A DNA stretch of 59,686 nucleotides, taken from positions 1 through 59,686 of the forward strand of contig CAZLYW010000002.1 of NCBI GenBank assembly GCA_964563915.1. The letters are read 5' to 3'. The stretch comes from an uncultured Candidatus Peribacteria bacterium (GTDB lineage: Bacteria > Patescibacteriota > Gracilibacteria > Peribacterales > Peribacteraceae). Shown in pieces: positions 1 to 59,686 of this stretch; the first letter of the stretch is position 1; every line of letters begins with the position of its first letter. The translations under genes and the position numbers were made by a program. The notes below the pieces were generated by a model that made no database searches, was not told the DNA's origin, and was given only the letters and a program-made list of their open reading frames with translations.

Positions 1-12
1 TATAAGAGACAG
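1..12. other. Tn5/Nextera mosaic-end adapter remnant at contig edge
   Basis: The window begins TATAAGAGACAG, the last 12 nt of the 19-bp Tn5 mosaic end (AGATGTGTATAAGAGACAG). GyrA homology starts right after it. Confidence 0.75.
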
Positions 13-2055
13 TACCAGGTGAGTAAGAGCGCAATGATCGAGAAGATGGCGCAGCTGGTCAACGACAAAGTCATCCAGGGTATCAGCGACATCCGTGACG
101 AGAGCGATCGCGACGGCATCCGGATCATCATTGAACTCAAGAAGGATTCCTACCCACAGAAAATCCTGAACCAGCTCTTCAAGCACACGGATCTCCAGAG
201 CAGCTTCGGTTACAACATGATTGCACTCGCGGACGGCATCCAGCCCCGACTGCTGAACCTCGAGGAATTCCTGCAGATTTTCGTCAACCACCGCCGCGTG
301 GTCGTCCGGCGACGCATCACGTTCGACCGCGACCGCGCGAAGGAACGGGCGCACATCCTGGAAGGCCTCAAGAAAGCGCTCGATCACATTGACGAAGTCA
401 TCAAGACCATCAGGAAGAGCGAGACGAAGGAGATCGCGAAGGAGAATCTGGTGGAGAAATTCACACTCACGGCGATCCAGGCGGATGCCATCCTCCAGAT
501 GCGTCTGCAGACGCTCGCCGGACTCGAGCGGAAGAAGATCGAGGATGAGCTCAAGGAACAGAAGGAGTTCATCGCCGAGTGCGAAGCACTCCTCGCGAGC
601 CAGAAGAAGATGGACGGGAAGATCACTGAGGAACTGACAGAACTCAAGGCCTCCTACACCGATGGACGTCGCACGGCCATCGTCTCGCATGCGGTTGGCG
701 AATTCAGCGCGAAGGACACGATCCCGAATGCTCCCATGATCGTCACGCTGACGCAGGGGGGCTACGTGAAGCGCCTGTCCCCCGTCCAGTTCCGCGTTCA
801 GAACCGCGGCGGCAAGGGGGTCATCGGCATGACGGCGAAGGAGGACGATGAAGTGCTCTCGATGGTGCATGTGATGAACCACGACGACATGCTCTTCTTC
901 ACGAACACCGGACGCATCTTCAAGCTCCCGACGTATGAAGTGCCGCAAGCGGGCCGCATCGCCAAGGGGCAGGCCATCGTGAACCTCCTCCAACTTCAGC
1001 CCGAAGAGCGCATCACCGCCATCCTCAAAGCCGATCTCAAAGATAAGAAACATCTCTTCATGACGACCAACAAGGGAACGGTGAAGCGCACCGATCTGAC
1101 CGAGTTCGACAACATCCGCCGTTCCGGTCTCATTGCACAAAAGCTCCCGCTGGGCGACGAGCTCAAATGGGTGCTCTCGACGAGCGGCCGCGACGAGGTC
1201 TACATCTTGACGAAGAAAGGGAAGTCGATCCGTTTCAAAGAAGACGAAGTCCGTTCGATGGGCCGCGCAGCGGCCGGCGTCCGCGGCATCCACCTGGCCC
1301 CTGGCGACGAAGTGGTCGAAGCCGCGCTCATCACCGATCCCAAGAAGTCCAAGCTCCTCGTCGTCATGCAAAACGGGCTCGGCAAGATGACCGCCGTTGA
1401 GGAGTACCGTCTCCAGGGCAGGGGAGGGACGGGCGTCAAAGCCGCGCAGCTCACGCCCAAGACCGGCGACATTGTCGGCGGACACGTGCTCACGGAAGGC
1501 GAAGAGGGAGATCTCCTCTGCATCAGCAAGCATGGCCAGATGATCCGCATGAAGCTCAGCGACATCCCCAGCCGCGGCCGCGCCACGCAGGGTGTCATCG
1601 TCATGCGCCTCACGGGCAGCGACAAAGTGGCGACGATGAGCGTGATTCTGGAGGACAAGGAGGGGCAGGAGGCGATCGCGGAAGCGGCGGAGGTCGAACG
1701 CGCGGAAGAAGTCGAGGCCATCGTCGACGATACCAAAGCAGTGAAGCGTGCGGAACGACGTGCCGCGCAGAAGACCGTGGAGTCCCTCACGGCCGCTGGG
1801 GTCTCCCTCGAGGAGGCGAAGGTGGCGGTGATGGAGAAGCCGAGGATTCAGGCGCCGGCCCTTGTGAAGGAGGCAAAAGAGGCAAAGGAGAAAAAAGAGT
1901 CAAAAGAGAAACCCGGGAGGAAGTTGTCCAAGTCTCCAGCCAAAGCTCATCCGAAGCCTGTCCAGCGTGGATCTTCGATCCGCGGAAAGGCGGCCGCCAA
2001 GAAGAAACCGGCTGTGAAAGCGAAGGCGAAACCTGCGAAGAAGAAACGACGATAA
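13..2055 (+). CDS. gyrA: DNA gyrase subunit A, 5'-truncated by the window edge, with a long low-complexity C-terminal tail
   Basis: The frame is open from nt 13. Typical GyrA segments are present (DESDRDGIRIIIELKKD, LQSSFGYNMIAL, AHILEGL), followed by beta-pinwheel repeats (NRGGKGV, GRGGTGV, GRATQGV). The last ~130 aa are acidic and then Lys/Ala/Pro-rich. Confidence 0.95.
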   Translation, partial: YQVSKSAMIEKMAQLVNDKVIQGISDIRDESDRDGIRIIIELKKDSYPQKILNQLFKHTDLQSSFGYNMIALADGIQPRLLNLEEFLQIFVNHRRVVVRRRITFDRDRAKERAHILEGLKKALDHIDEVIKTIRKSETKEIAKENLVEKFTLTAIQADAILQMRLQTLAGLERKKIEDELKEQKEFIAECEALLASQKKMDGKITEELTELKASYTDGRRTAIVSHAVGEFSAKDTIPNAPMIVTLTQGGYVKRLSPVQFRVQNRGGKGVIGMTAKEDDEVLSMVHVMNHDDMLFFTNTGRIFKLPTYEVPQAGRIAKGQAIVNLLQLQPEERITAILKADLKDKKHLFMTTNKGTVKRTDLTEFDNIRRSGLIAQKLPLGDELKWVLSTSGRDEVYILTKKGKSIRFKEDEVRSMGRAAAGVRGIHLAPGDEVVEAALITDPKKSKLLVVMQNGLGKMTAVEEYRLQGRGGTGVKAAQLTPKTGDIVGGHVLTEGEEGDLLCISKHGQMIRMKLSDIPSRGRATQGVIVMRLTGSDKVATMSVILEDKEGQEAIAEAAEVERAEEVEAIVDDTKAVKRAERRAAQKTVESLTAAGVSLEEAKVAVMEKPRIQAPALVKEAKEAKEKKESKEKPGRKLSKSPAKAHPKPVQRGSSIRGKAAAKKKPAVKAKAKPAKKKRR

Positions 2056-2066
2056 GGTTCCTCCGT

Positions 2067-2264
2067 TCACTGAGGTTTCTTGTCGATGTAGACAGGCGTA
2101 GGCAGGTCCTGATCAGGTTCAGGCGACAGGTCAGAGTCAAGTTTCAGTTTATCCAAAATCACAAACCTGATATCTCTCATGTCATTCGACAGTCGTTGCG
2201 TCAGATCACAGCAGTCGAGGATAATCGACCGCTTCCTGCCAGGATCGAGATTGAAATATTCCAT
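2067..2264 (-). CDS. hypothetical 65-aa protein translationally coupled to vapC
   Basis: The ATG at 2264-2262 overlaps the vapC TGA (2266-2264) by 1 nt (TGATG). No recognisable domain. The segment is more AT-rich than its surroundings. Confidence 0.35.
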   Translation of the reverse strand: MEYFNLDPGRKRSIILDCCDLTQRLSNDMRDIRFVILDKLKLDSDLSPEPDQDLPTPVYIDKKPQ

Positions 2265-2671
2265 CAGCGGGATCCTACCCAATTCTCGACTTTCAATCCA
2301 GGGACCCTGCGAAATTCCCGGAAGTTATTTGTGATGAGAGTGACGCCGAGGGCTTTGGCATGCGCGGCGATGAGCAAATCCATGCTGCCGATCATTGATC
2401 CGCGTTTGTGGAGATGCGCCCGAATTATTCCGTATTCCTGCGCGGCATCCTCGTCAAAATCCCCGAGAGTGAGAGGAGAAAGGAACATGTGCAGAAGAGT
2501 TGCGTTCTTCTCCCGATGATTACTGTTTTCCACTCCATACCATAACTCCGCGAGCGTGATGCTCGATACGCCGACGTCTTCGGGGTGTATCCCCGAAAAT
2601 ATACGATGCACTTCGGCGGGCTTGCCGTTCATGATGTAGATGCACGTATTGGTGTCGAGCATGTACATCAT
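2264..2671 (-). CDS. vapC: PIN-domain ribonuclease toxin VapC
   Basis: N-terminal MLDTNTCIY, a later LITNN motif, ~130 aa, and a 4-nt overlap with an upstream AbrB-type antitoxin gene. Confidence 0.9.
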   Translation of the reverse strand: MMYMLDTNTCIYIMNGKPAEVHRIFSGIHPEDVGVSSITLAELWYGVENSNHREKNATLLHMFLSPLTLGDFDEDAAQEYGIIRAHLHKRGSMIGSMDLLIAAHAKALGVTLITNNFREFRRVPGLKVENWVGSR

Positions 2672-2904
2672 CGCCGGAGGCCGGGACGTTTCTGCACCGG
2701 CAGTTGTTCTCTGCCGTGGGCAAAGAAATCATCGGAAAACTTTCCGCAAGCTTCAAGAATGGGTTTCCACGTTCGATGCACGGGGCGCAGAAGCACGCCA
2801 TCCTCCATTTTCTCGATGCGCACTTCTTTCCCGATGAACCGAAATTCCTTCGGCAGCCGGACAGCCTGGCTGCGGCCGTTCTGGAACAGTTTTGCGGTCG
2901 TCAT
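2668..2904 (-). CDS. vapB: AbrB/SpoVT-type antitoxin VapB
   Basis: TAKLFQNGRSQAVRLPKEFRF..EV.I is the classic SpoVT-AbrB swapped-hairpin motif. I chose the internal ATG at 2904; the ORF track start at 2922 adds 6 aa. Confidence 0.85.
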   Translation of the reverse strand: MTTAKLFQNGRSQAVRLPKEFRFIGKEVRIEKMEDGVLLRPVHRTWKPILEACGKFSDDFFAHGREQLPVQKRPGLRR

Positions 2905-2969
2905 GGAATAAGTATATATCATTGGTATATACTTGGCAAGAGCAAAAATCCCTGTATCATCCCGCGGTC

Positions 2970-3293
2970 ATGAAAACCGGCATCCACCCCCAAATGTTCA
3001 CCGATGCCAAGACGACCTGCGTAACGTGCAAGGCCGTCTTCCTGATCCCGAGCACGGTCAAAGACCAGCAGGTGGAAGTCTGCCGCATGTGCCACCCCGT
3101 CTACACCGGCAAGAAGCAGACCGAAGCCCGTGGCGGCCGCGTGGAACGGTTCCGCAAGATTCAGGCGGCGGCCCGTTCGGCAAGCTCCCGTTCGGCAGGT
3201 TCGACCCGTTCGACTAGTTCGACAAGCTCACGGCAGGCAAGCTCAGGGCCTTCGGCAGGGAAGACACGGCAGGCTCCGGGAAAGAAGAAGTGA
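2970..3293 (+). CDS. rpmE: 50S ribosomal protein L31 with a ~40-aa Ser/Arg-rich C-terminal extension
   Basis: MKTGIHP...C..C(16)C..CHPVYTGK...GRVERF is the L31 signature. The ATG at 2970 was chosen inside the longer ORF 2892-3293. Confidence 0.9.
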   Translation: MKTGIHPQMFTDAKTTCVTCKAVFLIPSTVKDQQVEVCRMCHPVYTGKKQTEARGGRVERFRKIQAAARSASSRSAGSTRSTSSTSSRQASSGPSAGKTRQAPGKKK

Positions 3294-3310
3294 CAACAAG
3301 AAGTGACAAC
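3285..3310 (+). repeat. perfect 13-bp tandem duplication (AAGAAGTGACAAC x2) spanning the rpmE stop codon
   Basis: Direct reading: 3285-3297 equals 3298-3310. Each copy contains TGA. Confidence 0.9.
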
Positions 3311-3329
3311 ACCTAAAAGAAGCTCCCGA

Positions 3330-3354
3330 TAGCACTCGCTCGTCAAGACTGCTA
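3330..3354 (+). promoter_or_regulatory. CIRCE-like HrcA operator upstream of hrcA
   Basis: TAGCACTC-N9-GACTGCTA compared with the consensus TTAGCACTC-N9-GAGTGCTAA. It lies 10 nt upstream of the hrcA ATG. A TATACT hexamer (3353-3358) overlaps its right arm. Confidence 0.7.
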
Positions 3355-3364
3355 TACTTTTGGT

Positions 3365-4078
3365 ATGGACCCCCGCCAAAGCAAGCTCCTCGTGGCGATC
3401 ATCGATCAATTCATCCAGACCGCCGCGCCGGTCGGGAGTAAGCATCTCCTGAGCCACAGCACGGAGTTTTCTCTTTCGGGAGCGACGATCCGGAATGAAA
3501 TGCGCGCGCTGGGAGACGAGGGCTACCTCGACCAGCCGCACATCTCCGCGGGACGCGTGCCGACGGCGAAGGGGTATCGAATTTACGTGAAGGAGTATCT
3601 GGATCCTTCCGCACAGGAGAAGGCCGTGCGGAAGAAATTCATGACGCTCAAAGAACAGTACTTCCTGCGCAAGGATCAAGAACGCGCGTACGAAGCGGTC
3701 GGACTCCTGAGTCAGATGATCCCCAACGTTGCCTTCGCGACGGTGCCGCACAAGCCTGGTGTGTACTTCCTCGGTCTCGCGCACGCGTTGCGGCAGATCG
3801 AATTCCAGCAGAATCCGCTGCTCGCGAGTGCGGTGGTCGAAGTCCTCGAAGAGCGGTTGACCGGCGTCCTCGGATCGATCGATATCGATGAGAACGTTCG
3901 CTACTACATCGGCGAGGAGCACATCCTGCCGCAGTTCCAGAGCTGCGCGATGATGATCACGGGATACAGTGTGCGCGGGAACAAGGGAGTCATTGGGATT
4001 CTCGGGCATATGAGAATGGACTACTCATACAACACCGTAGCGCTCGAAATGGTTGCTGATCTTCTTCGATCGGCGTGA
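3365..4078 (+). CDS. hrcA: heat-inducible transcription repressor HrcA (short form, 237 aa)
   Basis: The N-terminal winged helix (LLVAIIDQFIQTAAPVGSKHL...ATIRNEMRALGDEGYLDQPHISAGRVPTAKGYR) is HrcA-typical and is preceded by CIRCE. The protein is markedly shorter than the usual ~340 aa. Confidence 0.8.
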   Translation: MDPRQSKLLVAIIDQFIQTAAPVGSKHLLSHSTEFSLSGATIRNEMRALGDEGYLDQPHISAGRVPTAKGYRIYVKEYLDPSAQEKAVRKKFMTLKEQYFLRKDQERAYEAVGLLSQMIPNVAFATVPHKPGVYFLGLAHALRQIEFQQNPLLASAVVEVLEERLTGVLGSIDIDENVRYYIGEEHILPQFQSCAMMITGYSVRGNKGVIGILGHMRMDYSYNTVALEMVADLLRSA

Positions 4079-4080
4079 TG

Positions 4081-4160
4081 AATGTAAACGAGGCAAACAA
4101 CATAAACGAGGAAAACGAGGATCGTCATTTACATTGTTTTCTTCGTTTCCCTCGTTTTCC
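4081..4160 (+). repeat. ~80-nt purine-arm/pyrimidine-arm leader element, copy 1 (upstream of T4CP-like paralog 1)
   Basis: AATGTAAA (4081-88) pairs with TTTACATT (4128-35). GGAAAACGAGG (4110-20) pairs with CCTCGTTTTCC (4150-60). The whole element recurs inverted at 12371-12448. Confidence 0.75.
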
Positions 4161-4197
4161 TTGATCCAAGTTTCTCACAAGCGGAAGGGCCTGAACT

Positions 4198-6984
4198 ATG
4201 CTATACTCAAGCGTAATAATGGCTTCAGAAACCGACCAAATCCTGCTCCGCATTCGCCCGTCTCTCCCCGATCCGGACGAAGTTTCGGCGTCGCGCGGGC
4301 CGTTGATGATGGAGGCGGTCCTTTCGTCTCTCCATTCTTTGAAGGGAAATGATCCTGTGAGCCTCGAAATCGGTCTCTGCGATGGGAAGATCGCTCTCTT
4401 TGTACGCTCGACACGTCGTGCGGCCCCGCTCGTCGAAAGCCAGCTCTACGCGCAGTATCCCGATGCCGAGATCGAGCCAGTGCCTGCCGATACGTTCAGT
4501 CCGCGGCAGGATGAGATCGTCCTGAGTCGGGATCTGACGCTCATCGACCCCGAGGTCTACCCGATCAAGCGGTTCCCGCAGTACGTCGACATGGTGACGC
4601 GCCAGACCATCGATACGATCGCCGGCATCACGTCCTCGATGGTGCGCTATCCCGTCTCTGGCATGCGCGGGCACGTGAGTGTCACGATCCTGCCCATTGG
4701 CAAGCGCTACCGCCGTCGAGCGCTGCGATTTTTGCCGTTGCTACTCCAGGGCCTCCCGAAACACTGGGATTGGTACGAGGATCTCTTCGCCACAGCGCAC
4801 CTTGCGCGCGGCTGGAGGCGCTTCGCGTACTTTCCGCTCGATATGCTCATGGGCGGATTCCGCGCTTGGTTCATGAAGTTACCGTCGGTGTCCCTCTCGG
4901 CCGGAGACGTGGATACGCGTGATCATGATGACGAAGAGAACGTCGTCGGCATGCGCAACCACGACCGCGAGAACAAGGAAACGGGCGCGGTCGACAAGCT
5001 CAACCGGCTGCTGTTCACCTGCAATGTCCGCGTGAGCGTCATCACCTCTGCATCCGCCCGTACAGAAGCCGAAGCGAAGATGGAGGAGATCGCCGGAAGC
5101 TTCCGACAATTCAATTTGCCGCACTGCAACGGATTCGCCGTGGGCCACCTCTGGGAGAGTACGACACTCCCGCTCGGGTTTCACGAACCTCCCTACGTCC
5201 TCTCGAACGAAGAGGTCGCAACCCTCTGGCACGTGCCCAATATTCTGGTCAAAACGCCGAATTTTGATTGGGTCCTGAGTAGAAAGTTGGAACCGCCCGT
5301 CGATCTCCCTGTTGCGGCCCCTACCTCCCAACCCTCACCCGCCGCCGCGACGGCGGCACCCTCTCCCGCAAGCGGGAGAGGGGAGAATCCCGATCAGGAT
5401 GATCTCACAGTTCTTGGAGAGGCCGTGTTCCGCGGTCACCGCACGAAATTCGGCATCCGACCCGACGACCGCCGCCGGCACATCTACACCATCGGGAAAA
5501 CCGGCATGGGCAAATCGACGCTGCTCGAGAACATGCTCTACTCGGATATCATTGCGGGAAAGGGCGTCGCGCTCATCGAACCGCACGGCGATCTCGTCGA
5601 AGCCGTCCTGAAGTTCATTCCGAAGGAGCGCACGAACGACGTGATCCTCTTCGATCCTGCCGATAAGGAGCACCCCGTCGCCTTCAACATGCTCAGCTGC
5701 AAGGATCCCGAACAAGGCGTGCTCGTCGTCTCCGGGCTCATGAGCATCTTCAAGAAAATGTGGCCCGAGGCGTTCAGTGGCCGCATGGAATACATCCTGC
5801 GCAACACCCTCCTGGCACTCATCGAAGCGGGGAACCAGTCCATGCTCGGCATCATGCGCATGTTCAGCGATCCCGCGTTCCGGAAGAAGATCCTCGAGCA
5901 CGTCGGAAACCACATGGTCAAAAGCTTCTGGGAGGACGAGTTCACGGCGTGGTCCGAAAAGTATCAGACCGAAGCGCTCGCCGCGATTCAGAACAAGATT
6001 GGCCAGCTCCTCAGTGCGCCGCTCATCCGCAACATCGTCGGCCAGGTCGTCTCCAAGGTCGATTTCCGCCACGCGATGGATACGGGGAAGATCGTCCTCA
6101 TGAACCTCAGCAAAGGACGTCTGGGAGAGGATAACTCGGCATTCCTCGGATCGATGTTCGTGACGAAGTTCCAGCTCGATGCAATGAGCAGGGCAGATAT
6201 TCCGGAGAAAGACCGGCGCGACTTCTACCTCTACGTCGACGAGTTCCAGAACTTCGCGACGGAATCCTTCGCGACGATCCTCTCTGAAGCTCGCAAGTAC
6301 CGGCTCAACTTGACCGTCGCACACCAGTACGTCAATCAGTTGCTCCTCGACGGCAACAACACCGCCTTGCGCGACGCCGTCTTCGGCAACGTGGGATCGG
6401 TCATCTGCTTCCAGGTCGGCAGCGACGACGCGGAGCCGCTCAGCGAGCAATTCGAGGAAATGGTCCTGCCAAAGGACATTCTCAGTCTGCCCAAGTACCA
6501 CGCGTACGTCCGTTTGATGATCAACGGCGTCCCCAGTAAGCCGTTCTCCGTCTCCACGCTTCCGCCGCCGGATCTGCAGCTCGATGAGAAGCGCATGGAG
6601 ACCATCCGGCGCCTTTCAAGCGAACGCTACGCCGAAGACCGCAAAACCGTCGAAGACAAGATCACCAAGTGGGTCCAGAGTGCCCGCGAGAGCGCGGGAG
6701 AAGTCAAAACTGCCGCCAAACTCAGAGAGAAAGAGGAAGAGGAGAAGAAGAAGGCGAAGGCGAAGGGCATGACGCTTGAGGACTATCGCAAGTGGCGCGA
6801 CCGCGAAATGTGGTTGAACGACTTCAACATGCTTCGGAAGAAGAAGTTCAAGGGCGAAGCCCTCACGAAGGATGACGAAGCGAAGATGGCGGAGCTTGAG
6901 AAAAAGCTCGAAGCGAGTGGGGGAGTGCCTCCTCCGAGTAAGACGATGATGGCGGAAATCGAAAAGGGGAAGAAGATGGCGTGA
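4198..6984 (+). CDS. T4SS coupling-protein-like (TraD/VirD4/TrwB-type) P-loop ATPase with a ~400-aa N-terminal domain, paralog 1
   Basis: Walker A IGKTGMGKST, EPHGDLV, Walker B FYLYVDEFQNFAT and ILSEARKYRLNLTVAHQY are present. It aligns along its whole length with the 22517-24673 ORF. The C-terminal tail is Lys/Glu-rich. Confidence 0.8.
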   Translation: MLYSSVIMASETDQILLRIRPSLPDPDEVSASRGPLMMEAVLSSLHSLKGNDPVSLEIGLCDGKIALFVRSTRRAAPLVESQLYAQYPDAEIEPVPADTFSPRQDEIVLSRDLTLIDPEVYPIKRFPQYVDMVTRQTIDTIAGITSSMVRYPVSGMRGHVSVTILPIGKRYRRRALRFLPLLLQGLPKHWDWYEDLFATAHLARGWRRFAYFPLDMLMGGFRAWFMKLPSVSLSAGDVDTRDHDDEENVVGMRNHDRENKETGAVDKLNRLLFTCNVRVSVITSASARTEAEAKMEEIAGSFRQFNLPHCNGFAVGHLWESTTLPLGFHEPPYVLSNEEVATLWHVPNILVKTPNFDWVLSRKLEPPVDLPVAAPTSQPSPAAATAAPSPASGRGENPDQDDLTVLGEAVFRGHRTKFGIRPDDRRRHIYTIGKTGMGKSTLLENMLYSDIIAGKGVALIEPHGDLVEAVLKFIPKERTNDVILFDPADKEHPVAFNMLSCKDPEQGVLVVSGLMSIFKKMWPEAFSGRMEYILRNTLLALIEAGNQSMLGIMRMFSDPAFRKKILEHVGNHMVKSFWEDEFTAWSEKYQTEALAAIQNKIGQLLSAPLIRNIVGQVVSKVDFRHAMDTGKIVLMNLSKGRLGEDNSAFLGSMFVTKFQLDAMSRADIPEKDRRDFYLYVDEFQNFATESFATILSEARKYRLNLTVAHQYVNQLLLDGNNTALRDAVFGNVGSVICFQVGSDDAEPLSEQFEEMVLPKDILSLPKYHAYVRLMINGVPSKPFSVSTLPPPDLQLDEKRMETIRRLSSERYAEDRKTVEDKITKWVQSARESAGEVKTAAKLREKEEEEKKKAKAKGMTLEDYRKWRDREMWLNDFNMLRKKKFKGEALTKDDEAKMAELEKKLEASGGVPPPSKTMMAEIEKGKKMA
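5359..5382 (+). repeat. perfect 11-bp-stem hairpin (CCCTCTCCCGC-AA-GCGGGAGAGGG) read in frame inside the T4CP-like CDS
   Basis: Direct reading. It encodes part of PSPASGRGE in a Pro/Ala-rich linker that is much shorter in the paralog. Confidence 0.85.
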
Positions 6985-7331
6985 TACTCATTGGCATTAA
7001 GGAACCTCTGAATAATCATGCAGACGTATCATGCGGAATGAATTCCACATTTCATGCAACGGGGTAGCCTTAACAAAAGGACCAGCAATCGCTGGCCATT
7101 TTGTTTGTGTGTCTTCCTCCTCGGCTATCTGGACCAATAGCGGTCCTGAGCGGTCGGAGGGTATTCACCCCTGTCTACCAGCTGCAGTTTCTTCTTTATG
7201 CTCGGAACCACCCGAGAAAACGCACAATGTTGCGTCTATACTGCGCTCACCCGTTCCCCGGAACGGATGGGCGGCTTGGCAGTGTTGTGACCCACCTTCG
7301 CTCGCTCGAAGCGAGCTTCGGTGGGCAGGCA

Positions 7332-7539
7332 GAGAGGATAGTGGCCACGCACTGACTCCCTCTTGGGGGAAGCCGGATGCAATGACGATCGCTATGCCCA
7401 GAAGTGTGCATACATGCAATGTAGTGGCCGGGAGGAACGTTTGCGACCCTGCCGTAGCTCCTGAGGAGCTCTCAGGTGACGAACGGGAGCCCAGTAACGC
7501 GGACGTCACTAGGCGTCGAAGGGTGGCCACTAGTCTCTC
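7332..7539. ncRNA. candidate structured RNA core within a 770-bp gene-free spacer (identity unknown)
   Basis: A long-range helix pairs GAGAGGATAGTGGCCAC (7332-48) with GTGGCCACTAGTCTCTC (7523-39), 15/17. It encloses several perfect local hairpins (AGCTCC-tga-GGAGCT, GTGACG...CGTCAC). Only Cys/Ser/Arg-rich junk ORFs occur here. The strand is unresolved. Confidence 0.25.
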
Positions 7540-7757
7540 TACATGTCGGTGATGTCAGGGATCAGGATCCGTCTTGAGCAGGATCGTGTCAGCATATTCC
7601 CGATCTTCAGGACTGCAATAAACTGAAGTGCCACGATGGCAAGAAGTATGGTTGAGTAGTATTTTTGTTCGATAGGATATCAAGAATACATCGTTTATTG
7701 GTCGTTTACATCGTGTTCTATTCCATATGGATAAATAATTTATGCAAGCGCGATGCT

Positions 7758-8150
7758 TCATATTCCCGCGCCGATTCCTCCAATGTGCAGCATCCCCAAC
7801 TTCGGCAAGAAGATCATGCACAGGATCACCCCCCACGCGACAGCGCACACGAGCGAGGCTCCTGCGGCGATATCCTTGGTCGCTTTGATGGCGGGGGAGT
7901 GAATGCTCTGGGAATGGGCATCGAATGCATTGGTAAAACGTTCCAGTGCCGTATTGATCAGTTCCACTGACAGAAAGATGCCACCGCTGAAGATGATCAT
8001 TTCCCAATCGCGGAGAGTGATCTTCAGGAGACTGGCGATGACCAGTGACAGCACATAGAGGCCTGTGAAGAGACGGAGATTCCGCTCCGTTGCCAGAGCG
8101 TGGCGGAGTCCGGCACAGGCGAAGCGGAAGCTGCGGATGGAGGAGTGCAT
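7758..8150 (-). CDS. dgkA: diacylglycerol/undecaprenol kinase family membrane protein
   Basis: ~130 aa with three TM segments and DgkA-like motifs (R.F..A..G...A...E.N.R, SVELINTALE). Sits 5 nt downstream of glyA. Confidence 0.85.
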   Translation of the reverse strand: MHSSIRSFRFACAGLRHALATERNLRLFTGLYVLSLVIASLLKITLRDWEMIIFSGGIFLSVELINTALERFTNAFDAHSQSIHSPAIKATKDIAAGASLVCAVAWGVILCMIFLPKLGMLHIGGIGAGI

Positions 8151-8154
8151 AGGA

Positions 8155-9459
8155 TCAGACGGAGATGCCCGTGACGGGGAACTTTCTGCAGAACATGATC
8201 ACTTCATCGTGCAGTTTCTTCAATGCCGATTCATCCGTGCGTTTTTCAATGGCCGCAAACATGAATGTAACTAATTGTTCCGTATCTGCTTCCTTCATGC
8301 CGCGCGTAGTCATTGCGGGCGTTCCGAGGCGCAATCCGCTCGGTGAATACGGAGGCCGCGTATCGTCCGGAATAGGACTCTTACTCGCGGTGATGCCGAT
8401 GCGGTCGAAGAGTTCCTCGGCTTCCTTGCCCGGCATATTCCATGATTGAACGCAATCGATGACCATGAGGTGGTTATCCGTTCCGTTCGTGACCAGCTTG
8501 CATCCTCCTTCCATCAGTTTCTCGGACATGCGTTTAGCGTTCTTGAGAATCTGCTTCGCGTATTCCTTGAATGACGGTTGCATCGCTTCCCCGAGAGCAA
8601 CGGCGATCGCCGCCGTCTGATGCATGTGCGGCCCGCCCTGCAGGCCGGGGAACACGCTGCGGTCGACGAGCGTCGGGAGATTGTCGATGGTTTTCTCCGG
8701 GGCCTTGAGCGGATTCCCGACCGTTCCTTTGGTCATGATCATCGCGCCGCGCGGCCCTCGCAATGTCTTGTGTGTGGTGGTGGTCATCATCTGAAACCCG
8801 GCATCGAAGGGGTTCTTGAGGACTCCGGCTGCGATCAGTCCCGCGATGTGCGCCATATCGGCCATGGCCACGGCACCGACCTCATCGGCGATCGATTTGA
8901 ATGCGGTGTAATCGAGTTCCCGGGGGTACGCAGTAAATCCCGCCAGAATGATTTTCGGTCTCTCCTTTTTGGCGACTGCCCGCATCTGATCGTAATCAAT
9001 CTCGCCCGTTTCGATGTCCTTCATCTTGTACCGGACGAATCTGAAGAGTTTCGCCATGTGTGTGACGGGTGAACCGTGCGTCAGGTGGCCGCCGTGCGAG
9101 AGGTCCATGCCCAGGATCGTGTCGCCCGGCTCCATCCAGGCGAAGTACGCCGCAACGTTTGCCCCTGCGCCCGAGGACGGCTGCACGTTCGCGTGATCGC
9201 AGCGGAATATCTTCTTCGCGCGCTCGATCGCGAGCGTTTCCACCTGATCGGTGAATTCCTGTCCGCCGTAGTAGCGCTTCCCCGGATACCCTTCGGAGTA
9301 TTTGTTCGTGAAGGGGCTCCCCAGCGCTTCCAGGACGGCGGCCGACACGTAGTTTTCGGAGGCGATCAGTTCCACGCCGTTCTGTTCACGTTGCATTTCT
9401 CCTTTCACCGTCGCGAAAACGGCGGGATCGGCGGCCTGGAGGGCGGAGTAGGTGGGCAT
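8155..9459 (-). CDS. glyA: serine hydroxymethyltransferase
   Basis: VELIASENYVS, NKYSEGYPGKRYYGG, the TTTTHKTLRGPRG PLP-lysine motif. I chose the start at MPTYSALQ (ATG 9459); the upstream part of ORF 8155-9723 is non-homologous read-through. Confidence 0.95.
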   Translation of the reverse strand: MPTYSALQAADPAVFATVKGEMQREQNGVELIASENYVSAAVLEALGSPFTNKYSEGYPGKRYYGGQEFTDQVETLAIERAKKIFRCDHANVQPSSGAGANVAAYFAWMEPGDTILGMDLSHGGHLTHGSPVTHMAKLFRFVRYKMKDIETGEIDYDQMRAVAKKERPKIILAGFTAYPRELDYTAFKSIADEVGAVAMADMAHIAGLIAAGVLKNPFDAGFQMMTTTTHKTLRGPRGAMIMTKGTVGNPLKAPEKTIDNLPTLVDRSVFPGLQGGPHMHQTAAIAVALGEAMQPSFKEYAKQILKNAKRMSEKLMEGGCKLVTNGTDNHLMVIDCVQSWNMPGKEAEELFDRIGITASKSPIPDDTRPPYSPSGLRLGTPAMTTRGMKEADTEQLVTFMFAAIEKRTDESALKKLHDEVIMFCRKFPVTGISV

Positions 9460-10147
9460 GACTGGAGTATTCACGATTCGCGGACATTGGGCAATGCCGC
9501 CTAGGAATAGATTCCGGATTGCAACCGTAATTCTTGAGCGTATGTACTGCGCTCTTACACGCCAGCAGAAACATTTCGGAAACTTTTTGCGTTGAATGGT
9601 CCGGAATAGCATTGATCGATTCGTGCAGCACTCGTGCATAATCAGCGGTTTGTCCCTCCAATACTTGCAAAGCATGCAGCGTCGACTCCAATGGGTGGAT
9701 ATCTTCTGTCTTTCCGAATACATACTTCCAGGCCGCTTTCAGTATTCCCGGTTTTGGAGCCATTTTTTCGCGTTCGATTGTTTTTCCGATCTCTTTGATG
9801 CAATTCCCGATGCGGATGCGCGTGAGTTTTAACATTTCTTGGCACAGCAACAATATTTCCATCGTTTCCGTTGCCTGGTCTATTCGCACCAAGAGTTCAT
9901 CCGGTTCCCGGCTGACCATAGCGGCATCTCCAGCCGGCTGGAGCTCCATCGCGTTTTCTCCCGTCGGTGGCACGCCGTGGTGATCGCGCAACGTGTCGAG
10001 AAAGACCTTGAATTCCAGAATTTTCTCGTTGAAGTGGCGCTGCCTTGCCTGTGTATCGGTATCATCAATTCTCCCTGCCCCTCGGAATTCCTCCCAGTTG
10101 AATCGGGGATGGACGGGCGGTCCCATAGCAGAAGAGCATACGATCAT
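9386..10147 (-). CDS. hypothetical protein (orphan, lower GC)
   Basis: Open frame with no recognisable motif and visibly more AT-rich than its neighbours. Its 3' end overlaps the glyA start by 74 nt in another frame. ATG at 10147 (the ORF-track start at 10162 is TTG). Confidence 0.45.
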   Translation of the reverse strand: MIVCSSAMGPPVHPRFNWEEFRGAGRIDDTDTQARQRHFNEKILEFKVFLDTLRDHHGVPPTGENAMELQPAGDAAMVSREPDELLVRIDQATETMEILLLCQEMLKLTRIRIGNCIKEIGKTIEREKMAPKPGILKAAWKYVFGKTEDIHPLESTLHALQVLEGQTADYARVLHESINAIPDHSTQKVSEMFLLACKSAVHTLKNYGCNPESIPRRHCPMSANREYSSHAHLLRPPGRRSRRFRDGERRNAT

Positions 10148-10174
10148 CGATGCTCCTGTCAATTTCCCTCCGGC

Positions 10175-10753
10175 TCACCTCGTTTTCATGAATCCCCGCG
10201 CCGTCACAATCGCATCCACCGTCTCATCGTGCGCTTCCATCGGGATCTCCTGCACGATCTGGCATTCCAGCGCGACGCCCCAGAATTGCACGCGCGTCGA
10301 AGACGCGCGCTGTTTCCGGATCCAGATGTCGTAGCCGCCGTTGCCGCGGCCGAGGCGGTTGCCGTTGCGGTCGAACGCTCGTCCGGGGATGAGGGCGATT
10401 GCGAGATCCTGCGGGTCCAGCTCGCTGGAAGACCGCGGCGGTTCGGGAATGCCGAAGTCGCCGGGTACCATATCTTCCATGGACGTCATTTCCCGGAAGA
10501 CCAATTTCCCGCCGTCGTGCGCGGGCAAGAAGATCCGGTCGCCGCGCTTCTGCAGTTTCCCGAGGAGCGGGAGAATGTCGGCTTCACCGGAGAGAGGGGA
10601 GTAGGCGCAGAGGGTGAGGGGAGCAGGAGGCAGTGCTTCCAGGATTCTTCTACAGAGTGAACGGCTCTCGGCGGAGCGGTCTTTTGGGGAAAGACGATCC
10701 AGACGGTCTTTGATTGCCTGACGGAGGTCAGCTTTGGCTGCGCGGGGGTCCAC
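10175..10753 (-). CDS. 5-formyltetrahydrofolate cyclo-ligase
   Basis: ~190 aa with family motifs (AYSPLSGEADILPL, LIPGRAFDRNGNRLGRGNGGYD, EAHDETVDAIVT). GTG start. Confidence 0.9.
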   Translation of the reverse strand: MDPRAAKADLRQAIKDRLDRLSPKDRSAESRSLCRRILEALPPAPLTLCAYSPLSGEADILPLLGKLQKRGDRIFLPAHDGGKLVFREMTSMEDMVPGDFGIPEPPRSSSELDPQDLAIALIPGRAFDRNGNRLGRGNGGYDIWIRKQRASSTRVQFWGVALECQIVQEIPMEAHDETVDAIVTARGFMKTR

Positions 10754-10754
10754 G

Positions 10755-10824
10755 AGAGAATTATGAATTATGAATCAAGAATGAAGAATAGTCGTAATTC
10801 ATAATTCTTCATTCTTTATTCTTC
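10755..10824. repeat. AT-rich word-built palindromic element in the dnaX/cyclo-ligase spacer
   Basis: There are two perfect helices. GAATTATGAATTA (10758-70) pairs with TAATTCATAATTC (10795-807). AAGAATGAAGAA (10777-88) pairs with TTCTTCATTCTT (10805-16). They are interleaved in a 1:3 / 2:4 order. Confidence 0.8.
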
Positions 10825-12355
10825 AGAATACTTCAGCTGCCGCTTCCGCCAGATTCACCATCTCCCTATCCGGCTCTGCGGCCGGCCCTTTCTCCTCTTC
10901 CTCCAGGATGCACTCGAGGCGCAGCTGCCGCTTGAAAATCTTCTCGAGGATCTGCTCGATGGCGCGAGAAGCGTCGGTCTTGGCGACTTTATCGCGGTGA
11001 AACGCCGAGGCGAAGCCGAGGGTGATCTTGTTTCCGCCCAGGGCGTGCACGTGGCCGTTCTTCAGCGACATCTTCAGTGAGGGAGGAGAGAGGTCGCGGA
11101 GGACGGAGGGCCAGCATTCCCGCACAGCAGTCATCGTCCATTCCGGGGCCTCCACGATCGCTTCAGTTGGCGCTGCCCCTTCCGGAGTCACGGGACCGGG
11201 ACCCGCCTTCGCTCCTGCGGGAGCTTCCCCCTTCACCCTTCGGGCTTCGGGGGACAGGCCGGCGGGCAGGCCGGGGACGGGGACGGGGTCAGGAGTTTTA
11301 GCTGCCGGTTTTTTGCCGAATAGGCGGGTTTTCGGTTCGGCGGCCGGTTCACCGGCACCCTCGCAGAGCGAGAGGAGTGCGGCTTCGAGGACTAATCCCG
11401 GCACGGGCGCGATGCGCATCTCCCGCAGGGTGTCGAGCAGCAGCGTGAGAGTGTGAGCGGGCGCCGCGATGGGCCGGCCCTCGTCGATCGCTCGGTGCAT
11501 CTGCGCGCGGATCTCTCCGAGGAGCATGCGGGTGACCGATTCCAGCGACATACCCGCACTCTCCATCGTCCGCACCAGATCGAGTACGGCCTTGCGGTCG
11601 AGCGCGTCGATCGCGGCCAGCATCTGCTCCACGATCTCGTGCCCGCTCTCACCGGTTCGCTCCTTCACGTCGTCGATGCCGATCTTCGGCAGCGAACGGA
11701 GTTGATCCAGAAGCGAAATCGCGTCCCGCACGGCGCCGTCGGCGTGGTGGGCGATCGCCCGCAGGGCCGTGCGATCCACCGTGACGTGCTCCTGATCGGC
11801 GATGAATTGCAGCCGGCGGATGATGTCCTCCTCGGGGACTTGCCGGAAGGCGAAGCGCTGGCACCGCGATTGGATGGTCGCCGGGATCTTCTGGAGTTCG
11901 GTCGTCGCGAGGATGAAGTACGCGTACGGAGGCGGTTCCTCGAGCGTTTTGAGGAGCGCGTTGAATGCCTCCTTCGTCAGCATGTGCACTTCGTCAATGA
12001 TGTAGACCTTGGCGACGGATGCGACCGGCGAAAATTGGATCTTCTCGACGAGGTTGCGAATGTCGTCGATGCCGCGGTTGCTGGCCCCGTCGATTTCGAC
12101 CAAGTCGACGAGGGAACCGTCATCCACCGCCGTCCGGATCTGCTCCGCGAGTTTTTCGTCCGCCATCCCCTGCGTGAGCATTGCCTTCGCGAGGATCCGC
12201 GCGACGGAGGTCTTGCCCGTCCCGCGCGAGCCGGCGAAGAGGTAGGCGTGCGTCAGCTTCTCCTGCGCCACCGCACTCTCGAGTGTCGAGACGATGTGAT
12301 CCTGTCCGACGACGTCGGCGAAGATTTTGGGGCGGTAGGTGCGGTAGAGGGACAT
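10823..12355 (-). CDS. dnaX: DNA polymerase III subunit gamma/tau
   Basis: MSLYRTYRPKIFADVVGQDHI...AYLFAGSRGTGKTS...IIDEVHML. I chose the start at ATG 12355 inside the longer ORF 10823-12679. Confidence 0.95.
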   Translation of the reverse strand: MSLYRTYRPKIFADVVGQDHIVSTLESAVAQEKLTHAYLFAGSRGTGKTSVARILAKAMLTQGMADEKLAEQIRTAVDDGSLVDLVEIDGASNRGIDDIRNLVEKIQFSPVASVAKVYIIDEVHMLTKEAFNALLKTLEEPPPYAYFILATTELQKIPATIQSRCQRFAFRQVPEEDIIRRLQFIADQEHVTVDRTALRAIAHHADGAVRDAISLLDQLRSLPKIGIDDVKERTGESGHEIVEQMLAAIDALDRKAVLDLVRTMESAGMSLESVTRMLLGEIRAQMHRAIDEGRPIAAPAHTLTLLLDTLREMRIAPVPGLVLEAALLSLCEGAGEPAAEPKTRLFGKKPAAKTPDPVPVPGLPAGLSPEARRVKGEAPAGAKAGPGPVTPEGAAPTEAIVEAPEWTMTAVRECWPSVLRDLSPPSLKMSLKNGHVHALGGNKITLGFASAFHRDKVAKTDASRAIEQILEKIFKRQLRLECILEEEEKGPAAEPDREMVNLAEAAAEVF

Positions 12356-12370
12356 GGACCGACAGTATAC

Positions 12371-12448
12371 GCAAACGAGGAAAACGAAGAAATACGATGC
12401 AAATGATGATTCCTCGGTTTCTTCGTTTGTGTTGTTTGCTTCGCTTGC
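12371..12448 (-). repeat. ~80-nt leader element, copy 2 (inverted; upstream of dnaX)
   Basis: The reverse complement aligns end to end with 4081-4160 (same purine arm with GAGG words, ATC.TC centre, and pyrimidine arm with CCTCGTTT). It ends ~15 nt from the dnaX ATG. Confidence 0.75.
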
Positions 12449-12473
12449 TTTCAATCCTCTATGCTCAAAGCCT

Positions 12474-13064
12474 ATGAAACGCCCTCTCTCACTCTTCGGT
12501 CTCACTCTCTTCCTGATAGCGTGTGTCGATACCACGGGTATTTCGCCAAATTCGAGCAAACAGCCCAAGGGCAATCCGCAGTCAATCGTGCTTGTCACCG
12601 AGTACGCCGACCTCGAGTGCCCCGCGTGCCGCACCGCCCATACGGCCATCGTGAAGCCGCTCCTCGAGAAGTACGGCACGCAGGTCCGCTTCGATTTCCG
12701 GCATTTCCCCCTCCGGTCGCTGCACCGCTACACCATGGATCTCGCCGAAGTGGCCGAGTGTGCCGCCGACCAGGGGAAATTCTGGGAGTACGTCGATACC
12801 GCGTTCGAGAAGCAGCCGGATCTGAAAACCGGCAGCGCGCAGTTCTGGGGCGAAGAACTCGTCGCCGATACAAACCTCTTCTCCCGCTGTACGCGGTCGC
12901 ACATCAAGAAGGACGCGATCATGGCTGACTACGATGCCGGAATCGCGATGGGTGTCCAGGGGACGCCGACGTTCTTCGTCAACGGCAAGCAGACCCCGGC
13001 GACTGTAGACGATCTCTCCGCGGCGATTGAGGGGCAGCTGAAGGGAGCGACGCAGAGGTTGTGA
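12474..13064 (+). CDS. DsbA-family thiol:disulfide oxidoreductase lipoprotein
   Basis: Lipobox LFLIAC, a CPAC active site, a late GTPTFFVNG motif. ATG at 12474 inside ORF 12354-13064. Confidence 0.85.
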   Translation: MKRPLSLFGLTLFLIACVDTTGISPNSSKQPKGNPQSIVLVTEYADLECPACRTAHTAIVKPLLEKYGTQVRFDFRHFPLRSLHRYTMDLAEVAECAADQGKFWEYVDTAFEKQPDLKTGSAQFWGEELVADTNLFSRCTRSHIKKDAIMADYDAGIAMGVQGTPTFFVNGKQTPATVDDLSAAIEGQLKGATQRL

Positions 13065-13087
13065 TGCCTTCCTCATGCCCTCACCCG

Positions 13088-13229
13088 CCCCGCACCACGC
13101 GCTTCGCTTGGGTGCGGGGCACCCTCTCCCGTTCCTTCGCTTCCTTCGACCCATTCGATTCCTCAGGGTCGCCCCGAGCGCAGCCAAGGGGCAACAAGCT
13201 CAGGGCAGGTCGCTCAGGATGGGAGAGGG
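13088..13229. repeat. GC-rich REP-like palindromic element cluster
   Basis: CCCCGCACC (13088-96) pairs with GGTGCGGGG (13111-19). CCCTCTCCC (13122-30) pairs with GGGAGAGGG (13221-29). It contains the family words TTCGAC and AAGCTCAGGGCAGG, which are also seen at 3181-3260, 31575-31600, 48673-48716 and 49331-49410. Confidence 0.6.
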
Positions 13230-13246
13230 AGTAAAACCCGGAAGGG

Positions 13247-13837
13247 TTATTTGCTCAACTGGGCGAACCCAATCAGCCGATCCAATGTGGTGTCGTACAG
13301 CACCACCGTCCGGAAGCTAGGGCTGTTTTTGCCTTCGGGGATCGCGTACTCCTGCGCGCCGAAGGCTGTCTGGAGCAAGCCGAGATCGAGGCTCGTCGAG
13401 TCCGGGAATGCCGCATCGCGCGGGTCAATCACGACGGTGAGGTAGACGTGGACGGAGGGGTTGGGGTTCGTCAGGAAGCTGACACCGAAGGAGAGCGTGT
13501 TTCCGCGGAGGAGCGCTTCACCCATTGCCGTTTCGTACGCCGTCGGCTGCAGGAACATCCCGGAGATGCCTTCATTCTTGAGCGCTCGCGCCTCCGCGAC
13601 GCGGTCCAGAGCGCGGAGCCGCGCTTCGTCGATGACTGCCATCTTCACGGCGTCCTGTGTGATCGGATCCTGGAAGCGGACGAGATCGGCCATGTGCTCG
13701 GTCAATTCGCCCCAGTACCGCTCGGCGACGAGGGGATTATGGAGGCGTTCCTGGAGCGGCATGCCGATGGGGCCGGAGGGTGCGCTGGCACATGCAGCGA
13801 TGAGCAGGAGGGCGGTGAAGGAGAGAAAGCGTTTCAT
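13247..13837 (-). CDS. lipoprotein, possibly with a DM13-like C-terminal beta domain
   Basis: MKRFLSFTALLLIAAC lipobox. The C-terminal GNTLSFGVSF...PSVHVYL...FRTVVLYD resembles DM13 domains, but the assignment is tentative. Confidence 0.55.
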   Translation of the reverse strand: MKRFLSFTALLLIAACASAPSGPIGMPLQERLHNPLVAERYWGELTEHMADLVRFQDPITQDAVKMAVIDEARLRALDRVAEARALKNEGISGMFLQPTAYETAMGEALLRGNTLSFGVSFLTNPNPSVHVYLTVVIDPRDAAFPDSTSLDLGLLQTAFGAQEYAIPEGKNSPSFRTVVLYDTTLDRLIGFAQLSK

Positions 13838-13907
13838 GGTGAAAGGAGTATAGAGAGAGGATGCAGGATTCAACAATCAGGATTCAGGGTGCTTGAAGCA
13901 GATGTTT

Positions 13908-15731
13908 TCAGTTCATAGATGGCAGTGGTATGCGAGTCGCTCTCTTTGCCGGAACAGCTGTCGCGGCTCCATCGTTCCCAAATGCATTGTCGTAGTATCC
14001 GATGCCCAGATCTTGCATTTTCCGCGCCAGTTTCTTCATGCGAGGATGAATATTCTGCACGACATTCAATTGATCAGCGTACGGAACGCCTTCGGGAATT
14101 AAACTTGCCCAATACCAGTAATCTTTAATGTTCGCCTGTTTGTGGACTTGTCTCATTTGCGTCGGCGCACTCTCTTTTTTGACAAATTGGAACAAAGCTC
14201 CTTTCACTCCCGCCTGGTAGCGAACTGCCGATTCGGTGTTCGTATCTTCTTTCACGCTGACCGCTTCGTGACCCCTGCGCTTATGCCCCTGTCTGATATA
14301 TTTTCTTGTGTCATCCTTTGCCTGCTTCTCGAGTGTCCTCTCCTTCTGATCATCGAGAAAATTATGTTGGTAGCACCAGATTCGGTTGAAGACGATTGTC
14401 GTCAGAGCCCAAAGCGTCTGGTAATCGCCGTAGCGCAGTGCTTCTTCATAGAAAGGAACCATGGGAGAGGGAATTTGCGCGAGCAGTGCACGCATTTCTT
14501 TCCGGAGTTCCAGCGCCGTTTCGGGAATTGTTCCTGCGGGAGGCCGATCCTCCTGTTTCTGGTGTTCCCGCAAAAATTTCTTCAGGGATTCCAATTTGGT
14601 TTTCTGTTCCAGAGTCATCGGCTTCGCCATGGCGTGAGTGAGGAGATCTTCTGCGGAATCCCAATCCTGCGCCGCGAGCTCGTGTCGTATCTTCAGAACA
14701 TCCTCATTCTGATGCTTGATTTGCTCAAAGCTGTTTTCCGCTTCGCTGAGGTAGGCTTTACGCTGCTCGAACCGCCAGTTTAAAAAGACTTCCAATGTTA
14801 CAAAATGAAAGCCGCGCGGCGTGCCCTTGTTCTGCCGTTTGTGTTCGATGGTGCGGAAGTGCGTGCTCGCTTCGCTCCAGTTTGCGATCAAGCGATTGAG
14901 TGTCATCCTCTTGCCGCCGATCGTGCTGCCCTGCCCTTGAATGAATGCCTCGATGGTTTCGCACGACGCGCCGCTCTTGAAGATGCGGTCGAGCCAGACG
15001 CCGATTTTGTTCCAGCTGAGCGCCTTATTGCGTGCAGCTCCCTCGAGCATGTATTTCGCTTTTGCGTGCAGTTGCGGCATTTGCTGCGCCTTCACCGACA
15101 GTGCTGCCTGGACCGCCGCCACGAGATTCTCGCGCTCCTCGAATGGACGGTTGAGGAAGTCTTCCTCGTTGAGGAAGATATTGAGATTTTTGACGTTGCT
15201 TCCGCTGAGTGTTTTTATCAAGGGGTTGTCCAGCAGCTTCTTCCGTTCAGTCGCGACCTTCTCCCAGTTCTTCAGGAACTTCGGGAATTTTTCCGGGTCT
15301 TCAATGAACACCTTTTTCTGATAGTAGTACGCATTGTCCGTCGCGAGACGTTGCATCCACCGAGCAACGCTTCTTCTGCCGATCCATTTCTGAGCAATGG
15401 CGTTTTCAAGCTGCGAGCGAAATTTTCTCTCCAGGGCAGGAACCTCACGTTCCATTTCGGGCAAAAATCTGTCGAGGTTTTCCTGTAGCGCTTTGATTTT
15501 ATCTTCGAAGCTGACTTTCCCTGATATCGCAAGCGCCTCTTCCGAGAAGACATCGCGCTCATACACCTGCACGTCTGCTTTGCTCAGGGTGTTTGGGTTG
15601 GCAGCGACGAGTGTCAGTACCCGACTCATACAGCGCCTCTGCAGTCGCTCGAATGTTCTCTGTTGATCTATAAGCGAAGCGCCGTAGCCTCCTTGTATGC
15701 CGTCGAGCGTTTCCTGATAGGTCTTACCCAT
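13908..15731 (-). CDS. hypothetical 607-aa helical protein (orphan, lower GC)
   Basis: Long clean ORF with an ATG start and a Lys/Glu/Gln-rich all-helical look. The motif (F..FL.NW) recurs three times. No known domain recognised. Confidence 0.6.
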   Translation of the reverse strand: MGKTYQETLDGIQGGYGASLIDQQRTFERLQRRCMSRVLTLVAANPNTLSKADVQVYERDVFSEEALAISGKVSFEDKIKALQENLDRFLPEMEREVPALERKFRSQLENAIAQKWIGRRSVARWMQRLATDNAYYYQKKVFIEDPEKFPKFLKNWEKVATERKKLLDNPLIKTLSGSNVKNLNIFLNEEDFLNRPFEERENLVAAVQAALSVKAQQMPQLHAKAKYMLEGAARNKALSWNKIGVWLDRIFKSGASCETIEAFIQGQGSTIGGKRMTLNRLIANWSEASTHFRTIEHKRQNKGTPRGFHFVTLEVFLNWRFEQRKAYLSEAENSFEQIKHQNEDVLKIRHELAAQDWDSAEDLLTHAMAKPMTLEQKTKLESLKKFLREHQKQEDRPPAGTIPETALELRKEMRALLAQIPSPMVPFYEEALRYGDYQTLWALTTIVFNRIWCYQHNFLDDQKERTLEKQAKDDTRKYIRQGHKRRGHEAVSVKEDTNTESAVRYQAGVKGALFQFVKKESAPTQMRQVHKQANIKDYWYWASLIPEGVPYADQLNVVQNIHPRMKKLARKMQDLGIGYYDNAFGNDGAATAVPAKRATRIPLPSMN

Positions 15732-15825
15732 AGGGGACTGTTATTCTACGGAGCAAGCTCGCTCCAGCCAAGCAGCCTTTGCTTGACCCTTCGCTTCGCT
15801 CAGGGTGACAATGCCTTCCCGATCT

Positions 15826-16431
15826 ATGATTCTCTCTGACCGCGACATCAAACGGGCGCTTGCGACAGGGCGTGTGAAGGTCGATTTTCCTGGAGGAGCT
15901 GCCCATGCGACGAAGTATGCTGAACACATTCACGCCAGCAGCATGGATTTTCACCTCGGCAACTCTTTCAAGCTGTACGAGCACAGCAAATTCGCGGTCA
16001 TCGATCCGCGGCGCCCCGAAACGTTCCAGGGGCACATGCGGATGATCACGATCGAGGACGGCGATCCGTACATGGTGCAGCCGGGGGAGTTCGTTCTCGG
16101 CGTCACGCAGGAGATCCTCACGGTCCCCGACGATCTCGTCGCGCGCGTCGAGGGTCGCTCGAGCCTCGGACGGCTGGGCATCATCGTCCACTCGACCGCG
16201 GGCTTCGTCGATCCCGGCTTCTCGGGAACGATCACGCTCGAGATCAGCAACTTGAACCGCATGCCGATCGCGCTCTACCCGGGCATGCGCATTTGCCAAA
16301 TCGCCTTCGAGCAGATGAGCAGCCCCGCGGACACTCCCTATCATGCTAAGCCATTCAGCAAGTATCAGGGACAGATCCTGCCGGAGGAGAGCAGACTGGA
16401 TGCAGATCCGGAGTTTGCGAAGAAGACGTAA
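15826..16431 (+). CDS. dcd: dCTP deaminase
   Basis: MILSDRDI start, ...SSMDFHLG..., VEGRSSLGRLGI..H.TAGFVDPGF.G..TLE. An alternative upstream start lies at 15805. Confidence 0.9.
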   Translation: MILSDRDIKRALATGRVKVDFPGGAAHATKYAEHIHASSMDFHLGNSFKLYEHSKFAVIDPRRPETFQGHMRMITIEDGDPYMVQPGEFVLGVTQEILTVPDDLVARVEGRSSLGRLGIIVHSTAGFVDPGFSGTITLEISNLNRMPIALYPGMRICQIAFEQMSSPADTPYHAKPFSKYQGQILPEESRLDADPEFAKKT

Positions 16432-16435
16432 GAAT

Positions 16436-16465
16436 GAAGATGAAAGACAGAAGTCTTACATCTTC
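16436..16465. terminator. extended hairpin between convergent dcd and ydjC-family genes
   Basis: GAAGATG-a-AAGAC-agaa-GTCTT-a-CATCTTC forms a 7+5 bp stem. It overlaps the stop codon of the minus-strand gene. There is no clear U tract. Confidence 0.5.
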
Positions 16466-17298
16466 GCATACGAGATCAGTTCGATTTTCCGTTCCCTGAG
16501 GAGTCTGGGAACATCCGGATTCATCAGCATCTGCAGTTCCGTCTGCCGCTGCGGATCGAGATCAAAGTCCGAACCGATCGGCGTTTGGTTCCCGGGATGG
16601 ACCATCAGTTCCGTCGTGCCTTCGGGAAGTCTCGTCAGGATATGACGGAGATTCTTCTGCGAGGCATTCCCGACGAGCGTTGCTCCGCGGAAGTGATCGG
16701 TGGTGCGAATGCCGTGCGCCGCAATGAATGTCTGTGCAGTTCGAGCCTGCACTGCCAATGCCTGCACAGCTGCCAGTTGCTCCTCTCTGATCACATACCC
16801 GAACGGGGGGAGGGGATCTTCGGCGGGGATGCGCATCATGCCGATGCCGTAGCGGTCTAGAATCGGTATCAACAAGGGAGTGACGGCCGGATGGATGTGC
16901 ATGTGATGATGTCCGTCGACGTGCGTCGGCTGTCCATGGTGATCCAAGAACCATTCGATCTGCGCCCGAATTTCACGTTCGATGTGGACGGTGTCTATCT
17001 GTCCTTCCGTAAGCGCACGCTGTTGCTCATGTCGTTGCCTGAACTCTCCGGCGGTCGACTGGAGTAGCGACCCGATGTCCTGCGGTTTGCTGATGGGAGT
17101 GCCGTCTGTGAGATTCAAATGCAATCCGGCCGGCAGACCTTTCTCCCGTGCGTGTTTTGCCGCCTGCGTGGCGTCGCTGCCGTTGCAGATGAGTGTCGCG
17201 CTGGTGACGATGCCGAACTCGAAGCTCTGAAAAATTCCATGGGTACGTGATGCATTCATCCCCAAATCGTCGGCATTGATGATGAGGCGGCGGATCAT
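16456..17298 (-). CDS. ChbG/YdjC-family carbohydrate deacetylase
   Basis: LIINADDLGM......GI......G.VTS..L, HLNLT.G, VDGHHHMH are YdjC-family motifs. Confidence 0.85.
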   Translation of the reverse strand: MIRRLIINADDLGMNASRTHGIFQSFEFGIVTSATLICNGSDATQAAKHAREKGLPAGLHLNLTDGTPISKPQDIGSLLQSTAGEFRQRHEQQRALTEGQIDTVHIEREIRAQIEWFLDHHGQPTHVDGHHHMHIHPAVTPLLIPILDRYGIGMMRIPAEDPLPPFGYVIREEQLAAVQALAVQARTAQTFIAAHGIRTTDHFRGATLVGNASQKNLRHILTRLPEGTTELMVHPGNQTPIGSDFDLDPQRQTELQMLMNPDVPRLLRERKIELISYAKM

Positions 17299-17528
17299 TT
17301 GCGTAACATCTTCTGAAGATCGTCTGCGGTCAGCTCAAGATCGTTCAAAGTGCTCTTCAATAGCCCCGTACCCAAGTCTTCATTTCCGTGGATAGGAATG
17401 ACCGTGCTGCATTCTCCATTCACACTCTCGACGAAGACGTGACTGCCTTTTTTTCGAAGAGCGACGTAGCCGTGCTTGATGAGAACTTTGAGCAATTTCT
17501 TCCCGGAGAGAACAGGAAGAGTAGTCAT
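17295..17528 (-). CDS. hicA: HicA mRNA interferase toxin
   Basis: 77 aa; LSGKKLLKVLIKHGY...RKKGSHVF......TVIPIHGNEDLGTGLLKS is the HicA pattern. Directly downstream of hicB. Confidence 0.85.
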   Translation of the reverse strand: MTTLPVLSGKKLLKVLIKHGYVALRKKGSHVFVESVNGECSTVIPIHGNEDLGTGLLKSTLNDLELTADDLQKMLRK

Positions 17529-17531
17529 GTC

Positions 17532-17756
17532 TTACAGATGTACTTCCATCTGCTCGATCGCGATGAATTTTTCCTGCGGAATGTCCTGTTTCTTTGATTT
17601 TTCAACTTCTACGCAGAGCTCTATGGCTTCCTGTAAACGCTTGTGCAGCACGGGCAAGGACTTTGCCTGCGTATGACAGCCGCGCAGCGTAGGAACGTGA
17701 GCGACGTACGTCCCATCAGCATCTTGGGTGATCACGACAGAGAAGTAATAGGTCAT
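17532..17756 (-). CDS. hicB: HicB antitoxin
   Basis: YYFSVVITQDADGTYVAHVPTLRGCHTQAKSL...L.EAIELCVE (HicB/UPF0150 fold). ATG at 17756 inside ORF 17532-17855. Confidence 0.8.
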   Translation of the reverse strand: MTYYFSVVITQDADGTYVAHVPTLRGCHTQAKSLPVLHKRLQEAIELCVEVEKSKKQDIPQEKFIAIEQMEVHL

Positions 17757-17865
17757 GTGTCTATTGTACAGAAATAAGAGGTAAACGTACACTGGTTTCC
17801 TCCGAATTCGGGCAATTGTTCGCCTCAAGCGGATGGTTAGAGTCCCATGCGTCATTTACATTCTC

Positions 17866-17942
17866 GGGCAATTAGCTCAGCCGGTTAGAGCGTTCGATTC
17901 ACATTCGAAAGGTCACTGGTTCGAATCCAGTATTGCCCACCA
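17866..17942 (+). tRNA. tRNA-Val (anticodon CAC), CCA encoded
   Basis: Cloverleaf read by hand: acceptor GGGCAAT/ATTGCCC, D arm GCTC/GAGC, anticodon stem TTCGA/TCGAA with loop TTCACAT, T arm ACTGG-TTCGAAT-CCAGT, discriminator A, CCA. Confidence 0.95.
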
Positions 17943-18070
17943 CCCGGCTCCGTTGATTCGCAACTTCGCCGCGGTTCAGATGAAGCATTGCCCACTATTC
18001 GTCAATATCTTTCCATGGAAAACCATTCCCGTCTGTTCTACGCTGAGGACCGTCTCCTTCCCCACTGTTC

Positions 18071-18349
18071 ATGATGTACTCTCTTTCCACGATGCAGGGC
18101 GGTTACGGCATCTTCCTGCTCCTCCGGGGGCTCTTCAACGTCTTCACCGTGATTGGCGTCCTGTTCCTCGTGGTCTGGGCCATCAAGCATCTCCCGGCGC
18201 AGAAGTTGAAGGAAGTCGGCTTGTGGTTGCTGGCCGTCGGTGTTGTCGGCACGCTCCTCCTCACATCACTCGCGATCTCCGCTCGGATGGAACTCGGCGG
18301 CGATGGCATGATGAAGAAGGCGGGGATGATGTGGGATGACGACCGGTAG
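18071..18349 (+). CDS. small membrane protein (2 TM)
   Basis: 92 aa with two hydrophobic helices (IFLLLRGLFNVFTVIGVLFLVVWAI and LWLLAVGVVGTLLLTSLAI). No homology recognised. Confidence 0.5.
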   Translation: MMYSLSTMQGGYGIFLLLRGLFNVFTVIGVLFLVVWAIKHLPAQKLKEVGLWLLAVGVVGTLLLTSLAISARMELGGDGMMKKAGMMWDDDR

Positions 18350-18374
18350 GCGGCCGATCGTTTCGATCATTCAC

Positions 18375-19262
18375 TCATCGCGAACGTGTCGACCCAGAGC
18401 TCTTCGCACTGCGTGATGAGGTTTTCTGCTTCTTCACGGTTGAGCGGCCAGATGCGCCGATACTCTTGCGTTCCCGTTCCTGCGCTTTGCGTTCTGCTGT
18501 CTTCACTGTTTGCTCGGCACTCTTGGCGATGGCGTCGGCGGTCTTCAAGACTTCTTTCTGTGCGATGGTGAGAACCTGCTGGCTCTTCTCGAGCTGATCC
18601 AGGAGAGACGTGGTGTCCTCATCGAGGAGAGCTCCATCGATCGCCTCCGCAATGTTCTCCAGCAACGAGACGTACCGCTCTTGCGCGAGTTGGATGGTGT
18701 TCGATGGCGTCGTGCCGGGGATGCTGTCGCTGACTGGGCCGCTGAATTTCACATCACTGACTGCGAGGGAGAGATCGTCGCCCACAGCGTAGAGCTCCGT
18801 CCATGCATCGTCGACCTCTCCGTACTCATCCTCAATGTACCCGCGTTCATCGCCCGCGAGCGTCTCGCTGGAGGCTTGCACGGCAAGTTCGCGCATGCGT
18901 TTGAGGATGTTCGCTATCTCGTTCGCGGATGCATCCGCTGTCTGTATCAGCGAGATTGCGTCATTGGTATTCCTCATTGCCTGTCGGAGAGCACGAATCT
19001 CCGCATCCAGTGCCTGCGCAACGCCGAGACCAGCCGCATCATCTGCGGCTGTGTTGATTCGGAGTCCGTTCGAGATTCGCTCGAAGACGCTACTGAGCGC
19101 CTGCTGCGTCGCGTTCAATTTGTTCTGCGCGTTGATGGCCTGCGTGTTCGTGTTGACGACGAGCGCCGCGCGAAAAACCTGGAAGTGCACGGCGGCTCCG
19201 ATGAACGTCGTGAGGAGAGCACCGCTGATGATGAGGATGTGTTTGCGTGTGAGCGTAGGCAT
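18375..19262 (-). CDS. membrane-anchored flagellin N-terminal-domain protein (no flagellin C domain)
   Basis: Residues ~35-150 (NTNTQAINAQNKLNATQQALSSVFERISNGLRINTAADDAAGLGVAQALDAEIRALRQAMRNTNDAISLIQTADASANEIANILKRMRELAVQA) match the flagellin D0/D1 N-domain almost motif for motif. A TM helix (ILIISGALLTTFIGAAV) precedes this region. The C-terminus is helical and basic and lacks the flagellin C-terminal signature. Confidence 0.8.
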   Translation of the reverse strand: MPTLTRKHILIISGALLTTFIGAAVHFQVFRAALVVNTNTQAINAQNKLNATQQALSSVFERISNGLRINTAADDAAGLGVAQALDAEIRALRQAMRNTNDAISLIQTADASANEIANILKRMRELAVQASSETLAGDERGYIEDEYGEVDDAWTELYAVGDDLSLAVSDVKFSGPVSDSIPGTTPSNTIQLAQERYVSLLENIAEAIDGALLDEDTTSLLDQLEKSQQVLTIAQKEVLKTADAIAKSAEQTVKTAERKAQERERKSIGASGRSTVKKQKTSSRSAKSSGSTRSR

Positions 19263-19276
19263 ACTGATATTATATA

Positions 19277-20260
19277 CTATTTTTTAATTTCAGGCAAATC
19301 ACAGACCACCTGCAAAGGGCGAACCTGATGATCCAGAACCTTTCCTTGTATCCACTGGTCGATGCTGCGGAAGCAATCGTTGAACATCGTGCGCATGCTG
19401 TCGTCGGCGTAGAAGGCGATGTGCGGGGTGGTGACGACATGCGGGTGGCTGACGAGCTCCTTGTTCTCTTCGAAGTTCTGCTCGTGCTCCAGGACGTCGA
19501 GGAGCGCCCAGTGGAGTGTGCCCTTCTTCAGTGCGGCGAGGAGCGCGTGAGAATCGATTAATGATCCCCGGGCCGTGTTCACGAGCACGGCTCCCGGCTT
19601 CATCAGCGTGAATGCTTTTGCATCGATGATGTGCTCGGTTTCCTTCGTTCCGGGGATGTGGAGCGTCACGATGTCGCTCTCTTTGAGGAGTTCGGGGATG
19701 GTCACGTACCGAACACCCAGGAGATCTTCAATTTCCGTATTGCGACACTGGTCCACTGCGAGGATCTTCATCCCGAAGCCGTGCGCGATCCTCGCGACTT
19801 TCCGGCCGATCTTCCCCGTCCCGACGATGCCGATCGTCCTCCCGCGCAGGGCCATGCCACGGAGTCCGTGGTAATCGAAGGTGCCGCTCCGCACCTTCGC
19901 ATCACCTGCATGAACGTGTCGGATCGTCGCAAGGAGCAATGCAAACACGTGCTCGGCGATCACATGCGAGCCGTAGTCGGGAACATTGCTCACCAGAACG
20001 CCGCGCTCTATACAGGCCTCGAGGTCGATGTGGTCGTACCCGACCGAGCGCGTCGCGATCAGTTTCACCTTCGGCAGCTTCTCGATCACCGCGCGAGTGA
20101 ACTGCGTTGTGATGAACGGGGAGATGATCTCCGTGTCACGGCAGGCCTGAATCAACTCTGCCCCAGAGATCTTTCCCTCTGCGAACGTCGCGTCCGGAAA
20201 CTTCTCCAGCACCACCTTGCGATCCGAGGGCTCGACGTCGAGAAAGAGGAGGGAGGGCAT
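19277..20260 (-). CDS. D-isomer-specific 2-hydroxyacid dehydrogenase (D-lactate dehydrogenase-like)
   Basis: NAD fold GIVGTGKIGRKVA, ...LVNTARG..ID..AL...L, catalytic ...TPHIAF. ATG at 20260 (the track start at 20278 is TTG). Confidence 0.9.
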   Translation of the reverse strand: MPSLLFLDVEPSDRKVVLEKFPDATFAEGKISGAELIQACRDTEIISPFITTQFTRAVIEKLPKVKLIATRSVGYDHIDLEACIERGVLVSNVPDYGSHVIAEHVFALLLATIRHVHAGDAKVRSGTFDYHGLRGMALRGRTIGIVGTGKIGRKVARIAHGFGMKILAVDQCRNTEIEDLLGVRYVTIPELLKESDIVTLHIPGTKETEHIIDAKAFTLMKPGAVLVNTARGSLIDSHALLAALKKGTLHWALLDVLEHEQNFEENKELVSHPHVVTTPHIAFYADDSMRTMFNDCFRSIDQWIQGKVLDHQVRPLQVVCDLPEIKK

Positions 20261-20290
20261 GCGGGAAGTATAACGCAATACCCGTCATCG

Positions 20291-20842
20291 CTACGGCACC
20301 TCCGCGAACAAGTCATCATCGGAAATGGGCGAGCAATCAGCCTGCCATTGTTGAACGTCCGCAGCTTTCAGCCGCAACGAGAAGTACATCCTCGTCAGCG
20401 CCCCACCGGCATTCGGGAATGTGTCCAATAATCGCGTGAGGAGGACGACCAGCTTGCGCGTGTTCGCATCCGGCGGTTCCTTCCATCCCCGCGAGAATCT
20501 CGGTCCGAGAATTTGGAGGAGGTACGCCGGGAATTGCGGATCGCCGCGTTCGGGCCGCGGCATCGGGGATGCGCTTGGTGTCGGAGGTGCAAGTACGGAA
20601 ACTATAGGTGGAACGGTACTTGCGAGAGCATGGGGATTGTCTACATTGATTACGAGGGTGAAGTCATTCCTGTGCTCCCAGCAGTGAACGGTAGGAATAT
20701 CGATTCCGTACGCCGCGAGTGTTCTCTTCAGGTCACGCGTACCGCGTTTCTTATGCAGCTCGGCGAAGCGGACGACATTCTCCTTCTGCACTTCCGTGAA
20801 CTTCCTCCGTCTTCCCTCCTCCGTTTTGGGGAGCGTCCCCAT
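20291..20842 (-). CDS. hypothetical protein with an HTH-like N-terminus; possibly the frameshifted C-terminal part of the upstream ORF
   Basis: KFTEVQKENVVRFAELHKKRGTRDLKRTLAAYGIDIPTVHCW resembles IS3-OrfA-type HTH modules. This frame is already open from 20923, inside the 3' end of ORF 20728-22509. Confidence 0.5.
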   Translation of the reverse strand: MGTLPKTEEGRRRKFTEVQKENVVRFAELHKKRGTRDLKRTLAAYGIDIPTVHCWEHRNDFTLVINVDNPHALASTVPPIVSVLAPPTPSASPMPRPERGDPQFPAYLLQILGPRFSRGWKEPPDANTRKLVVLLTRLLDTFPNAGGALTRMYFSLRLKAADVQQWQADCSPISDDDLFAEVP

Positions 20843-22509
20843 GAATTGCAGGAGTCCGTCGTATTCACTCTGTTCTTGAACGGAGAGCGTCGATGGTGGT
20901 GCAGAGATGCGCCATCCTCCGAGTCATCGGCTGCTTGCTCCAGCTGGCGCCCGATTATCGTGTAGGGGCGATCTGCCGTGACCGGATCCTGCGTGGCAGA
21001 CGCTATGCGAGGAAGGTGCGTCACGCAGTACTTGAACGTCGACAGTGCCATGTCGCCTCCGCGCTTCCTGACGATCTCTTCCATCAGACGTTCCTGCGTT
21101 CCCGATTCCGTCGCTTCGAGTACAGCGGTGAGAAAGTCGTGCAGCTCTCGGGCTGTCGGCGTACTCTTCAGCGTCGGCACCGTATCCTCCCACCGTTGGG
21201 CCGGCGCGCGGGTAACCGATACTCTCGGTTTGGCCGGGGGTTCGGAGACGGGCGTTACTGTCTTCCGCACCCCGTGATGCGCGGCGATGATGTAGAAGGG
21301 GTAGACGAATTCCCCGCCATTGCGTTCTCGTTCGGCATCGACGTTCTCGATCAGTCCCTCAATGTACGCTCTCCGCTGGTCCACCGGTACCTGGCTATGG
21401 ATCAGGGCGGCGAGATATGGGGATGATGCTGGAGTCGCTGCTCTCACGATCAGATTCGGTTCCAGCACGTGCGTCTCGAATCCTGTCTGGTGCAAGGTTG
21501 TTCTGTACTTCTGCAGAATCGGCTCGTGGTCCGCAGCATCGCGCGCCTTTGACTCCAGATCGAGCATGGACCTCCGCATGCGCTCGGGTTGCAGGAGGAG
21601 GAGCAACCCGTCGGGGGCCAACTGCTTCGAGCACCGGCGGATCAGTTCCCCGCAGTCTTGCTGCGAGAGGGTTCCTCTTCGCATGCCGTTGATGACGATG
21701 ATGTCGTGTGATCGTCTCGCACTCTCCGGGGGCAAGCACCCAGGCAGGACTCTCCAAGTGTCGCGCATCCTGCTCGTCGCCAACTGCTTCGCCGTACTCT
21801 CGCTTCCCGCGAGGACGGTGACCGTCGCGCAAGCGTGCTGGAGGGCATGAGCGAGGTCAAGCGTTTCGTCCCGGATCAGGAGATGTCGGTGCGCCGCAGT
21901 TCCACTCGTTCCCGCAAAATGCCGTCGAACGACGTTCACGACGTTCTGCCGCATGAGCGAGAGTGCCTTGTGCTCTAGCACTGCGGCGTATGTGTCCATG
22001 ATCGTATCCCAGGAGTCTTCGGATGGAACCGATTCGAGTCTCTGGCATTCTTCCAGCACCGATCGGTATGTCGCTCGGTCACCTTTTCCGAAGATTCTCT
22101 CGAAGATCGCAGCGGTGAGCTGCGGAGAACGGGGCAGGGGAGACCCCATCTCGGCGCAGAATTGGGAGAACTGCCGTTCAATCTCTCGTCGTTCGGGATG
22201 ATCTGCTAACTCGGGAATCCGCGCCAGCATGGTCTCCAGTTTGGAGGCTTTGCTCGCCGGGAGTTCAGAGATCCAGCGCAGGAACGGATCGTCGAACGGT
22301 GGAGGATTGGCGTCAAGATCCCACAGCGCGTCGACCGCTTCCGGGAGGGCGAGCGCTTCCGGTTCATCCCCCGTCATAGCCTGCAAGAGCTGCAGGTGTG
22401 TAACATCATTCGTTGTGACGACGGTTTCCCGCGCGGCCACGCCCGCATCGGATGGCGGCGCTTCGGGAACTGGCGGCTGGATATGGAGCAGACTGCGCAT
22501 GTGGGGCAT
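20728..22509 (-). CDS. hypothetical 593-aa protein with a degenerate class-I methyltransferase-like core
   Basis: HLLIRDETLDLAHAL...VTVLAGSES...HDIIVINGM...LIRRCSKQLAPDGLLLLL follows Rossmann-MTase spacing but lacks the Gly-rich SAM loop. The last ~55 aa are Arg/Ser/Cys-rich and look out of frame. Confidence 0.6.
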   Translation of the reverse strand: MPHMRSLLHIQPPVPEAPPSDAGVAARETVVTTNDVTHLQLLQAMTGDEPEALALPEAVDALWDLDANPPPFDDPFLRWISELPASKASKLETMLARIPELADHPERREIERQFSQFCAEMGSPLPRSPQLTAAIFERIFGKGDRATYRSVLEECQRLESVPSEDSWDTIMDTYAAVLEHKALSLMRQNVVNVVRRHFAGTSGTAAHRHLLIRDETLDLAHALQHACATVTVLAGSESTAKQLATSRMRDTWRVLPGCLPPESARRSHDIIVINGMRRGTLSQQDCGELIRRCSKQLAPDGLLLLLQPERMRRSMLDLESKARDAADHEPILQKYRTTLHQTGFETHVLEPNLIVRAATPASSPYLAALIHSQVPVDQRRAYIEGLIENVDAERERNGGEFVYPFYIIAAHHGVRKTVTPVSEPPAKPRVSVTRAPAQRWEDTVPTLKSTPTARELHDFLTAVLEATESGTQERLMEEIVRKRGGDMALSTFKYCVTHLPRIASATQDPVTADRPYTIIGRQLEQAADDSEDGASLHHHRRSPFKNRVNTTDSCNSWGRSPKRRREDGGSSRKCRRRMSSASPSCIRNAVRVT

Positions 22510-22516
22510 ATGCTTA

Positions 22517-24673
22517 TCAAATCAGCGGTTCTTCAAATTGTTCTTCAACTGCCGCCTGTTCCTCCTTGCTCGGCGGAGCGGCTGCAGCTTCATCCCACTT
22601 CCTCATGAACTCCTCCACCTCGGCCTTCGGGAGGCAGTACTTCTTCCGCGAGGCGGCGATGATTTCTCTGGTGAAGTCCTTCTCCACTTTGGGGACGTCC
22701 AGCGTGCGTCCCGAGAACGCTTCGCGTAGTTCACCGTTCACCGACATCTTGATGTAGAACTCGCGGACGCCCAGGTTGATGATGTCGCGCTCCTTGAAAG
22801 TGGGCGTGTACTCCTCGGCTAGGATTACCGCGTCCTCGGCGCCGACGCGGAAGTTGATGATGGAACCGACGTTGCCGAAGACGGTTTTGCGGACGACGTC
22901 CGAAAGCTGGCCCATGTACTGGTGCGCGAGCGTCATATTCAGCTTGTACTTGCGGGCTTCCGAGAGGATTTCGGCGAAGGTGTCCGTCGCGAAAATCTGG
23001 AACTCGTCGACGTAGAAGTAGAAGTCTGTTCGTTTCTCTTCGGGGGTATCTGCCCTGCTCATCGCTGCCTGGTACAGTTTCGTGATGAACATCGATCCGA
23101 TCAAAGACGAGTTCTCCTCCCCCAGCAGCCCCTTGGAGACTTTCATCAGCATGATCTTCTTCTTGTCCATGATCTCGCGGATGTCGAATTTCGTCTTCGG
23201 CTGGCCGATGATGTTCCTAATCATATTCGTCGCGACGAACTGACCGACTTTGTTGAGCAGAGGGGTGATCGCGTCGGCATCGAACTTCTCGCTCCACGCA
23301 GCGAACTCCGCGACCCAGAAGTTCTTCACCACGGAGTCCTGGATCCGCGCGACGATCTTCTGTCGATAATTCTTGTCCGTGAGCATCTTCAGGATGCTCA
23401 AGACCGTCGTATTCGGACTATCGAGGAGAGCGAGCGTCGTGTAGCGCAGAACGTGTTCGAGACGATCGGACCAGTTATTCCCGAAGAGCTTCTTGAAGAT
23501 CTGGAGGAAGCCGAGCGTCACCTGCATCTTGAACGCGTCATCAACTTTTTCGAGCGGGTTGAATGCGATGGGGAATTCCGTATCACCCGGATCGAGCAGG
23601 ATCACGTCGTCGATGCGGTTCTCGGGGATATACCGCAGAATCGCATCGACCAGGTCACCGTGCGGATCGAGGACGGCGATGCCTTCCCCGTTCTTCAGGT
23701 CTTCGTTGATGAGCAGTTCCAGCAATTTGCTCTTGCCCGCGCCGGATTTCCCGACGGTGTAGAGGTGACGTCGGCGATCGCTCCGGCGAATCCCGAACGA
23801 CACGAAATTGTTGTGGTAGTTCGTCAATCCGAACGCGCTGACCTCCTTCTCCCCCTGCTTCGGCAGGTCCTGCGGCGGATCGGATTTGCGTGCGAGGACG
23901 TGGACGATGTGCGGGACAGAGTCGGCGTTGGGAAAGTGGTACAGCGTCGCAACTTCCTTGGCGTTCAGGACAAAGGGAGTCGCGTGTATGCGCGCGCGGT
24001 AGCTCGCGATGAATTTGGTGGTGTTCTGCACGTGGTGCCCGTGCATCTCGTTGATGTCTTTCTCGTTGAACTGCGAAAAACTCGCAACCACCGCGTCCAA
24101 GTGACGGCCGGCCGTCGCGGTATCCTTGGCGACGTAGGCGCAGCGGATGCTGACGCGGAACGGTTTTATCGTGGCCTTCTCTGCGGCTTTCTCATGTCGC
24201 CGGTGGCCGACGCCCTTTCGGCCGCCCTCACGCAGTCGATCACGCACCGAGAAGAAGTGCCCGACGTCCGCGCGCCGCCGCCGCCAGTTTCTCAAGTAAT
24301 GGAACGCGCCCGTATCGTTCTGCGGTTCCGAGATGATCTGCACCCACACTTGGTCATCGCGTCCGATTTTCGAGATGACGGAGAAGAGGCGCGACCCACT
24401 GTCCTCCTCAAACACATCGTACGTCTTGATCGGATAGATGTCACTGTGGTGCAGCGAGACTTCTGCGCCGGCGAGTGTCTGCTTCGATGGATCGAAGTTC
24501 AGTGTGTAATCCTTCATCTCCTTCACTTCGGCGTCGGGAAAAGTCGCGTAGATCAACCCTTCCACCGTTTCGTACAAGTTTTCCTCCAGAACGATGAAGA
24601 AGTACGTGTACTGGGCGTAGCCGTAGAATTCGAGCGATACGCGCTTGCCCGTGAAGGTGTTCCACAGATTCAC
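22517..24673 (-). CDS. T4SS coupling-protein-like P-loop ATPase, paralog 2
   Basis: HLYTVGKSGAGKSKL, DPHGDLVDAIL, FYFYVDEFQIFAT and ILSEARKYKLNMTLAHQY are present. It aligns over its whole length with 4198-6984. GTG start. Confidence 0.85.
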   Translation of the reverse strand: MNLWNTFTGKRVSLEFYGYAQYTYFFIVLEENLYETVEGLIYATFPDAEVKEMKDYTLNFDPSKQTLAGAEVSLHHSDIYPIKTYDVFEEDSGSRLFSVISKIGRDDQVWVQIISEPQNDTGAFHYLRNWRRRRADVGHFFSVRDRLREGGRKGVGHRRHEKAAEKATIKPFRVSIRCAYVAKDTATAGRHLDAVVASFSQFNEKDINEMHGHHVQNTTKFIASYRARIHATPFVLNAKEVATLYHFPNADSVPHIVHVLARKSDPPQDLPKQGEKEVSAFGLTNYHNNFVSFGIRRSDRRRHLYTVGKSGAGKSKLLELLINEDLKNGEGIAVLDPHGDLVDAILRYIPENRIDDVILLDPGDTEFPIAFNPLEKVDDAFKMQVTLGFLQIFKKLFGNNWSDRLEHVLRYTTLALLDSPNTTVLSILKMLTDKNYRQKIVARIQDSVVKNFWVAEFAAWSEKFDADAITPLLNKVGQFVATNMIRNIIGQPKTKFDIREIMDKKKIMLMKVSKGLLGEENSSLIGSMFITKLYQAAMSRADTPEEKRTDFYFYVDEFQIFATDTFAEILSEARKYKLNMTLAHQYMGQLSDVVRKTVFGNVGSIINFRVGAEDAVILAEEYTPTFKERDIINLGVREFYIKMSVNGELREAFSGRTLDVPKVEKDFTREIIAASRKKYCLPKAEVEEFMRKWDEAAAAPPSKEEQAAVEEQFEEPLI

Positions 24674-24807
24674 GAGGAGCTCCTGGAACTTCGATTCGAG
24701 CTTCTTGTCCCCCCCTCAGTTCCCTGCGGGATGACGATGTGCATGAAGCGGAGGCTCTGCGCCATGTGCCCTATTGTGCCGGAAAATGGCTTCAAGTAAA
24801 TGGAAAA

Positions 24808-26517
24808 TCAGTATACGGTCTTCAGATAGCATTCCTCGCAGTAGACGGTTTCGGGCCTCTCCGGCGCCCATGTCGTTCGGATCTCTTTGCGGCACTTGGC
24901 GCAGCTGCGCGTCCAGAATTTCCGGGGATTGCGTTGTGCGAACCGGTCGAAATGCCGCTGCTGCCATGATTTGCGAGGAGGCGGCAGTCCATGATCGCGA
25001 TAGAAGCGTAATTCTTGCGGGAGAATTTTGAAGGGACGTCCCGTCACTTCGCATTGGATGGCCCATTGGAGAATGTCATCGGGAACATCATTGCTGTTAT
25101 CGAGCAGGCGACTGCCCGGAATCACTTTGGTCGCTTTCGGCGGCGGAAGTTCGGTATCGTCCCACCGGATATTGCTTTTGACAGCGTCAGATTTCTTCAG
25201 CGGATAGTACTGCTGGGCAGTCGTCTTGTTATAGCCGAACGGGGAAATGCTCATCGGGAGAAATTCGCCCCACTCGCCGGTCTTCTTCATGTGCTCGGCA
25301 AGCTTCCCGGCGGTAACTTCGTATTCTTCCGGTGAATATTGCCTGTTCAAGATGCAGTGTTTCGCCCGGGAAATGTTAACGCAGCCGAAACAGTTCTTGC
25401 ACCGCTCGGCATACCAGCAATACGTGAGGTCCGAGGTCGTGTGGCCTCCGTAGCTGAAGAGGAGATGATAGCTGTTCTCTCCGACAATCGCAGACTCGTA
25501 GGACTGCTGCAAGTTGAGGCCATATTGATAGATGTCCTGCACGTCTTTGGCGCCGGTGACGACCTGGTAGAGGAATTTTCCCTGCTCGACGTTTTCACAA
25601 TCAAAGCTCGCATGGACGTTTTTGCAGTTATTCAAGTGGTCCCCCGAGCTGTTTTCGACGTTGTTCCCCTGAAAGAATTTAAAGTGATGTCTCGCTTCTA
25701 GATTTTTGCGCTCGGCTGCGCACTCGTTGCATTGGCGGTATGAACGGAGTGAATACTCTTTCATTTTTTTCTCATATTCGCCGCGTGTCATCTGCTGATT
25801 ATTGAAACAGTACTCTGCATTGCGAAGCCCCACGCAGAGGAAGCAATTCCTGCAGCCGATGCAATCCCGTAAAAATGCGGAATCGGAGCAGTTTGCGCAA
25901 TCCTGGCAGTGAACCAGCCCGTAGCACTTGAGCACGTCCACGCAGTCATAACATCGCTCGCAGTGCAGGTTGTAGAATCCGTCGATGCATGAGCGATTAT
26001 ATTTGAATCCGTATCCGTACATGCAGTCTTCGCAGAAGTCGGCGTGCATGATCAGGTAGCAGTTCTTCGAACTGCCAGCGAAGTGGATATATTCGGAGTT
26101 CACTAATTCCCCCTGCACGTCGAGTGCGAGCGACGGAACGGAACGCTTCAGCTCCGCGAGCTGCTCAAAGAACGGTCGCGAGAAATTGATCTCCCGTCCG
26201 TACGACAGAGCATCACACTTGTCGCTATGCCAACACTCGCGGCAGTAATAGGGAATTCCGCTGCCGGCTGGGAATTGTGTCAGCGTGCGTTTTGTACAGA
26301 GCCCGCACTGGCCGGGGTAGAGATTCTGCTCGTTGCATTGCGCCAGCCGTCTCTGTTGCCGGCAATCGGGACAGTGTGTCGGCGGCGGGATCAGATATTT
26401 CTTACCCGCGAAGACCGGCGATACACGGTCGTAGAAAGCGAGATCGTCCTGCGTGATCTCGAAGGATTGCTTGCACCAGGGGTTTGCGCAGATCTTCATG
26501 AGTGCTGATTCTATCAT
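24808..26517 (-). CDS. Cys-rich repeat protein with N- and C-terminal zinc-ribbon modules
   Basis: Dense CxxC arrays (CEDC, CERCYDCVDVLKC, CQDCANC, CIGCRNCFLC, CKNCFGC). The two terminal modules resemble each other (..FY(D/R)...P.P..C/R..R....RN....C..C...I.T......VYC.EC(W/Y)). Confidence 0.75.
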   Translation of the reverse strand: MIESALMKICANPWCKQSFEITQDDLAFYDRVSPVFAGKKYLIPPPTHCPDCRQQRRLAQCNEQNLYPGQCGLCTKRTLTQFPAGSGIPYYCRECWHSDKCDALSYGREINFSRPFFEQLAELKRSVPSLALDVQGELVNSEYIHFAGSSKNCYLIMHADFCEDCMYGYGFKYNRSCIDGFYNLHCERCYDCVDVLKCYGLVHCQDCANCSDSAFLRDCIGCRNCFLCVGLRNAEYCFNNQQMTRGEYEKKMKEYSLRSYRQCNECAAERKNLEARHHFKFFQGNNVENSSGDHLNNCKNVHASFDCENVEQGKFLYQVVTGAKDVQDIYQYGLNLQQSYESAIVGENSYHLLFSYGGHTTSDLTYCWYAERCKNCFGCVNISRAKHCILNRQYSPEEYEVTAGKLAEHMKKTGEWGEFLPMSISPFGYNKTTAQQYYPLKKSDAVKSNIRWDDTELPPPKATKVIPGSRLLDNSNDVPDDILQWAIQCEVTGRPFKILPQELRFYRDHGLPPPRKSWQQRHFDRFAQRNPRKFWTRSCAKCRKEIRTTWAPERPETVYCEECYLKTVY

Positions 26518-26539
26518 TTTGTACTACCAAATTTTAAGT

Positions 26540-26980
26540 TCAGATATCGGCCTCAGGTGTCTCCAGCCACACTGCTAACGAGCGTGCGTATGCTTGGAGG
26601 TCTGCAATCCCAGTCTGGAGATGGACATAGAGGAGGTGCGGATCCACTTCCACGTACTCGTGTACGAGCACATTGCGAAACCCTTTAGCGCGGAGCAGAC
26701 GTTCACAAAGATCTTCCGCGATTACCGATCGTTCCGCGAGGACGATCAGCGCATCCCGCTCGTCTCGCAGCCTTCGCCAGTCTTGAATGAGGACGAGCAG
26801 ACGAGAGCAGTCGATGACCGATTCGATGGCAGTCTGCATAAGCCGTTCCACGGAGAATTTCTTCTCGGGATTCCCGATCAGTTCCTGTTCTGACAGCTGC
26901 CGATAGGGCGCCAGAAGATCCAGGTTCTTCTGCAGGTAACCGAGTTTACGGATGAGCGACTGGCGGTCGGCGGGCGTCAT
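26540..26980 (-). CDS. hepT: HEPN (DUF86) toxin HepT
   Basis: R-x4-H motif (RNVLVHEY) near the C-terminus, ~145 aa, and a 4-nt overlap with an upstream nucleotidyltransferase gene. Confidence 0.85.
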   Translation of the reverse strand: MTPADRQSLIRKLGYLQKNLDLLAPYRQLSEQELIGNPEKKFSVERLMQTAIESVIDCSRLLVLIQDWRRLRDERDALIVLAERSVIAEDLCERLLRAKGFRNVLVHEYVEVDPHLLYVHLQTGIADLQAYARSLAVWLETPEADI

Positions 26981-27432
26981 GCAGCGGGTCGTGAAAGAAT
27001 ACGGTTAATGGTGATGTCCGCTTCCCGTTGAAGATAGTAGCGTTCATCGTCGTACTCACGTTCGACCTGTAACTCGTATTCAATCTTCTCTTGCCGTGTG
27101 CGCCCAAAGAGCAAGATACCTTTGCGAACGACGTTGAATTGCAGTAGCACGGGAACGTCCTGCAGGATGATCAGGTCGATCTTCTCTAGATATTCATGAA
27201 GGGTGTCAGCGAGTGCACGCATCAGGCGGATCCGCAGCTTGAATCGTTCTCCTTTATCAAGTGACGGTGCGGCCAGAATGCCGATATCGATGTCGCTTTC
27301 TTGATCTGCTCTCCCGCATGCGCGTGTGCCATGGAGGTATGCGAGATGAACAACGTCGCCTTGCGCACGCTTATTTTCGCGCTGGATCACCGTTACAAGC
27401 GCAGCCGCAATCCGTTCAGAATCACTATCCAT
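26977..27432 (-). CDS. mntA: minimal nucleotidyltransferase antitoxin MntA
   Basis: HGTRACGRADQESDIDIGIL (G.R..G...SD.D motif of the pol-beta NTase fold), paired with HepT. Confidence 0.85.
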   Translation of the reverse strand: MDSDSERIAAALVTVIQRENKRAQGDVVHLAYLHGTRACGRADQESDIDIGILAAPSLDKGERFKLRIRLMRALADTLHEYLEKIDLIILQDVPVLLQFNVVRKGILLFGRTRQEKIEYELQVEREYDDERYYLQREADITINRILSRPAA

Positions 27433-27463
27433 AGGGCCGAGTGTAGCATGAATTGATCACAGG

Positions 27464-28576
27464 TCAGTACACCTCTTTCAGATAGCACTCCTCGCAATAG
27501 ACGATCTCTGGCCGGTCGGGCCCGTATGTCGTCCGGATCTCCCTCCCGCACTGGCCGCACGATCGCGGGTAGAGTTTGATGCCCGACCGCCGAGCAATCC
27601 GTTCATCGTGTCGGACATCCGGATGTTTGCGCGGCAGAGGGAGATCCATTTGCCGGTAGAACGCGAGCTCCTGCTTGATGATGCGGAACAGGCGGCCGGT
27701 CGCAATGCAGGTGACCGCCCAGTCGGTTACATCGTCGGGAACGTCGGCAATCGACAGCGGGAGCTTCTCCGCGGGAATCACTTTCTTCACGTTCGGTTTC
27801 TCATCCGATGGCTCACGCCACGTATACCCGCGCTTCAACGCTTCAGACTTCGTTAACGGAAAGTACTCCATCGCAATCGTCTCGTTGAATGCGAACGGAC
27901 AGAAGTGCTTGGGGAAGTATTCGCCCCACTCTGATGTTTTGCGCATGTGGTCGATCAATCGGGAGCGCAATGTCTTGAACTCGCTCTCGGAGTACTGCTT
28001 GTTGAGGATGCAGAACTTCTTCTTACGCGCGCCAATGCATCCGAAGCAGTCACTACAACCCGTACAGTGAGCGCAATACTCCAGGTTGCTGTTCCCCGTC
28101 GTGCAGGTCGTGCAGAACTTCAGGTTGTACGCATTGTCTCCGCTGGAGGACGTCTGGTAGACCAGTTCCGCCTTGTCGCCCCAGGAGTTGTAATCCATGC
28201 AGGACTTCGCCGAGAAGACGCGCGCGCAGCGGACGCAGTCTTCCAGGTCTTTGCAGTCGTAGCAGTCGATCGAATCCTTGGAATCGTAGAGGTGGTTACC
28301 GGCGCTGTTCTGGTTGTGCTCGTTCTGGACGGGCTTGTGCGGCTGCGTCCGGAAGAAGTCATCAGCGCGCTTTCTCATCGCCTGCAACCCGTCATACGTA
28401 TTCAACTTCAATGCCGCTTTCTGCTTTTCATATTCCTCTTTCGTCAGTTGCTTGTTCAGAATCATGCGACTCTTCTGTCGTTGGTTGATGCAGCCGATGC
28501 AGTCGCGGCATCCAATGCAGTTGTCCAGAAAGACACTCTCGCTACAGGTCTGACATTCCTTGACAACAAGATGTTT
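27464..28576 (-). pseudogene. 5'-truncated paralog of the Cys-rich zinc-ribbon protein
   Basis: It aligns with the C-terminal ~370 aa of 24808-26517 (CIGCRDCIGC, CSDCFGC, identical VYCEECYLK end). Homology stops at ~28576. Upstream in frame there is no ATG/GTG/TTG, only translated antisense of a plus-strand ORF. The first in-frame ATG is at 28465. Confidence 0.6.
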
Positions 28577-28978
28577 AAATGTAAAATGAACACGATGAAT
28601 ACCAGCGCCTACGATGAAGAGCTCGGCAGACTCCAGAGTACGTACGACGAGGCTGTAGCGAAGCTTGAGGAGCTCGAAGCGTCTCTGCTCAAGGGAACGC
28701 TCTCCGCGGAGCAACAGTCTCTTGCCACTGAGTACTGGTTGACTATGGTGCAGTGCGACGGCAGCGCCCGGCAGCACTATGCTCATGCGCTGAGATACGG
28801 GAATCTGACGTTCGAAGAGCGCTACGGAGGAACACATCAGCAGATTGAATTTGCATTGCAGGACTACAAGCTGCAATTGGCGGAAGCGGTGGATGACGAT
28901 GACGGCGGAGACGTCACGGAAGCGGGGACGGGATATTTCACTGATGCCGGACAGGCGGATGATTTGCCGGATAAATGA
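28571..28978 (+). CDS. hypothetical acidic coiled-coil protein
   Basis: The 3' third of ORF 27947-28978 reads as a plausible protein (SAYDEELGRLQSTYDEAVAKLEELEASLL...DDDDGGDV). Candidate ATGs are at 28571, 28586 and 28595. The ORF ends 25 nt before the RluA-type gene. Confidence 0.45.
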   Translation: MFKCKMNTMNTSAYDEELGRLQSTYDEAVAKLEELEASLLKGTLSAEQQSLATEYWLTMVQCDGSARQHYAHALRYGNLTFEERYGGTHQQIEFALQDYKLQLAEAVDDDDGGDVTEAGTGYFTDAGQADDLPDK

Positions 28979-29003
28979 GTAACCGGGACTGTAGACTCTC
29001 CGC

Positions 29004-29666
29004 ATGTCCATCTCTCGCGACCGTATCCTCTACTGTGACGACACGATCCTCGCCGTGAGTAAGCTGGCGGGGGAATTAGTTGTAAAGGGTTTCGGGAACG
29101 TGCAGAAGCTGCCGCTCCTCGATTTCCTCAGGAAGGAGTATCCTGGCATTCACCCCCTCAATCGTCTGGACTTCGAGACATCGGGGGTCGTCCTCTTCGC
29201 GCGCAACAAGAAGATTCTCGCGGAAGTCCTCGCGTCAAAATTCAAAGGCTGGAAGAAGATCTACCGGACGATCGTCGCGGGGAGAATCAAGCAGGATCGC
29301 GGCGAGATCACCATGCCGTTGCCTGCGAGAGTAAAAAAGGAAGGCAACGTCACCGCAATGACTCGCTACAAGGTTCTCCAGCGGTTCGAGAATTCTACGT
29401 ATGTAGAAGTAGAGATCGAGACCGGCCGGCACCACCAGATCCGCCGGCACTTCGCGATGATGTACCATCCACTGATCCTCGATCAGATCTATGGGGATGA
29501 GAAGGTCAATCGCAAGTTCTCGAAGCAGCTCGGGTACCGCCGGTTCTTCCTGCATGCGTGGAAAGTTCAGCTTCCCCATCCGGTGAGCGGCAAAGAGGTG
29601 ATCATCGAAGCGCCGATGCCGAAGGCATTCATCAATGTATTGAAGGAGTTGGGCATTGGGGATTAG
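29004..29666 (+). CDS. RluA-family pseudouridine synthase
   Basis: NRLDFETSGVVLFA (catalytic Asp motif), ...YRTIV.G..., TGR.HQIRRHF. Confidence 0.9.
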   Translation: MSISRDRILYCDDTILAVSKLAGELVVKGFGNVQKLPLLDFLRKEYPGIHPLNRLDFETSGVVLFARNKKILAEVLASKFKGWKKIYRTIVAGRIKQDRGEITMPLPARVKKEGNVTAMTRYKVLQRFENSTYVEVEIETGRHHQIRRHFAMMYHPLILDQIYGDEKVNRKFSKQLGYRRFFLHAWKVQLPHPVSGKEVIIEAPMPKAFINVLKELGIGD

Positions 29667-29759
29667 AGTATTGGAGTATTGGAATAATGGAATATTCGGA
29701 AGTTTCAATAACATCCCAATATTCCAATACTCCATTATTCCATTCCCCAAATTCCATAC
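29667..29759. repeat. AT-rich word-built palindromic element filling the rluA-type/trpS spacer
   Basis: TGGAATATTCGG (29688-99) pairs with CCCAATATTCCA (29715-26), 11/12. The flanking words GTATTGG/GGAATAA and their complements occur in permuted order. Confidence 0.75.
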
Positions 29760-30722
29760 ATGCGCGTTCTCTCCGGTATCCAGCCCTCCGGCCATCTGCA
29801 TCTCGGCAACTACTTCGGTTCGATGAAGCCGAATTTGGAGTACGTGGGGCAGGCTGAGTCGAGTTTCTACTTCGTCGCCGATCTGCATGCGCTCACGTCG
29901 ATCCAGGACCCGGAGGAACTGCGGCGGCTCCGGCGCGACGTCGTGCTCGATTACCTCGCGTGCGGGTTCGATCCCGAAAAAGCAGTTCTCTATTTTCAAT
30001 CCGACGTGCCGTTCCACACCGAACTCTCGTGGATCCTCTCCACCGTCACGCCGGTGGGATTGCTCGAGCGCGCGGTGAGTTATAAGGAGAAGGTGGAGAA
30101 AGGGATACCGGCCTCTGCCGGACTCTTTTCGTATCCGGTCCTGATGGCCGCGGATATCCTCCTGTACGGAGCCAATCTGGTGCCCGTCGGCAGGGACCAG
30201 AAGCAGCATCTCGAGATGACGCGGGATATCGCGATCAAGTTCAACCACGTCTACGGCGAAACGCTCGTCGTACCCGAGCCGCTCATCCGAGATGAGGTCG
30301 CCGTGGTGCCGGGGACGGACGGACAGAAGATGAGCAAGAGTTACGGCAACACGATCCCGCTGTTCGGTCCCGACGCGGATTGCAAGAAAGCGATCATGGG
30401 CATCGTGACCGATTCCAAGGGCATGAATGATCCAAAAGACCCAGATACGTGCCTCATCTACCAGATCCACAAACTCTTCTTGAACGACAGGGAGCGGAAG
30501 GCCTTGACGGAGGAATACGTGAACGGTTTACCCTACGGCGAAGCAAAGAAGCGGCTCCTCCAGACCTTCATGGATCACTTTTCGCCCATGCGGAAGCGCC
30601 GAATGGACTTCGAGAAGGATCCCTATACCGTCGAGAAAACGATGGCGGACGGCGCCAGAAAGGCTACCGTTGTTGCGGTGGAAACGATGGAACGGGTGCG
30701 GAAGGCGACGGGGTTGCGTTAA
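29760..30722 (+). CDS. trpS: tryptophan--tRNA ligase
   Basis: SGIQPSGHLHLGNY (HIGH-type motif) and KMSKS, ~320 aa. Confidence 0.95.
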   Translation: MRVLSGIQPSGHLHLGNYFGSMKPNLEYVGQAESSFYFVADLHALTSIQDPEELRRLRRDVVLDYLACGFDPEKAVLYFQSDVPFHTELSWILSTVTPVGLLERAVSYKEKVEKGIPASAGLFSYPVLMAADILLYGANLVPVGRDQKQHLEMTRDIAIKFNHVYGETLVVPEPLIRDEVAVVPGTDGQKMSKSYGNTIPLFGPDADCKKAIMGIVTDSKGMNDPKDPDTCLIYQIHKLFLNDRERKALTEEYVNGLPYGEAKKRLLQTFMDHFSPMRKRRMDFEKDPYTVEKTMADGARKATVVAVETMERVRKATGLR

Positions 30723-30740
30723 TGACAAAATTATAGTATA

Positions 30741-31463
30741 ATGTCCATAAACACGCACATGCTCGCTATGACTCTTCCGACACGCTCCGTTGTCCTCTTC
30801 GTCGCCTCGATGGTGGTGGGGACAGCTCTTCCCCTCGTCGCATCGACGTCACTGCTCGCCTCGACGCAGGGTGTCGCTCTCGGCAGACCCGATAGCGCGA
30901 CAGTGCGACTGCACCGCGCGGTGACGCAGAAGGATCGCCAAGACTACAGCCGCGCGCTGCAGATGTACAACACGCGCTTGCAGAAAGGGGAGAAGGGTCT
31001 CGCAAAGCCGGATATCAACAGCCGTGCGAGTATCGACTACTACCTCAAGAATCCGGTAGAAGACCGCGTGCAGGTAGAGCCGATCCGCACCGATCCCATC
31101 TCGACGACCGAATACGTAAAGCCGCCGGAACAGAAGCCCGCCGATGACGCGCTCTCCGTGAAGGAGCGCGCCGAGCTCGCGCGCGCCGCGAAGATCGGCC
31201 GCTGCTGGAACTTCCCCGGCTTCTCGGCCGGATACATGACGCTGTGCAAGAAATTCATCGAAGGGAAAACACCTGCCAATACGATGGGATTCGGCAATGA
31301 CATCTCCAATGCGCGGATCCAGCAGCAGGCTGTGTTGCGCGGTTCAACCTCCGCCAAGGTCAATCTCTTCGACGGTCTCAAGGACAATCGGTCGGGTCCG
31401 CGTACTCCGTATGGGAAGAGTGGTGGGAGGGCGGCGGATGCGAGCAGCAGCAGTTCAAAATGA
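30741..31463 (+). CDS. hypothetical secreted protein
   Basis: N-terminal hydrophobic signal-like segment (VVLFVASMVVGTALPLVA). No domain recognised. Ser-rich C-terminus. Confidence 0.6.
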   Translation: MSINTHMLAMTLPTRSVVLFVASMVVGTALPLVASTSLLASTQGVALGRPDSATVRLHRAVTQKDRQDYSRALQMYNTRLQKGEKGLAKPDINSRASIDYYLKNPVEDRVQVEPIRTDPISTTEYVKPPEQKPADDALSVKERAELARAAKIGRCWNFPGFSAGYMTLCKKFIEGKTPANTMGFGNDISNARIQQQAVLRGSTSAKVNLFDGLKDNRSGPRTPYGKSGGRAADASSSSSK

Positions 31464-31616
31464 CCTCACCCCTAACCCCTCCCCACGCTACGTGGGGAGG
31501 GGAATGTATGTTGTTTTGTTTGCTTGAAAAGTAACAACCAAAAAACAAAAACATGCCCCACTCCGTGCAGCCCCTTCGGCAGGCTCAGGACAAGCTCCGA
31601 GGGGCTAGGGGTGAGG
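31464..31616. repeat. nested GC-rich/AT-rich palindromic element
   Basis: The outer inverted repeat is CCTCACCCCTAACC (31464-77) with GGCTAGGGGTGAGG (31603-16), 13/14. An inner perfect hairpin is CCTCCCCACG-cta-CGTGGGGAGG (31478-500). There is also a central T-rich/A-rich imperfect palindrome. Confidence 0.75.
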
Positions 31617-31629
31617 TATGATCTGAACG

Positions 31630-32196
31630 ATGAAGCTTATCCTCGCCTCCGCCAGCCCGCAGCGGGAAACGCTCCTCGCTGATCTGGGACTCTCGTTTGA
31701 GGTCATTCCGAGCCGTGTTGATGAAGCCGATTGCACCGAGCAGGATCCTGCTCGGCGTGCGGAATTCCTCTCGGCATTCAAGGCGCGAGATGTCGCGGCG
31801 AAGCATCCGGGTCGCGTCGTCATCGGGTGCGACACGCTTGTGGTGAGCGCGGAGGGCAATCTGCTGGAGAAGCCGCGGGATGAAGAAGATGCGCGGAACA
31901 TGATCCGGCTCCAGTCGGGCAAGACCTCTATGGTGCATTCGGGAGTGACGGTCATTTCCAATGGGAAGGAATACAGCGGAGTCTCGTCGTCGTCCGTCAC
32001 TTTTAAGGAGCTCTCCAAAGAAGAAGAGGGTTGGTGGATCGGGACGAAACTCTGGGAAGACCGCTCAGGATCCTTTCAAATAGACGGGTTGGGGCAGCTG
32101 ATGATCGAGCGCATAGAAGGGGATTGGTCGGGGGTGGTTGGGTTGCCGGTTTTTCTTCTGGGGGAATTATTGAAGAAAGCAGGGGTGTCGATCTGA
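31630..32196 (+). CDS. maf: Maf-like nucleoside triphosphate pyrophosphatase
   Basis: LILASASPQR..LL..LG..F.V, GCDT.V, Y.IDG.G motifs. Confidence 0.9.
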   Translation: MKLILASASPQRETLLADLGLSFEVIPSRVDEADCTEQDPARRAEFLSAFKARDVAAKHPGRVVIGCDTLVVSAEGNLLEKPRDEEDARNMIRLQSGKTSMVHSGVTVISNGKEYSGVSSSSVTFKELSKEEEGWWIGTKLWEDRSGSFQIDGLGQLMIERIEGDWSGVVGLPVFLLGELLKKAGVSI

Positions 32197-32427
32197 GGTC
32201 CCTCGTACGTTCGCGTTCCTCGTACGCTCGTGACGGAGTCACGAGCTACTCGGAATGACAAAGCAATAATTACGAGCATCGCCTCGATACGAAAACCACT
32301 TCGTGGTTTTCTACTCGGCGAGCGCCGAGTAGCTCCTGGCGGAGCCGGGAGCGTATCGAGGCGCTTGTCTGTCTTCGTGTTGTCATCCCGAGTAGCTCGG
32401 CGCAGAGCGCCGAGCGTACGAGGGACC
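32197..32427. repeat. 231-bp MITE-like composite palindrome with perfect 13-bp terminal inverted repeats
   Basis: The termini are GGTCCCTCGTACG (32197-209) and CGTACGAGGGACC (32415-27). Nested inverted repeats are CTACTCGGAATGACAA/TTGTCATCCCGAGTAG and GCCTCGATACG/CGTATCGAGGC. Central hairpins are AAAACCA-cttcg-TGGTTTT and CTACTCGGCG-ag-CGCCGAGTAG. Confidence 0.7.
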
Positions 32428-32943
32428 TTTTCTGATCAGGCGATAGCCCAGCAACTCCCGCCGCGCCGCTTTCGCGTTGGGATACGCGCGCTCGACGATG
32501 GCCCAGAACTTCCACGAGTGATTCTTCACCAGCCGGTGCGCAAGCTCGTGGACGGTCACGTATTCCAGGAGGTGCCGCGGGAGTTTCAGCAGAGCGGTAT
32601 TCAGTGTGATGTTCCCGTGATGCGAGCAGCAGCCCCATTGGGACGTCATGGGGCGGAAGCGGATTCTCCGGATCGGAACGCGAAGCGTAGCGGCATTGAT
32701 CTTATGTACGAGTTCTGCGATTTCTTCGGCCTGCCCGTCGAAGAGGGGGAAGAACGGATCAATGCGCATGCGCCCGCGGTCCTGCTCGAGCATCTTCACC
32801 ATTCTCCTGACCAGGCTTTCGATGTGGCGCTGTTCTTCGTGTACGCTCAAGCAGCGAGCCAGACGGATCACGATCGTATCATTCTGCAGCACCGCGCGGG
32901 AATGTCTATTGCGCGTGCGTTCGATGCGGACGGCATGAGGCAT
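32383..32943 (-). CDS. DUF45/YgjP-family zinc metallohydrolase
   Basis: SQWGCCSHHGNITLN..L..LP......VTVHELAHRLVKNHS..FW (HExxH). The last ~15 codons run into the 32197-32427 element. Confidence 0.85.
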   Translation of the reverse strand: MPHAVRIERTRNRHSRAVLQNDTIVIRLARCLSVHEEQRHIESLVRRMVKMLEQDRGRMRIDPFFPLFDGQAEEIAELVHKINAATLRVPIRRIRFRPMTSQWGCCSHHGNITLNTALLKLPRHLLEYVTVHELAHRLVKNHSWKFWAIVERAYPNAKAARRELLGYRLIRKGPSYARRSAPSYSG

Positions 32944-32944
32944 A

Positions 32945-33859
32945 TTACGTCAATCCCGGCACGTGCTTTCGAACGATGTCCACAACGGTTTCCAGATTGT
33001 CATTCACCAAAATCTTATCGAACAAATCCGCCCGTTCGCGGAAGAATTCGAGATCGCGCGCGGCGTTCTTCAGCCGGTCCTTGATGTGTTCCTCCGCATC
33101 GCGGCCGCGGAGTCGGAGGCGGTGGAGGAGGGCACTGAGCATCGCACGCTTGCTGTTGCCGGGCGGCAGGAGACCGAAACTGAGGATCGATCGTCGTCCG
33201 TAGTGCTCGGCGATGCCGCGCAGCAGGTGCATCTCGGTAATGACGACGGGGAGCTTGCCCTTTTCCCAGAGCTTCTCGATATCAGCCTTCCGGTACCCGT
33301 ACCAGCGTTCTTCGGTGGACGAGGGGAGATGCGCGAACGCGATCATCTCGCCGTTCTCCACGTATTCAGTGAATTTCTCTGTGCTCACGTACCGGTACTC
33401 GCCGTCATCACCGCTCTTCCGATCGCGCGTCGTCAGGATTGGCACGGATTCGACGTGACTGCTGAACATGTTCACGAGGAGCCGGCTCACGGTGGTCTTC
33501 CCCACGCCTGAGGGGCCGGTGAGCGCGAGGATGTAGCCGGGAAAGATTTTCTTCTTCTCGGGTTTCGCCGGTACCGCCGTCACAATCTCGTAGGCGACGT
33601 CGTAGATGCGGAGTCCATCATCACTGACAGAAGAGAGGACCATGCGCGGGCGGACTCCCTGCCCGACCGCAGGATGCGCTCCGAGGATCTGCCCGAGCGA
33701 ACGTGTACCGTCCTCCAGTTCGATCAGGCCCACCGTTCGCGGACGGTTGTCGAAGCCTTCGAGGGGGTGAGTCATAGTGGTCCAGGAGAGGACGGTGCCC
33801 TCTTGCAGCTTCCTGCGGCGTTTGGCATTCTGGCGGTGGAGGATGGGGGGGGTGGTCAT
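32945..33859 (-). CDS. fusion protein: DUF35-type OB-fold (acyl-CoA-associated) N-domain plus guanylate-kinase-like P-loop domain
   Basis: The N-terminus (GTVLSWTTMTHPLEGFDNRPRTVGLIELEDGTRSLGQIL......GQGVRPRMV) follows the DUF35 OB-fold pattern. The C-terminus (LTGPSGVGKTTV...ILTTRDRKSGDDGEYRYVS.EKF......GEM...........YGY) follows the guanylate kinase pattern. No Zn-ribbon Cys pairs are present. Confidence 0.7.
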   Translation of the reverse strand: MTTPPILHRQNAKRRRKLQEGTVLSWTTMTHPLEGFDNRPRTVGLIELEDGTRSLGQILGAHPAVGQGVRPRMVLSSVSDDGLRIYDVAYEIVTAVPAKPEKKKIFPGYILALTGPSGVGKTTVSRLLVNMFSSHVESVPILTTRDRKSGDDGEYRYVSTEKFTEYVENGEMIAFAHLPSSTEERWYGYRKADIEKLWEKGKLPVVITEMHLLRGIAEHYGRRSILSFGLLPPGNSKRAMLSALLHRLRLRGRDAEEHIKDRLKNAARDLEFFRERADLFDKILVNDNLETVVDIVRKHVPGLT

Positions 33860-33892
33860 CGGGCTCGGGAACGGGCTCGGGTTCGGAAGAGA

Positions 33893-35017
33893 TTAAGAAA
33901 CATGTTCAAGGATGTGGACGCCGCAGGTGGCAGCCGCTCCGCCGAAGTTATGAGCGAGTCCAAAACGATTTCCGCTCTTCTCCATTTGCTTCGCAACATC
34001 GATGACTTGTTTGATGCCCGTGGCGCCGACGGGATGGCCGCAACCTTTGAGGCCGCCGCTCATATTCACGCCGAGCCCGGTTGGTTTCCCATCGAACAGA
34101 TTCCTGTAGACATGAATGCCTTGCCCGGGATCGCAGAAGCCGAGATCTTCAAGATTGATCAATGCCGCGATGGAGAAGCAGTCGTGCGTCTCGAGCACGT
34201 TCACGTCGTTCAACTTGATCTCCGCTTCGGTCAGAGCGCGCTCCGCGGCGTCTTTGGTCGCCGAGAACGAGGTGATGACTGGTCGGTGGAGGATGCTCAG
34301 GCTATCGCTCGCAATCTGCGATGCGGCAATCCGAACGCCGCTCACGTGTTCGCTCGAGAGAATGCACGCCGCGGCGCCGTCGCTGATCGGCGAGCAGTCG
34401 AGCAGCCGCAGGGGGTCGCTGATCATCGCGCTCTTCGTGACGGTTTCCGGGTTGATTTCCTGCCGGAATTGCGCGAAGGGGTTCCGGCAGGCATTGCGGT
34501 GATGCACCGCGCTGACCAGGCTCAAATCCTCTCTACTGAGGCCGAAGTCGTGCATGTAGCGCTGCGCGATCAGGCCGAAGATGCCGGGGAAGGTGAGGCC
34601 GGCCGGCCGCTCCTCCTCGCTATCCGCAGCCCCCATCAGCGCTGATGCTACCGTGTCCACCGATACATCCGTCATCTTCTCGACGCCGATCACGAGGACG
34701 TTCCTCGCTCTGCCACTTTCGAGCATCGCGCAGGCCGTATGAAGCGCAAACGCTCCCGAGCCGCAGGCGGACTCCACTCTCAATGCGGGAGGATGATGCG
34801 GAAGCAGAGAGGAAGCGATCGCCGCCAGGTGCGCCTGGCCGTTCGTCACCTCTGCGAGCATGTTACTGACGATGATCATGTCGATATCGAGGGCAGTGCA
34901 CGGAGAGGAGGAGATGGCGGCGTCGGTAGCTTCTTCCATCAGGTCGCGGATGCTTTTGTCCCAGAGCTCGCCGAAGCGAGTTTGGCCGTGGCCGATGAGG
35001 TGGACAACGGAGTTCAC
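33893..35017 (-). CDS. archaeal-type (SCP-x-like) acetyl-CoA C-acetyltransferase (thiolase)
   Basis: GHGQTRFGE, VESACGSGAFALHTA (active-site Cys), C-terminal NMSGGLKGCGHPVGATG. GTG start. Confidence 0.9.
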   Translation of the reverse strand: MNSVVHLIGHGQTRFGELWDKSIRDLMEEATDAAISSSPCTALDIDMIIVSNMLAEVTNGQAHLAAIASSLLPHHPPALRVESACGSGAFALHTACAMLESGRARNVLVIGVEKMTDVSVDTVASALMGAADSEEERPAGLTFPGIFGLIAQRYMHDFGLSREDLSLVSAVHHRNACRNPFAQFRQEINPETVTKSAMISDPLRLLDCSPISDGAAACILSSEHVSGVRIAASQIASDSLSILHRPVITSFSATKDAAERALTEAEIKLNDVNVLETHDCFSIAALINLEDLGFCDPGQGIHVYRNLFDGKPTGLGVNMSGGLKGCGHPVGATGIKQVIDVAKQMEKSGNRFGLAHNFGGAAATCGVHILEHVS

Positions 35018-35021
35018 GGGC

Positions 35022-35057
35022 GAAAAATTGAAAATTGAAAATGGAAAATTGAAAATG
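35022..35057. repeat. GAAAATT/GAAAATGG word run in the HMGS/thiolase spacer
   Basis: GAAAAATTGAAAATTGAAAATGGAAAATTGAAAATG. The same words occur at 38767-38817 and 40566-40591. Confidence 0.8.
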
Positions 35058-35064
35058 CTGGACT

Positions 35065-36090
35065 TCAGATGGCATGGGAGTGTTCAAGATATTCATCGTA
35101 CGTCAGATATTCAGGCTGTCTGTCATCGCGGGGGAGCTCAACTCCGTCTTTCATCATGGTCATCAGGAAGGCGTCGGAGCCCGATCCGGATCCATAGGAA
35201 ACAAGGAAGATCGTGTCACTCTTCTTTGCCTGCTCGAGAACGTACGTGAGCCCGAGAGGGGAGCAGGCGGCATAGGTGTTGCCGATGGCGGGGACGATGA
35301 AGCCGAGGTCAAGTTGTTCCTCTGTGAAGCCGAGTTTTTTCGCGACAACCTTGGGGAACTTCGCATTCGGCATGTGGAACACAACGTGATCGATGTCCGC
35401 CGGTTTCTTCTTCGCGATCGCGAGAATTCCCTTCGTCACTTCCTGCACGTGACGGAAATACGCGGGCTCGCCGGTGAAGCGTCCCGCATGGTGCGGGTAC
35501 TCTTCGCCGTTCGGGCGCCAGAAGTCCGGGGTATCCGTCGTGAACGAGAGCGTGTGCTCGATGCGGCACAGCGCCTTAGACGCCTTCTCCGACCCGATGA
35601 TCACCGCCGCCGCGCCCGCCGCCGCTGTGTATTCAAGTGCATCTCCTGGGCGGCCTTGCGCGGTGTCCGTCCCAATCGCCATTCCGTAACTCACTTGTCC
35701 GGATCGAACCATACTATCGACAATCTGCATCCCCGCCGTTCCCGCTTTGCACGCGAATTCCAGATCGGCGCAGTGGCAGAACGGATGGAGGTCGAGTGAT
35801 GACGCGAGCATCGAGCTCGTCGGCTTCACTGCGTACGGGTGGCTCTCGGAGCCGACGAAGATTGCGCTAATCTCCGATGACTGAATCTCAGCGACCTCAA
35901 TCGCCTGTCGGGCAGCCTCAAAGGCCATCGTGTAACTATCCTCCTCTCGTCCGGGCACGGTCTTCTCGCTAATCCCGAGGCCGCTGACGATGCCTTTGGG
36001 GTCTTGCCCGTGATGCTCGGCGATCGCGGCAGTTTTGACACGGTATTTCGGTAGGTATCTGCCAAAACCGATGATGGCGGAGTGAGACAT
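35065..36090 (-). CDS. hydroxymethylglutaryl-CoA synthase (short archaeal type)
   Basis: ~341 aa; IGFGRYLPKYRV, EDSYTMAFEAA, VGSESHPYAVKPT, active-site-region GTDTAQG, and a GSGSGSDAF end. ATG at 36090 inside ORF 35065-36165. Confidence 0.9.
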   Translation of the reverse strand: MSHSAIIGFGRYLPKYRVKTAAIAEHHGQDPKGIVSGLGISEKTVPGREEDSYTMAFEAARQAIEVAEIQSSEISAIFVGSESHPYAVKPTSSMLASSLDLHPFCHCADLEFACKAGTAGMQIVDSMVRSGQVSYGMAIGTDTAQGRPGDALEYTAAAGAAAVIIGSEKASKALCRIEHTLSFTTDTPDFWRPNGEEYPHHAGRFTGEPAYFRHVQEVTKGILAIAKKKPADIDHVVFHMPNAKFPKVVAKKLGFTEEQLDLGFIVPAIGNTYAACSPLGLTYVLEQAKKSDTIFLVSYGSGSGSDAFLMTMMKDGVELPRDDRQPEYLTYDEYLEHSHAI

Positions 36091-36165
36091 CCGGTGGAGT
36101 ATAGCATGGATATTTTTTGTATTCGCAGCGGTTGACCTCATTGCGAATTCTGATACCGTGCGCAC

Positions 36166-36258
36166 GGAGGGTGCTCAAGGGGCATTCTTGTGCTTCTTGA
36201 GCATCCTCCACCTACGACGCAGGCCAGGGCGAAAGCCTTGAGACCTGCGTCGTTTTTT
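36166..36258 (+). terminator. two-hairpin module ending in a plus-strand intrinsic terminator (candidate small antisense RNA 3' end)
   Basis: GGAGGGTGCTCAAG (36166-79) pairs with CTTGAGCATCCTCC (36196-209), 13/14. Then ACGACGCAGG (36214-23) pairs with CCTGCGTCGT (36244-53) perfectly and is followed by TTTTT, on the plus strand only. All neighbouring genes are on the minus strand. Confidence 0.45.
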
Positions 36259-37417
36259 ATCGCGCGAGCTGACGATGGGCTTCTGCGAGACGGTGAGCAG
36301 CCTGCGCCGCGAGCAGCGAGATCTCTCCGGCAAGGACAGCCGCCCCGATACTCTCAGCCAGTTGTGCTTTCGGGTGAAGTGACGTCGTGTCGCCCATCAG
36401 CATCTTCAAGCATTGCGATTGCGCAGGTAGGGTTGTGCCGCCGCCGCGGAGGCCGACCAAGAGCGCGGGACATCGGACGGACACCTTCAATTGTTGATTG
36501 GTTAATTGGTTAATTTGTGTGTCACTAAGAGAACCTTCCACGACATGCGCCGCATCCTGTCCGGTTGCCAAATACAGCGCAGCAATGATGTTGGCGGTGT
36601 GGAGGTTTGATCCAATCGCGCCGGCAATTTGCGAACCGTGTTTGAGTTTGGCTTCAGCGACGGCCATCATGGCTTCCGGCGTACTCTTCAGAACATCACG
36701 GATGATCTCCGGCATCAGTGTTGCTTCGGCGGTGACTTCGTACCCGCGGCCGCACGTGTGAACACGTGCGCTGGGTTTTTTGTCTGAATCGACGTTTCCC
36801 GCGACGGTGATGAATTCCAATCCCTCAATGTTCTTCTCCATCCATTCGCCGACGGCCTGCGCGGCAATCGTCACCATGTTCATGCCCATCGCTTCGTCGG
36901 TGTCGCAATAAATCGTTAAGAAGAGGAAATGCTCTGTCGTGTCTACTTCATAGCGAAGTACTTTCAAGTGATTGCTGGTCGATTCAGCCATCGCAATCCA
37001 TTGTTCTCTCTTCTCTTCCGTGTTGCGGGTTGCGAGTTTCGGGTTGCGGGACTTGAAAGCAATTGAGCGGCTGATGCCATGATGGATCGACGTCGTCTTC
37101 ACTCCGCCGGATGCGGTCAGAGCCTTGCATCCTCTATTCACGCTCGCCACGAGCGCGCCTTCTGTCGTCGCAAGAGGGAGATGAATCTCCTGTGTCTCTC
37201 CGGAACTGAATATCACCTTCAGAGGTCCGGCGTAGCCAACGGGAATCGGGACGTGGCCGAGCATTTGCTCGCAATTCTTCTCGTCAGCATGGCCGATGTA
37301 ACCATCTGCGGGTGTCAAACGCGAGAGGTCAATGCTCAGCTCTTTCTCCACGCGTGAGCGGCGCTCAGAGCAGCGTTGTTCGGGAGTGAGGCCGCTGGGG
37401 AGCGTTCGAATATCCAT
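36257..37417 (-). CDS. class I hydroxymethylglutaryl-CoA reductase
   Basis: EQMLGHVPIPVGYAGPL, LATTEGALVASVNRGCKA, DAMGMNMV, GQDAAHVVE, GGGT.LP.Q motifs; ~386 aa soluble form. Confidence 0.9.
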   Translation of the reverse strand: MDIRTLPSGLTPEQRCSERRSRVEKELSIDLSRLTPADGYIGHADEKNCEQMLGHVPIPVGYAGPLKVIFSSGETQEIHLPLATTEGALVASVNRGCKALTASGGVKTTSIHHGISRSIAFKSRNPKLATRNTEEKREQWIAMAESTSNHLKVLRYEVDTTEHFLFLTIYCDTDEAMGMNMVTIAAQAVGEWMEKNIEGLEFITVAGNVDSDKKPSARVHTCGRGYEVTAEATLMPEIIRDVLKSTPEAMMAVAEAKLKHGSQIAGAIGSNLHTANIIAALYLATGQDAAHVVEGSLSDTQINQLTNQQLKVSVRCPALLVGLRGGGTTLPAQSQCLKMLMGDTTSLHPKAQLAESIGAAVLAGEISLLAAQAAHRLAEAHRQLAR

Positions 37418-37590
37418 TAAAAATTCTGATGTCGATTCGTTTTCTTCCTCCGCTCATTTTTAATTTTTTCAAGTAGTTTGATAACCTCAGCGGCAGGAAC
37501 CCCTCTCCTCTTACCGCCATTAGTAAAATCCACTACAGTTTCCCAGCCGTCTTCGACTCCGTCGAGAATAGCGATATTGTTGGTCCGCAT
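37417..37590 (-). CDS. hypothetical 57-aa protein in an AT-rich insert, coupled to HMGR
   Basis: Its TAA overlaps the HMGR ATG by 1 nt (TAATG). Basic C-terminus. A second 35-codon mini-ORF lies at 37627-37734. Confidence 0.35.
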   Translation of the reverse strand: MRTNNIAILDGVEDGWETVVDFTNGGKRRGVPAAEVIKLLEKIKNERRKKTNRHQNF

Positions 37591-37754
37591 AAATAAACAA
37601 CTCAAAGAAAAATTTTTACATCAAGTTCACTCCTTTCCGATATGTGTCACTTTGCATTCTAAACCTTCAGCGATGAGTCCTACCCGAAGGTTCGTTTCTG
37701 CGATATCGTCGCCAAGAACAATGATTTGCCTCATGGTCAAATCCTATACCAATT

Positions 37755-38765
37755 TTATCTGGTTTCAAGGAGTCTGGCACCCGATCCCGTCTTCGCCTCA
37801 AAAATCCTGCACCCTTTCTGCGAATGCGCGAGTTCCCGCACCGCGGTTGCCGCTTCCTCCGGACAGATCAAGTGTACCGTCGGGCCGGCGTCCATCGTGT
37901 AGAGAACCGGAAGGCGATCGGTTGTTCTCACTGTCGTGATCTCCCGGATGATCCGGTGAGTCGCGTCGTTCAGATAGTTGAGCGACGGCGTACTCGTCTC
38001 CATCACGTGATGCATATCGAGGGAATCTTCCTCGGCGACACGCTGGAGCTTCTCAAAATCTTTGTAGAGGATCGCATCGGCGCATTCCTTCTGCCGCCGC
38101 GGCATCTGCTCCAGGCGCTTCTTGTACTGCGGACTCGTCCACGCGAGCGCATGACCTTCCGTCGATCCGACTTTCTTTTCCTCCTGCGTGGGGACGACGA
38201 TGATGTCGTACAGCAGCCAATGATTCTCGTCAGCGATCTGGACGCCGTAGGAGGAATCCATTGCGTCGCCCGATCCTGCGAGCAGCGCGCCGTACCCGCC
38301 GGAGATGCTCCGCGCAGCGGAACCGGAGCCGAAGCGCGCGATCACGCTGATCTGTGCATCATTCAACGCGATGGCGTCCTTGATCAACTCTGCATACGCT
38401 TTCGCGATGCAGGCGAAGACGGCGGCGGACGAGGCCAATCCAATGGAGGAGGGGATATGGGAACGCACGGTGATCGTTACGGAAGCAGGGATGGCATTCG
38501 CGGCGCCGAGCTTGGTCAAATACTGCTTCGTCAGATCCAGATGGCGGTCGAAGCGTGCGACATCCCTCTCCTTCATTTGTTTTTCGGCATCGTCAGCGTC
38601 GAATGATCGAACGGACATCGTATCGGTATGATCGACGGTGATCTCCACGTGCGGCGTATCGAGTGTCATCGAGAGGGAATCCGCGGCGGGGAGGCGGAGA
38701 TCGTTGTTTCTATTGCCCCAATACTTAACAAAGGCAATGTTCGGCGTTGAAATCGCTTTTGTCAT
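37755..38765 (-). CDS. mvaD: (di)phosphomevalonate decarboxylase (GHMP family)
   Basis: NIAFVKYWGNRNNDLRLPAADSLSMTLD and GLASSAA are MDD signatures. ATG at 38765 inside ORF 37755-39020. Confidence 0.85.
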   Translation of the reverse strand: MTKAISTPNIAFVKYWGNRNNDLRLPAADSLSMTLDTPHVEITVDHTDTMSVRSFDADDAEKQMKERDVARFDRHLDLTKQYLTKLGAANAIPASVTITVRSHIPSSIGLASSAAVFACIAKAYAELIKDAIALNDAQISVIARFGSGSAARSISGGYGALLAGSGDAMDSSYGVQIADENHWLLYDIIVVPTQEEKKVGSTEGHALAWTSPQYKKRLEQMPRRQKECADAILYKDFEKLQRVAEEDSLDMHHVMETSTPSLNYLNDATHRIIREITTVRTTDRLPVLYTMDAGPTVHLICPEEAATAVRELAHSQKGCRIFEAKTGSGARLLETR

Positions 38766-38766
38766 G

Positions 38767-38817
38767 AATGGAAAATGGTAAGCATGATTTTCAATTTTCC
38801 ATTTACCATTTTCCATT
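38767..38817. repeat. perfect 15-bp-stem AT-rich hairpin between the GHMP kinase and MDD genes
   Basis: AATGGAAAATGGTAA (38767-81) pairs with TTACCATTTTCCATT (38803-17). The loop contains the TTTTCAATTTTCC word. Confidence 0.85.
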
Positions 38818-38821
38818 TTTC

Positions 38822-39625
38822 TCAAGTAAATGCCAACACCATCCCCCCACCCACTGTCCGCGCCCCTGCCCCAAGCACTTTCGCCGCTCCGCCCCTCTTC
38901 TCGATGTCCGCGATCAGCTTCTGCACCGGTTCGGGAACCACGCCGAGTGCGACCTGGGCGCGATGATGATCGCGAATGACCGCCATCGGATCTTCGCCGG
39001 CGAGGAGGCGTTCCGTGCATTGGCCGATTGTTTCGAATGCAGCAATCACGTTTTTGTCACCCTGAGCGAAGCGAAGGGTCATCCACGCGACGAGTTCCGC
39101 CGTGCTTTCACTTGGTTTTCCCGCATCGATGAGCGTGCTGTTCTTCAGGAAGTCCAAATTCAGAGAGACCGGCTCAGGCGTCGATCCCTTTTTGAACATC
39201 ACCGGACGATTGGCCCAGATGACCGCGAAGTCGAGGCCGCTGTTGCCGGGATTGATCAGATCTTCCACGAGGACCGCCTGCGTACGGTTTTCCGGTCCCA
39301 GCAGTACGCGGCAGATTGCAATCACAAGTCCGGTCGAGGAGCCCATGCCGCGGCCGACGGGAATCTGATTCTTGATCGTGAGCGTTCCCGTTGAACTCGC
39401 TGGTCGAAGACCCGCGCTGGATTGAATGCAGAGATCAATAATCTTCCGTGCGTATGATTCTTCACCGGCCAGTCCTTCGAGAATGATCTTCATCGGCGCG
39501 TCGCCGCTCTCTTCCCACATCGCCTCCACGCCGACCGTCGTCGGTACCGCGATGCCGGGATAGCCGAATACTACGGCGTATTCGCCGGAGAGGATCATTT
39601 TGCTGGGGGCGAAGGTTCTCATCAT
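38822..39625 (-). CDS. GHMP-family kinase (mevalonate kinase or phosphomevalonate kinase)
   Basis: APSKMILSGEYAVVFGYPGIAVP and PVGRGMGSSTGL (GHMP motif); short at 267 aa. It carries GEY, where mevalonate kinases usually have GEH. Confidence 0.8.
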   Translation of the reverse strand: MMRTFAPSKMILSGEYAVVFGYPGIAVPTTVGVEAMWEESGDAPMKIILEGLAGEESYARKIIDLCIQSSAGLRPASSTGTLTIKNQIPVGRGMGSSTGLVIAICRVLLGPENRTQAVLVEDLINPGNSGLDFAVIWANRPVMFKKGSTPEPVSLNLDFLKNSTLIDAGKPSESTAELVAWMTLRFAQGDKNVIAAFETIGQCTERLLAGEDPMAVIRDHHRAQVALGVVPEPVQKLIADIEKRGGAAKVLGAGARTVGGGMVLAFT

Positions 39626-39915
39626 GGTACAATGCTCCCATGGTCGTCACTGGGCCGCAACCATTGGATGAAGCGTTTTACCAACAAGTGCTTCTCGATT
39701 ACGGGCCAGAATTCGTAGAGATAGCACGACTTGTTGAAAAGGAACTCATTGATAGTCAGCGGCGGTACGGCACGTTCAACATCATCGCAATAACAAAGCA
39801 GCGTGTGACCGATCTGTCCGATTTCGATGAAGTGAATGCGTTGCCATTCGGGTTGAATTGCGAAGTTGATTGAATATTCAGCTTCCGAATCGTCTCGTCC
39901 TTTTCTCAAAATCAT
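39622..39915 (-). CDS. hypothetical small protein between uppS and the GHMP kinase
   Basis: ATGA overlap with the downstream kinase start. C-ending codon bias like the neighbouring genes. It overlaps the uppS 3' end by ~38 nt. No homology recognised. Confidence 0.35.
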   Translation of the reverse strand: MILRKGRDDSEAEYSINFAIQPEWQRIHFIEIGQIGHTLLCYCDDVERAVPPLTINEFLFNKSCYLYEFWPVIEKHLLVKRFIQWLRPSDDHGSIVP

Positions 39916-40558
39916 CGACCGCCTTCTCAACATCCTTCGCCGTGAGATCCGGAAAGAGTTTGTCCAAAAACACCCACTCCGCGTACGTACTTTCCCATAG
40001 GAAGAAGTTGCTGGTCCGTTGCTCCCCTGATGTCCGGAGAACCAAGTCGATGTCGGGGAGTTCGGGATGATCGAGCAGCTGCTGGAAGGAATCTTCGGTG
40101 ACGCTCTTCGGATCCTCGATCTTCTGCATCGCGCGGATCAGTTCGTCTTTTCCGCCGTAGTCGACCGCGAGGTTGAGTGTGAATTCCGTCTGATCCTTCG
40201 TGTCCTCTTCCGCTTCCCTGATGAGCGCCGCGAGTGACGCGGGAATCCGGTCGAAGCGGCCGGAGTGGAGGAAGCGGGTCTTCTTCTCGAGAAAGGCCTT
40301 CCGTTCCTTACGCAAATAGTCTTCGTAGATTGTCATCAGCATGGCGATTTCCTTTTGGTCGCGCTTCCAGTTCTCTGTCGAGAAGCACCAGACGGTGAGG
40401 ATTCCGATGCGCGGATCATTCCTGCACCACTCGGTGATCGAACGGAAGTTCTCGATAGCGGTTTCGTGGCCTTTCCAGGGCTGGAGGGCGCGTGCTTTGG
40501 CCCAGCGGCGGTTTCCGTCCGGAATGATCGCGAGATGGATGGGAGAAGTCGAAGGCAT
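39878..40558 (-). CDS. uppS: undecaprenyl diphosphate synthase (cis-prenyltransferase)
   Basis: HLAIIPDGNRRWA, TVWCFSTENWKR, LRTSGEQRTSNFFLW. Confidence 0.95.
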   Translation of the reverse strand: MPSTSPIHLAIIPDGNRRWAKARALQPWKGHETAIENFRSITEWCRNDPRIGILTVWCFSTENWKRDQKEIAMLMTIYEDYLRKERKAFLEKKTRFLHSGRFDRIPASLAALIREAEEDTKDQTEFTLNLAVDYGGKDELIRAMQKIEDPKSVTEDSFQQLLDHPELPDIDLVLRTSGEQRTSNFFLWESTYAEWVFLDKLFPDLTAKDVEKAVDDFEKRTRRFGS

Positions 40559-40565
40559 GCTGACG

Positions 40566-40591
40566 GAATTGAAAATTGAAAATTGAGAATT
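40566..40591. repeat. GAAAATT word run in the idi/uppS spacer
   Basis: GAATTGAAAATTGAAAATTGAGAATT; same word family as 35022-35057. Confidence 0.75.
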
Positions 40592-41105
40592 ACGTCAAAA
40601 GTTTTTGCAATCCGATGTGAAACCACGGAGCATACAGATCGGGATGTTCCTTCATATCCTTCCGAAGATCGTTCACGTTCATCCACTTCCACTCCGCCAC
40701 TTCACCGAGTTCCGCCGTTACCGTCACGTCGTCGACGTCGCCGCGGAACATCGTCACATGCTCGTGCTCGACGCCTTTTCCCTCCGGGTCCTCCGCCTGA
40801 TAGACGAATTCTCCGACTGGCCTCATCGCGCAAGTGAACCCGAGTTCTTCCCGCAGCCGCCGGGGAGCGACGTCGGTGATCTCTTCGCCTTCCCGCGGGT
40901 GGCTGCAGCACGAGTTCGCCCAGAGGCCGGCGAAGAGCTTGCCGGCGCTTCGTTTCTGAATCAGCATTTCCGTTCCGTCATTGCGGAACACGTAGACGGA
41001 GAAAGCCCGGTGCAGCTTTCCCGATGGCAGCGCGTGCGCATCCTCCCACGAGATGGTCCCGAGAGAGGCATTGCGTTCATCGACGAGGATGAGGGGAGAG
41101 GCCAT
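40590..41105 (-). CDS. idi: type 1 isopentenyl-diphosphate delta-isomerase (Nudix)
   Basis: HRAFSVYVF, GLWANSCCSHP, A..RRLREELG. ATG at 41105 inside ORF 40590-41303. Confidence 0.9.
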   Translation of the reverse strand: MASPLILVDERNASLGTISWEDAHALPSGKLHRAFSVYVFRNDGTEMLIQKRSAGKLFAGLWANSCCSHPREGEEITDVAPRRLREELGFTCAMRPVGEFVYQAEDPEGKGVEHEHVTMFRGDVDDVTVTAELGEVAEWKWMNVNDLRKDMKEHPDLYAPWFHIGLQKLLT

Positions 41106-41637
41106 GCTTTTGGAGTTCCAGCATAGCGGTGGGAACCTGCTTGGCGAAGGGGATGGACGCCGGGATGACGATTGTGGCTGCAGCTTTGTACAGAGGATCG
41201 CGCGTATCGAGCATGCTCTGCACTTTTTCACGATGCAGTCCCTCAGCGAATTCGGGACGGGACACCTTGGCGCGTGCAAGGTGTTTCTTGATTCTCTTCG
41301 CACCTGCCTGCAGCCAGATCACGATGGCACGCCCCTCCAGTGCTTTGCGCACGGCGAAGGATTCGATGGCACCTCCGCTCAGCGTGACGACGTGGCCGGG
41401 ACGAAACGCAGAGAGGGCGATCTGCTCTTCCCTCCGGCGGAAATTCTCTCACCCATGCCGCGTAATGTATGCGTAGTGATCGCCGTGGCGTTCTTCGAAT
41501 ACCCGGTCGGTGTCCACCCGCTTCCACTCGAGCTTGGACGCCAGCCGCTTGCCGAAGACGGTCTTCCCCGCGCCGTTCGTGCCGATGACCGCGATGCAGC
41601 GGGTGCCGATAGTCTTGCTGAGAGAGGAATGCTCCAT
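41077..41637 (-). pseudogene. shikimate-kinase-family P-loop kinase interrupted by one in-frame TGA (codon 63)
   Basis: One continuous frame reads MEHS..IAVIGTNGAGKTVFGKRLA...VDTDRVFEERHG....ITRHG-TGA(41451-41449)-ENFRRREEQIAL...VTLSGGAIES...IVIWLQA....RPEF....RDPLYKAAA. The start overlaps the mgtE stop (TGATG) and the end overlaps the idi start. Confidence 0.7.
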
Positions 41638-43013
41638 CAGGTGAGGATGAATGTGCTGGCAATCGAAAAGTAGATCACGATCCCCGTGACGTCGACGAAT
41701 GTCGCGACGAAGGGGCTGGAGGCGTAACCCGGATCGAGGCCGAGTTTCTTGAAGAAGACGGGCAGCATTGATCCGACGAGTGTGCCCCAGAGACATATGA
41801 TTGCGACGGACAGACCGATGACGACGCCGATCATCCGGTGGTCGATGCCCCCGAGAACCTCCTGCGGTGTCAGGAATGCGCGGACGAACCCCACCATGCC
41901 GAGCGAGGCGCCGAGGGCGATGCCCATGACGAGTTCCCGCCGCAGGACGCGCCACCAGTCCCGGGTGGTGATGTGCCCCAGCGCCATCGCGCGCGTGACG
42001 AGCGTTGCCGCCTGCGAGCCGCTGTTGCCGCCTGTGGAGATGCAGAGTGGCACGAAGAGCGCGAGTGCGGTGACGGCGGCGATAGAAGATTCAAAATGCG
42101 AGAGCGCCGTGAAGGTGAAGAGCTCTGCGACGAACAGGACCGAGAGCCAGCCGACGCGCTTGCGCCAGATTGTTGAGAACTTGCTCTCCAAATAGCTCGC
42201 GTCGAGCAGTCCGACGGCGCCCATGCGATAGACGTCTTCGCTCGCTTCGGCTTGGGCGACGCGCAGGAGATCATGCAGGTGAATCACTCCCAGCGTCTTG
42301 TGGTGCTCGTCAGTGACGCGAATGACATCTGCATTCTCGTTGCCCATCAATGCGAGAACTTTCTCCCTGTCTGCGGTGTGGTGGACCGCCGGCATCGGGC
42401 GGAGGAGATCTCCCACGTTCACGCCGGGTGCCGCCGAGACCAACGCGCGTGCGGGTACCCACCCCGTTCCCTGAACGCCCGTCACGATCACGACGGGAAC
42501 CTGCTTGTGCTCCCGCGCATGTTCGCGAACGGTCGCGGTCACTTCGGGCACCGTCGCCTCGGGAACGACCGCGATGAAATTCAGATCCATGATTCCTCCT
42601 GCTGTTTCCGGTCCAAACAAGAGCAGTTTCTCGATTTTCACGCGCTTCTCCGGTTTCATGTATTGCAGAACTCCTGGGCGGCGCTCCTCGGGCAAGATTT
42701 GCATGACGTCGGCGGCGTTGTCCTCTTCGGCGAAGTGCAGGAAGCGCGCGAGCGCGTGATCGGAGAGCTTGGGCAGGATGTACTGCTTGCTCTCCTCGTT
42801 CATTTGTACCACGACGTCGGCCTGCAGTTCGGGCGGTAGTGTCGTGAACGTCTTGCGCTTGCCGTGGTCTAGATTGTCGATGATGTGCGCGAGTTCCTCC
42901 GCGCTCCTGCCGAGGAGCAGGCTCTTGAGCCGAAGATCGTCCTTCTGCCCGAGTAGGGTATCGACCTGGTGGAGGAGAGCGGGGAGTTGCATGGGTGTGC
43001 CGGATTGTATCAT
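41637..43013 (-). CDS. mgtE: magnesium transporter MgtE
   Basis: N-domain, tandem CBS region, and a TM domain with [16 protein letters not shown] and [11 protein letters not shown]. The ATG at 43013 forms an ATGA overlap with the proA stop. Confidence 0.9.
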
Positions 43014-44260
43014 GGCCGCACCTGCCCATTCCCGCGAATGATCCACGTAGAGGAAGTCAGTTCACCCAGTGCCATCGGTCCCCGTGCATGGAGCTTCTGC
43101 GTGCTGACGCCGATCTCGCTGCCCATCCCGAACTGCGCGCCGTCGGTGAAGGCAGTGGAGGCGTTGGCGTAGACTACGGCGGCATCCACTTCACTCAGAA
43201 AGCGTTCGATGATCTTCTTATCCTGCGCGACGATCGCTTCGCTGTGTCGTGAACTGTAGCGATCAATGTGTTTCAGAGCCTCGTCGAGATTCTTCACCGT
43301 CTTGACTGACATCTTCAGGGAGAGGAATTCGGTGCCGAAGTGTTGCTGCTTGGCGCGCTTCAGGAACGTCGGATCATACGTGTTCTTCAGCACGGAGAAG
43401 GCCGGAGTGTCCGCGAAGATTCGGACACGCTTCTTTCCGAGTGGAGCGACGATCATCGGAAGATTCTTGAGTCTCGACCGATGGATGATGAGCGTATCGA
43501 GTGCGTTGCAGACACTCGGCCGGCGGGTCTTGGCGTTGAAAATAATTTCTGTCGCTTTCTTCGCGTCGGCACTCTTATCAACGTAGGTGTGGACGATGCC
43601 TGCGCCGGTCTCGATGACGGGAATGCGCGAGTTCTTCCGGACGTAATCAATCAACGCCTGGCTGCCGCGCGGAATCAGCACATCGATCATTCCATGCGTC
43701 GTCATCATCGCTGCCGCGGAAGCGCGGTCCGGAGGCAGAAGAAGGACCACGTGGGGATCGATGTGGTGCTTCTTCAATACGGATTGGATGATGGAGACGA
43801 GGACGTGGTTACTGTCCCGGGCGTCGTTTCCTCCTTTCAGCACGCACGCATTGCCTGATTTGAAACACAGCGAGAAGACGTCGACGGTCACATTTGGACG
43901 CGCTTCGTAAATGATACCGACGACGCCGAGGGGGACGGTCACCTTCTTCAGATGAAGTCCATTCGGCCGCGTCCGCTCCTCCAGCACGCGACTCAGCGGG
44001 GAGGGGAGCGCCGCGACGGTCTCCAGATCGCGGGCGATGTCTTTCAGTCTCGCCGGGCTGAGTGCCAGACGGTCGAAGCGGGGATCGGTTTCGTTCATTC
44101 TCCGGAGATCTTTCCCGTTTGCGGCGAGTATGTTCCCTTGATGCGTGGTGAGCGCGCGAGCCAGATCCTTCAGGACCTCGTTCACCGTCTTGTTCGGCAG
44201 CACCCCGAGCGCCTTACCCGCCCGCTTCGTCTTTGCCAGTGCGGACGAAATGGAGGTCAT
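43010..44260 (-). CDS. proA: gamma-glutamyl phosphate reductase
   Basis: [58 protein letters not shown] at 44260 inside ORF 43010-44950. Confidence 0.95.
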
Positions 44261-45045
44261 CGGTTCAGTTCCCGGGAACGGGCGATGGCGTTGTCGATGG
44301 CATTGGAGAAGAGCGTCGGAACATTGTCTTCCTCCAGCGACCGGAGAGCAGCTTCGGTCGTTCCCCCCTTGGATGCAACTGCGACGCTCAGATGCGATGG
44401 CGTTTCGGCGCCGGAATCGAGGAGCAGTGCGCTGCCGACGAGCGTTTCGCGCGCGATGAGCGCTGCTTGCGTTTCGGTGAAGCCCTCCTTCAACGCTTTC
44501 GCGGCGAGTAGCTCCGCGAGCAGGTAGAAGTACGCGGGTCCGGAACCGCTCAGGGGCGTCAGGGAATCCATCAGCGCTTCGTTCTCCAATTCGATCTCCT
44601 GTCCCACAGCGAGGAAGAGTTCTCTCGCGAACGCCCGCTGTTTCGGCGTCACGCCGGGAGAGGCGATCCACCCGGTCAGGCCGCGACCGACCCGTGCCGG
44701 CAGATTCGGCATCGCGCGGATGACGGTGGCGCTGCGCGTCATCTTCTGCAGCGACGCCAGGCCGATCCCCGCCATGATCGAAATGACGAGCCTGTCCGTC
44801 AGGTCGCGGGAGAGGGGAGCGAGCAACTCCTGCGCCGACTGCGGCTTGACCGCAAGCAGCACGACGTCTGTGTCGATAATCGCTTTTGCTGGATCCGTGT
44901 ACGCGTGCTCCGCGTCGAGTTCCTCCAGTTTCTCCCGGTTCCGGTCGCATACGTTGATGCGCACTTTCATCAGGTGCTGGCTCATCCCCTTATAGAAGGC
45001 GGTGCCCATGTTCCCCGCGCCGAGAATGGCGATGACGTCCTTCAC
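44257..45045 (-). CDS. proC: pyrroline-5-carboxylate reductase
   Basis: [10 protein letters not shown], ...RAMPN.PA.VG.G....., [15 protein letters not shown]. Confidence 0.9.
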
Positions 45046-46193
45046 GTGAACAGATAGAGGTAGTCGTAGTGTACAAGGGCTTTCTGCCCCTTGTTGCCGA
45101 TCGCATCGCGCGCGACCTGCGACGAATACTGGGCAATGCCGAGTCCGATTTCCCCGCCGTCTTCATCCTGGATGCGAACGAGATCGCCTTTGGAGAATTC
45201 TCCTTCGATCTTCACGATGCCGATGGGGAGCACACTGACCGCTTTTCCCGGCTCCGTGAGAACATCCCGCGCGCATCGATTGACGGTGACGACACCCTTC
45301 TCCTTGCCCCCGCTCTCCGCCACCCACCGTTTGACGCTCGAAATCGTCTTCTTTGCGGGGAACGTCGTCCCCAGTTCTTCTCCCACAAGAATGCGGTTGA
45401 TCACGTTGGGTTCCGTGCCCTTGGCGATGTGTGTGGTAATGCCGAGCGTCGCGAGGCGCTGCGCGTTGCGGCACTTGGTCTGCATGCCGCCGCGGCCGAA
45501 GGAAGATTTCTCCTGACGCAGGTGATCTTTCCAATCGCCTTCTCTCTCCGCTGTTCGAAGAACCACGCTGGTTCCGTCTTTTCCCGTGACCTGAATTCCA
45601 TCGACGCTCGTCAGGAGAATCAATGCCTCCGCTCCGACCATCGACGCGATCAGCGCGGCAAGTTCATCATTATCCGTGAACATGAGTTCACTGACGGAGA
45701 CCACATCGTTCTCATTCACGACGGGAACAATCCCTTCCTGCAGCAGCGCGGTGAAGCAATCGCGCATGTTCAAATAGTGCTGGCGGTCGCGGAAGTCTTC
45801 CTTGGTCGCGAGCACTTGGGCGCAGGTGACGTCATGTTTCCGGAAGAGCGTCCCGTAGCGGTGAATCAACTCGGCTTGTCCCACGGATGCCAGCACCTGA
45901 CGCTCTCCCACCCCTCGTCTCGATTCGCTCGCTCGGGGCAAGCGCTTACTTCTCGAGTTCAAAATAGCTTGCCCAGCAGCCATTGCGCCCGAGGAGACCA
46001 GGATGATCTGCGCGCCGTCATCCTTCGCTTTGGAGATCTGCGCCACAAGCGACGCCATGACGTTTTCCGCAAGAAGTCCATTCTGCGTTGTCAGCACGTT
46101 GGTGCCGACTTTCACGACGATCCTTCGCCGGAGCCTGTCTCGAGCTTTGCCGAGAGACTCAGGACTGGTGCGGCGCTCGCGGAGGGGAGTCAT
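45042..46193 (-). CDS. proB: glutamate 5-kinase with C-terminal PUA domain
   Basis: RIVVKVGTNVLT, ILVSSGA, DND.LAAL, and a PUA-like end (GD.V.I.D..G.EIG.G...YSS). Confidence 0.95.
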   Translation of the reverse strand: MTPLRERRTSPESLGKARDRLRRRIVVKVGTNVLTTQNGLLAENVMASLVAQISKAKDDGAQIILVSSGAMAAGQAILNSRSKRLPRASESRRGVGERQVLASVGQAELIHRYGTLFRKHDVTCAQVLATKEDFRDRQHYLNMRDCFTALLQEGIVPVVNENDVVSVSELMFTDNDELAALIASMVGAEALILLTSVDGIQVTGKDGTSVVLRTAEREGDWKDHLRQEKSSFGRGGMQTKCRNAQRLATLGITTHIAKGTEPNVINRILVGEELGTTFPAKKTISSVKRWVAESGGKEKGVVTVNRCARDVLTEPGKAVSVLPIGIVKIEGEFSKGDLVRIQDEDGGEIGLGIAQYSSQVARDAIGNKGQKALVHYDYLYLFT

Positions 46194-46326
46194 TGCCGTG
46201 ATTCTACCATCGGGAAAGGAACATCGGGATGCAGATCACGAAATTTCCCTGCGTGTTCCTTTGCCTGTCCCTCTTCCCTGTTCGGACAAGATTGAGTATC
46301 TTCTCTATCATTCGCTCTTTCCTTTC

Positions 46327-46401
46327 GCGGGTGTCGTATAGTGGTCATTATGTCAGCCTTCCAAGCTGAAGATGGCGGTTCGATTCCGCTCACCCGCTCC
46401 A
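46327..46401 (+). tRNA. tRNA-Gly (anticodon UCC), CCA encoded
   Basis: Acceptor GCGGGTG/CACCCGC, anticodon stem TCAGC/GCTGA with loop CTTCCAA, T arm GGCGG-TTCGATT-CCGCT, discriminator T, CCA. The D stem has one mismatch. Confidence 0.9.
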
Positions 46402-46616
46402 GCCTTCGCTCCTTTGCGAAGGAGCTACGGCCGGCAGGCCACTGTTTGTCATGACATCATGGCGAAGGCTGCCGGACGAAGCGCCGCTGCGCGTAGTCTG
46501 GCATTTTCTGGCAAGCAATTCTTGGCAAAAGTAGTCTTCTGCGAATCAGTATCAGGAATGGTCCAAGCCATTTCATCGATGGTATTGGACCATGGCAGCA
46601 ACAGACAACAGGAGCC

Positions 46617-47687
46617 ATGCGGGCGCTGCTCATTCCCTATAGCTCCAGAGATCCTGAGTTATTTCTGGAAAGACAACATCCAGACGGTGCGCCGTACATT
46701 GTGGATGCCCATGGCAAGCGTCTGGAGGTATCATCAGTGTCCGGCAGTTATCCGAGTACGTCCGTCCGAAGAGGGGAAGAAATGGAAGGGGCAATACGGA
46801 AAATCGAAGCTGTCCAGAAACCCTATGAGATTCTTGATGCGAAGGGAAAAAAAATCTGCTCCATCACCTATGATCCACTGACGGGAGACATCTTCCATAT
46901 CCAAACCGAGCCGTACGAAAATATTGAACAGGAAGCTGAGCACGCTGAAGAATATGTATACGTAACACATGAAAACGGCACTCCGACCGGCGAACGTATC
47001 AGTCGGCAGGAAGCTCGTGATCAACAGCGTCGATACTTGCTCGTCTCCGTACTCCTCGAACATGGAGGTGACGTTTGTGTGCCGCGTCGTTCGCCGCAAA
47101 AGAAGATTGACCCTGGCAAGGAGTCCATATCGGCACATGGAGTGGCAAAACTCCTCTACCGCCCCGATGGCACGCCCATCACTGATCTTCGTTACGCGGC
47201 ACTAGTGAATGCCGCTCTGGAACTGAATGAAGAATTACGCCACGGACGGAATACCAAGCCGTTCAACGTGATCGTGTGGCCGGGGAGCGAGATGGAACTG
47301 TATATGTATGCGCATAGCCACCCAATGGACGATCCGAATACCGTATATCTGGTCGGAGGAATGGTATTTGCAGATCATGGTTATCCCCTCTATCAATGGG
47401 AAACACCTCGAACCCGCTTCGTGATCAATGGGCATGTGTTCTCCAAAGAAAAGCCGTCAATCAGCATCGATCTCAATGAAGTGGACGAATCCCGCTGGCT
47501 CTCCATGAGAGACTTTGCTCTCCAGCCTAGGCTGTCTGAGGATAGTCTTCGATGTGCGGAAGAAAACTATCTCGCATTATTGAAATCAAGAACACCACTG
47601 GGATTCCACCATTCACACAGATGGGTAGCCAATGCGATGAGTGAAATGTTTGATAAAAATCCGGTGTATGAGGGGCGATCGGATTGA
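46617..47687 (+). CDS. hypothetical 356-aa protein (lower GC)
   Basis: Clean ORF with GGAG shortly before the ATG. No confident domain; a weak Nudix-like stretch is not convincing. Confidence 0.55.
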   Translation: MRALLIPYSSRDPELFLERQHPDGAPYIVDAHGKRLEVSSVSGSYPSTSVRRGEEMEGAIRKIEAVQKPYEILDAKGKKICSITYDPLTGDIFHIQTEPYENIEQEAEHAEEYVYVTHENGTPTGERISRQEARDQQRRYLLVSVLLEHGGDVCVPRRSPQKKIDPGKESISAHGVAKLLYRPDGTPITDLRYAALVNAALELNEELRHGRNTKPFNVIVWPGSEMELYMYAHSHPMDDPNTVYLVGGMVFADHGYPLYQWETPRTRFVINGHVFSKEKPSISIDLNEVDESRWLSMRDFALQPRLSEDSLRCAEENYLALLKSRTPLGFHHSHRWVANAMSEMFDKNPVYEGRSD

Positions 47688-47735
47688 TTGGCATGAATGA
47701 GGATACTAACCCGCTCCACACCGACGTCGACCCTC

Positions 47736-48197
47736 TTACTTCGTCCGCCCAGGAGGGCTTCTGCGAGCACACTGTTGGAGCGACTTCTCCAGAGCAATGC
47801 CTTTCCGCAAGCTACGACGTGCCTTCGCCCGATCAGATGAGCTGCACCGCACACGTTCACTACTCTTGCGCACAGAGGGAGAAGGTGCGAGCACCTGTCC
47901 TGCACTATCGCAGGATACGTACTGGCAGCCAAAGGCGTCCGTATCCGCGCGTGACGGTCTACCGAGAGTGGTACACATGCGACGCGCCTTCTGCAGCTCC
48001 TGCTCAGACGGGCACTGGGATTTTGCAGCGCACGTCCAGTGACAACCACCCTTCTCGGCGAAGAAAAACTCCCCACCCTCCCTCTGGCACTGTTGCGAGA
48101 GCTCCGCATACTGTGCCTCGGTCAGGCATGTGTCTTCAGGGATCGTTGTCGTGAGTGCAAGGAGAGCGAGCGATGTGAAGAGCAGCGCAGCGTGCAT
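47736..48197 (-). CDS. hypothetical secreted Cys-rich protein
   Basis: Signal-like N-terminus (LLFTSLALLALT) and multiple Cys. The C-terminal third is Arg/Ser-rich and of doubtful reality. Confidence 0.4.
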   Translation of the reverse strand: MHAALLFTSLALLALTTTIPEDTCLTEAQYAELSQQCQREGGEFFFAEKGGCHWTCAAKSQCPSEQELQKARRMCTTLGRPSRADTDAFGCQYVSCDSAGQVLAPSPSVRKSSERVRCSSSDRAKARRSLRKGIALEKSLQQCARRSPPGRTK

Positions 48198-48301
48198 AGG
48201 TTTTGGAGGAGGTACACAGAACGGAGTTTGTCACTGCACCATGAAATCGTCAACAGAGCATTGCTCGTACGGCGATCCTTCACTACGCTCACGGTCAGTC
48301 C

Positions 48302-48592
48302 ATGTTCCATTTCTCGCAGATCACCGTCACCATGGAGGGGCTGCTCGCGGTCCTCTACGCGGTCGTCGCGGTGATGATCATCGTGGTGCTGTACCACCTG
48401 CTCTTCATCGTGGTCGATCTGCGCAAGATCATGCGGCGGATGGAGGAGACGACGGCACAGGTGGAAGCGTTGATTTTGAAGCCGCTCGCGATCCTCGACG
48501 AGGCGTTCCAGTGGGTGATGGATCACCTGAGTCATGCGAAAAAGAAGAAACGTAAGAAAGGAGAGAAGGCATTCGACGTGGAGAAAGTCTGA
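48302..48592 (+). CDS. small membrane protein (single TM, basic C-tail; DUF948-like)
   Basis: TM LLAVLYAVVAVMIIVVLYHLLFIVV, followed by a helical segment and KKKKRKKGEK. Confidence 0.5.
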   Translation: MFHFSQITVTMEGLLAVLYAVVAVMIIVVLYHLLFIVVDLRKIMRRMEETTAQVEALILKPLAILDEAFQWVMDHLSHAKKKKRKKGEKAFDVEKV

Positions 48593-48672
48593 TCGTCTCC
48601 CCGTTCCTCCTGTGGATCATGCGCCTGCTCTCTTACAGGATCGGCTGCTGATCGATCCCTCGTACGAAATCC

Positions 48673-48716
48673 ACTCCCTTCGACTCCGCTCCCTTCGACT
48701 CTGCTCAGGGCAGGCC
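48673..48716. repeat. GC-rich word repeat (CTCCCTTCGACTC x2 followed by GCTCAGGGCAGGC)
   Basis: Direct reading: the 13-mer at 48673-85 recurs at 48689-701. Followed by the GCTCAGGGCAGG family word. Confidence 0.7.
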
Positions 48717-48742
48717 GCGGATTTCTACTCGGGACAAGTTCA

Positions 48743-49246
48743 TTACAGTATAGGTTGCTGGTCGATAAATACTCGAATGAAAAATCGCTTCAGCACTTCG
48801 ATGGACGCTTCCAGAATATCGTAGATGAGTGCGTGGAGACGACGGATTTTCGCGTAGAGTTCATTCAGCTTGTGTGCCGATCCCGGAGCGGGGGATCGCG
48901 AGACCGTGCGCGCCAATGTTTCCAGCTTCTGCGCTTCCTGGTGGATGTGCTGCGCGAGTTTCTTCTGCATGATGTCCACCGCAGGGATGTTCTGGATCGC
49001 GAGATCGCGCGCCGAGACGCCTTGCGTTCCCTGTTGTCCGCCAGCGGCGCCGGTGCCCGCGCCGCCCAGATCTCCCGAGCGGTCTTCGCCGGTCCGTTCG
49101 CTCACACGCGCGTTCAAATTCTCGAATGTCTCGAGGAGGTTCGTGAGTTCCTGCAGCTTCCCCGGCTGCCGCACGATCAACCGCGCGGTCTCGATGGACT
49201 TCGCGGAGGAAAGGCGGTCGGCGGAGGAGGAGAGAGCATTGGCCAT
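48743..49246 (-). CDS. hypothetical protein
   Basis: 167-aa ORF with an ATG start, helical ends and a central Gly-rich linker. No homology recognised. Confidence 0.5.
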   Translation of the reverse strand: MANALSSSADRLSSAKSIETARLIVRQPGKLQELTNLLETFENLNARVSERTGEDRSGDLGGAGTGAAGGQQGTQGVSARDLAIQNIPAVDIMQKKLAQHIHQEAQKLETLARTVSRSPAPGSAHKLNELYAKIRRLHALIYDILEASIEVLKRFFIRVFIDQQPIL

Positions 49247-49289
49247 GTACTCTATATTGTCCCTCTTTTGGACTGAAAAGTCAATTTGG

Positions 49290-49420
49290 ACCTCATCCGC
49301 CGGTCATAACCCCCACTCCCAGCACCAGCCCTTCGCTGCGGCTCAGGACGATGCGAGGCAGGCCCCGATCCCTCCCCCATGCCTCCCCTTCGCTCCGCTC
49401 AGGGTCGGCGAGGTGGAGGG
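49290..49420. repeat. GC-rich REP-like element cluster
   Basis: Contains CCCTTCGCTGCGGCTCAGGACGATG and CCCCTTCGCTCCGCTCAGGGTCGGCG (two family units), plus CCCTCCCCC/GGAGGGGAG complementary words. Confidence 0.6.
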
Positions 49421-49445
49421 GAGAACGATCTGGTAATCTGGATAC

Positions 49446-49775
49446 ATGGAAGAACGCACAATTTTCCATAAGATTCTCGACAAGGAGATCCCCTCCACAA
49501 TCGTGTACGAAGACGAGGAGATTCTGGCTTTCAAAGACATTCACCCCAAGGCGCCTCTACATCTGCTCTTCGTTCCCAAACACTTTGTCGCGTCTATCGC
49601 AGACGTCACGCCGGAGACAGCGCATCTTCCCGGAATGTTGATCCTCAAGGCGCAGCGATTTGCGAAAGAGAAGGGGATTGATGGCTACAAATTGACGTTC
49701 CACGTCGGGAAGGGCGGGGGGCAGGAAGTGCCGTATCTGCACTTGCATCTCCTGAGCGATCAAGTCATATCATAG
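49446..49775 (+). CDS. HIT-family (histidine triad) nucleotide-binding protein
   Basis: CIFHKI-type N-terminus (TIFHKILDKEIP) and the HLHLHLL triad. Confidence 0.9.
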   Translation: MEERTIFHKILDKEIPSTIVYEDEEILAFKDIHPKAPLHLLFVPKHFVASIADVTPETAHLPGMLILKAQRFAKEKGIDGYKLTFHVGKGGGQEVPYLHLHLLSDQVIS

Positions 49776-49799
49776 CTGCAGGTCCTTGCCCTGCAACGT

Positions 49800-50168
49800 T
49801 CAGAATCGGCCGAATCGCTCCGTGATCGCGAAGCTGATCCAATGGCATTCATCGATATCCTTTCTCCCATGAAGGAAAATCTCATTTTTCAATTGGTGGG
49901 TATCGAGTGTTTGCAAGCGTTGAGATAAAACAGAAACAATATCTGCTCTCGATTGCATTCGTTCTATGCCAAGACGCAGCAGATTTCTGCAAGCATCGAT
50001 ACATCGGGGATCGCCGGGCCAATGCAAATTGAGCTGTTTCACTGCGTCGCTCACTTGCAAATATTGCGCTGAAAATTGTCTCTCATTGGCAGATTGTAGT
50101 TTCTGCTCAAGCGCATTCACTTCTGCAATGGCATCCGATTTCGCTCGTTCCCACATTTGTTGATTCAT
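49800..50168 (-). CDS. hypothetical protein (lower GC)
   Basis: 122-aa ORF with an ATG start. No homology recognised. Confidence 0.45.
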   Translation of the reverse strand: MNQQMWERAKSDAIAEVNALEQKLQSANERQFSAQYLQVSDAVKQLNLHWPGDPRCIDACRNLLRLGIERMQSRADIVSVLSQRLQTLDTHQLKNEIFLHGRKDIDECHWISFAITERFGRF

Positions 50169-50216
50169 AGAGGCGGGAGTCTAGTAGTTACCAATAAGAC
50201 TTGCAAGAAAATTGCT

Positions 50217-51599
50217 TCATGCAGAATAACCAGCCGCTTCCGCCTCCTCCGCCGTCCCGAACAAGATACGGTTCTCCTCCTTGATCTTCTGCGCTGCGGC
50301 CGAATCGGCAGGATAATATTTCTTGCCGGTTTGGGAGGCGATGAAGCCTGATGCGGGTGCGGGTCGTTCGGCACCTTCGGTGCCGTGCGCGGGCAGAATG
50401 CCCGCGCTGGTTTCCGATTTGGCATCGCTCAGCGTTTTCAGTTTGGCTTCCTCTTCCTCACGTTCACGTTTAATGCGTTCCATCGTCTCCTTATCGATGG
50501 GCTTCAGCGCCTTCACGGAGAGGCCGATCCGGCGCTCGTCGACGTCGATGTTGATCACCTGCGCGTCGACCTTCTGGCCGATCGTCAGCACTTCCGCGGG
50601 ATCGGTGACCTTGTGGTGCGCGACTTCGCTCAGGTGCACCAGACCGTTGATGTCCTTCTCGAGCTTGAGGAACGCGCCGTAGTCGGCGAAGCGGACGACG
50701 GTGCCGGTCACGCGCTTGCCCACGGGGTAGCGCTCCGCAATCTCCTCCCACGGGTCCTTGGTCAGTTGCTTGATGCTGAGGCTGAGCTTTTCTCCATCCA
50801 CGCCGATCACCTTCACCGTCACGCGGTCGCCGATCTGCGCGAACTCCGACGGATTCTTCACATGGCCCCACGCAATCTCGGAGATATGCACGAGGCCTTC
50901 GAGCCCGTCGAAGGCGACAAAGAGCCCGAACTTCACGATGCCGCTCACCATGCCCTCCTTCATGTCGCCGACTTTCAAGTGCTCGAGTGCCTTCGAGCGT
51001 TGCTCACTCAGGGCCTCGCGCTCGGAGACGACGATCTTCCCGGCTTCCTCGTCCATCGTGATGATCTTCACGATGAACCGGTGTCCGAGGAACTTCTGCA
51101 AGCGAGAGATGATTTCACTCGCGTCGGCATTGTTGACGCGAGGATAGTTCACCGGCGCTAATTGGCTGACCGGGAGGAACGTCCGAATGCCGTCGATGTT
51201 CGCGAGTAACCCTCCTTTGTTTGCTTCCTGCGCGACGAACTCCATTGTCGCGTCGGTCTCCACCAGATGGTGGAAGCGGTCCCAGGCCTTCTGCTGGCTC
51301 GCCATGCGGAGACTCAGGACGATCATGCCTTCGTCGTTCTCTTCCTCCAGCACTAGTGCCGTGACAGGGTCGCCGATTTTCAGCTCCCGGAACGTGTTGA
51401 ACGAGTCGCGGAGCTCCCGGCCCGAGACGATGCCGGTCGCGATGCCCTTGATATCGAGGAGCAGCTTGTTCTTTCCACGGTAGACGACGGTGCCTTCGAT
51501 CAACTCGCCGGGCTGAACCCGGATCGGCATCGGAGCGTCCTTCAGCAGTTGATCCATCAGGGAATTCGTTTGCGTTGCAGGTGCAGTGCGCGGCGACAT
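50217..51599 (-). CDS. rpsA: 30S ribosomal protein S1 (four S1 domains) with an extra C-terminal module
   Basis: Four S1/OB repeats (G.IEGTVV, ...G..V.G.V......G.FV......G..H.SE). Followed by an acidic linker and a ~40-aa terminal module (KKYYPADSAAAQKIKEENRILFGTAEEAEAAGY). Confidence 0.9.
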   Translation of the reverse strand: MSPRTAPATQTNSLMDQLLKDAPMPIRVQPGELIEGTVVYRGKNKLLLDIKGIATGIVSGRELRDSFNTFRELKIGDPVTALVLEEENDEGMIVLSLRMASQQKAWDRFHHLVETDATMEFVAQEANKGGLLANIDGIRTFLPVSQLAPVNYPRVNNADASEIISRLQKFLGHRFIVKIITMDEEAGKIVVSEREALSEQRSKALEHLKVGDMKEGMVSGIVKFGLFVAFDGLEGLVHISEIAWGHVKNPSEFAQIGDRVTVKVIGVDGEKLSLSIKQLTKDPWEEIAERYPVGKRVTGTVVRFADYGAFLKLEKDINGLVHLSEVAHHKVTDPAEVLTIGQKVDAQVINIDVDERRIGLSVKALKPIDKETMERIKREREEEEAKLKTLSDAKSETSAGILPAHGTEGAERPAPASGFIASQTGKKYYPADSAAAQKIKEENRILFGTAEEAEAAGYSA

Positions 51600-51690
51600 A
51601 GAAAGAGAAGGTGCGAGGGGAGAAGTAAGGGGCCGTCATTCCCGCACGAGCGATGACAGACGAGCATATTGTACACACAGACTTGGGTAA

Positions 51691-51772
51691 GTCAAAAGAA
51701 GCAAAGGACTAAAAGGACTCAAAGGAAAAGACGAAACGAAACAGAGGACAAGAGGAAAAAGAGCAAAAGAGG
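51691..51772. repeat. purine-rich arm (left) of a long inverted repeat enclosing the four-helix-bundle gene
   Basis: GTCAAAAGAAGCAAAGGACT..CAAAGGAA is complementary to TTCCTCTGAGTCCTTTGCGTCTTTTGTCTC at 52289-52318. The inner GACGAAACG is complementary to CGTTTCGTC (52248-56). Confidence 0.7.
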
Positions 51773-52129
51773 CTATGTACAATTTTGGCTGAGGCGCATG
51801 AGCAGATAACCAACTCGGTTGATCCAATCATGCCCATTTGCGAAAGCTTCTTGGTCGAGATAGCCCACGTCGCGAGCTATCCGCATCTGACAATGCAATT
51901 CTTCTAGAGAGGATTGTGCGATGTTAAAGAACCGTCGTTTGTCTTTTTTCGTTCTTCTGCTATTCCCCTCAGCAATATTCATGGGCACGCTGTATGCCGA
52001 TCTGCGCATTTGATCCGCCAACGCAAATTTTTCATGTTCTGGAAATGTAGCGGCAAGCGTATTGATCCATAAGAACAATTTATGAGCCTCTTGCCACACG
52101 ATGAGTCGTTCATATGGTCGCTGATACAT
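51773..52129 (-). CDS. four-helix-bundle protein (23S rRNA intervening-sequence protein family)
   Basis: YERLIVWQEAHKL......L...FP..EKFALADQMRRSAYSVPMNIAEGNSR....D..RF..IA.SSL.EL is the family pattern. ATG at 52129. Confidence 0.85.
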   Translation of the reverse strand: MYQRPYERLIVWQEAHKLFLWINTLAATFPEHEKFALADQMRRSAYSVPMNIAEGNSRRTKKDKRRFFNIAQSSLEELHCQMRIARDVGYLDQEAFANGHDWINRVGYLLMRLSQNCT

Positions 52130-52247
52130 GAATTGACAATCCCAGATCGCCAGTCCGAAAAAAAGGTAGCAGTGAAATATCATTTTTCTCATTCAAGACT
52201 TTTCCTCATGCAAAAGCTAAAACTGGACGTTCTACACCCCTGTGGAA

Positions 52248-52318
52248 CGTTTCGTCTATTCCTCTTCTCCTCTCATCTTTTCCTCTGCTTCCTCTGAGTC
52301 CTTTGCGTCTTTTGTCTC
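52248..52318. repeat. pyrimidine-rich arm (right) of the inverted repeat enclosing the four-helix-bundle gene
   Basis: Reverse complement of the left arm (see 51691-51772). Confidence 0.7.
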
Positions 52319-52320
52319 AA

Positions 52321-53037
52321 TTAGAGCGTCGTCCTATCAATCTTCAACTTCTCCTCCTCCACCGGCAACTTCTGTTCCTGACTCGTCTTCGGATTGTAAA
52401 TCTTGTAGTACAGCTCGATCAGCTCATGCGTCGTCAGCCGCTTGCTGATCAGACCGACGTTCTCGAGGCCCGACTGCACCAGGTTCACGCGGTCCTTCAG
52501 GCCGCGGGCGCCGGAGGAGAAGTCACGCGCGCGCTGGGCGGCTTTCGCCGTGGAATCATCGGGGCTGATCCAGCTGAAGAACTGTTCGAAGATTCCCTTG
52601 CGGCGCACGCTCTGGTCGAACGGCACGATGACGTAGAAGCGCTTCTGCATGATGTCGGCGACGTCGATGAGCCGCTCGACGAAATCGGCGTACGAGAGGG
52701 TCTGATTCTTCAGGAGCTCGTTCTGCTGACTGCCCGCGAGAACGCGGAGATGCTCGAGGTACGGATCGATGTTCATCTTCGCTGACCGGACGACGACCTG
52801 GAGCGGGAAGCTGAGAGTGTTCACGAGTCCCTCGTAGCCTGCGATGATGCCTTGCTGCTCGGTCTCGCTCTTGAGATTGAAGTTCAGTGCTTCGACCAGG
52901 AGTACTGCCCGGAGGCCGCCGTTCTTCAGGAGGACAGTGTCGTTCTTGATCTCCGCGATCGGGAGGAACCGCTGCGTCGAGGTTAAGGCGCTCTGCTTGC
53001 GGCTGCGCACGGTGCTTTTCAGATTCACGATGGCCAT
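52321..53037 (-). CDS. VirB4/TrbE N-terminal-domain-only protein (no ATPase domain)
   Basis: TQRFLPIAEIKNDTVLLKNGGLRAVLLVEALNFNLKSETEQQGIIAGYEGLVNTLSFPLQVVV....MNIDPYLEHL and ...LTTHELIELYYKIYNP match the N-domain pattern of Gram-positive/CPR VirB4 proteins. The ORF stops where the ATPase domain would begin. Confidence 0.65.
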   Translation of the reverse strand: MAIVNLKSTVRSRKQSALTSTQRFLPIAEIKNDTVLLKNGGLRAVLLVEALNFNLKSETEQQGIIAGYEGLVNTLSFPLQVVVRSAKMNIDPYLEHLRVLAGSQQNELLKNQTLSYADFVERLIDVADIMQKRFYVIVPFDQSVRRKGIFEQFFSWISPDDSTAKAAQRARDFSSGARGLKDRVNLVQSGLENVGLISKRLTTHELIELYYKIYNPKTSQEQKLPVEEEKLKIDRTTL

Positions 53038-53675
53038 GAGCTCTGGGGAGGGAGGACGTCGCGGAAGACGGAGAGGTCGCTGAAGTTCGTTGTTGCGGAA
53101 GCGGGGGAGTCCACCTGAATCTGTTCGGGACGGACGGGAGAAGGGGTCTTCTGAGCGAGTTCGGGCTCGGGCTCGGGTTGGGGTTGGGACAGAGTCATTG
53201 CCGGACTATCCTTGGCCGCCATTTGCGCTGCCGGTTGTACGTCGCGATCGACGACTTTGGTCAGCTCGGCAATCCGGTCTTCCGCGCTGCGCTGCGCGAC
53301 AACGGGTTGCTTCGCGGCATCGTCGTCCTTCTTGGCTGTCGCCGACGTGCGGATGGTGATGGAGATCCCCGTACGCGGTGCCCACGTGCGTAGAGACGGC
53401 TTCTGCATTTTCTCGAGCAGCAGGAAGCAGATCCTCAGCAAGCTCAGATCATTGATGTTCACGAGCGCGAACGCCGCTGCGATTGCCGCGGGCGTCCAGA
53501 GGATGACCGTGAGTGGAATGTTCATGGTCCCCAGTGACCGCTGTACCATGGTGTACAGCATGTAACTGAAGCCCCCGCCGACAGCCATGATGATGATCTG
53601 GCGCAGGCTCAGCGGACCGACCACGCGGTCCTCGATCTGCACGTTCTGGGGGATTTTGACAGCGTCGATGGGCAT
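53025..53675 (-). CDS. PrgI-family T4SS membrane protein
   Basis: VKIPQNVQIEDRVVGPLSLRQIIIMAVGGGFSYMLY followed by a second TM is the PrgI pattern. Long Pro/Gln/Ala-rich tail. ATG at 53675; 13-nt overlap with the next gene. Confidence 0.75.
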   Translation of the reverse strand: MPIDAVKIPQNVQIEDRVVGPLSLRQIIIMAVGGGFSYMLYTMVQRSLGTMNIPLTVILWTPAAIAAAFALVNINDLSLLRICFLLLEKMQKPSLRTWAPRTGISITIRTSATAKKDDDAAKQPVVAQRSAEDRIAELTKVVDRDVQPAAQMAAKDSPAMTLSQPQPEPEPELAQKTPSPVRPEQIQVDSPASATTNFSDLSVFRDVLPPQSSWPS

Positions 53676-53821
53676 AGTAAGGGGGGGTTCCCGCCTTCGC
53701 CCGCGGGCTTCGGCGGGCAGGCAGGGGAAATCCAACAATTATAGCGCAAAATGGCGTTGTACGGAAGATCCACAAACGCGACAGAAGGAACCCCTCGGCG
53801 AGGCTCGGGGCAGGCTCCAGA

Positions 53822-53851
53822 GACAAAGGATCCCGTTGAGATCCCTTTGTC
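53822..53851. repeat. AAAGGA-word hairpin downstream of clpC
   Basis: GACAAAGGATC (53822-32) pairs with GATCCCTTTGTC (53840-51) with a one-base bulge. It is followed by the GCGACAAAAGGAACAAA word (complement) up to 53880. Confidence 0.7.
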
Positions 53852-53881
53852 CCGCTTGTCGCATTTGTTCCTTTTGTCGCT

Positions 53882-56494
53882 TTATGCCGCCGCTACTTCC
53901 TCCTCCACCTCCACTGGCTTCAGCGAGGCCTTCTTCGCGTCCCCATGGAGGAACTCCAGTCCCTTCTCCCCTTTCTGCACGATGCGGATGACGTCGCCCT
54001 TGTGGAAGATCTCCTTGAGGATGTGCTCGGCGATTTCCGATTCCAGCCGTTCTTGGATGATCCGGCGGACCGGACGAGCGCCGTACTCGGGGTCGAATCC
54101 CTCCTCGGCGAGGAGATGGATCGCTTTCGGGTCAACATCGAGCGCGTACCCCTGCTCCTTCAGGCGATGCGTGAGATGATCGATGTGCATGCGGACAATC
54201 TTGCGGATGTGCTGCTGGTTCAACGCATTGAAGACGATAATGTGGTCGATGCGATTGAGGAACTCCGGCCGCAGGTTATCCTTGAGTTCCTCGATCACCT
54301 CTTTACACTTCTCCTCGTACTCCTGCGCCTCAGCCTTCGCTTCATCTTCGAGTTTGAAGCCGATTCGCGCAGCCTGCTTCGTCAACTTCTCGGCGCCGAT
54401 GTTGCTCGTCATGATGATGATTGTGTTCGTGAAATCGACCTGCTTGCCGGAGCCGTCGGTGAGCGATCCGTCTTCGAGGATTTGCAGGAGGATGTTGAAG
54501 AATTCGGGGTGGGCCTTCTCCACTTCGTCGAAGAGGACGACGGAGTAGGGCTTGCGCCGGACGGATTCGGTCAGCTGGCCGCCTTCCTCGTAGCCGACGT
54601 AGCCGGCCGTCGTCCCTGTCAGACGGGAGACATTGTGCCGCTCCATGAATTCAGACATGTCGATCTTGATGAGCGCGTCCTCGCGGTTGAAGACTTCCTT
54701 CGCGATCGTGCGGACGAGCTCAGTCTTCCCGACCCCTGTCGGTCCGAGGAAGAGGAACGAGCCGATGGGGCGCTTGGCGTCGGAAATCCCCACGCGTGAG
54801 CGGCGGATGGCGCGCGCGACCTTCTTGATCGCGTCGTCCTGACCGATGATCGATTTGCGCAGGACCTGCTCCAGGTTCGTGAGGCGCTTGGCTTCGGATT
54901 TCATGAGTTTGGTGACGGGGATGCCCGTCATGCGGCCGACGACTTCGGCGATGTCATCCTCGGTGATCTGGATCGGCGTCCGTCGGTCACCGTCCTGGCT
55001 GCTCCGCAGCTGATCGAGCTTCTCCTTCAGTTCCTGCTGTTCCTGTTTCATCTTCAGCGCAACGTGGTACTTCTGCTCCTTCACGGCCTGCTGCTGCTTG
55101 ACGACGAGCGATTCGAGCCGCTCCTCGATCTTCCGGATGTCGGGCTGCGCGCTGCCGGTGTGCTGCAGGCTCTTGCCAGCGGCGGCTTCGTCCAGCACGT
55201 CGATGGCTTTATCCGGTAGGTAACGCTCTGTGATGTAGCGCTTGCTGAGGTTTACCGACGCCTCGAGAGCGCCGTCGGTGATGGACAGGTGGTGGAACTG
55301 CTCGAAGCTCTCCTTGATGCCCTGGAGGATCTTGATCGCGTCCGGGACCACCGGTTCCTGCACCATGATCGACTGGAAGCGCCGCTCGAGAGCGCGGTCC
55401 TTCTCGATTGTCCGGTACTCATCGAGCGTCGTCGCACCAATCACGCGCAGCGCGCCGCGACTGAGAGCGGGCTTCAGGATATTCGCGGCATCCAGGGATC
55501 CTTCCGCGGCGCCCGCGCCAACGACCGTGTGCATCTCGTCGATGAACAGGATGATGGAATTGTCGCTCTTGGCTGCTTCCTTGATAATGTCGTCGAAGCG
55601 CTGCTCGAACTCCCCGCGGTACTTGGTGCCCGCGACGAGGGATCCCATGTTCAGCGTCAGCAAGCGCCTGTTCTGGAGGGTGGGAGGGACAGAGCCCGCG
55701 GCGATCCGCTGGGCCAGCCCCTCGACGATCGCGGTCTTGCCGACGCCCGGTTCGCCGATGAGGACGGGATTGTTCTTCGTCTTGCGGTTGAGGATGCGGA
55801 TGAGCCGCTCGATCTCCTCGTCGCGGCCGATGATCGGATCGATCTTCTTCTCCTTCACCTTGGTGATCAGGTCGTCCGTAAAGTAGTCGAGCACGGGTGT
55901 CTTGCTCTTACTCTCTGCCTTCTTCCGCTTGAGTCCTTCGCTCTCGCCGGCCATTGCCATTCCCGGTTGCATACCGACGATGGCCCCCTGCAGGCCGTGG
56001 AAGAACGCCTCGAGCGATTGCTCGAGGTTGCGGTTCTGCTGCTTGAACGTGTTGATCTGTCCGAACATCTCCTCGACACGCGTCTTCAGATCCTCTGGGT
56101 CCACCTGCATGTTCTCGAGCAGCAACGTTGCGGCGTTCTTGCCGGTCGAGACCAGCGAGTGGAGCAGGTGTTCGGTGCCAACGTTCGCGTGCCGGAACTT
56201 GTGCGCGGTGATCACGCTCTGTTCGATCACCGTGTGGAGGAAGGTCGAGAGTCCGTGCTTCACGTGCTGCCCTTCGATGTTCGCCGACTTCATCGCCTTG
56301 AGCAGTATCCGGACGTTCTCCTGGGTCACGCCCGCGCCGGTGAAAATCGAGAAGCCGAGGGACTTGGGAATGCTCAGGAGTCCCAGGAGCAAGTGTTCGG
56401 TCCCGATGTACGAGCTCTTCATGTTCTTCGCTTCCTGCTCGGCGATCTGGAGCGCGAGCTTGGCATTTGGAGTAAAACGGTCAAAAGGGTGCAT
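53882..56494 (-). CDS. clpC: ATP-dependent Clp protease ATP-binding subunit (ClpC type)
   Basis: Double Clp-N repeat, two AAA+ modules (GEPGVGKTA; [10 protein letters not shown]), a short ~80-aa middle domain (ClpC-like, not ClpB-length), and an IGF tripeptide (ARIGFKL) for ClpP docking. Confidence 0.9.
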
Positions 56495-56509
56495 ACAGTG
56501 GAGAGGGGA

Positions 56510-56536
56510 TTGGCAGTCTAATATGTGGAGTGCTAA
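56510..56536 (-). promoter_or_regulatory. CIRCE-like HrcA operator upstream of clpC
   Basis: In gene orientation it reads TTAGCACTC-N9-GACTGCCAA: left half 9/9 to consensus, right half sharing the GACTGC variant seen upstream of hrcA. It lies 16 nt upstream of the clpC ATG. Confidence 0.65.
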
Positions 56537-56647
56537 TTGTCCAGAATCTTCAGGTCATTCTACTGCAAAGACGGCTGAGAAGGGATTGTTTTACAGATCA
56601 GAAATGTGTCGATTTGAGAGAGTGTTAATCGGACTAGACATGGCTGG

Positions 56648-56725
56648 CACAAAAGGAACAAACGGAACAAAAGCGACACAAAGATTTCAAAAAGGACCCT
56701 TTGTCCCCTCTGTTCCTTTTGTCGC
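56648..56725. repeat. AAAGGA-word imperfect palindrome downstream of the AI-2E transporter gene
   Basis: GCACAAAAGGAACAAA (56648-63) pairs with TCTGTTCCTTTTGTCGC (56709-25). Inner GACACAAAG/CCTTTGTCC words. Same word family as 51691-51772 and 53822-53880. Confidence 0.65.
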
Positions 56726-58015
56726 TTATTTTTCGCGGTGAGGATGGTGCATCCTCCAGTCCTCGAGGAACAACGCGATGATGGTCGTCGTCGGGATGCT
56801 CAGGATGATGCCGAGGACGGGGTGGATGACAGTGGGGAAGCTGACGCCGACGAGCATCGCGGAGAGAATCGCGAGCGGCGAGAGGCCCACCGCCCGCTTC
56901 ATGATGAGCGGGACGAGGAGGTTATTCTCGCACCACTGGATAGCGTAGTAGATCCCCGCGACGATCAGTGCCTGGAAGAATCCGTGCTGCGTTCCGGCGA
57001 TCAGCACCGCGGGGATCGCCGCGAACAGCGGGCCGATGACGGGGATGAATTCGGTGAAGGCCGCGAGGATGCCGAGCGTCAGCGCGTACGGCATTCTTAA
57101 AATTGTCAGCGCCAGGAAAACCATGGAGCCGATCGAGAGGCAGAGCACCAGCTGCCCCCGCGCCCACTGCGCCATCTTCGTCTGAATCGCCTCGGATTTG
57201 TCCGCGATGTACGGCCGCATATTCCATGGGAGGAAACCCTTCACCCATGTGACGATCTTCTCCTTCTCGATCTGAATGAAGAAGGCCATGACGAGGATCA
57301 CGATGAGATTCGCGATGAAGTTCACGACGGAGCCTGCGAGGTGCGCGGCGAGCACGAGCGAATTCTGTGTGGTCGAGGCCAGGCTCTGGCCGAACTGCTG
57401 CAGGGCGTCGGCGAACTGGTTGATCGAGAGATTGCGGAGCGTCGATTCCACGAGCTCGGTGAGGCTCCTGTTCGCGGCCTCGGTGAGGAGCGGAAGGGAA
57501 ATCTGCGGATCGCGGAGGAAGAGGTTCACTTCGCTCTGAAGCAAGCTCGCGAGATCGATGAGCTGCGACGCGATGAGCGGGACGAGCGAGACGAGGAGGA
57601 ACACCAAAAGGAAGAGGGCGACGAAGTACTGCAGGAGAATGCCGAGGCCTCTCGGAACACCCAACCGCCGCAGGAACTGCACGCCCGGATCGATGATCAT
57701 CGCGACGAAGACCGAGAGGAAGAGCAGGACGATTTTGTCCTGCAGGAGCCATACCAGCATCACGCCGATGGCGATTGCGAGCACTGCGAACGTCGCCCGC
57801 ACGATGCTCCCGATCGAGAGGTGCATCACGACCTCGGGCAGTTCCTCTTCCCGGACGGCCCTGGGCGACTCCGTCTCCGTGAACTGCCGCTGCTGGATTG
57901 CGCGCGCTTTTGCGAACAGCTTCTGCGCCTTCTCGCCGATGATCCTCAGTGACGTGAAAGAGGAACCCTTCGCAGGCGTCCCGGGGATGCCGGTGGTGTT
58001 CTTCTTGAGAGTCAT
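56726..58015 (-). CDS. AI-2E family (PerM/UPF0118) transporter
   Basis: Multi-TM protein with the family's C-terminal pattern (LGILAAFTEFIPVIGPLFAAIPAVLIA..., GLSPLAILSAMLVG). Confidence 0.85.
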   Translation of the reverse strand: MTLKKNTTGIPGTPAKGSSFTSLRIIGEKAQKLFAKARAIQQRQFTETESPRAVREEELPEVVMHLSIGSIVRATFAVLAIAIGVMLVWLLQDKIVLLFLSVFVAMIIDPGVQFLRRLGVPRGLGILLQYFVALFLLVFLLVSLVPLIASQLIDLASLLQSEVNLFLRDPQISLPLLTEAANRSLTELVESTLRNLSINQFADALQQFGQSLASTTQNSLVLAAHLAGSVVNFIANLIVILVMAFFIQIEKEKIVTWVKGFLPWNMRPYIADKSEAIQTKMAQWARGQLVLCLSIGSMVFLALTILRMPYALTLGILAAFTEFIPVIGPLFAAIPAVLIAGTQHGFFQALIVAGIYYAIQWCENNLLVPLIMKRAVGLSPLAILSAMLVGVSFPTVIHPVLGIILSIPTTTIIALFLEDWRMHHPHREK

Positions 58016-58416
58016 CCGACGAAGATGGCGGAAACAATGGTGTCAATGATGAGGTAGGCGAGGACGACGACGACGAATCCGACGATGGCGTTCGTGATGC
58101 GCTTCTTTGCCGCTTCCTTATCGACGATGCCGGCGGGGAGCCCCGAGATCGCGTACTCGTACCCCCCCTGGATGATGTTGAAGAGCGCGAACCCGCCAGC
58201 GAGACCAAAGGCCAGGCGAATGAGGTAGGCAAGGTAGAGGGGGATACAGTCGAAGCCGAAGTCTCCCGTGATGAAGCTGCACCCGCCGATCGTTCCGTCT
58301 TGAGGGATGAGCGTGGGCTGGGCGAACACTGCATGCGGAAGTGTTGCCATCAGAACGACCAGCGCGAGCGGGATCAGCATCATCATTGAGTTCTCATTGT
58401 GGGGCATTGTGGTCAT
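58012..58416 (-). CDS. T4SS pilin-like protein (CPR/Gram-positive TrbC/VirB2-like)
   Basis: Signal peptide; DCIP..........GLAGGFALFNIIQGGY.......G....K.AAKKRITNAIVGFVVVVLAYLII matches the CIP / aGG.A / GG / ak.ri..ai.G pattern of T4SS pilins. ATGA overlap with the transporter gene. Confidence 0.65.
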   Translation of the reverse strand: MTTMPHNENSMMMLIPLALVVLMATLPHAVFAQPTLIPQDGTIGGCSFITGDFGFDCIPLYLAYLIRLAFGLAGGFALFNIIQGGYEYAISGLPAGIVDKEAAKKRITNAIVGFVVVVLAYLIIDTIVSAIFVG

Positions 58417-58477
58417 GTGAGCGATTGTTCTATCGTTCTATTGTTATAGTATAGCAATATTCCGCCATGTCTTCTAC

Positions 58478-59449
58478 GTGTTCTTCTGGAACTCTGTCCA
58501 ACGGCCCATTGTCGCTCTCGCTCCCATGGCGGGGGTCACTGACGCGTCGTACCGCCAGTTGATCAAACGTATCGCGCCGGAGGTGATCGTCTTCACAGAA
58601 TTCCTCAGCACGGACGCCATCCACTATGGTGCGAAGAAGACACTCGAGATGCTCAATTTTGATTCGACGCTTGAGCGGCCGTTCATCGTCCAGGTGTTCG
58701 GTCATGATCCGGAGCACTTCCTGAGCGCCGCGCGTGTGATCGAAGAACTCGGCGCGGACGGCATCGATATCAACATGGGCTGTCCCGCAGCGCGCGTCGT
58801 CTCCTCCTGTCATGGATCAGCGTTGATACGGGAACCGGATCTCGCAGCCCGGCTGGTCGAAGCCACCGTCAAAGCCGTGAAGATTCCTGTCAGCGTCAAA
58901 ACCCGTCTCGGGTGGGATACGAAGGAGACGCTCATCCCATTCTGCAAACGCCTCGTCGATGCCGGTGCGCATGCTCTCGCGATCCATGGCCGCCGCTTCT
59001 GCGACAAGTTCACGGGGAAGGCGGACTGGGAGCCGATCTACGAACTGAAGCGGAACGTGAACGTTCCTGTACTCGGCAACGGCGACATCGCGAGTGCGGC
59101 GGATGCCCTGGTGAAGATCAAGAATCTGGACGGGGTGATGGTGGGCAGAGGAACCTTCGGAAATCCATGGATGATGCGGGAGGTGGTTGAGGCCCTTCGT
59201 GGGAAGAATAAAGAATTAAGAATTATGAATTATGAACAATTGCGGCCGCTCACGTTTGAACAGAAAATTCCGTGGATTCTCGATCATTGTGCATTGGCAG
59301 TCCGGTTCAAAGGCGAACGGAAGGGGATGCTCGAAATGCGGCGGCACCTTTCCAGTTACGTCAAAGGTTTCGATGGGGCGCGGGAGATGCGGGAAAAACT
59401 CGTGCGCGTCGAAAAATTGGATGAGGTGCGGTCGATTCTGTGCGCGTGA
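58478..59449 (+). CDS. dus: tRNA-dihydrouridine synthase
   Basis: LAPMAGVTDASYR, VQVFG, DINMGCP (catalytic Cys), VSVKTRLGW, HGR, GNGDI, MVGRG..GNPW. GTG start. Confidence 0.9.
   Translation: MFFWNSVQRPIVALAPMAGVTDASYRQLIKRIAPEVIVFTEFLSTDAIHYGAKKTLEMLNFDSTLERPFIVQVFGHDPEHFLSAARVIEELGADGIDINMGCPAARVVSSCHGSALIREPDLAARLVEATVKAVKIPVSVKTRLGWDTKETLIPFCKRLVDAGAHALAIHGRRFCDKFTGKADWEPIYELKRNVNVPVLGNGDIASAADALVKIKNLDGVMVGRGTFGNPWMMREVVEALRGKNKELRIMNYEQLRPLTFEQKIPWILDHCALAVRFKGERKGMLEMRRHLSSYVKGFDGAREMREKLVRVEKLDEVRSILCA
59203..59236 (+). repeat. AT-rich repeat arm read in frame inside dus
   Basis: 59203-59232 is 29/30 identical to the reverse complement of 10795-10824. 59220-59236 is identical to 10758-10774. 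It encodes KNKELRIMNYE. Confidence 0.85.
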
Positions 59450-59454
59450 GTGAG

Positions 59455-59686
59455 TCATTTCACGTCGATCGCGACGAAGCTGCGATTATCGGGCTTCGCT
59501 TCTCCTTTTGGATACCGCTTGTGATTCGTCATTTTCTCCTCCGTTGCGTCCCATACCGCTTTGAGGAGTTCGGAGACGGTCTTGGCAGTTCCCATACGAA
59601 TGATTTCTTCCACCGATAAATTGTCACTGACCCCGTCGCTGTAGAGCAAGACCGCGTCGCCCTGATGGATGTTTGTTGCGGAATAA
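59455..59686 (-). CDS. PP2C-family protein phosphatase, C-terminal fragment (5' end beyond the window)
   Basis: The frame is open to the window edge. ...GDAVLLYSDGVSDNLS.EEI... is the PP2C C-terminal metal-binding motif. Confidence 0.7.
   Translation of the reverse strand, partial: YSATNIHQGDAVLLYSDGVSDNLSVEEIIRMGTAKTVSELLKAVWDATEEKMTNHKRYPKGEAKPDNRSFVAIDVK

Follow-up and report, generated by a model that had tools for sequence, protein, structure and literature searches.

Flagellin is normally bound to a single machine: it leaves the cell by type III export, and it requires both of its terminal domains to assemble. Outside the cytoplasm, flagellin polymers can also meet proteins that travel by another route, such as the spirochete sheath protein FlaA, which is exported by Sec with a cleaved signal peptide and associates with those polymers. 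Some flagellin homologs are known to act away from the filament or from motility. FlaC of Campylobacter jejuni is a secreted flagellin homolog that does not become part of the filament (Song et al. 2004, cited in PMC9751261), and p5 and p6 of Sphingomonas sp. A1 are cell-surface flagellins whose spoke region binds alginate, an acidic polysaccharide, with high affinity (PMC9751261; PDB 2zbi, 3k8v, 3k8w). These non-filament or non-motility flagellins keep both terminal domains, and they come from flagellated bacteria (PMC9751261). Flagellar genes are reported to be largely absent from CPR bacteria, in which cryo-EM shows no flagella (PMC13293708, PMC7137472), and a paper on complete Peribacteria genomes refers to type IV pili and to sortase but never to flagella (PMC4736985). 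We searched the literature on flagellin together with Peregrinibacteria, CPR or Patescibacteria and found no description of a flagellin N-domain protein with a Sec signal.

Here, we analyzed a stretch of 59,686 nt from an uncultured Candidatus Peribacteria bacterium (contig CAZLYW010000002.1, positions 1-59,686, assembly GCA_964563915.1), hereafter the window. On its minus strand, the window carries a complete coding sequence of 295 aa plus a TGA stop (18375..19262), taken from the ORF list with an ATG start, whose product and its relatives share a conserved four-part architecture: a signal-like N-terminal segment, the flagellin helices ND0, ND1a and ND1b, two family-specific helices, and a basic tail. 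This product is probably a flagellin-derived protein that is exported by Sec without flagellar type III export and does not build a motility filament. The architecture and its distribution are well supported; the function is not.

The gene and its genomic neighborhood

An identical copy of the protein is called on four other assemblies. Over the window, they match it at 99.99-100% identity, and a SNP comparison found 0 differences within the gene itself, so SNPs carry no information on selection here. The contig is also present in the groundwater samples JGI 3300022563, 3300009444 and 3300025157. The gene is single-copy in each locus examined. Its GC content (58.3%) and its GC3 (70%) equal the values of the window, so the gene did not enter recently and any transfer was ancient.

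The ORF coordinates agree with the placement given in the initial annotation, which had put the gene 14 nt downstream of a D-2-hydroxyacid dehydrogenase and in one same-strand string with T4CP-like and Cys-rich proteins. Upstream, the 2-hydroxyacid dehydrogenase ORF (19277..20278) ends in a stop codon 14 nt from the ATG. Genes for a VirD4/TraG-like protein (22517-24673) and for a protein containing 7% Cys (24808-26517) follow further upstream on the same strand. No Shine-Dalgarno sequence was visible upstream of the ATG. A consensus scan returned a weak sigma-70-like promoter match (TTGCCT-17-TATAAT, 10 of 12 positions; 19269..19297, minus strand), with 0.8 chance sites expected in the scanned region. 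Only 6 nt separate its -10 element from the ATG, so the transcript might, on this slight indication, be leaderless.

To the claim that no fli, flg, flh or mot gene occurs in these 59 kb we found no exception: Pfam scans of 40 window ORFs, together with Pfam hits for 8.4-23.9 kb, returned no member of the Fli, Flg, Flh or Mot families. No flagellar gene was found in six other genomic contexts either. When neighbors were compared all against all in six contexts, no conserved partner gene emerged, and the only synteny was at the level of lineages. The window encodes GyrA, HrcA, a TrpRS/TyrRS-type synthetase, Maf, ribosomal protein S1, ClpB and Dus; two VirD4/TraG-like proteins and a PrgI-family protein; a mevalonate-pathway block, UppS, MgtE and ProA/ProB; and a HicAB pair, YdjC, dCTP deaminase, DnaX and SHMT. 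The mevalonate pathway and the Cys-rich proteins are in keeping with what has been described for complete Peribacteria genomes (PMC4736985).

A flagellin N-domain joined to a family-specific C-terminal half

Judged by its sequence, the N-terminal half of the protein is a true flagellin ND0/ND1 region. Residues 33-170 (18753..19166, minus strand) comprise the ND0, ND1a and ND1b helices and are homologous to canonical flagellin residues 2-137, as assessed with Pfam PF00669, hhalign and AF2. The Pfam Flagellin_N model matched residues 36-150 over profile positions 1-115 of 139 (E = 2.7 × 10−29, 102 bits, cutoff 26.6). Alignment of the family against canonical flagellins with hhalign gave a probability of 100% (E = 1.8 × 10−62) and a consensus identity of 63%, pairing mature residues 1-136 with canonical residues 2-137 and ending at TEFNG, where the beta-hairpin starts. 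Both values confirm the flagellin N-terminal D0/D1 region that had been recognized from the letters. Solved flagellins align to residues 33 to ~150 only (E down to 4 × 10−25), and the same residues are all that is matched by ~20 NCBIfam flagellin models. All 20 models stay far below their cutoffs; the best of them, NF009444, gives 114.4 bits against a cutoff of 332.

Within the family, NTN, the GLRIN.AADDAAGL block, ILKRMRELAVQ and E146 are invariant. When the protein is aligned to 1UCU, the invariant R122, L126, Q129 and E146 fall on FliC R90, L94, Q97 and E114, which are conserved subunit-contact residues that are also recognized by TLR5.

The flagellin C-domain, reported as missing in the initial annotation, was indeed absent by Pfam, hhalign and a six-frame HMM search. 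Pfam found no Flagellin_C match in the protein even at E ≤ 1, nor in any of 13 family C-halves (0/13), and when the C-half of the family was aligned to canonical Flagellin_C with hhalign, the probability was 0.36%. We then ran a Flagellin_C HMM with filters off over six-frame ORFs of at least 40 aa in the window and four related loci (L005, L007, L008, L010). The best hit had an E value of 2; positive controls for the canonical-Flagellin_C HMM, run on canonical flagellin loci, gave 1 × 10−31 to 1 × 10−48. A C-domain that is frameshifted, split or separately encoded is ruled out by this empty search, and no C-domain became recoverable by frameshift correction in any of the six frames, an outcome that had been named beforehand as one to look for. 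A cryptic, diverged Flagellin_C was rejected at the sequence level given the hhalign result and a profile alignment that halts at canonical residue 137.

What follows the N-domain has three parts. Residues 171-187 (18702..18752, minus strand) form a variable and probably disordered linker (pLDDT < 50; pairwise identity 0.22; length differing among members), which occupies the site of the beta-hairpin and the D2/D3 insertion of canonical flagellins. Residues 188-270 (18453..18701, minus strand) hold two amphipathic helices that are not homologous to Flagellin_C (AF2 pLDDT 79-89). AF2 places these helices at 188-213 (26 aa) and 217-270 (54 aa), ~80 residues together, which is close to the length of flagellin CD1 plus CD0. 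Residues 271-295 (18378..18452, minus strand) form a disordered tail rich in Lys, Arg and Ser (pLDDT < 50) with a net charge of +8, against −16 for the body. In 18/18 members, the body is acidic (net −1 to −22) and the final 25 residues are basic (+3 to +11), the composition of the tail being conserved and its sequence not. Weak Pfam matches to GAPES4, FadA, cytochrome b562 and others were set aside as non-significant helical noise.

For the mature monomer, AF2 returned a pLDDT of 73 and a pTM of 0.62, with helices at 2-38, 46-99 and 105-138 of the mature form. These limits agree with those of ND0, ND1a and ND1b in Salmonella FliC. The top Foldseek matches were D0/D1-only flagellins (~250-265 columns, probability 1.0), with low TM-scores to flagellins (0.31-0.37; 0.27-0.37 in the fold comparison). 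The proposed structural likeness to flagellin D0/D1 thus held in the ranking, where flagellins come first, and in the helix limits; with so low a TM, the idea that CD1/CD0 have been replaced draws only on helix order and length. On the predicted models, we regard it as evenly balanced whether the new helices would pack on ND1/ND0 in place of CD1/CD0 to give a stable helical bundle.

We next characterized the family by its membership, taxonomy and divergence. A first homology search separated a few proteins that have Flagellin_N only and align over 81-100% of the query from canonical two-domain flagellins, which number in the thousands and reach only its N-terminal 40-55%. Full-length homologs of the 295-aa protein are 31-60% identical to it. 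A profile of the family C-half, run against 1.84 billion representatives with no word index, gave 16 matches at E ≤ 0.001, of which 13 are family proteins of 262-300 aa and three are helical or repeat proteins with no relation to it. The C-terminal module was thus found only in this family by an exhaustive profile search. With 90%-identity clusters included, the family comprises about 18 distinct members of 262-305 aa, which databases label 'flagellin' or 'hypothetical protein'. A genome scan with a single protein as query returned mostly canonical flagellins and one family member.

As far as its members can be named, the family appears to belong to CPR bacteria, namely Peregrinibacteria and an Uhrbacteria-like lineage. 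One member, P0007, comes from Candidatus Peregrinibacteria bacterium Greene0416_19. This MAG (VMEW01) shares a syntenic block with the window in which dCTP deaminase (81% identity), SHMT (76%), YdjC (62%) and DnaX (58%) are conserved, and the flagellin-like proteins of the two are 41% identical. Family genes are also carried by the MAGs GCA_030649065.1 and GCA_964351275.1. The contig of a second clade (P0063) encodes a PilB ATPase ~70% identical to its nearest named relatives, which are from Candidatus Uhrbacteria.

Mean pairwise identity in the family is 0.60 for ND0, 0.56 for ND1a and 0.33 for ND1b, and 0.22-0.27 for the linker, the C-terminal helices and the tail; the flagellin N-domain appears to be slowly evolving and strongly constrained, and the C-terminal part fast-evolving. 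A close relative, L090, has the dehydrogenase and the flagellin-like gene in swapped order. Its neighboring 593-aa protein is 92% identical to that of the window, its dehydrogenase 77%, and its flagellin-like protein 57%, and rapid divergence of this kind would be typical of exposed proteins. The N-domain of the family is also ~70-75% identical to that of a group of canonical flagellins (P0010 and P0012-P0018; 72-75% for P0010 and P0012), which is similar to the closeness within the family. The same group is only 46-50% identical to flagellins of Sandaracinaceae or Polyangia, and a relative of it is encoded as three tandem full flagellins on a kinase-rich, non-CPR contig of 145 kb. In a neighbor-joining tree of the N-domain, the midpoint root falls inside the family, so the tree is silent on a single origin.

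These data also bear on whether the gene is simply a decaying remnant or a mis-annotated flagellin, that is, a truncated or frameshifted gene, one with a miscalled start, or a recent horizontal fragment. Individual members could give that impression: P0007 is annotated 'flagellin' by one source, P0124 has a degraded flagellin motif, and P0009 was called from an internal start. Against these cases stand the lack of Flagellin_C in any frame, an architecture intact across two CPR lineages at the identities given above, a strongly constrained N-domain, a base composition matching the genome, and NCBIfam flagellin scores far short of their cutoffs (114 vs 332 bits). Moreover, the canonical Met codon is absent in 18/18 members, so translation must start upstream. 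We consider an origin by decay or misannotation extremely improbable, and a pseudogene or mis-called flagellin is effectively excluded. Since an intact architecture is kept in about 18 clusters, in a lineage reported to be without flagella, re-use of the domain is the reasonable reading, as in the exapted flagellin fold that the initial annotation proposed.

The N-terminal segment and the route of export

The protein begins with a segment resembling a Sec signal peptide (residues 1-32; 19167..19262, minus strand), which we assessed heuristically by its layout, using a Kyte-Doolittle profile, and by tabulating the residues at −3 and −1. Its basic n-region (R6, K7) is followed by a hydrophobic core at 9-25 and by the c-region HFQVFRA, with Ala at −1. 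Residues 9-27 are the only hydrophobic segment in the protein (19-residue mean 2.02; the maximum beyond residue 45 is 0.78). All 18 members carry an N-terminal extension of 27-40 aa with this layout, though the sequence of the extension itself is not conserved. It consists of one or two basic residues, a hydrophobic core (15-residue mean 1.9-2.7 in the 13 members measured), and a polar c-region of 6-9 residues that often contains Pro or Gly. Among the best 120 matches, such an extension occurs only in family members, except for a few start-codon miscalls.

The position of the putative cleavage site is more uniform than the extension. The junction is fixed in all members one residue before the canonical A-L-V-V-N-T-N, at canonical flagellin residue 2, and the residue at −1 is small (A, G or S) in 18/18 members and occupies the position of the canonical flagellin Met. 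The residue at −3 is A, V or T in 10/18 members, for example in YAHA|SIVINTN, NAMA|ALVVNTN, GASA|ALVVNTN, NVSA|ALVVNTN and NARA|GIVINTN, and is Phe or Leu in the subclade of our protein (VFRA|ALVVNTN). A motif scan found neither an LPXTG motif nor a lipobox cysteine in any of the 18 members. Across the family, these features resemble those of a Sec type I signal peptide, in the longer form associated with Gram-positive bacteria.

The initial annotation had described a TM helix before the N-domain and called the protein membrane-anchored. A hydrophobic segment is indeed present at residues 9-27, which may be read either as an anchor or as a cleaved signal; the term membrane-anchored is unsupported as it stood, given a family that shows the Sec type I layout with small residues at −1 throughout and A, V or T at −3 in 10 of its 18 members. 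In a signal-anchored protein, the segment would stay uncleaved and would tether the flagellin-like helical domain to the cytoplasmic membrane on its outer side. With its 22 residues, the uncharged stretch I9-F30 could cross a membrane, and AF2, when the segment is kept, shows it and ND0 as one continuous helix. At −3, P0001, P0002 and P0004 have Phe, and P0003, P0006, P0007 and P0122 have Leu; both residues are poor for signal peptidase I, so in our protein (Phe) and its closest relatives the segment may stay in place as an anchor. Speaking against tethering are the A-x-A or V-x-A sites with a Pro/Gly helix breaker in P0008, P0011, P0017, P0020, P0031, P0123 and P0125, the small −1 residue in every member, and a junction fixed to the residue despite an extension whose sequence is not conserved. 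The basic C-terminal tail, in addition, would already be a means of retention at the surface. We therefore judge a tethered protein to be unlikely and a cleavable signal peptide to be the more likely identity of the segment, with cleavage likely for the family and uncertain for this particular member.

That the protein leaves by Sec and not by type III secretion is very likely: the segment has the features of a signal peptide, and these lineages are not expected to have a type III apparatus. For our protein, we lean toward a cut by signal peptidase I after the small −1 residue, at residue 32, which would produce the semi-tryptic peptide ALVVNTNTQAINAQNK as the mature start. Cleavage would free a native-like flagellin N-terminus outside the cell, across an envelope that is probably single-membraned (monoderm-like).

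Possible function and comparison with known systems

Outside the cell, the basic tail might hold the acidic body electrostatically to anionic polymers of the envelope or to the surface of another cell, a step that we rate somewhat below even. The conserved flagellin contact surface (ILKRMRELAVQ, E146, NTN) would be kept for protein-protein contacts. That these contacts amount to self-association or adhesion is a tentative proposal; if so, they would most likely be self-association into a surface fiber or layer for episymbiotic attachment. A more specific version, in which the mature protein polymerizes extracellularly through D0/D1 contacts into a Sec-dependent, non-rotary 'flagellin fiber' or lattice that grips host cells, is improbable. 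For the protein as a whole, a role in self-assembly, adhesion or host contact is inferred, as is the surface or host-interaction role put forward in the initial annotation.

The same conserved surface could instead be directed at a host. A secreted ND0/ND1 region that mimics flagellin might bind the filament, cap or flagellin monomers of a flagellated host bacterium, for attachment to host flagella or for interference with them. All cultivated CPR bacteria are episymbionts on other microbes (PMC12206443), and the producing lineage itself lacks a flagellum that such a protein could serve. In sequence, the N-domain is as close to the canonical P0010 and P0012 as it is to family members, and the filament subunit-contact residues are invariant. 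The flagellar filament grows under its cap, from inside the channel, so subunits arriving from outside would be poorly placed, and the high conservation is equally well explained by self-assembly or by stability of the fold. With a case that is purely circumstantial, we consider mimicry of this kind highly improbable.

If a function at the surface were confirmed, the family would be a clear case of a domain from a filament subunit recruited as a surface protein by ultra-small episymbionts, whose attachment proteins are mostly unknown. The family may also serve as a natural experiment, in which residues for folding and assembly, still invariant here, could be separated from residues for type III export and chaperone binding, which are dispensable here. 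Were the fiber to exist, flagellin assembly would have been uncoupled from type III export, with NTN and LxRxRELAVQ kept for assembly.

Among described proteins, the closest in size and domain content are the short, D0/D1-only flagellins, for which we used Bacillus subtilis Hag and Shewanella oneidensis FlaA/FlaB as comparators (PDB 5wjv, 9oxj, 9oxk, 9lah). The ND0, ND1a and ND1b regions are homologous residue for residue, the order of helices is similar, and the mature protein has 263 aa compared with 270-304 aa in the short flagellins. Cys is absent or nearly so, as in flagellins generally. Unlike the short flagellins, our protein is without the Flagellin_C region (CD1/CD0) that filament assembly requires, and it has a Sec-type segment where theirs is a bare N-terminus (M-A-x-x-I/V-N-T-N) exported by type III secretion. 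It further differs in its basic disordered tail and in having no flagellar gene context. Because it departs from flagellins in four features (C-domain, bare N-terminus, curated scores, and context in the available sequence), it should not be filed as a flagellin, and 'flagellin' labels on genes of this family could wrongly imply motility in CPR genomes.

The hook-filament junction protein FlgL shares the helical Flagellin_N region with our protein (TIGR02550, E = 6 × 10−16), at a score weaker than those of the flagellin models (58.7 bits over the N-terminal 111 residues only; cutoff 127.2). FlgL, however, is a flagellar type III substrate encoded in flagellar operons. The spirochete FlaA is a precedent for Sec export, but it is not homologous to flagellin, and the organisms that make it have complete periplasmic flagella. 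The Sphingomonas p5 and p6, flagellin homologs with a non-motility function at the surface, appear among the sequence matches of our protein; unlike it, they are complete with both terminal domains, belong to flagellar gene sets, can form a flagellum, and are without a Sec signal. FlaC is comparable in being small and derived from flagellin; it works outside the filament and binds other cells. It reportedly keeps both flagellin termini, has no signal peptide, and leaves through the flagellar apparatus, whereas our protein is without the C-terminal flagellin region and carries a signal-like segment. Compared with all of these, the family described here would be distinguished by an N-terminal half of flagellin that travels alone on the Sec pathway, with a new C-terminal partner and a basic tail, and that is constrained in bacteria without a flagellum.

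Divergence of the flagellin-like gene

We compared window 18375-22509 with the contig of P0002 (L090), a close relative, in which the 2-hydroxyacid dehydrogenase gene and the flagellin-like gene stand in the opposite order. Identity between the two contigs is 92% and 77% for the neighbours and just 57% for the flagellin-like protein, making its gene the fastest-evolving of the block. Elsewhere in the family, both the GLRIN.AADDAAG and the KRMRELAVQ motif have disappeared from the 273-aa member P0124, which still carries the signal-like segment and the C-terminal half; this loss may reflect relaxed constraint or another functional shift.

Immediate surroundings and a promoter-like element

On the 5' side, a promoter-like TTGCCT-17-TATAAT (19269-19297, minus strand) ends 6 nt before the flagellin-like ATG; this is a single consensus match, and chance alone would yield 0.8 sites of this kind. 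The closeness of this match to the start codon, together with the lack of a visible Shine-Dalgarno sequence, hints that the flagellin-like mRNA could be leaderless. On the 3' side, a 92-aa ORF with hydrophobic stretches (18071-18349, plus strand) is convergent with the flagellin-like gene, their stop codons being 25 nt apart. It had no match in a Pfam scan, and a homolog with 47-65% identity keeps the same relative position in L090. Also just downstream are a tRNA-Val(CAC) gene (17866-17942, plus strand) and a HicA/HicB toxin-antitoxin pair (17295-17855, minus strand); in the Peregrinibacteria MAG (Greene0416_19), too, the tRNA region is conserved close to the family gene.

Other genes of the window

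Two Cys-rich proteins (24808-26517, 7.0% Cys; 27464-29011, 5.2% Cys; both minus strand) each close with a weak C-terminal match to PF23477, a treble-clef zinc-finger. In the Uhrbacteria-like clade, the gene immediately upstream of the flagellin-like one (L007, 6465-6983) encodes a 172-aa protein of this same Pfam family. The two VirD4/TraG/TrwB-like coupling-protein paralogs and the PrgI-family protein (4198-6984, plus strand; 22517-24673 and 53025-53738, minus strand) are unrelated to flagella; they belong to a type IV secretion or conjugation-like system, carried here by a small genome of CPR type. A mevalonate-pathway block (33893-39625, minus strand) encodes a thiolase, an HMG-CoA-synthase-like protein, HMG-CoA reductase, diphosphomevalonate decarboxylase and a GHMP kinase, followed by UppS, in keeping with published Peribacteria genomes (PMC4736985).

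Closest canonical flagellins

Those canonical flagellins that lie nearest to the N-domain of the family belong to bacteria outside the CPR (loci L088 and L011-L087). The 145-kb contig L088 carries three tandem flagellin genes (9100-11858) and also encodes a large Ser/Thr kinase. Among named GTDB matches, the best were to Sandaracinaceae, Polyangiaceae and Polyangia MAGs. This is notable, given that the classical view holds myxobacteria to be non-flagellated.

Follow-up and report, generated by a model that had tools for sequence, protein, structure and literature searches.

A mevalonate operon from a Peribacteraceae bacterium, with a fused guanylate kinase-like domain as the best candidate for its missing last kinase

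How does a bacterium complete the mevalonate pathway when its operon encodes only one recognizable pathway kinase? The question is raised by a window of 59,686 nt (one 60-kb contig of the genome of an uncultured Candidatus Peribacteria bacterium), in which the region from 32945 to 41637 is a mevalonate (isoprenoid-precursor) operon; its host belongs to the Peribacteraceae (Peregrinibacteria, CPR). Thiolase, HMG-CoA synthase (HMGS), a DUF35-OB module, HMG-CoA reductase (HMGR), idi, and uppS are all present by sequence, together with one kinase resembling mevalonate kinase (MVK) and one decarboxylase of the MDD family. An earlier, sequence-only reading had named this gene set in a single orientation, and the profile matches agree, with every gene on the minus strand. 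The eleven, mostly overlapping genes that it counted reduce to nine, eight of them intact. Overlaps occur only on either side of the shikimate kinase-like (SK) gene, which shares 1 nt at its start with the mgtE stop and 29 nt at its end with idi; the remaining intergenic gaps are 31, 252, 5–56, 337, at least 91, 47, and 33 nt. A 103-aa ORF at 39622-39933 has no Pfam match, and tblastn (E <= 1e-5) for it in eight related loci returned nothing.

Archaeal-type mevalonate operons in CPR bacteria are already published, and resemble the window operon in the archaeal type of their thiolase/HMGS and in being syntenic with a cis-prenyltransferase; the interrupted SK gene goes beyond the published operon (PMC4736985, PMC6107057). 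The CPR pathway has been called “near-complete,” or complete for the CPR as a whole. In these papers and the 2016 supplement, the protein that ends the operon appears only as a supplement row, K00942 “gmk,” without discussion, and the features of the decarboxylase described below are not addressed (PMC4736985, PMC6107057). Genes 635-643 of Ca. Peribacter riflensis follow the same order as the window: idi, uppS, MVK, MVD, HMGR, HMGS, thiolase, and “gmk.”

Most steps of the pathway are readily assigned. The type 1 (Nudix) isopentenyl-diphosphate isomerase, idi (40590..41105), scores 137.5 bits with NF002995 (cut-off 127) and 108.2 bits with TIGR02150 (cut-off 105.8), and the cis-prenyltransferase uppS (39878..40558) scores 227 bits with PF01255 and 206 bits with TIGR00055 (cut-off 109.6). 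HMGR (36257..37417) is of class I (NADPH type), with 319 bits to PF00368 and 293 bits to TIGR00533, versus just 35.9 bits to the class II model. The archaeal-type HMGS (35065..36165) scores 436.7 bits with NF003274 (cut-off 244) and 401.5 bits with TIGR00748 (cut-off 353); its translation probably begins at the ATG at 36090, and alignments of its homologues begin at residue 21-26. The archaeal-type (SCP-x-like) acetoacetyl-CoA thiolase (33893..35017) scores 383.9 bits with NF004720 and 344.6 bits with NF053570 (AcCoTHIOL_METTL, acetyl-CoA acetyltransferase). The genes for thiolase, HMGS, and DUF35 lie side by side, and PF01796 identifies the OB fold as DUF35-type, which upholds the archaeal-type trio of the sequence-only reading. 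A channeling complex like that of archaea is putative here, and the window DUF35 protein differs from its archaeal counterparts in lacking a zinc ribbon and in carrying a C-terminal kinase domain of 200 aa.

What does the single GHMP kinase do? The protein is short and divergent (267 aa, 38822..39625). Its GEY motif, in “SGEYAVVFG,” is as first read, and orthologues keep GEY or GEF; the suggestion that GEY makes it like a phosphomevalonate kinase (PMK) fails, as profiles group it with mevalonate kinases. TIGR00549 matches over the full length at 80 bits, under its cut-off of 163. Every match of the protein alone in the PDB is an MVK, and when a profile of eight orthologues was compared with structures, the first 11 matches were all MVKs (2x7i, 87.6 bits), with a PMK-like chain, which we take to be 3k17, only at E = 0.02. 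On this similarity, we propose that the short kinase would act as a mevalonate 5-kinase.

The decarboxylase (37755..38765, with an alternative start at 38816) is informative about which phosphorylation is missing. Its best PDB match, and closest solved relative, is the phosphomevalonate decarboxylase (PMD) of Anaerolinea thermophila (6n0x, 186.6 bits), whereas true diphosphomevalonate decarboxylases (DMDs) reach at most 124.6 bits. It reads KYWGN (not K), has Arg at Y+9, reads GSTEGH (not M), and retains the catalytic Asp in YTMDAGP. At the positions where the deposited wild-type PMD and its variant 6n0z differ, it has N and H; DMDs have K and M there. Asn stands at K21 and Arg at I27, both specificity positions (Table 4, PMC3857490), and these PMD signatures are common to orthologues. 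The decarboxylase also passes the DMD model TIGR01240 (187.5 bits, cut-off 171), but that model cannot tell PMD from DMD, because it accepts the clear PMD of a distant relative, L093 (241.6 bits). We infer a PMD. With a PMD, an isopentenyl-phosphate kinase (IPK) becomes a likelier missing enzyme than a PMK, and the missing step is probably from isopentenyl phosphate (IP) to IPP, not from mevalonate 5-phosphate (MVA-5-P) to its diphosphate (MVA-5-PP). An MVK-like kinase combined with PMD-type specificity residues resembles the haloarchaeal/Chloroflexi-type pathway, which consists of MVK, PMD, and IPK (PMC3857490).

Is the second kinase truly absent? The absence of a recognizable one holds in seven related Peribacteria operons and in the published annotation of P. 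riflensis. As first read, there is one GHMP kinase only, with no second among the operon proteins and the ten other large ORFs scanned. The sole amino-acid-kinase-fold gene recognized in the window is proB, identified by synteny with L007, and no IPK of this fold was found in the operon or within 10 kb on either side of eight related operon loci. The genome-wide search that had been suggested was carried out on the complete genome of P. riflensis as annotated, and PMK, IPK (K06981), and MEP genes are all missing from that annotation. One gene there counts against a clean absence: gene 544 (437 aa) has a sub-threshold match to argB, an amino-acid kinase, at 76.9 bits. Its syntenic position in two relatives holds genes without an AA_kinase signal. 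A kinase may be encoded elsewhere in the genome of the window.

The sequence-only reading had offered two P-loop kinases as replacements; the guanylate kinase (GK)-like domain gains support from its residues and conservation, and the SK-like protein loses it. The SK gene (41077..41637) belongs to the family (PF01202, 100.6 bits) and falls under the NCBIfam cut-offs for AroL (86.7 bits, cut-off 161) and AroK (74.9 bits, cut-off 195). It is not the intact ORF first described: an in-frame TGA at 41449-41451 (“ITRHG*ENFRRRE”) lies where all eight intact orthologues (57-67% identity) have Trp, and a TGG->TGA change has disrupted the gene. The mgtE-SK-idi arrangement recurs in L007 and L008, and SK is missing at related loci L001, L003/L004, L005, L009, and L011; it is confined to a narrow subclade of 10 protein clusters. 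It is a lineage-restricted addition at the operon head, outside the core pathway. That it might nevertheless be the replacement kinase draws on its translational coupling to idi in the window, L007, and L008, on a P. riflensis annotation in which the shikimate pathway is partial and entries for shikimate kinase and dehydroquinate are lacking, and on 66.9 bits to an NCBIfam homoserine kinase model of the SK fold (NF040667); enzymes of this fold have elsewhere come to act on hydroxy acids other than shikimate. SK is a poor candidate, however, because the TGA interrupts it, most Peribacteria sharing the kinase gap lack it, and the shikimate-site motifs DxD, FRxxE, GG, and RP are retained, the very observation that had been named as speaking against it. 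We consider this role very improbable.

The other candidate is the C-terminal part of a 304-aa protein (32945-33859) that fuses a DUF35-type OB fold to a GK-like domain. The OB domain (residues 1 to ~95, 33575..33859) matches PF01796 at residues 20-72 (40.4 bits, cut-off 27.1); its AF2 model has a helix and a beta-barrel across residues 5-92, no Cys occurs in residues 1-100, and PDB matches are weak and confined to the OB part of DUF35 chains. The GK-like domain (residues ~105-304, 32948..33547) matches PF00625 at residues 112-298 (58.7 bits), and its fold resembles closed, GMP-bound guanylate kinases (1gky, TM 0.85). Scores are far under the gmk and PhnN cut-offs, with 88 bits to TIGR03263 (cut-off 160) and 24-35 bits to PhnN models. 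We compared 46 fusions with yeast Guk1, whose residue roles are those described for 1GKY. The P-loop GPSGVGK(T/S)T and the LID arginines R247, R251, and R262 are invariant in all 46, as are the phosphate-binding residues R145 (=R38), Y155 (=Y50), and Y187 (=Y78), and the R41 site is basic. In contrast, all four guanine contacts are changed: S34->I, E69->A/S (never E), S80->Y, and D100->E. Two insertions are family specific, and one, P-S-x-x-E-x-R, might in principle recreate a guanine site, which counts against a substrate other than GMP. P. riflensis encodes, besides its fusion (K00942, 103.7 bits), a separate 200-aa gmk (157.7 bits); with the altered guanine contacts, this sets the fused domain apart from an ordinary gmk.

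The fusion occurs in at least 120 protein clusters (53-85% identity), and those with names are nearly all Peregrinibacteria or Peribacteraceae. Its place is invariably at the end, following HMGS-thiolase, even in L006, whose cluster comprises just these three genes. In two further lineages (L091, L096), standalone members of the GK-like subfamily come directly after uppS-His_Phos_1, a context that favors a pathway role. Two contexts count against a pathway role: in L091 and L092, guaA follows the standalone gene at a distance of four or five genes downstream, and in a Ca. Kentron locus (L089) the GK-like gene has no isoprenoid context.

Could the domain be a kinase of another step? As a PMK paired with a classical DMD, it would be a bacterial analogue of the animal P-loop PMK. 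The residue and context evidence serves this reading equally, TIGR01240 is passed, the decarboxylase, in contrast to PMDs of the Roseiflexus type, still has Ser at position S139, and the extra invariant basic residues R185, R222, and R238 could bind a carboxylate. The decarboxylase, however, lacks the Lys21 of all DMDs and has PMD-type Asn, Arg, and His instead, the TIGR01240 match is shared with the L093 PMD, and in L093 the fusion accompanies a decarboxylase scoring 300 bits to the validated PMD 6n0x. The animal PMK family PF04275 gives no match at E < 0.01. A PMK role is thus improbable. The analogy of non-orthologous replacement drawn in the sequence-only reading keeps its candidate and loses PF04275 kinship and the PMK step, since the decarboxylase residues probably point to IP->IPP. 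Somewhat more doubtful still is that the short GHMP kinase performs both phosphorylations, of mevalonate and then of MVA-5-P or IP, leaving a second kinase unneeded. It is atypical, with GEY for GEH, a short chain, and a score far under the MVK cut-off, and in L093 it coexists with a canonical MVK (215 bits, cut-off 163), which suggests a role that is not simply MVK. Yet its profile similarity is to MVKs only, we know of no bifunctional GHMP MVK/PMK or MVK/IPK, and a universally conserved, catalytically intact GK-like domain would be left unexplained.

Alternatively, the GK-like domain may lie outside the pathway, either as a module on the thiolase/HMGS scaffold that binds nucleotides, regulates, or mediates protein interaction, or as a second GMP kinase that has diverged, with the missing kinase unrecognized elsewhere or a promiscuous housekeeping enzyme. 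GK folds have become non-catalytic binding domains after Pro replaced a Ser close to the GMP site; PDB 4f4j and 9jae are among the matches, and the fusion reads “VPI” at that spot. L093 cuts both ways. In favor of the fused domain as the last kinase, it has an unambiguous MVK and a PMD and still keeps the fusion, and no AA_kinase gene lies within 10 kb on either side. Against it, three kinases then serve a two-kinase pathway, so that one of them, the short GHMP kinase or the GK-like domain, acts otherwise there. The guaA neighbors and gene 544 point the same way. To our knowledge, however, non-catalytic GK domains lose the P-loop, which is kept with the LID arginines and phosphate-binding residues across the 46 sequences. 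In the complete genome of P. riflensis a canonical gmk is annotated but neither an IPK nor a PMK, and the relatives' genes at the position of gene 544 argue against a hidden kinase there. We regard a non-pathway role as unlikely, if a serious competitor.

The best candidate for the missing last kinase thus appears to be the GK-like domain fused to the DUF35 scaffold, and we give a PMD route ending in this domain a probability of about 0.42. Mevalonate would be phosphorylated to MVA-5-P by the short GHMP kinase and decarboxylated to IP by the PMD, and the GK-like domain would convert IP to IPP, the last phosphorylation, for which an IPK of the amino-acid-kinase fold is the usual catalyst. Herein would lie the difference from the haloarchaeal/Chloroflexi-type pathway: a GK-like P-loop domain in place of IPK. 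It would pass the gamma-phosphate of ATP to the phosphate group of a monoester that is not a nucleotide. The chemistry is that of GMP->GDP and of PhnN (ribose 1,5-bisphosphate phosphokinase), a GK-family precedent for making a diphosphate from such a monoester. P-loop kinases have displaced GHMP or amino-acid-kinase-fold enzymes before, in the animal PMK (PF04275) and the Thermoplasma mevalonate-3-phosphate 5-kinase, but the window domain belongs to another P-loop subfamily with no detectable sequence kinship to these. In these Peribacteria, the fusion would tether the last kinase to the thiolase/HMGS complex, and the operon would yield IPP and DMAPP for UppS.

The mevalonate operon of this Peribacteria bacterium follows proB-proC-proA-mgtE on the minus strand and ends in a gene whose product is a candidate for the one enzyme that the pathway appears to lack. 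The operon genes were called from an ORF listing and profile searches. A shikimate-kinase-like (SK-like) gene of family PF01202, interrupted by a stop codon, stands at the head (41637-41077), followed by type 1 idi (41105-40590), uppS (40558-39878), a gene for a 267-aa GHMP kinase (39625-38822), an MDD-family decarboxylase gene (38765-37755), class I HMGR (37417-36257), archaeal-type HMGS (36165-35065), archaeal-type thiolase (35017-33893), and a gene for a 304-aa fusion of an N-terminal DUF35-type OB fold with a C-terminal guanylate-kinase-like (GK-like) domain (33859-32945). We propose, at a probability of about 0.45, that the GK-like domain and its standalone relatives beside uppS are an unrecognised, non-homologous kinase of isopentenyl phosphate (or of phosphomevalonate), tethered in the fusion to the thiolase/HMGS complex. 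Here and below, functions are assigned from sequence and genomic context.

The gene inventory of the sequence-only reading of this DNA was essentially right, with three details to be corrected: the stop in the SK-like gene; a spurious ORF at 39622-39933 (103 aa), which has no family match and no tblastn homologue in eight related loci; and the spacing of the genes, which had been described as mostly overlapping and are instead mostly 31-337 nt apart. The operon is otherwise compact, with intergenic gaps of 337 nt (37418-37754) and 252 nt (39626-39877). The minus strand has weak promoter-like matches at 37780-37741, which suggest that HMGR, HMGS, thiolase, and the fusion may also be transcribed separately. 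Such transcription would fit the related locus L006, where HMGS, thiolase, and the fusion alone form a cluster. Rfam and tRNA scans of the window, and promoter and terminator scans of the operon, gave nothing that bears on the kinase question.

Synteny links the window to the complete Candidatus Peribacter riflensis genome, with dusB, clpC, rpsA, and HIT on one side, and P. riflensis genes 635-643 match the operon (idi, uppS, MVK, MVD, HMGR, HMGS, thiolase, and a 312-aa “gmk”). The Peribacteria mevalonate pathway was termed “near-complete” in 2016, in a paper that names enzymes forming mevalonate-5-phosphate and converting mevalonate-5-diphosphate, and none for the intervening step (PMC4736985). 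For the CPR in general, Hoshino and Gaucher described the archaeal-type thiolase and a synteny with cis-prenyltransferase (PMC6107057). Thus, the operon as such is already known. For the fusion, searches of the literature and of the 2016 supplement found only an uncommented K00942 “gmk” row in that supplement, and literature searches on the fusion or on alternative isopentenyl phosphate kinase (IPK) or phosphomevalonate kinase (PMK) enzymes in the CPR found nothing relevant. Close relatives of the fusion, at 53-85% identity, number at least 120, and the named ones are nearly all Candidatus Peribacteraceae or Peregrinibacteria.

Is a canonical second kinase really missing? This claim of the sequence-only reading is borne out by the window scan, the related loci, and the P. 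riflensis annotation. Each of seven related Peribacteria loci, with 10-kb flanks, has a single GHMP kinase and no more than one decarboxylase; none has a gene of the amino-acid-kinase fold. Besides proB and pyrH, there is no AA_kinase-fold gene among the scanned window proteins or within 10 kb on either side of eight related operon loci, and hence no IPK candidate of that fold near the operon. At the scale of a whole genome, the search was run on P. riflensis, whose published supplementary annotation has “diphosphomevalonate decarboxylase” only, no “phosphomevalonate kinase”, no K06981 (IPK), no deoxy-xylulose (MEP) terms, and no galactokinase or “GHMP” entries. Neither P-loop protein of the operon matches the animal-type PMK family PF04275 at E < 0.01. 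A possible hidden IPK is P. riflensis gene 544 (437 aa), for which the supplement of PMC4736985 lists a sub-threshold match (76.9 bits) to argB, an acetylglutamate kinase of the amino-acid-kinase fold. Its syntenic position (enolase ... DHH phosphoesterase - IF2) was located via enolase in two relatives (L094, 12420-13892; L095, 13261-14850), where the genes encode proteins of 490-529 aa that fall in no detectable family and give an AA_kinase signal with neither Pfam nor NCBIfam. The position is therefore not that of a conserved IPK, which weakens the case for gene 544.

The only GHMP kinase in the operon has the motif GEY, conserved in most orthologues, from which it had been read as PMK-like. 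That reading fails, since TIGR00549, the PDB, and a family profile all point to mevalonate kinase (MVK). TIGR00549, the MVK model, aligns end to end with the protein at 80 bits, below the cut-off of 163, and the only PDB matches are mevalonate kinases. A profile of eight orthologues places 11 MVK structures first (2x7i, 87.6 bits) and finds 3k17, which we take to be a PMK-like chain, only at E = 0.02. MVK models are matched by all eight orthologues. The PMK models TIGR01220 and NF040957 do not match the window protein at E ≤ 0.01, and the PMK-model matches of some orthologues are marginal (best E, 4e-6), being confined to the N-terminal motif in L093, a distant fused member of the family from a Peregrinibacteria relative. 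By these profile comparisons, MVK is the best-matching subfamily, despite GEY.

Which kinase is missing then depends on the decarboxylase, which more likely acts on the monophosphate than on the diphosphate. Its best match, at 186.6 bits, is 6n0x of Anaerolinea thermophila, as against 124.6 bits for the best diphosphomevalonate decarboxylase (DMD); 6n0x is the one solved phosphomevalonate decarboxylase (PMD) (PMC9254496). The positions that set specificity were inferred from the deposited 6n0x and 6n0z sequences and from Table 4 of Dellas 2013 (PMC3857490). At the specificity positions of Dellas et al., Lys21 (S. epidermidis numbering) is present in all DMDs, and Arg at the Ile27 position is the PMD state (PMC3857490). 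The window protein reads KYWGNRNNDLR, with Asn at the K21 position and Arg (Y+9) at that of I27, and five orthologues conserve these residues. The engineered variant 6n0z differs from the wild-type PMD by N to K and H to M; the window decarboxylase has N and H at these sites, and the DMDs of A. thaliana and S. solfataricus have K and M at the same aligned positions. Hence, the DMD hallmarks, Lys21 and the Met of S(S/T)xxGM, are replaced by Asn and His, and the orthologues keep the PMD-type residues. At the S139 position (ARFGSGSAARS) there is Ser, as in the A. thermophila PMD and the haloarchaeal PMDs, rather than the Ala of the Roseiflexus/Chloroflexi type. The NCBIfam MvaD model (cut-off 475) gives the decarboxylase 118 bits and the clear PMD of L093 212 bits, so this model is narrow; the DMD model TIGR01240 is passed by both proteins and therefore does not discriminate. 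Overall, the decarboxylase is closer to an experimentally validated PMD than to the DMDs. The route is then probably MVK to PMD to isopentenyl phosphate, with an isopentenyl phosphate kinase as the missing enzyme, and that activity is more likely to be the one missing than a PMK.

The GK-like domain of the fusion belongs to the guanylate kinase family, as judged by PF00625 (58.7 bits; cut-off 25.2) and by a Foldseek match to 1gky (TM 0.85, rmsd 2.6, 24% identity). In an AF2 model of the fusion (pLDDT 84.7), an N-terminal helix and OB barrel are joined by a linker to a GK fold, for which closed guanylate kinases with bound GMP give the best superposition. Residues were compared by alignment with yeast Guk1 and in 24- and 46-sequence fusion alignments, with the roles of the Guk1 residues being those that we take the 1GKY literature to assign. 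The ATP-binding P-loop, GPSGVGK(T/S)T, and the catalytic LID arginines (R247, R251, and R262) are invariant in the fusions. So are the phosphate-binding residues R145, Y155, and Y187 (R38, Y50, and Y78 in Guk1), and a fourth, Guk1 R41, is K or R. The four guanine contacts are all replaced: S34 by Ile (I141), E69 by Ala or Ser and never Glu, S80 by Tyr (Y189), and D100 by Glu (E209). The family further has two insertions of its own, P-S-x-x-E-x-R ahead of WYGY and six residues after LLPPG. This pattern is what would be expected of an active phosphotransferase that binds a phosphate-bearing acceptor and has lost guanine recognition. The gmk equivalog TIGR03263 (cut-off 160.45) gives the fusion 88.1 bits and its relatives 48-79 bits, and in P. 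riflensis gene 213 is a canonical gmk (200 aa; K00942, 157.7 bits), distinct from the fusion (103.7 bits). The domain is thus not an ordinary gmk. The GK family has a precedent for diphosphate formation on a non-nucleotide in PhnN, and weak PhnN matches were found for the GK-like proteins.

The other half of the fusion would place the domain beside the first enzymes of the pathway. The OB-fold domain scores 40.4 bits against PF01796 (cut-off 27.1) and is a beta-barrel in the AF2 model. The fusion gene adjoins thiolase and HMGS in the window and in all nine related loci examined, except that HMGS is invisible in L010, a contig that starts inside the thiolase gene. The OB fold and the neighbors are common to the archaeal thiolase/HMGS/DUF35 complex, whereas the four-Cys N-terminal zinc ribbon is missing: residues 1-100 of the fusion include no Cys, and its PDB alignments span only the OB half of DUF35 chains. 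If the GK-like domain is the missing kinase, the final phosphorylation of the Peribacteria pathway would be carried out by a new enzyme, and the fusion would physically tie the last-step kinase to the thiolase/HMGS complex, with which the pathway begins.

Relatives also occur outside the window. An exhaustive search of cluster representatives found only 19 clusters at E ≤ 1e-30, both fused (~300 aa) and standalone (194-224 aa), and the standalone forms have the subfamily signatures in common. A scan of a genome collection for fusion relatives was swamped by ordinary gmk, with three further Peribacteria loci among the matches listed. One fused locus is L093, whose operon has an unambiguous MVK (215 bits against TIGR00549, motif GEH) and a decarboxylase with 300 bits to 6n0x, and no AA_kinase gene nearby. 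The combination of MVK, PMD, and fusion without an AA_kinase gene fits the GK-like domain as an isopentenyl phosphate kinase. L093, with its separate canonical MVK, also shows that the short GHMP kinase cannot everywhere be equated with “the MVK”. The MVK and the Chloroflexi-like PMD of L093 form an inserted cassette (4260-6208) of inverse orientation, with the short GHMP kinase gene on one side and HMGR on the other; this PMD replaces the Peribacteria-type decarboxylase, to which it is only 28% identical.

Standalone GK-like genes have contexts of their own. In L091 and L096, the gene directly follows uppS and a small histidine-phosphatase gene, within surroundings of WecG, UDP-GlcNAc-epimerase, and Wzy genes; L092 has the same cluster without uppS. 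The order (phosphoglycerate mutase)-uppS-small His_Phos_1-GK-like is conserved (L091, 8615-10642; L096, 4193-6187; L092, 1844-3929). No mevalonate genes occur in the examined flanks of these three clusters, which may serve isoprenoid-phosphate salvage or another lipid-carrier function. In L091 and L092, guaA lies four to five genes downstream, which keeps the nucleotide-kinase reading alive. A standalone copy annotated as guanylate kinase in Candidatus Kentron, a gammaproteobacterial ciliate symbiont (L089/L090, 10001-10675), is 55% identical to the window domain and lies between type II secretion genes and purH, with no isoprenoid context around it. This copy looks like a horizontal transfer from a CPR-like donor.

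The second P-loop candidate, the SK-like gene, is a poor one. It scores 100.6 bits against PF01202 and at best 86.7 bits against an equivalog (cut-off 161); the motifs DxD, FRxxE, GG, and RP, which we take to be shikimate-site residues, are invariant in its alignment. A mixed profile, which takes in three canonical AroK sequences, matches E. coli AroK (1kag) at 171.6 bits. By the refuting condition set in the sequence-only reading, it is thus an ordinary-looking aroK-type gene. It has ten close intact homologues at 59-67% identity, every one of them in a near relative; after these, the best matches are ordinary AroK proteins at 35-40%. The order mgtE-SK-idi is kept in L007 and L008; the gene is missing from L001, L003/L004, L005, L009, L011, and L093, and the loci that lack it share the same or a similar kinase complement. 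It is also interrupted by an in-frame TGA at 41449-41451 (minus strand), where all eight aligned intact orthologues have Trp (TGG), hence a single TGG-to-TGA change. The gene may be a pseudogene with a recent nonsense mutation; alternatively, the stop may be a variant of the strain or an error of sequencing, and UGA read-through as Trp is conceivable. Genetic code 25 or 4 was rejected: mgtE ends in TGA one base before the SK-like start, no other operon gene has an in-frame TGA, and for code 25 (Gly) the orthologous codon is Trp. Of the proposal that a P-loop kinase of the operon replaces the missing enzyme, the part concerning the SK-like gene is therefore dropped and that concerning the fused GK-like domain stands as credible, with isopentenyl phosphate likelier than phosphomevalonate as the substrate.

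Elsewhere in the window, two paralogous large proteins of 569 and 515 aa (24808-26517 and 27464-29011, minus strand) end in a common Cys motif, PE(T/I)VYCEECYLK(T/E)VY, with a weak treble-clef zinc-finger match, and flank a HepT/MNT-like toxin-antitoxin pair (26540-27432). Type IV secretion coupling-protein-like genes with TraG/VirD4/TrwB domains (4198-6984, plus strand; 22517-24673, minus strand) and a gene for a protein with a flagellin N-terminal domain (18375-19262) are surface or transfer machinery that is unusual for a small CPR genome. Translation reading adds a HicA/HicB-like pair (17295-17855) adjoining a tRNA-Val gene (17866-17942) and a PIN-domain (VapC-like) gene near the left end (2264-2671). 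A tRNA-Gly gene lies at 46327-46401.

What would a GK-fold kinase mean for the pathway? Enzymes of the lower mevalonate pathway have been exchanged repeatedly: PMK comes in GHMP and P-loop forms, PMD is paired with IPK, and there are a Thermoplasma route and an archaeal route through a dehydratase. A GK-fold enzyme with isopentenyl phosphate or phosphomevalonate as its substrate would add a further independent solution, and it would be useful for engineered isopentenol-utilisation pathways. The subfamily members beside uppS, with no mevalonate genes in the examined flanks, hint at isoprenoid-phosphate salvage in symbiotic CPR bacteria. For the Peribacteria themselves, the assignment, if true, would close a gap in the pathway that has stood since their first complete genomes in 2016, and it would bear on how an ancestral pathway is inferred from CPR mevalonate genes.

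Follow-up and report, generated by a model that had tools for sequence, protein, structure and literature searches.

The last gene of the mevalonate operon in the analyzed window (the whole stretch of 59,686 nucleotides from an uncultured Candidatus Peribacteria bacterium) encodes a two-domain fusion protein. Its N-terminal OB domain is of the kind found in the DUF35 subunit that links thiolase to HMG-CoA synthase (HMGS) in the archaeal-type complex, but has no zinc ribbon. The C-terminal domain combines a guanylate kinase fold with a complete phosphoryl-transfer apparatus, and its guanine-reading residues are replaced family-wide. We tentatively propose, with slightly less than even confidence, that the protein is a DUF35 scaffold domain that tethers a new P-loop isopentenyl-phosphate kinase.

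The open reading frame at 32945..33859 (-) starts with ATG and, according to the ORF listing and its translation, specifies 304 amino acids that include GPSGVGKTT, TTRDRKSGDDGEYRYVS and YGY. An earlier note, made from the DNA sequence alone, had described a DUF35 OB-fold followed by a complete guanylate-kinase-type P-loop domain. Pfam searches bore out both halves of this description, each with a score above the gathering score. PF01796 (OB_ChsH2_C/DUF35) gave a significant match at the N-terminus (aa 20-72, E 2.8e-10, 40.4 bits vs a gathering score of 27.1) and PF00625 (Guanylate_kin) matched aa 112-298 (E 7.7e-16, 58.7 bits vs 25.2). The AF2 model of the fusion protein had a mean pLDDT of 89.6. 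The following features were assigned to the gene:

32945..33859 (-): whole fusion gene, 304 aa, with DUF35-type OB domain, linker and guanylate-kinase-fold kinase (ORF, PF01796 and PF00625, AF2)
33803..33859 (-): N-terminal helix, aa 1-19, at the usual site of the rubredoxin-like zinc ribbon (AF2 helix 5-17; conserved columns without Cys)
33584..33802 (-): five-stranded OB barrel, aa 20-92, of DUF35/OB_ChsH2_C type, presumed docking module for the adjoining thiolase/HMGS (Pfam, 6esq_E profile match, Foldseek)
33536..33583 (-): linker, aa 93-108, variable in length and poorly conserved (gaps and low conservation in the family alignment; pLDDT dip)
32963..33535 (-): guanylate-kinase-fold P-loop kinase domain, aa 109-299 (catalytic set intact; guanine-reading residues replaced)
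33491..33517 (-): P-loop GPSGVGKTT, aa 115-123 (family alignment, 116 members)

The combination of OB and kinase domains was common to 166 full-length relatives, with identities down to about 40%. Contigs assembled independently from two hot-spring metagenome runs covered positions 32800-33790 and 32846-33805 and showed 0 differences and 0 gaps. Together, the 166 relatives, 33 independent loci and two independent assemblies across the junction indicated that the fusion is real. An assembly or frameshift artefact, a concern raised in the earlier note, was thus ruled out by the presence of the architecture in more than 160 proteins and by a junction that the independently assembled contigs crossed unchanged and without a gap. 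No description of an OB/guanylate-kinase-fold fusion was found in the literature searched, in agreement with the earlier reader, who knew of none. Public database labels on members of the family read 'guanylate kinase', 'OB-fold domain-containing' or 'hypothetical protein'.

The gene had also been placed at the end of a mevalonate operon, and it is indeed the last of a same-strand run in the order IDI, UPPS, MVK, decarboxylase, HMGR, HMGS, thiolase and fusion gene. Listed outward from the fusion gene, the upstream genes are:

33893..35017 (-): archaeal-type acetoacetyl-CoA thiolase, directly upstream of the fusion (best PDB match 6esq_A, 254 bits; NCBIfam)
35065..36165 (-): archaeal-type HMG-CoA synthase (NF003274, 436.7 bits, above cut-off; best PDB match 6esq_I, 364 bits)
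36257..37417 (-): class I HMG-CoA reductase (PF00368, E 5e-95)
37755..38765 (-): decarboxylase of PMD/MPD type, diphosphomevalonate decarboxylase according to annotation models (6n0x best PDB match; Asn/Arg/His signature)
38822..39625 (-): mevalonate-kinase-like GHMP kinase, the sole one in the operon (TIGR00549, 80 bits; PMVK models unmatched)
39878..40558 (-): undecaprenyl diphosphate synthase, a cis-prenyltransferase (PF01255, E 2e-67)
40590..41105 (-): isopentenyl-diphosphate isomerase type 1, Nudix fold (NF002995, 137.5 bits vs a cut-off of 127)

Thiolase directly preceded the fused gene in 33/33 independent fused loci and, at every locus with enough flanking sequence, the fused gene ended a full mevalonate operon. 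When translations were read by eye, the gaps of related operons were found to hold HAD phosphatase, trans-prenyl synthase and hypothetical proteins, and no second GHMP kinase or IPK. A shikimate-kinase-like P-loop ORF upstream of IDI (41077-41637) was ruled out as the missing kinase, because it was found in only two close relatives and, in the window, has a conserved Trp codon replaced by an in-frame TGA. A scan of the operon for promoters and terminators gave no informative signal, and terminator-like sites occurred at chance level.

For the OB domain, the best match of the family profile was 6esq_E (E 8.9e-5), a DUF35 chain of 130 aa in which only residues 47-109 were aligned. The confinement of the alignment to these residues indicated that the zinc ribbon is truly missing. 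Consistent with the observation in the earlier note that no CxxC Zn-ribbon precedes the OB-fold, the family alignment contained no conserved cysteine in the N-terminal part among 112 relatives, and a helix takes its place. A rubredoxin-like zinc ribbon is the usual feature of DUF35 proteins at this site. In Foldseek searches with the OB part, each of the 16 best matches was a DUF35 subunit from a thiolase-fold complex (TM 0.55-0.67). The earlier assignment to DUF35 therefore held, in that the nearest solved relatives by both sequence and fold are subunits of this type in the archaeal thiolase/HMGS complex and in complexes derived from it. The fold type is shared with the archaeal thiolase/HMGS DUF35 subunit (6esq/6et9), PhlB, MucC, BbsA and ChsH2-DUF35. 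Moreover, the best solved relatives of thiolase, HMGS and the OB domain all occur in one complex, 6esq, and the fusion is encoded directly after the HMGS and thiolase genes. No second DUF35 gene was detected among the scanned ORFs of the window or in the annotation table of Peribacter.

The kinase domain gave best Foldseek matches that were all guanylate kinases, including GMP-bound structures, with TM up to 0.86 and an rmsd of about 2.1-2.6 A. Within the P-loop, G115-K121 were identical in 116/116 aligned members, position 122 was T or S, and T123 was nearly invariant. The LID arginines R247, R251 and R262 (yeast R131, R135 and R146) were invariant in the 116 sequences, and the acceptor-phosphate binders R145, K/R148, Y155 and Y187 (yeast R38, R41, Y50 and Y78) were kept. 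The positions that read guanine were changed in 166 fused and 21 unfused members (in yeast numbering S34 to I, E69 to A/S, S80 to Y, D98 to I/V and D100 to E), with I141, A174, Y189, I207 and E209 in the fusion of the window. A family-specific insert of 4 residues bears the near-invariant E183 and R185. The subfamily was sharply set off from ordinary guanylate kinases: after 19 clusters at E<=1e-30, scores fell to 60-70 bits. A metagenome scan added only 9 loci to the subfamily; a further 31 fell outside it, for the most part as ordinary guanylate kinases or as partial matches of short length. The earlier note had suggested that, if the DUF35 part docks onto thiolase/HMGS as in archaea, the fusion would tether a nucleotide or phosphoryl-transfer enzyme to the complex. 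The present results refine this: rather than a generic nucleotide kinase, the enzyme is a kinase of guanylate kinase fold without guanine recognition. The reaction type expected of the fusion is that of the guanylate kinase family, including PhnN (ribose 1,5-bisphosphokinase), namely conversion of a phosphate monoester to a diphosphate.

Which monoester the kinase might use was assessed from the rest of the operon. On sequence, the operon decarboxylase was closest to the phosphomevalonate (PMD) type. Its best PDB match was AthPMD (6n0x, 186.6 bits), whereas true DMDs scored at most 124.6 bits; for the decarboxylase of locus L014 the corresponding values were 215 and at most 145 bits. Structure 6n0x represents AthPMD with MVA5P (PMC9254496). 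Asn, Arg and His occupied the discriminating positions in 17/18 loci; the L014 decarboxylase has Lys at the first of these positions. The operon enzyme also has PMD residues at both positions that differ in the 6n0z variant, which is probably a specificity-switch mutant of PMD. Mutagenesis has been reported to convert PMD to DMD specificity. The assignment to PMD draws on similarity to one characterized enzyme and on two or three positions. In NCBIfam, the decarboxylase passed the diphosphomevalonate decarboxylase equivalog (186.7 vs a cut-off of 171.35) and was far under the cut-off of the PMD model.

A PMD-type decarboxylase implies a pathway that runs through MVK and PMD to an isopentenyl-phosphate kinase, and hence that the missing enzyme is isopentenyl phosphate kinase rather than phosphomevalonate kinase. 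This order is known from the mevalonate pathway of the Haloarchaea/Chloroflexi type (MVK, PMD, IPK; Dellas 2013, PMC3857490). The operon likewise has MVK, together with a PMD-type decarboxylase whose nearest match is the PMD of Anaerolinea thermophila; in contrast to that pathway, a canonical IPK was not found in the operon or among the annotations of the complete Peribacter genome, and a guanylate-kinase-fold domain is proposed in its place. The authors of the first complete genomes termed the mevalonate pathway of Peribacteria 'near-complete' (PMC4736985). In the annotation table of the complete Peribacter genome, IPK (K06981) and PMK (K00938) were both absent. That genome does hold an orphan ProB-like amino-acid-kinase gene (265 aa, under the KO threshold and unaccompanied by proA) as well as a weak ArgB-like gene, and either might encode a cryptic IPK.

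With a decarboxylase of the phosphomevalonate type in the operon, phosphorylation of isopentenyl phosphate (IP) was the most plausible role for the kinase domain. In the proposed mechanism, the OB domain would dock the fusion protein onto thiolase and HMGS, which are encoded by the two genes upstream, and the kinase domain would transfer the gamma-phosphate of ATP to IP, yielding isopentenyl diphosphate (IPP). This would be the same monoester-to-diphosphate chemistry as the conversion of GMP to GDP. The completed route would comprise mevalonate kinase, phosphomevalonate decarboxylase, IP kinase and IDI. Canonical IPK (EC 2.7.4.26, K06981) catalyzes the same proposed reaction at the same pathway position, after phosphomevalonate decarboxylase, but has an amino-acid-kinase fold with invariant residues such as H60 of the M. 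jannaschii enzyme, whereas the fusion kinase is of the P-loop NMP-kinase type. Because the folds are unrelated, the fusion kinase would at most be analogous to that family and lie outside it, acting as its non-homologous stand-in. The IP kinase step is not adjacent to thiolase/HMGS in the pathway, so the fusion offers no obvious substrate channelling. Two points count against an isopentenyl-phosphate substrate: it was deduced from context and from missing residues, and a hydrophobic C5 tail gives no obvious role to the near-invariant E183, R185 and E209.

The phosphomevalonate kinase of animals is a P-loop, NMP-kinase-like enzyme, and it provides a precedent for replacement of a non-homologous mevalonate-pathway kinase by a P-loop nucleotide-kinase fold. 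It differs from the fusion in subfamily, on present evidence in substrate, and in its lack of an OB fusion. In the main rival to the isopentenyl-phosphate kinase reading, which is unlikely though far from negligible, the kinase domain would be a bacterial parallel to this enzyme, converting mevalonate 5-phosphate to mevalonate 5-diphosphate, with the decarboxylase acting on the diphosphate. It is at this step, from mevalonate-5P to mevalonate-5PP, that the Peribacter genome paper places the gap (PMC4736985). The operon lacks a GHMP PMVK, the decarboxylase scores above the diphosphomevalonate decarboxylase cut-off and far below that of the PMD model, and its L014 counterpart has an MDD-type Lys. 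In addition, E183, R185 and E209 would equally fit the carboxylate and hydroxyl of phosphomevalonate, which these near-invariant residues and extra arginines could hold. The phosphomevalonate kinase reading was nevertheless downgraded, because every solved DMD matches the decarboxylase much less well than the solved PMD does, and because it has the discriminating residues of PMD, including those at the positions of the 6n0z variant; the reported conversion of PMD to DMD specificity by mutagenesis also counts against it. Neither GHMP PMVK nor animal P-loop PMK (PF04275) was among the best 25 of 31 Pfam and best 25 of 74 NCBIfam families matched by the fusion (E<=1). Furthermore, unfused homologues of the kinase have UPPS and often IDI-1, and no decarboxylase, nearby, a setting in which a phosphomevalonate kinase would be without use.

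For these unfused kinases, UPPS was the adjoining gene in 7/7 contexts and IDI-1 lay within 1.5 kb in 4/7; no other mevalonate genes were found within 10-kb flanks. Synteny of IPK and IDI-1 has been reported in other CPR bacteria (PMC6107057), and the linkage of the unfused kinase to IDI-1 mirrors it. Beside UPPS and often IDI-1, an unfused kinase may feed IPP from a salvaged C5 monophosphate. A wider and more doubtful proposal, for which we see roughly one chance in three, is that the kinase founds a new non-homologous class of IPK. In Peribacteria it would be joined to the DUF35 scaffold of the thiolase/HMGS complex in an MVK-PMD-IPK route and, in Parcubacteria-type lineages with no mevalonate genes close by, it would occur unfused with UPPS and often IDI-1 as a minimal module for IPP/DMAPP from salvaged C5 monophosphate.

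Slightly less likely than a phosphomevalonate kinase is an enzyme that acts on another phosphorylated small molecule, related to isoprenoids or not (for example dimethylallyl phosphate, a longer prenyl phosphate or, as in PhnN, a sugar phosphate), with the operon linkage reflecting regulation or recycling. NCBIfam showed weak similarity of the fusion to PhnN, a member of the guanylate kinase family with a non-nucleotide substrate. Among the unfused members, those that diverge most show translational coupling to a gene of the histidine phosphatase family. Some operons contain inserted HAD phosphatases, which hints at a phosphate cycle, and no neighbor of the unfused forms is more constant than UPPS. 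Such a substrate would, however, leave the operon without a candidate for the step from IP to IPP, and the conserved linkage to IDI-1 and to a complete set of mevalonate genes speaks for the C5 stage.

The earlier note had offered, as an alternative, that the gene is simply the cell's gmk captured by fusion. The complete genome of a relative, Ca. Peribacter riflensis, contains a separate 200-aa gmk (gene _213, 157.7 bits to K00942) in addition to its fusion (gene _643, 103.7 bits), and the fusion of the window reached 88.1 bits against the cut-off of 160.45 for the gmk equivalog TIGR03263. These two results contradict the capture reading; with the replaced guanine readers, they led to rejection of the fusion as the cell's only gmk. 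A genuine guanylate kinase, be it a paralogue or the cell's own, fused by chance or coupling GTP supply to isoprenoid synthesis, is very improbable. It would agree with the Guanylate_kin match, the fold and the public annotations, and the fusion does share P-loop, LID arginines and acceptor-phosphate residues with that family (PF00625; Gmk EC 2.7.4.8). Against it stand the sub-cut-off score, the replacement of all guanine-specific residues across the family, the sharp separation of the subfamily and, in the complete Peribacter genome, coexistence with a canonical gmk. Other differences from that family are an identity of 21-27%, the 4-residue insert and the OB domain. Least probable of all is a non-catalytic, MAGUK-like protein-binding module that takes over the structural place of the lost zinc ribbon in the thiolase/HMGS complex. 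Domains of the guanylate kinase type do serve for binding in other proteins (MAGUK matches were seen) and loss of the ribbon may call for a bridge to HMGS, but the P-loop lysine, LID arginines and phosphate-binding Arg/Tyr are invariant in about 190 sequences, which is unexpected without catalysis, and the domain is also kept unfused with no thiolase/HMGS nearby.

The fusion is the first case found by this analysis of a DUF35 scaffold that lacks the zinc ribbon and carries a catalytic domain, and it bears on assembly of the thiolase/HMGS complex. For Peribacteria, the gene is a specific candidate for the missing phosphorylation step. If its proposed role as an isopentenyl phosphate kinase is confirmed, this enzyme would have been invented independently for a second time, on the scaffold of a nucleotide kinase and in parallel to the animal P-loop phosphomevalonate kinase, and the database labels of the fusion family would be corrected. 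Confirmation would also give a lead on the source of IPP for undecaprenyl phosphate in CPR bacteria that have neither of the known precursor pathways. If the salvage module of the unfused kinases holds true, it would explain the supply of lipid carrier for cell-wall synthesis in such reduced bacteria.

Two Pfam models scored above their curated cut-offs on the product of the fusion gene: OB_ChsH2_C, the DUF35 OB fold, at residues 20-72 (E 2.8e-10, 40.4 bits against a cut-off of 27.1), and Guanylate_kin at residues 112-298 (E 7.7e-16, 58.7 bits against 25.2).

32945-33859, minus strand: fusion gene, 304 residues, open reading frame with the motifs quoted in the earlier note

The architecture proposed in that note, a DUF35 OB fold followed by a complete guanylate-kinase-type domain, was thereby confirmed and is solid. 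An AlphaFold2 model based on an alignment of 112 relatives (mean pLDDT 89.6) showed an N-terminal helix (5-17), a five-stranded barrel (21-92), a lower-confidence linker, and an alpha/beta kinase domain. A zinc ribbon ordinarily lies N-terminal to the DUF35 OB fold (PMC12960953). Since no cysteine was conserved in the N-terminal part of the fusion family in the alignment of relatives, this CxxC ribbon is truly absent, as had been noticed before. The OB part is thus a DUF35 member with one of the family's two modules missing.

A search of 5.8 billion proteins retrieved 485 relatives. Nearly all of the best 120 were approximately 305 aa long with the same two domains, and named sources among these 120 were Candidatus Peregrinibacteria/Peribacteraceae. 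Over both searches for relatives, 166 members were fused and 21 unfused. With the kinase half as query, an exhaustive search yielded 19 clusters (50% identity) at E ≤ 1e-30, followed by ordinary guanylate kinases at 60-70 bits. This drop in score indicated a small, sharply bounded kinase subfamily. Contigs independently assembled from two hot-spring metagenome runs spanned the domain junction without differences or gaps; at contig level, the fusion is a genuine gene with no stop or start between its halves. The fusion is real and conserved.

For the family profile, the best DUF35 structure was 6esq_E/6et9 (E 3.2e-4 with the full and 8.9e-5 with the N-terminal profile), with the match restricted to residues 47-109 of the 130-residue chain 6esq_E. 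According to its entry title, 6esq is a thiolase/HMG-CoA synthase complex from Methanothermococcus thermolithotrophicus. When the OB part was modelled alone (pLDDT 87.3), its 16 best structural matches (TM-scores 0.55-0.67) were DUF35 subunits of thiolase-fold complexes (MucABC, the 6esq complex, PhlABC, benzoylsuccinyl-CoA thiolase, and Ltp2-ChsH2), and generic OB folds ranked below all 16. The best solved relatives of the adjacent thiolase and HMG-CoA synthase (HMGS) were 6esq_A (254 bits) and 6esq_I (364 bits; runner-up 162), respectively. Neither the scanned ORFs of the window nor the annotation table for the complete Peribacter genome contained a second DUF35 gene. We infer that the OB domain is the DUF35 subunit of a thiolase/HMGS complex.

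By fold, the kinase half belongs to the guanylate kinase family (TM up to 0.86 at 21-27% identity in a structure search), yet it lacks the substrate features by which this family is defined. The fusion scored 88 bits against the 160-bit cut-off of the gmk equivalog. Residues were compared by alignment to yeast guanylate kinase, whose residue roles we take to be those in the GMP complex 1gky/1ex7, with conservation counted in 116 sequences. The phosphoryl-transfer set was invariant or nearly so; it comprises the P-loop (G115-K121), R247, R251, and R262 (yeast R131, R135, and R146), and the acceptor-phosphate binders R145, K/R148, Y155, and Y187 (yeast R38, R41, Y50, and Y78). Guanine readers were uniformly changed (yeast numbering: S34 to I, E69 to A/S, S80 to Y, D98 to I/V, D100 to E), and a four-residue insert beside the acceptor site carried near-invariant E183 and R185. 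Unfused members showed the same signature. Judged by sequence, this half is no true guanylate kinase. For the complete genome of Ca. Peribacter riflensis, the supplementary annotation listed two genes: a gmk of 200 aa (gene _213, 157.7 bits to K00942) and, separate from it, the fusion (gene _643, 312 aa, 103.7 bits, directly after the thiolase). The alternative in the earlier note, that the fusion is simply the cell's captured gmk, therefore fails.

The mevalonate operon lies on the minus strand of the window and starts with isopentenyl-diphosphate isomerase (IDI).

40590-41105, minus strand: IDI type 1, first gene of the mevalonate operon

It continues with undecaprenyl diphosphate synthase (UPPS), a mevalonate kinase (MVK)-like GHMP kinase, a decarboxylase, class I HMG-CoA reductase (HMGR), archaeal-type HMGS, archaeal-type thiolase, and the fusion. 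Wherever the flank of a related locus was long enough, this order was repeated. In each of the 33 fused loci compared, the fusion came immediately after the thiolase, even in a member at only 40% identity; these loci derive from 24 species-level genomes, eight metagenome contigs, and one other contig. Outside the operon, the window (gyrA, SHMT, dnaX, clpC, rpsA, dus, and others) resembled the surroundings of the Ca. Peribacter riflensis operon. Between decarboxylase and HMGR lies a small ORF (37417-37605, minus strand, approximately 62 aa) without family match. By tblastn (E about 1e-8) it matched the corresponding site of related loci L002 and L019 and a different site in L016, and it may encode a conserved small protein of the operon. 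Just upstream of IDI, a shikimate-kinase-like P-loop gene (41077-41637, minus strand) contained one in-frame TGA (41449-41451). The gene was intact in two close relatives (L002, L006) with a Trp codon at this position, indicating a TGG to TGA nonsense change (pseudogene or sequencing error) rather than general recoding.

The authors of the Peribacter genomes reported genes up to mevalonate-5P and from mevalonate-5PP onwards, and called the pathway 'near-complete' (PMC4736985). Phosphomevalonate kinase (K00938) and isopentenyl phosphate kinase (IPK, K06981) were both missing from their annotation table. The best solved relative of the operon decarboxylase was 6n0x/6n0y (186.6 bits), while every true diphosphomevalonate decarboxylase (MDD) scored at most 124.6 bits. 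Entry 6n0x is the Anaerolinea thermophila phosphomevalonate decarboxylase (PMD; AthPMD) with bound mevalonate 5-phosphate (PMC9254496). The discriminating positions are listed by Dellas et al. (PMC3857490, Table 4): classical enzymes carry Lys21, which is missing from the monophosphate type, where residue 27 is Arg. The window enzyme (motifs KYWG-N...R-LP and GSTEG-H) equalled AthPMD at both positions changed in variant entry 6n0z (N to K, H to M), and the PMD signature occurred in 17 of 18 related operons. In the exception, L014 (4696-5721; Peregrinibacteria Greene0416_19), the decarboxylase had a long insertion, only 28% identity to that of the window, and Lys at the position distinguishing MDD from PMD, yet AthPMD was still closest (215 bits versus 145 or less). 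By similarity, the operon decarboxylase is of the phosphomevalonate type.

The operon's only GHMP kinase matched mevalonate kinase models and no phosphomevalonate kinase model, and gaps in related operons contained a HAD phosphatase, a trans-prenyl synthase, and hypothetical proteins. Together with the decarboxylase type, these observations would make the fused kinase the pathway's unassigned enzyme, an IPK; the most likely order is MVK, PMD, IPK, and IDI. Two other genes of the Peribacter genome, an orphan ProB-like one and a weak ArgB-like one, are possible cryptic IPKs. The kinase was initially taken as the missing phosphomevalonate kinase, an assignment displaced by the PMD-like scores and residues of the decarboxylase. 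As the chief rival, it retains a modest chance of being correct: invariant polar residues E183, R185, and E209, the NCBIfam call on the operon decarboxylase, and the Lys in L014 are in its favor, whereas the closeness of the operon decarboxylase to AthPMD argues against it.

The genomic contexts of the 21 members without OB domain (200-235 aa) also bear on this rival. UPPS adjoined the unfused kinase in all seven contexts recovered, and IDI type 1, above equivalog cut-offs, lay within 1.5 kb in four, overlapping the stop of the kinase gene in L025. No thiolase, HMGS, HMGR, MVK, or decarboxylase gene occurred within the fetched flanks, so that a phosphomevalonate kinase would have no use there, whereas an IPK would. 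Relative to the IPK-IDI-1 synteny reported for other CPR, the guanylate-kinase-like gene occupied a comparable place, on contigs labelled Kaiserbacteria/Paceibacterota. A rough neighbour-joining tree, built without support values, had unfused members as its deepest branches, with the fused forms arising within them and approximately 20 unfused sequences nested in a fused clade. This suggests a single fusion event followed by one or more losses of the OB domain. Lycopene-cyclase-domain genes (PF18916) flanked the UPPS/kinase/IDI module on Parcubacteria-type contigs (L026 8593-9369; L030 11233-11949).

In the two most divergent unfused members, a His_Phos_1 histidine-phosphatase-family gene overlapped the kinase start (L032 5073-5600; L033 719-1357), suggesting a kinase/phosphatase pair. 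Some Peribacteria operons carried a HAD/NagD-type phosphatase gene on the opposite strand between MVK and decarboxylase (L002 3582-4634, minus strand; L004 4340-5209, minus strand; gene _638 in Ca. Peribacter riflensis). Both the translational coupling and the inserted HAD genes hint at a phosphate cycle. Another phosphorylated substrate is possible, though not likely. A true GMP kinase, as the fold would allow, is very unlikely given the altered guanine readers, and a non-catalytic module is hardly credible beside the near-invariant phosphoryl-transfer set.

Elsewhere in the window, a HepT-like ribonuclease adjoined a Pol-beta-type nucleotidyltransferase (26540-27432, minus strand), forming a HepT/MNT-type toxin-antitoxin pair. 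A flagellin N-terminal domain (PF00669, E 3e-29) in ORF 18375-19262 (minus strand) was unexpected in a CPR-type genome. Type IV secretion components were scattered through the window as two VirD4/TrwB-like coupling-protein ORFs and a PrgI-family protein (4198-6984, plus strand; 22517-24673 and 53025-53738, minus strand). A long ORF (27464-29011, minus strand) is rich in CxxC pairs, in keeping with the cysteine-rich proteins recorded for Peribacteria, and its scanned part matched no Pfam family; 51773-52192 (minus strand) is a free-standing gene for a 23S rRNA intervening-sequence family protein (PF05635).

In the literature searched, with most subscription journals outside its scope, no description of a DUF35-kinase fusion or of a guanylate-kinase-like IPK was found, in line with the earlier impression of an undescribed architecture. 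If the proposed function holds, the kinase half and the amino-acid-kinase-fold IPK would be analogous rather than homologous, the same relation as between the P-loop phosphomevalonate kinase of animals and the GHMP enzyme. On sequence grounds, assigning the pathway to a probable PMD route is well supported; the enzymatic assignment of the kinase is a specific hypothesis. Building on the observed architecture, conservation, gene order, residue pattern, separate gmk, and decarboxylase type by similarity, we tentatively propose, as a plausible mechanism, that the OB domain would dock onto thiolase and HMGS in the manner of the DUF35 subunit of 6esq, while the kinase domain would transfer phosphate from ATP to isopentenyl phosphate, yielding isopentenyl diphosphate. 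It is puzzling that this step does not neighbour those of thiolase or HMGS in the pathway; what the fusion would provide is therefore co-localisation or a fixed stoichiometry, and not direct channelling.
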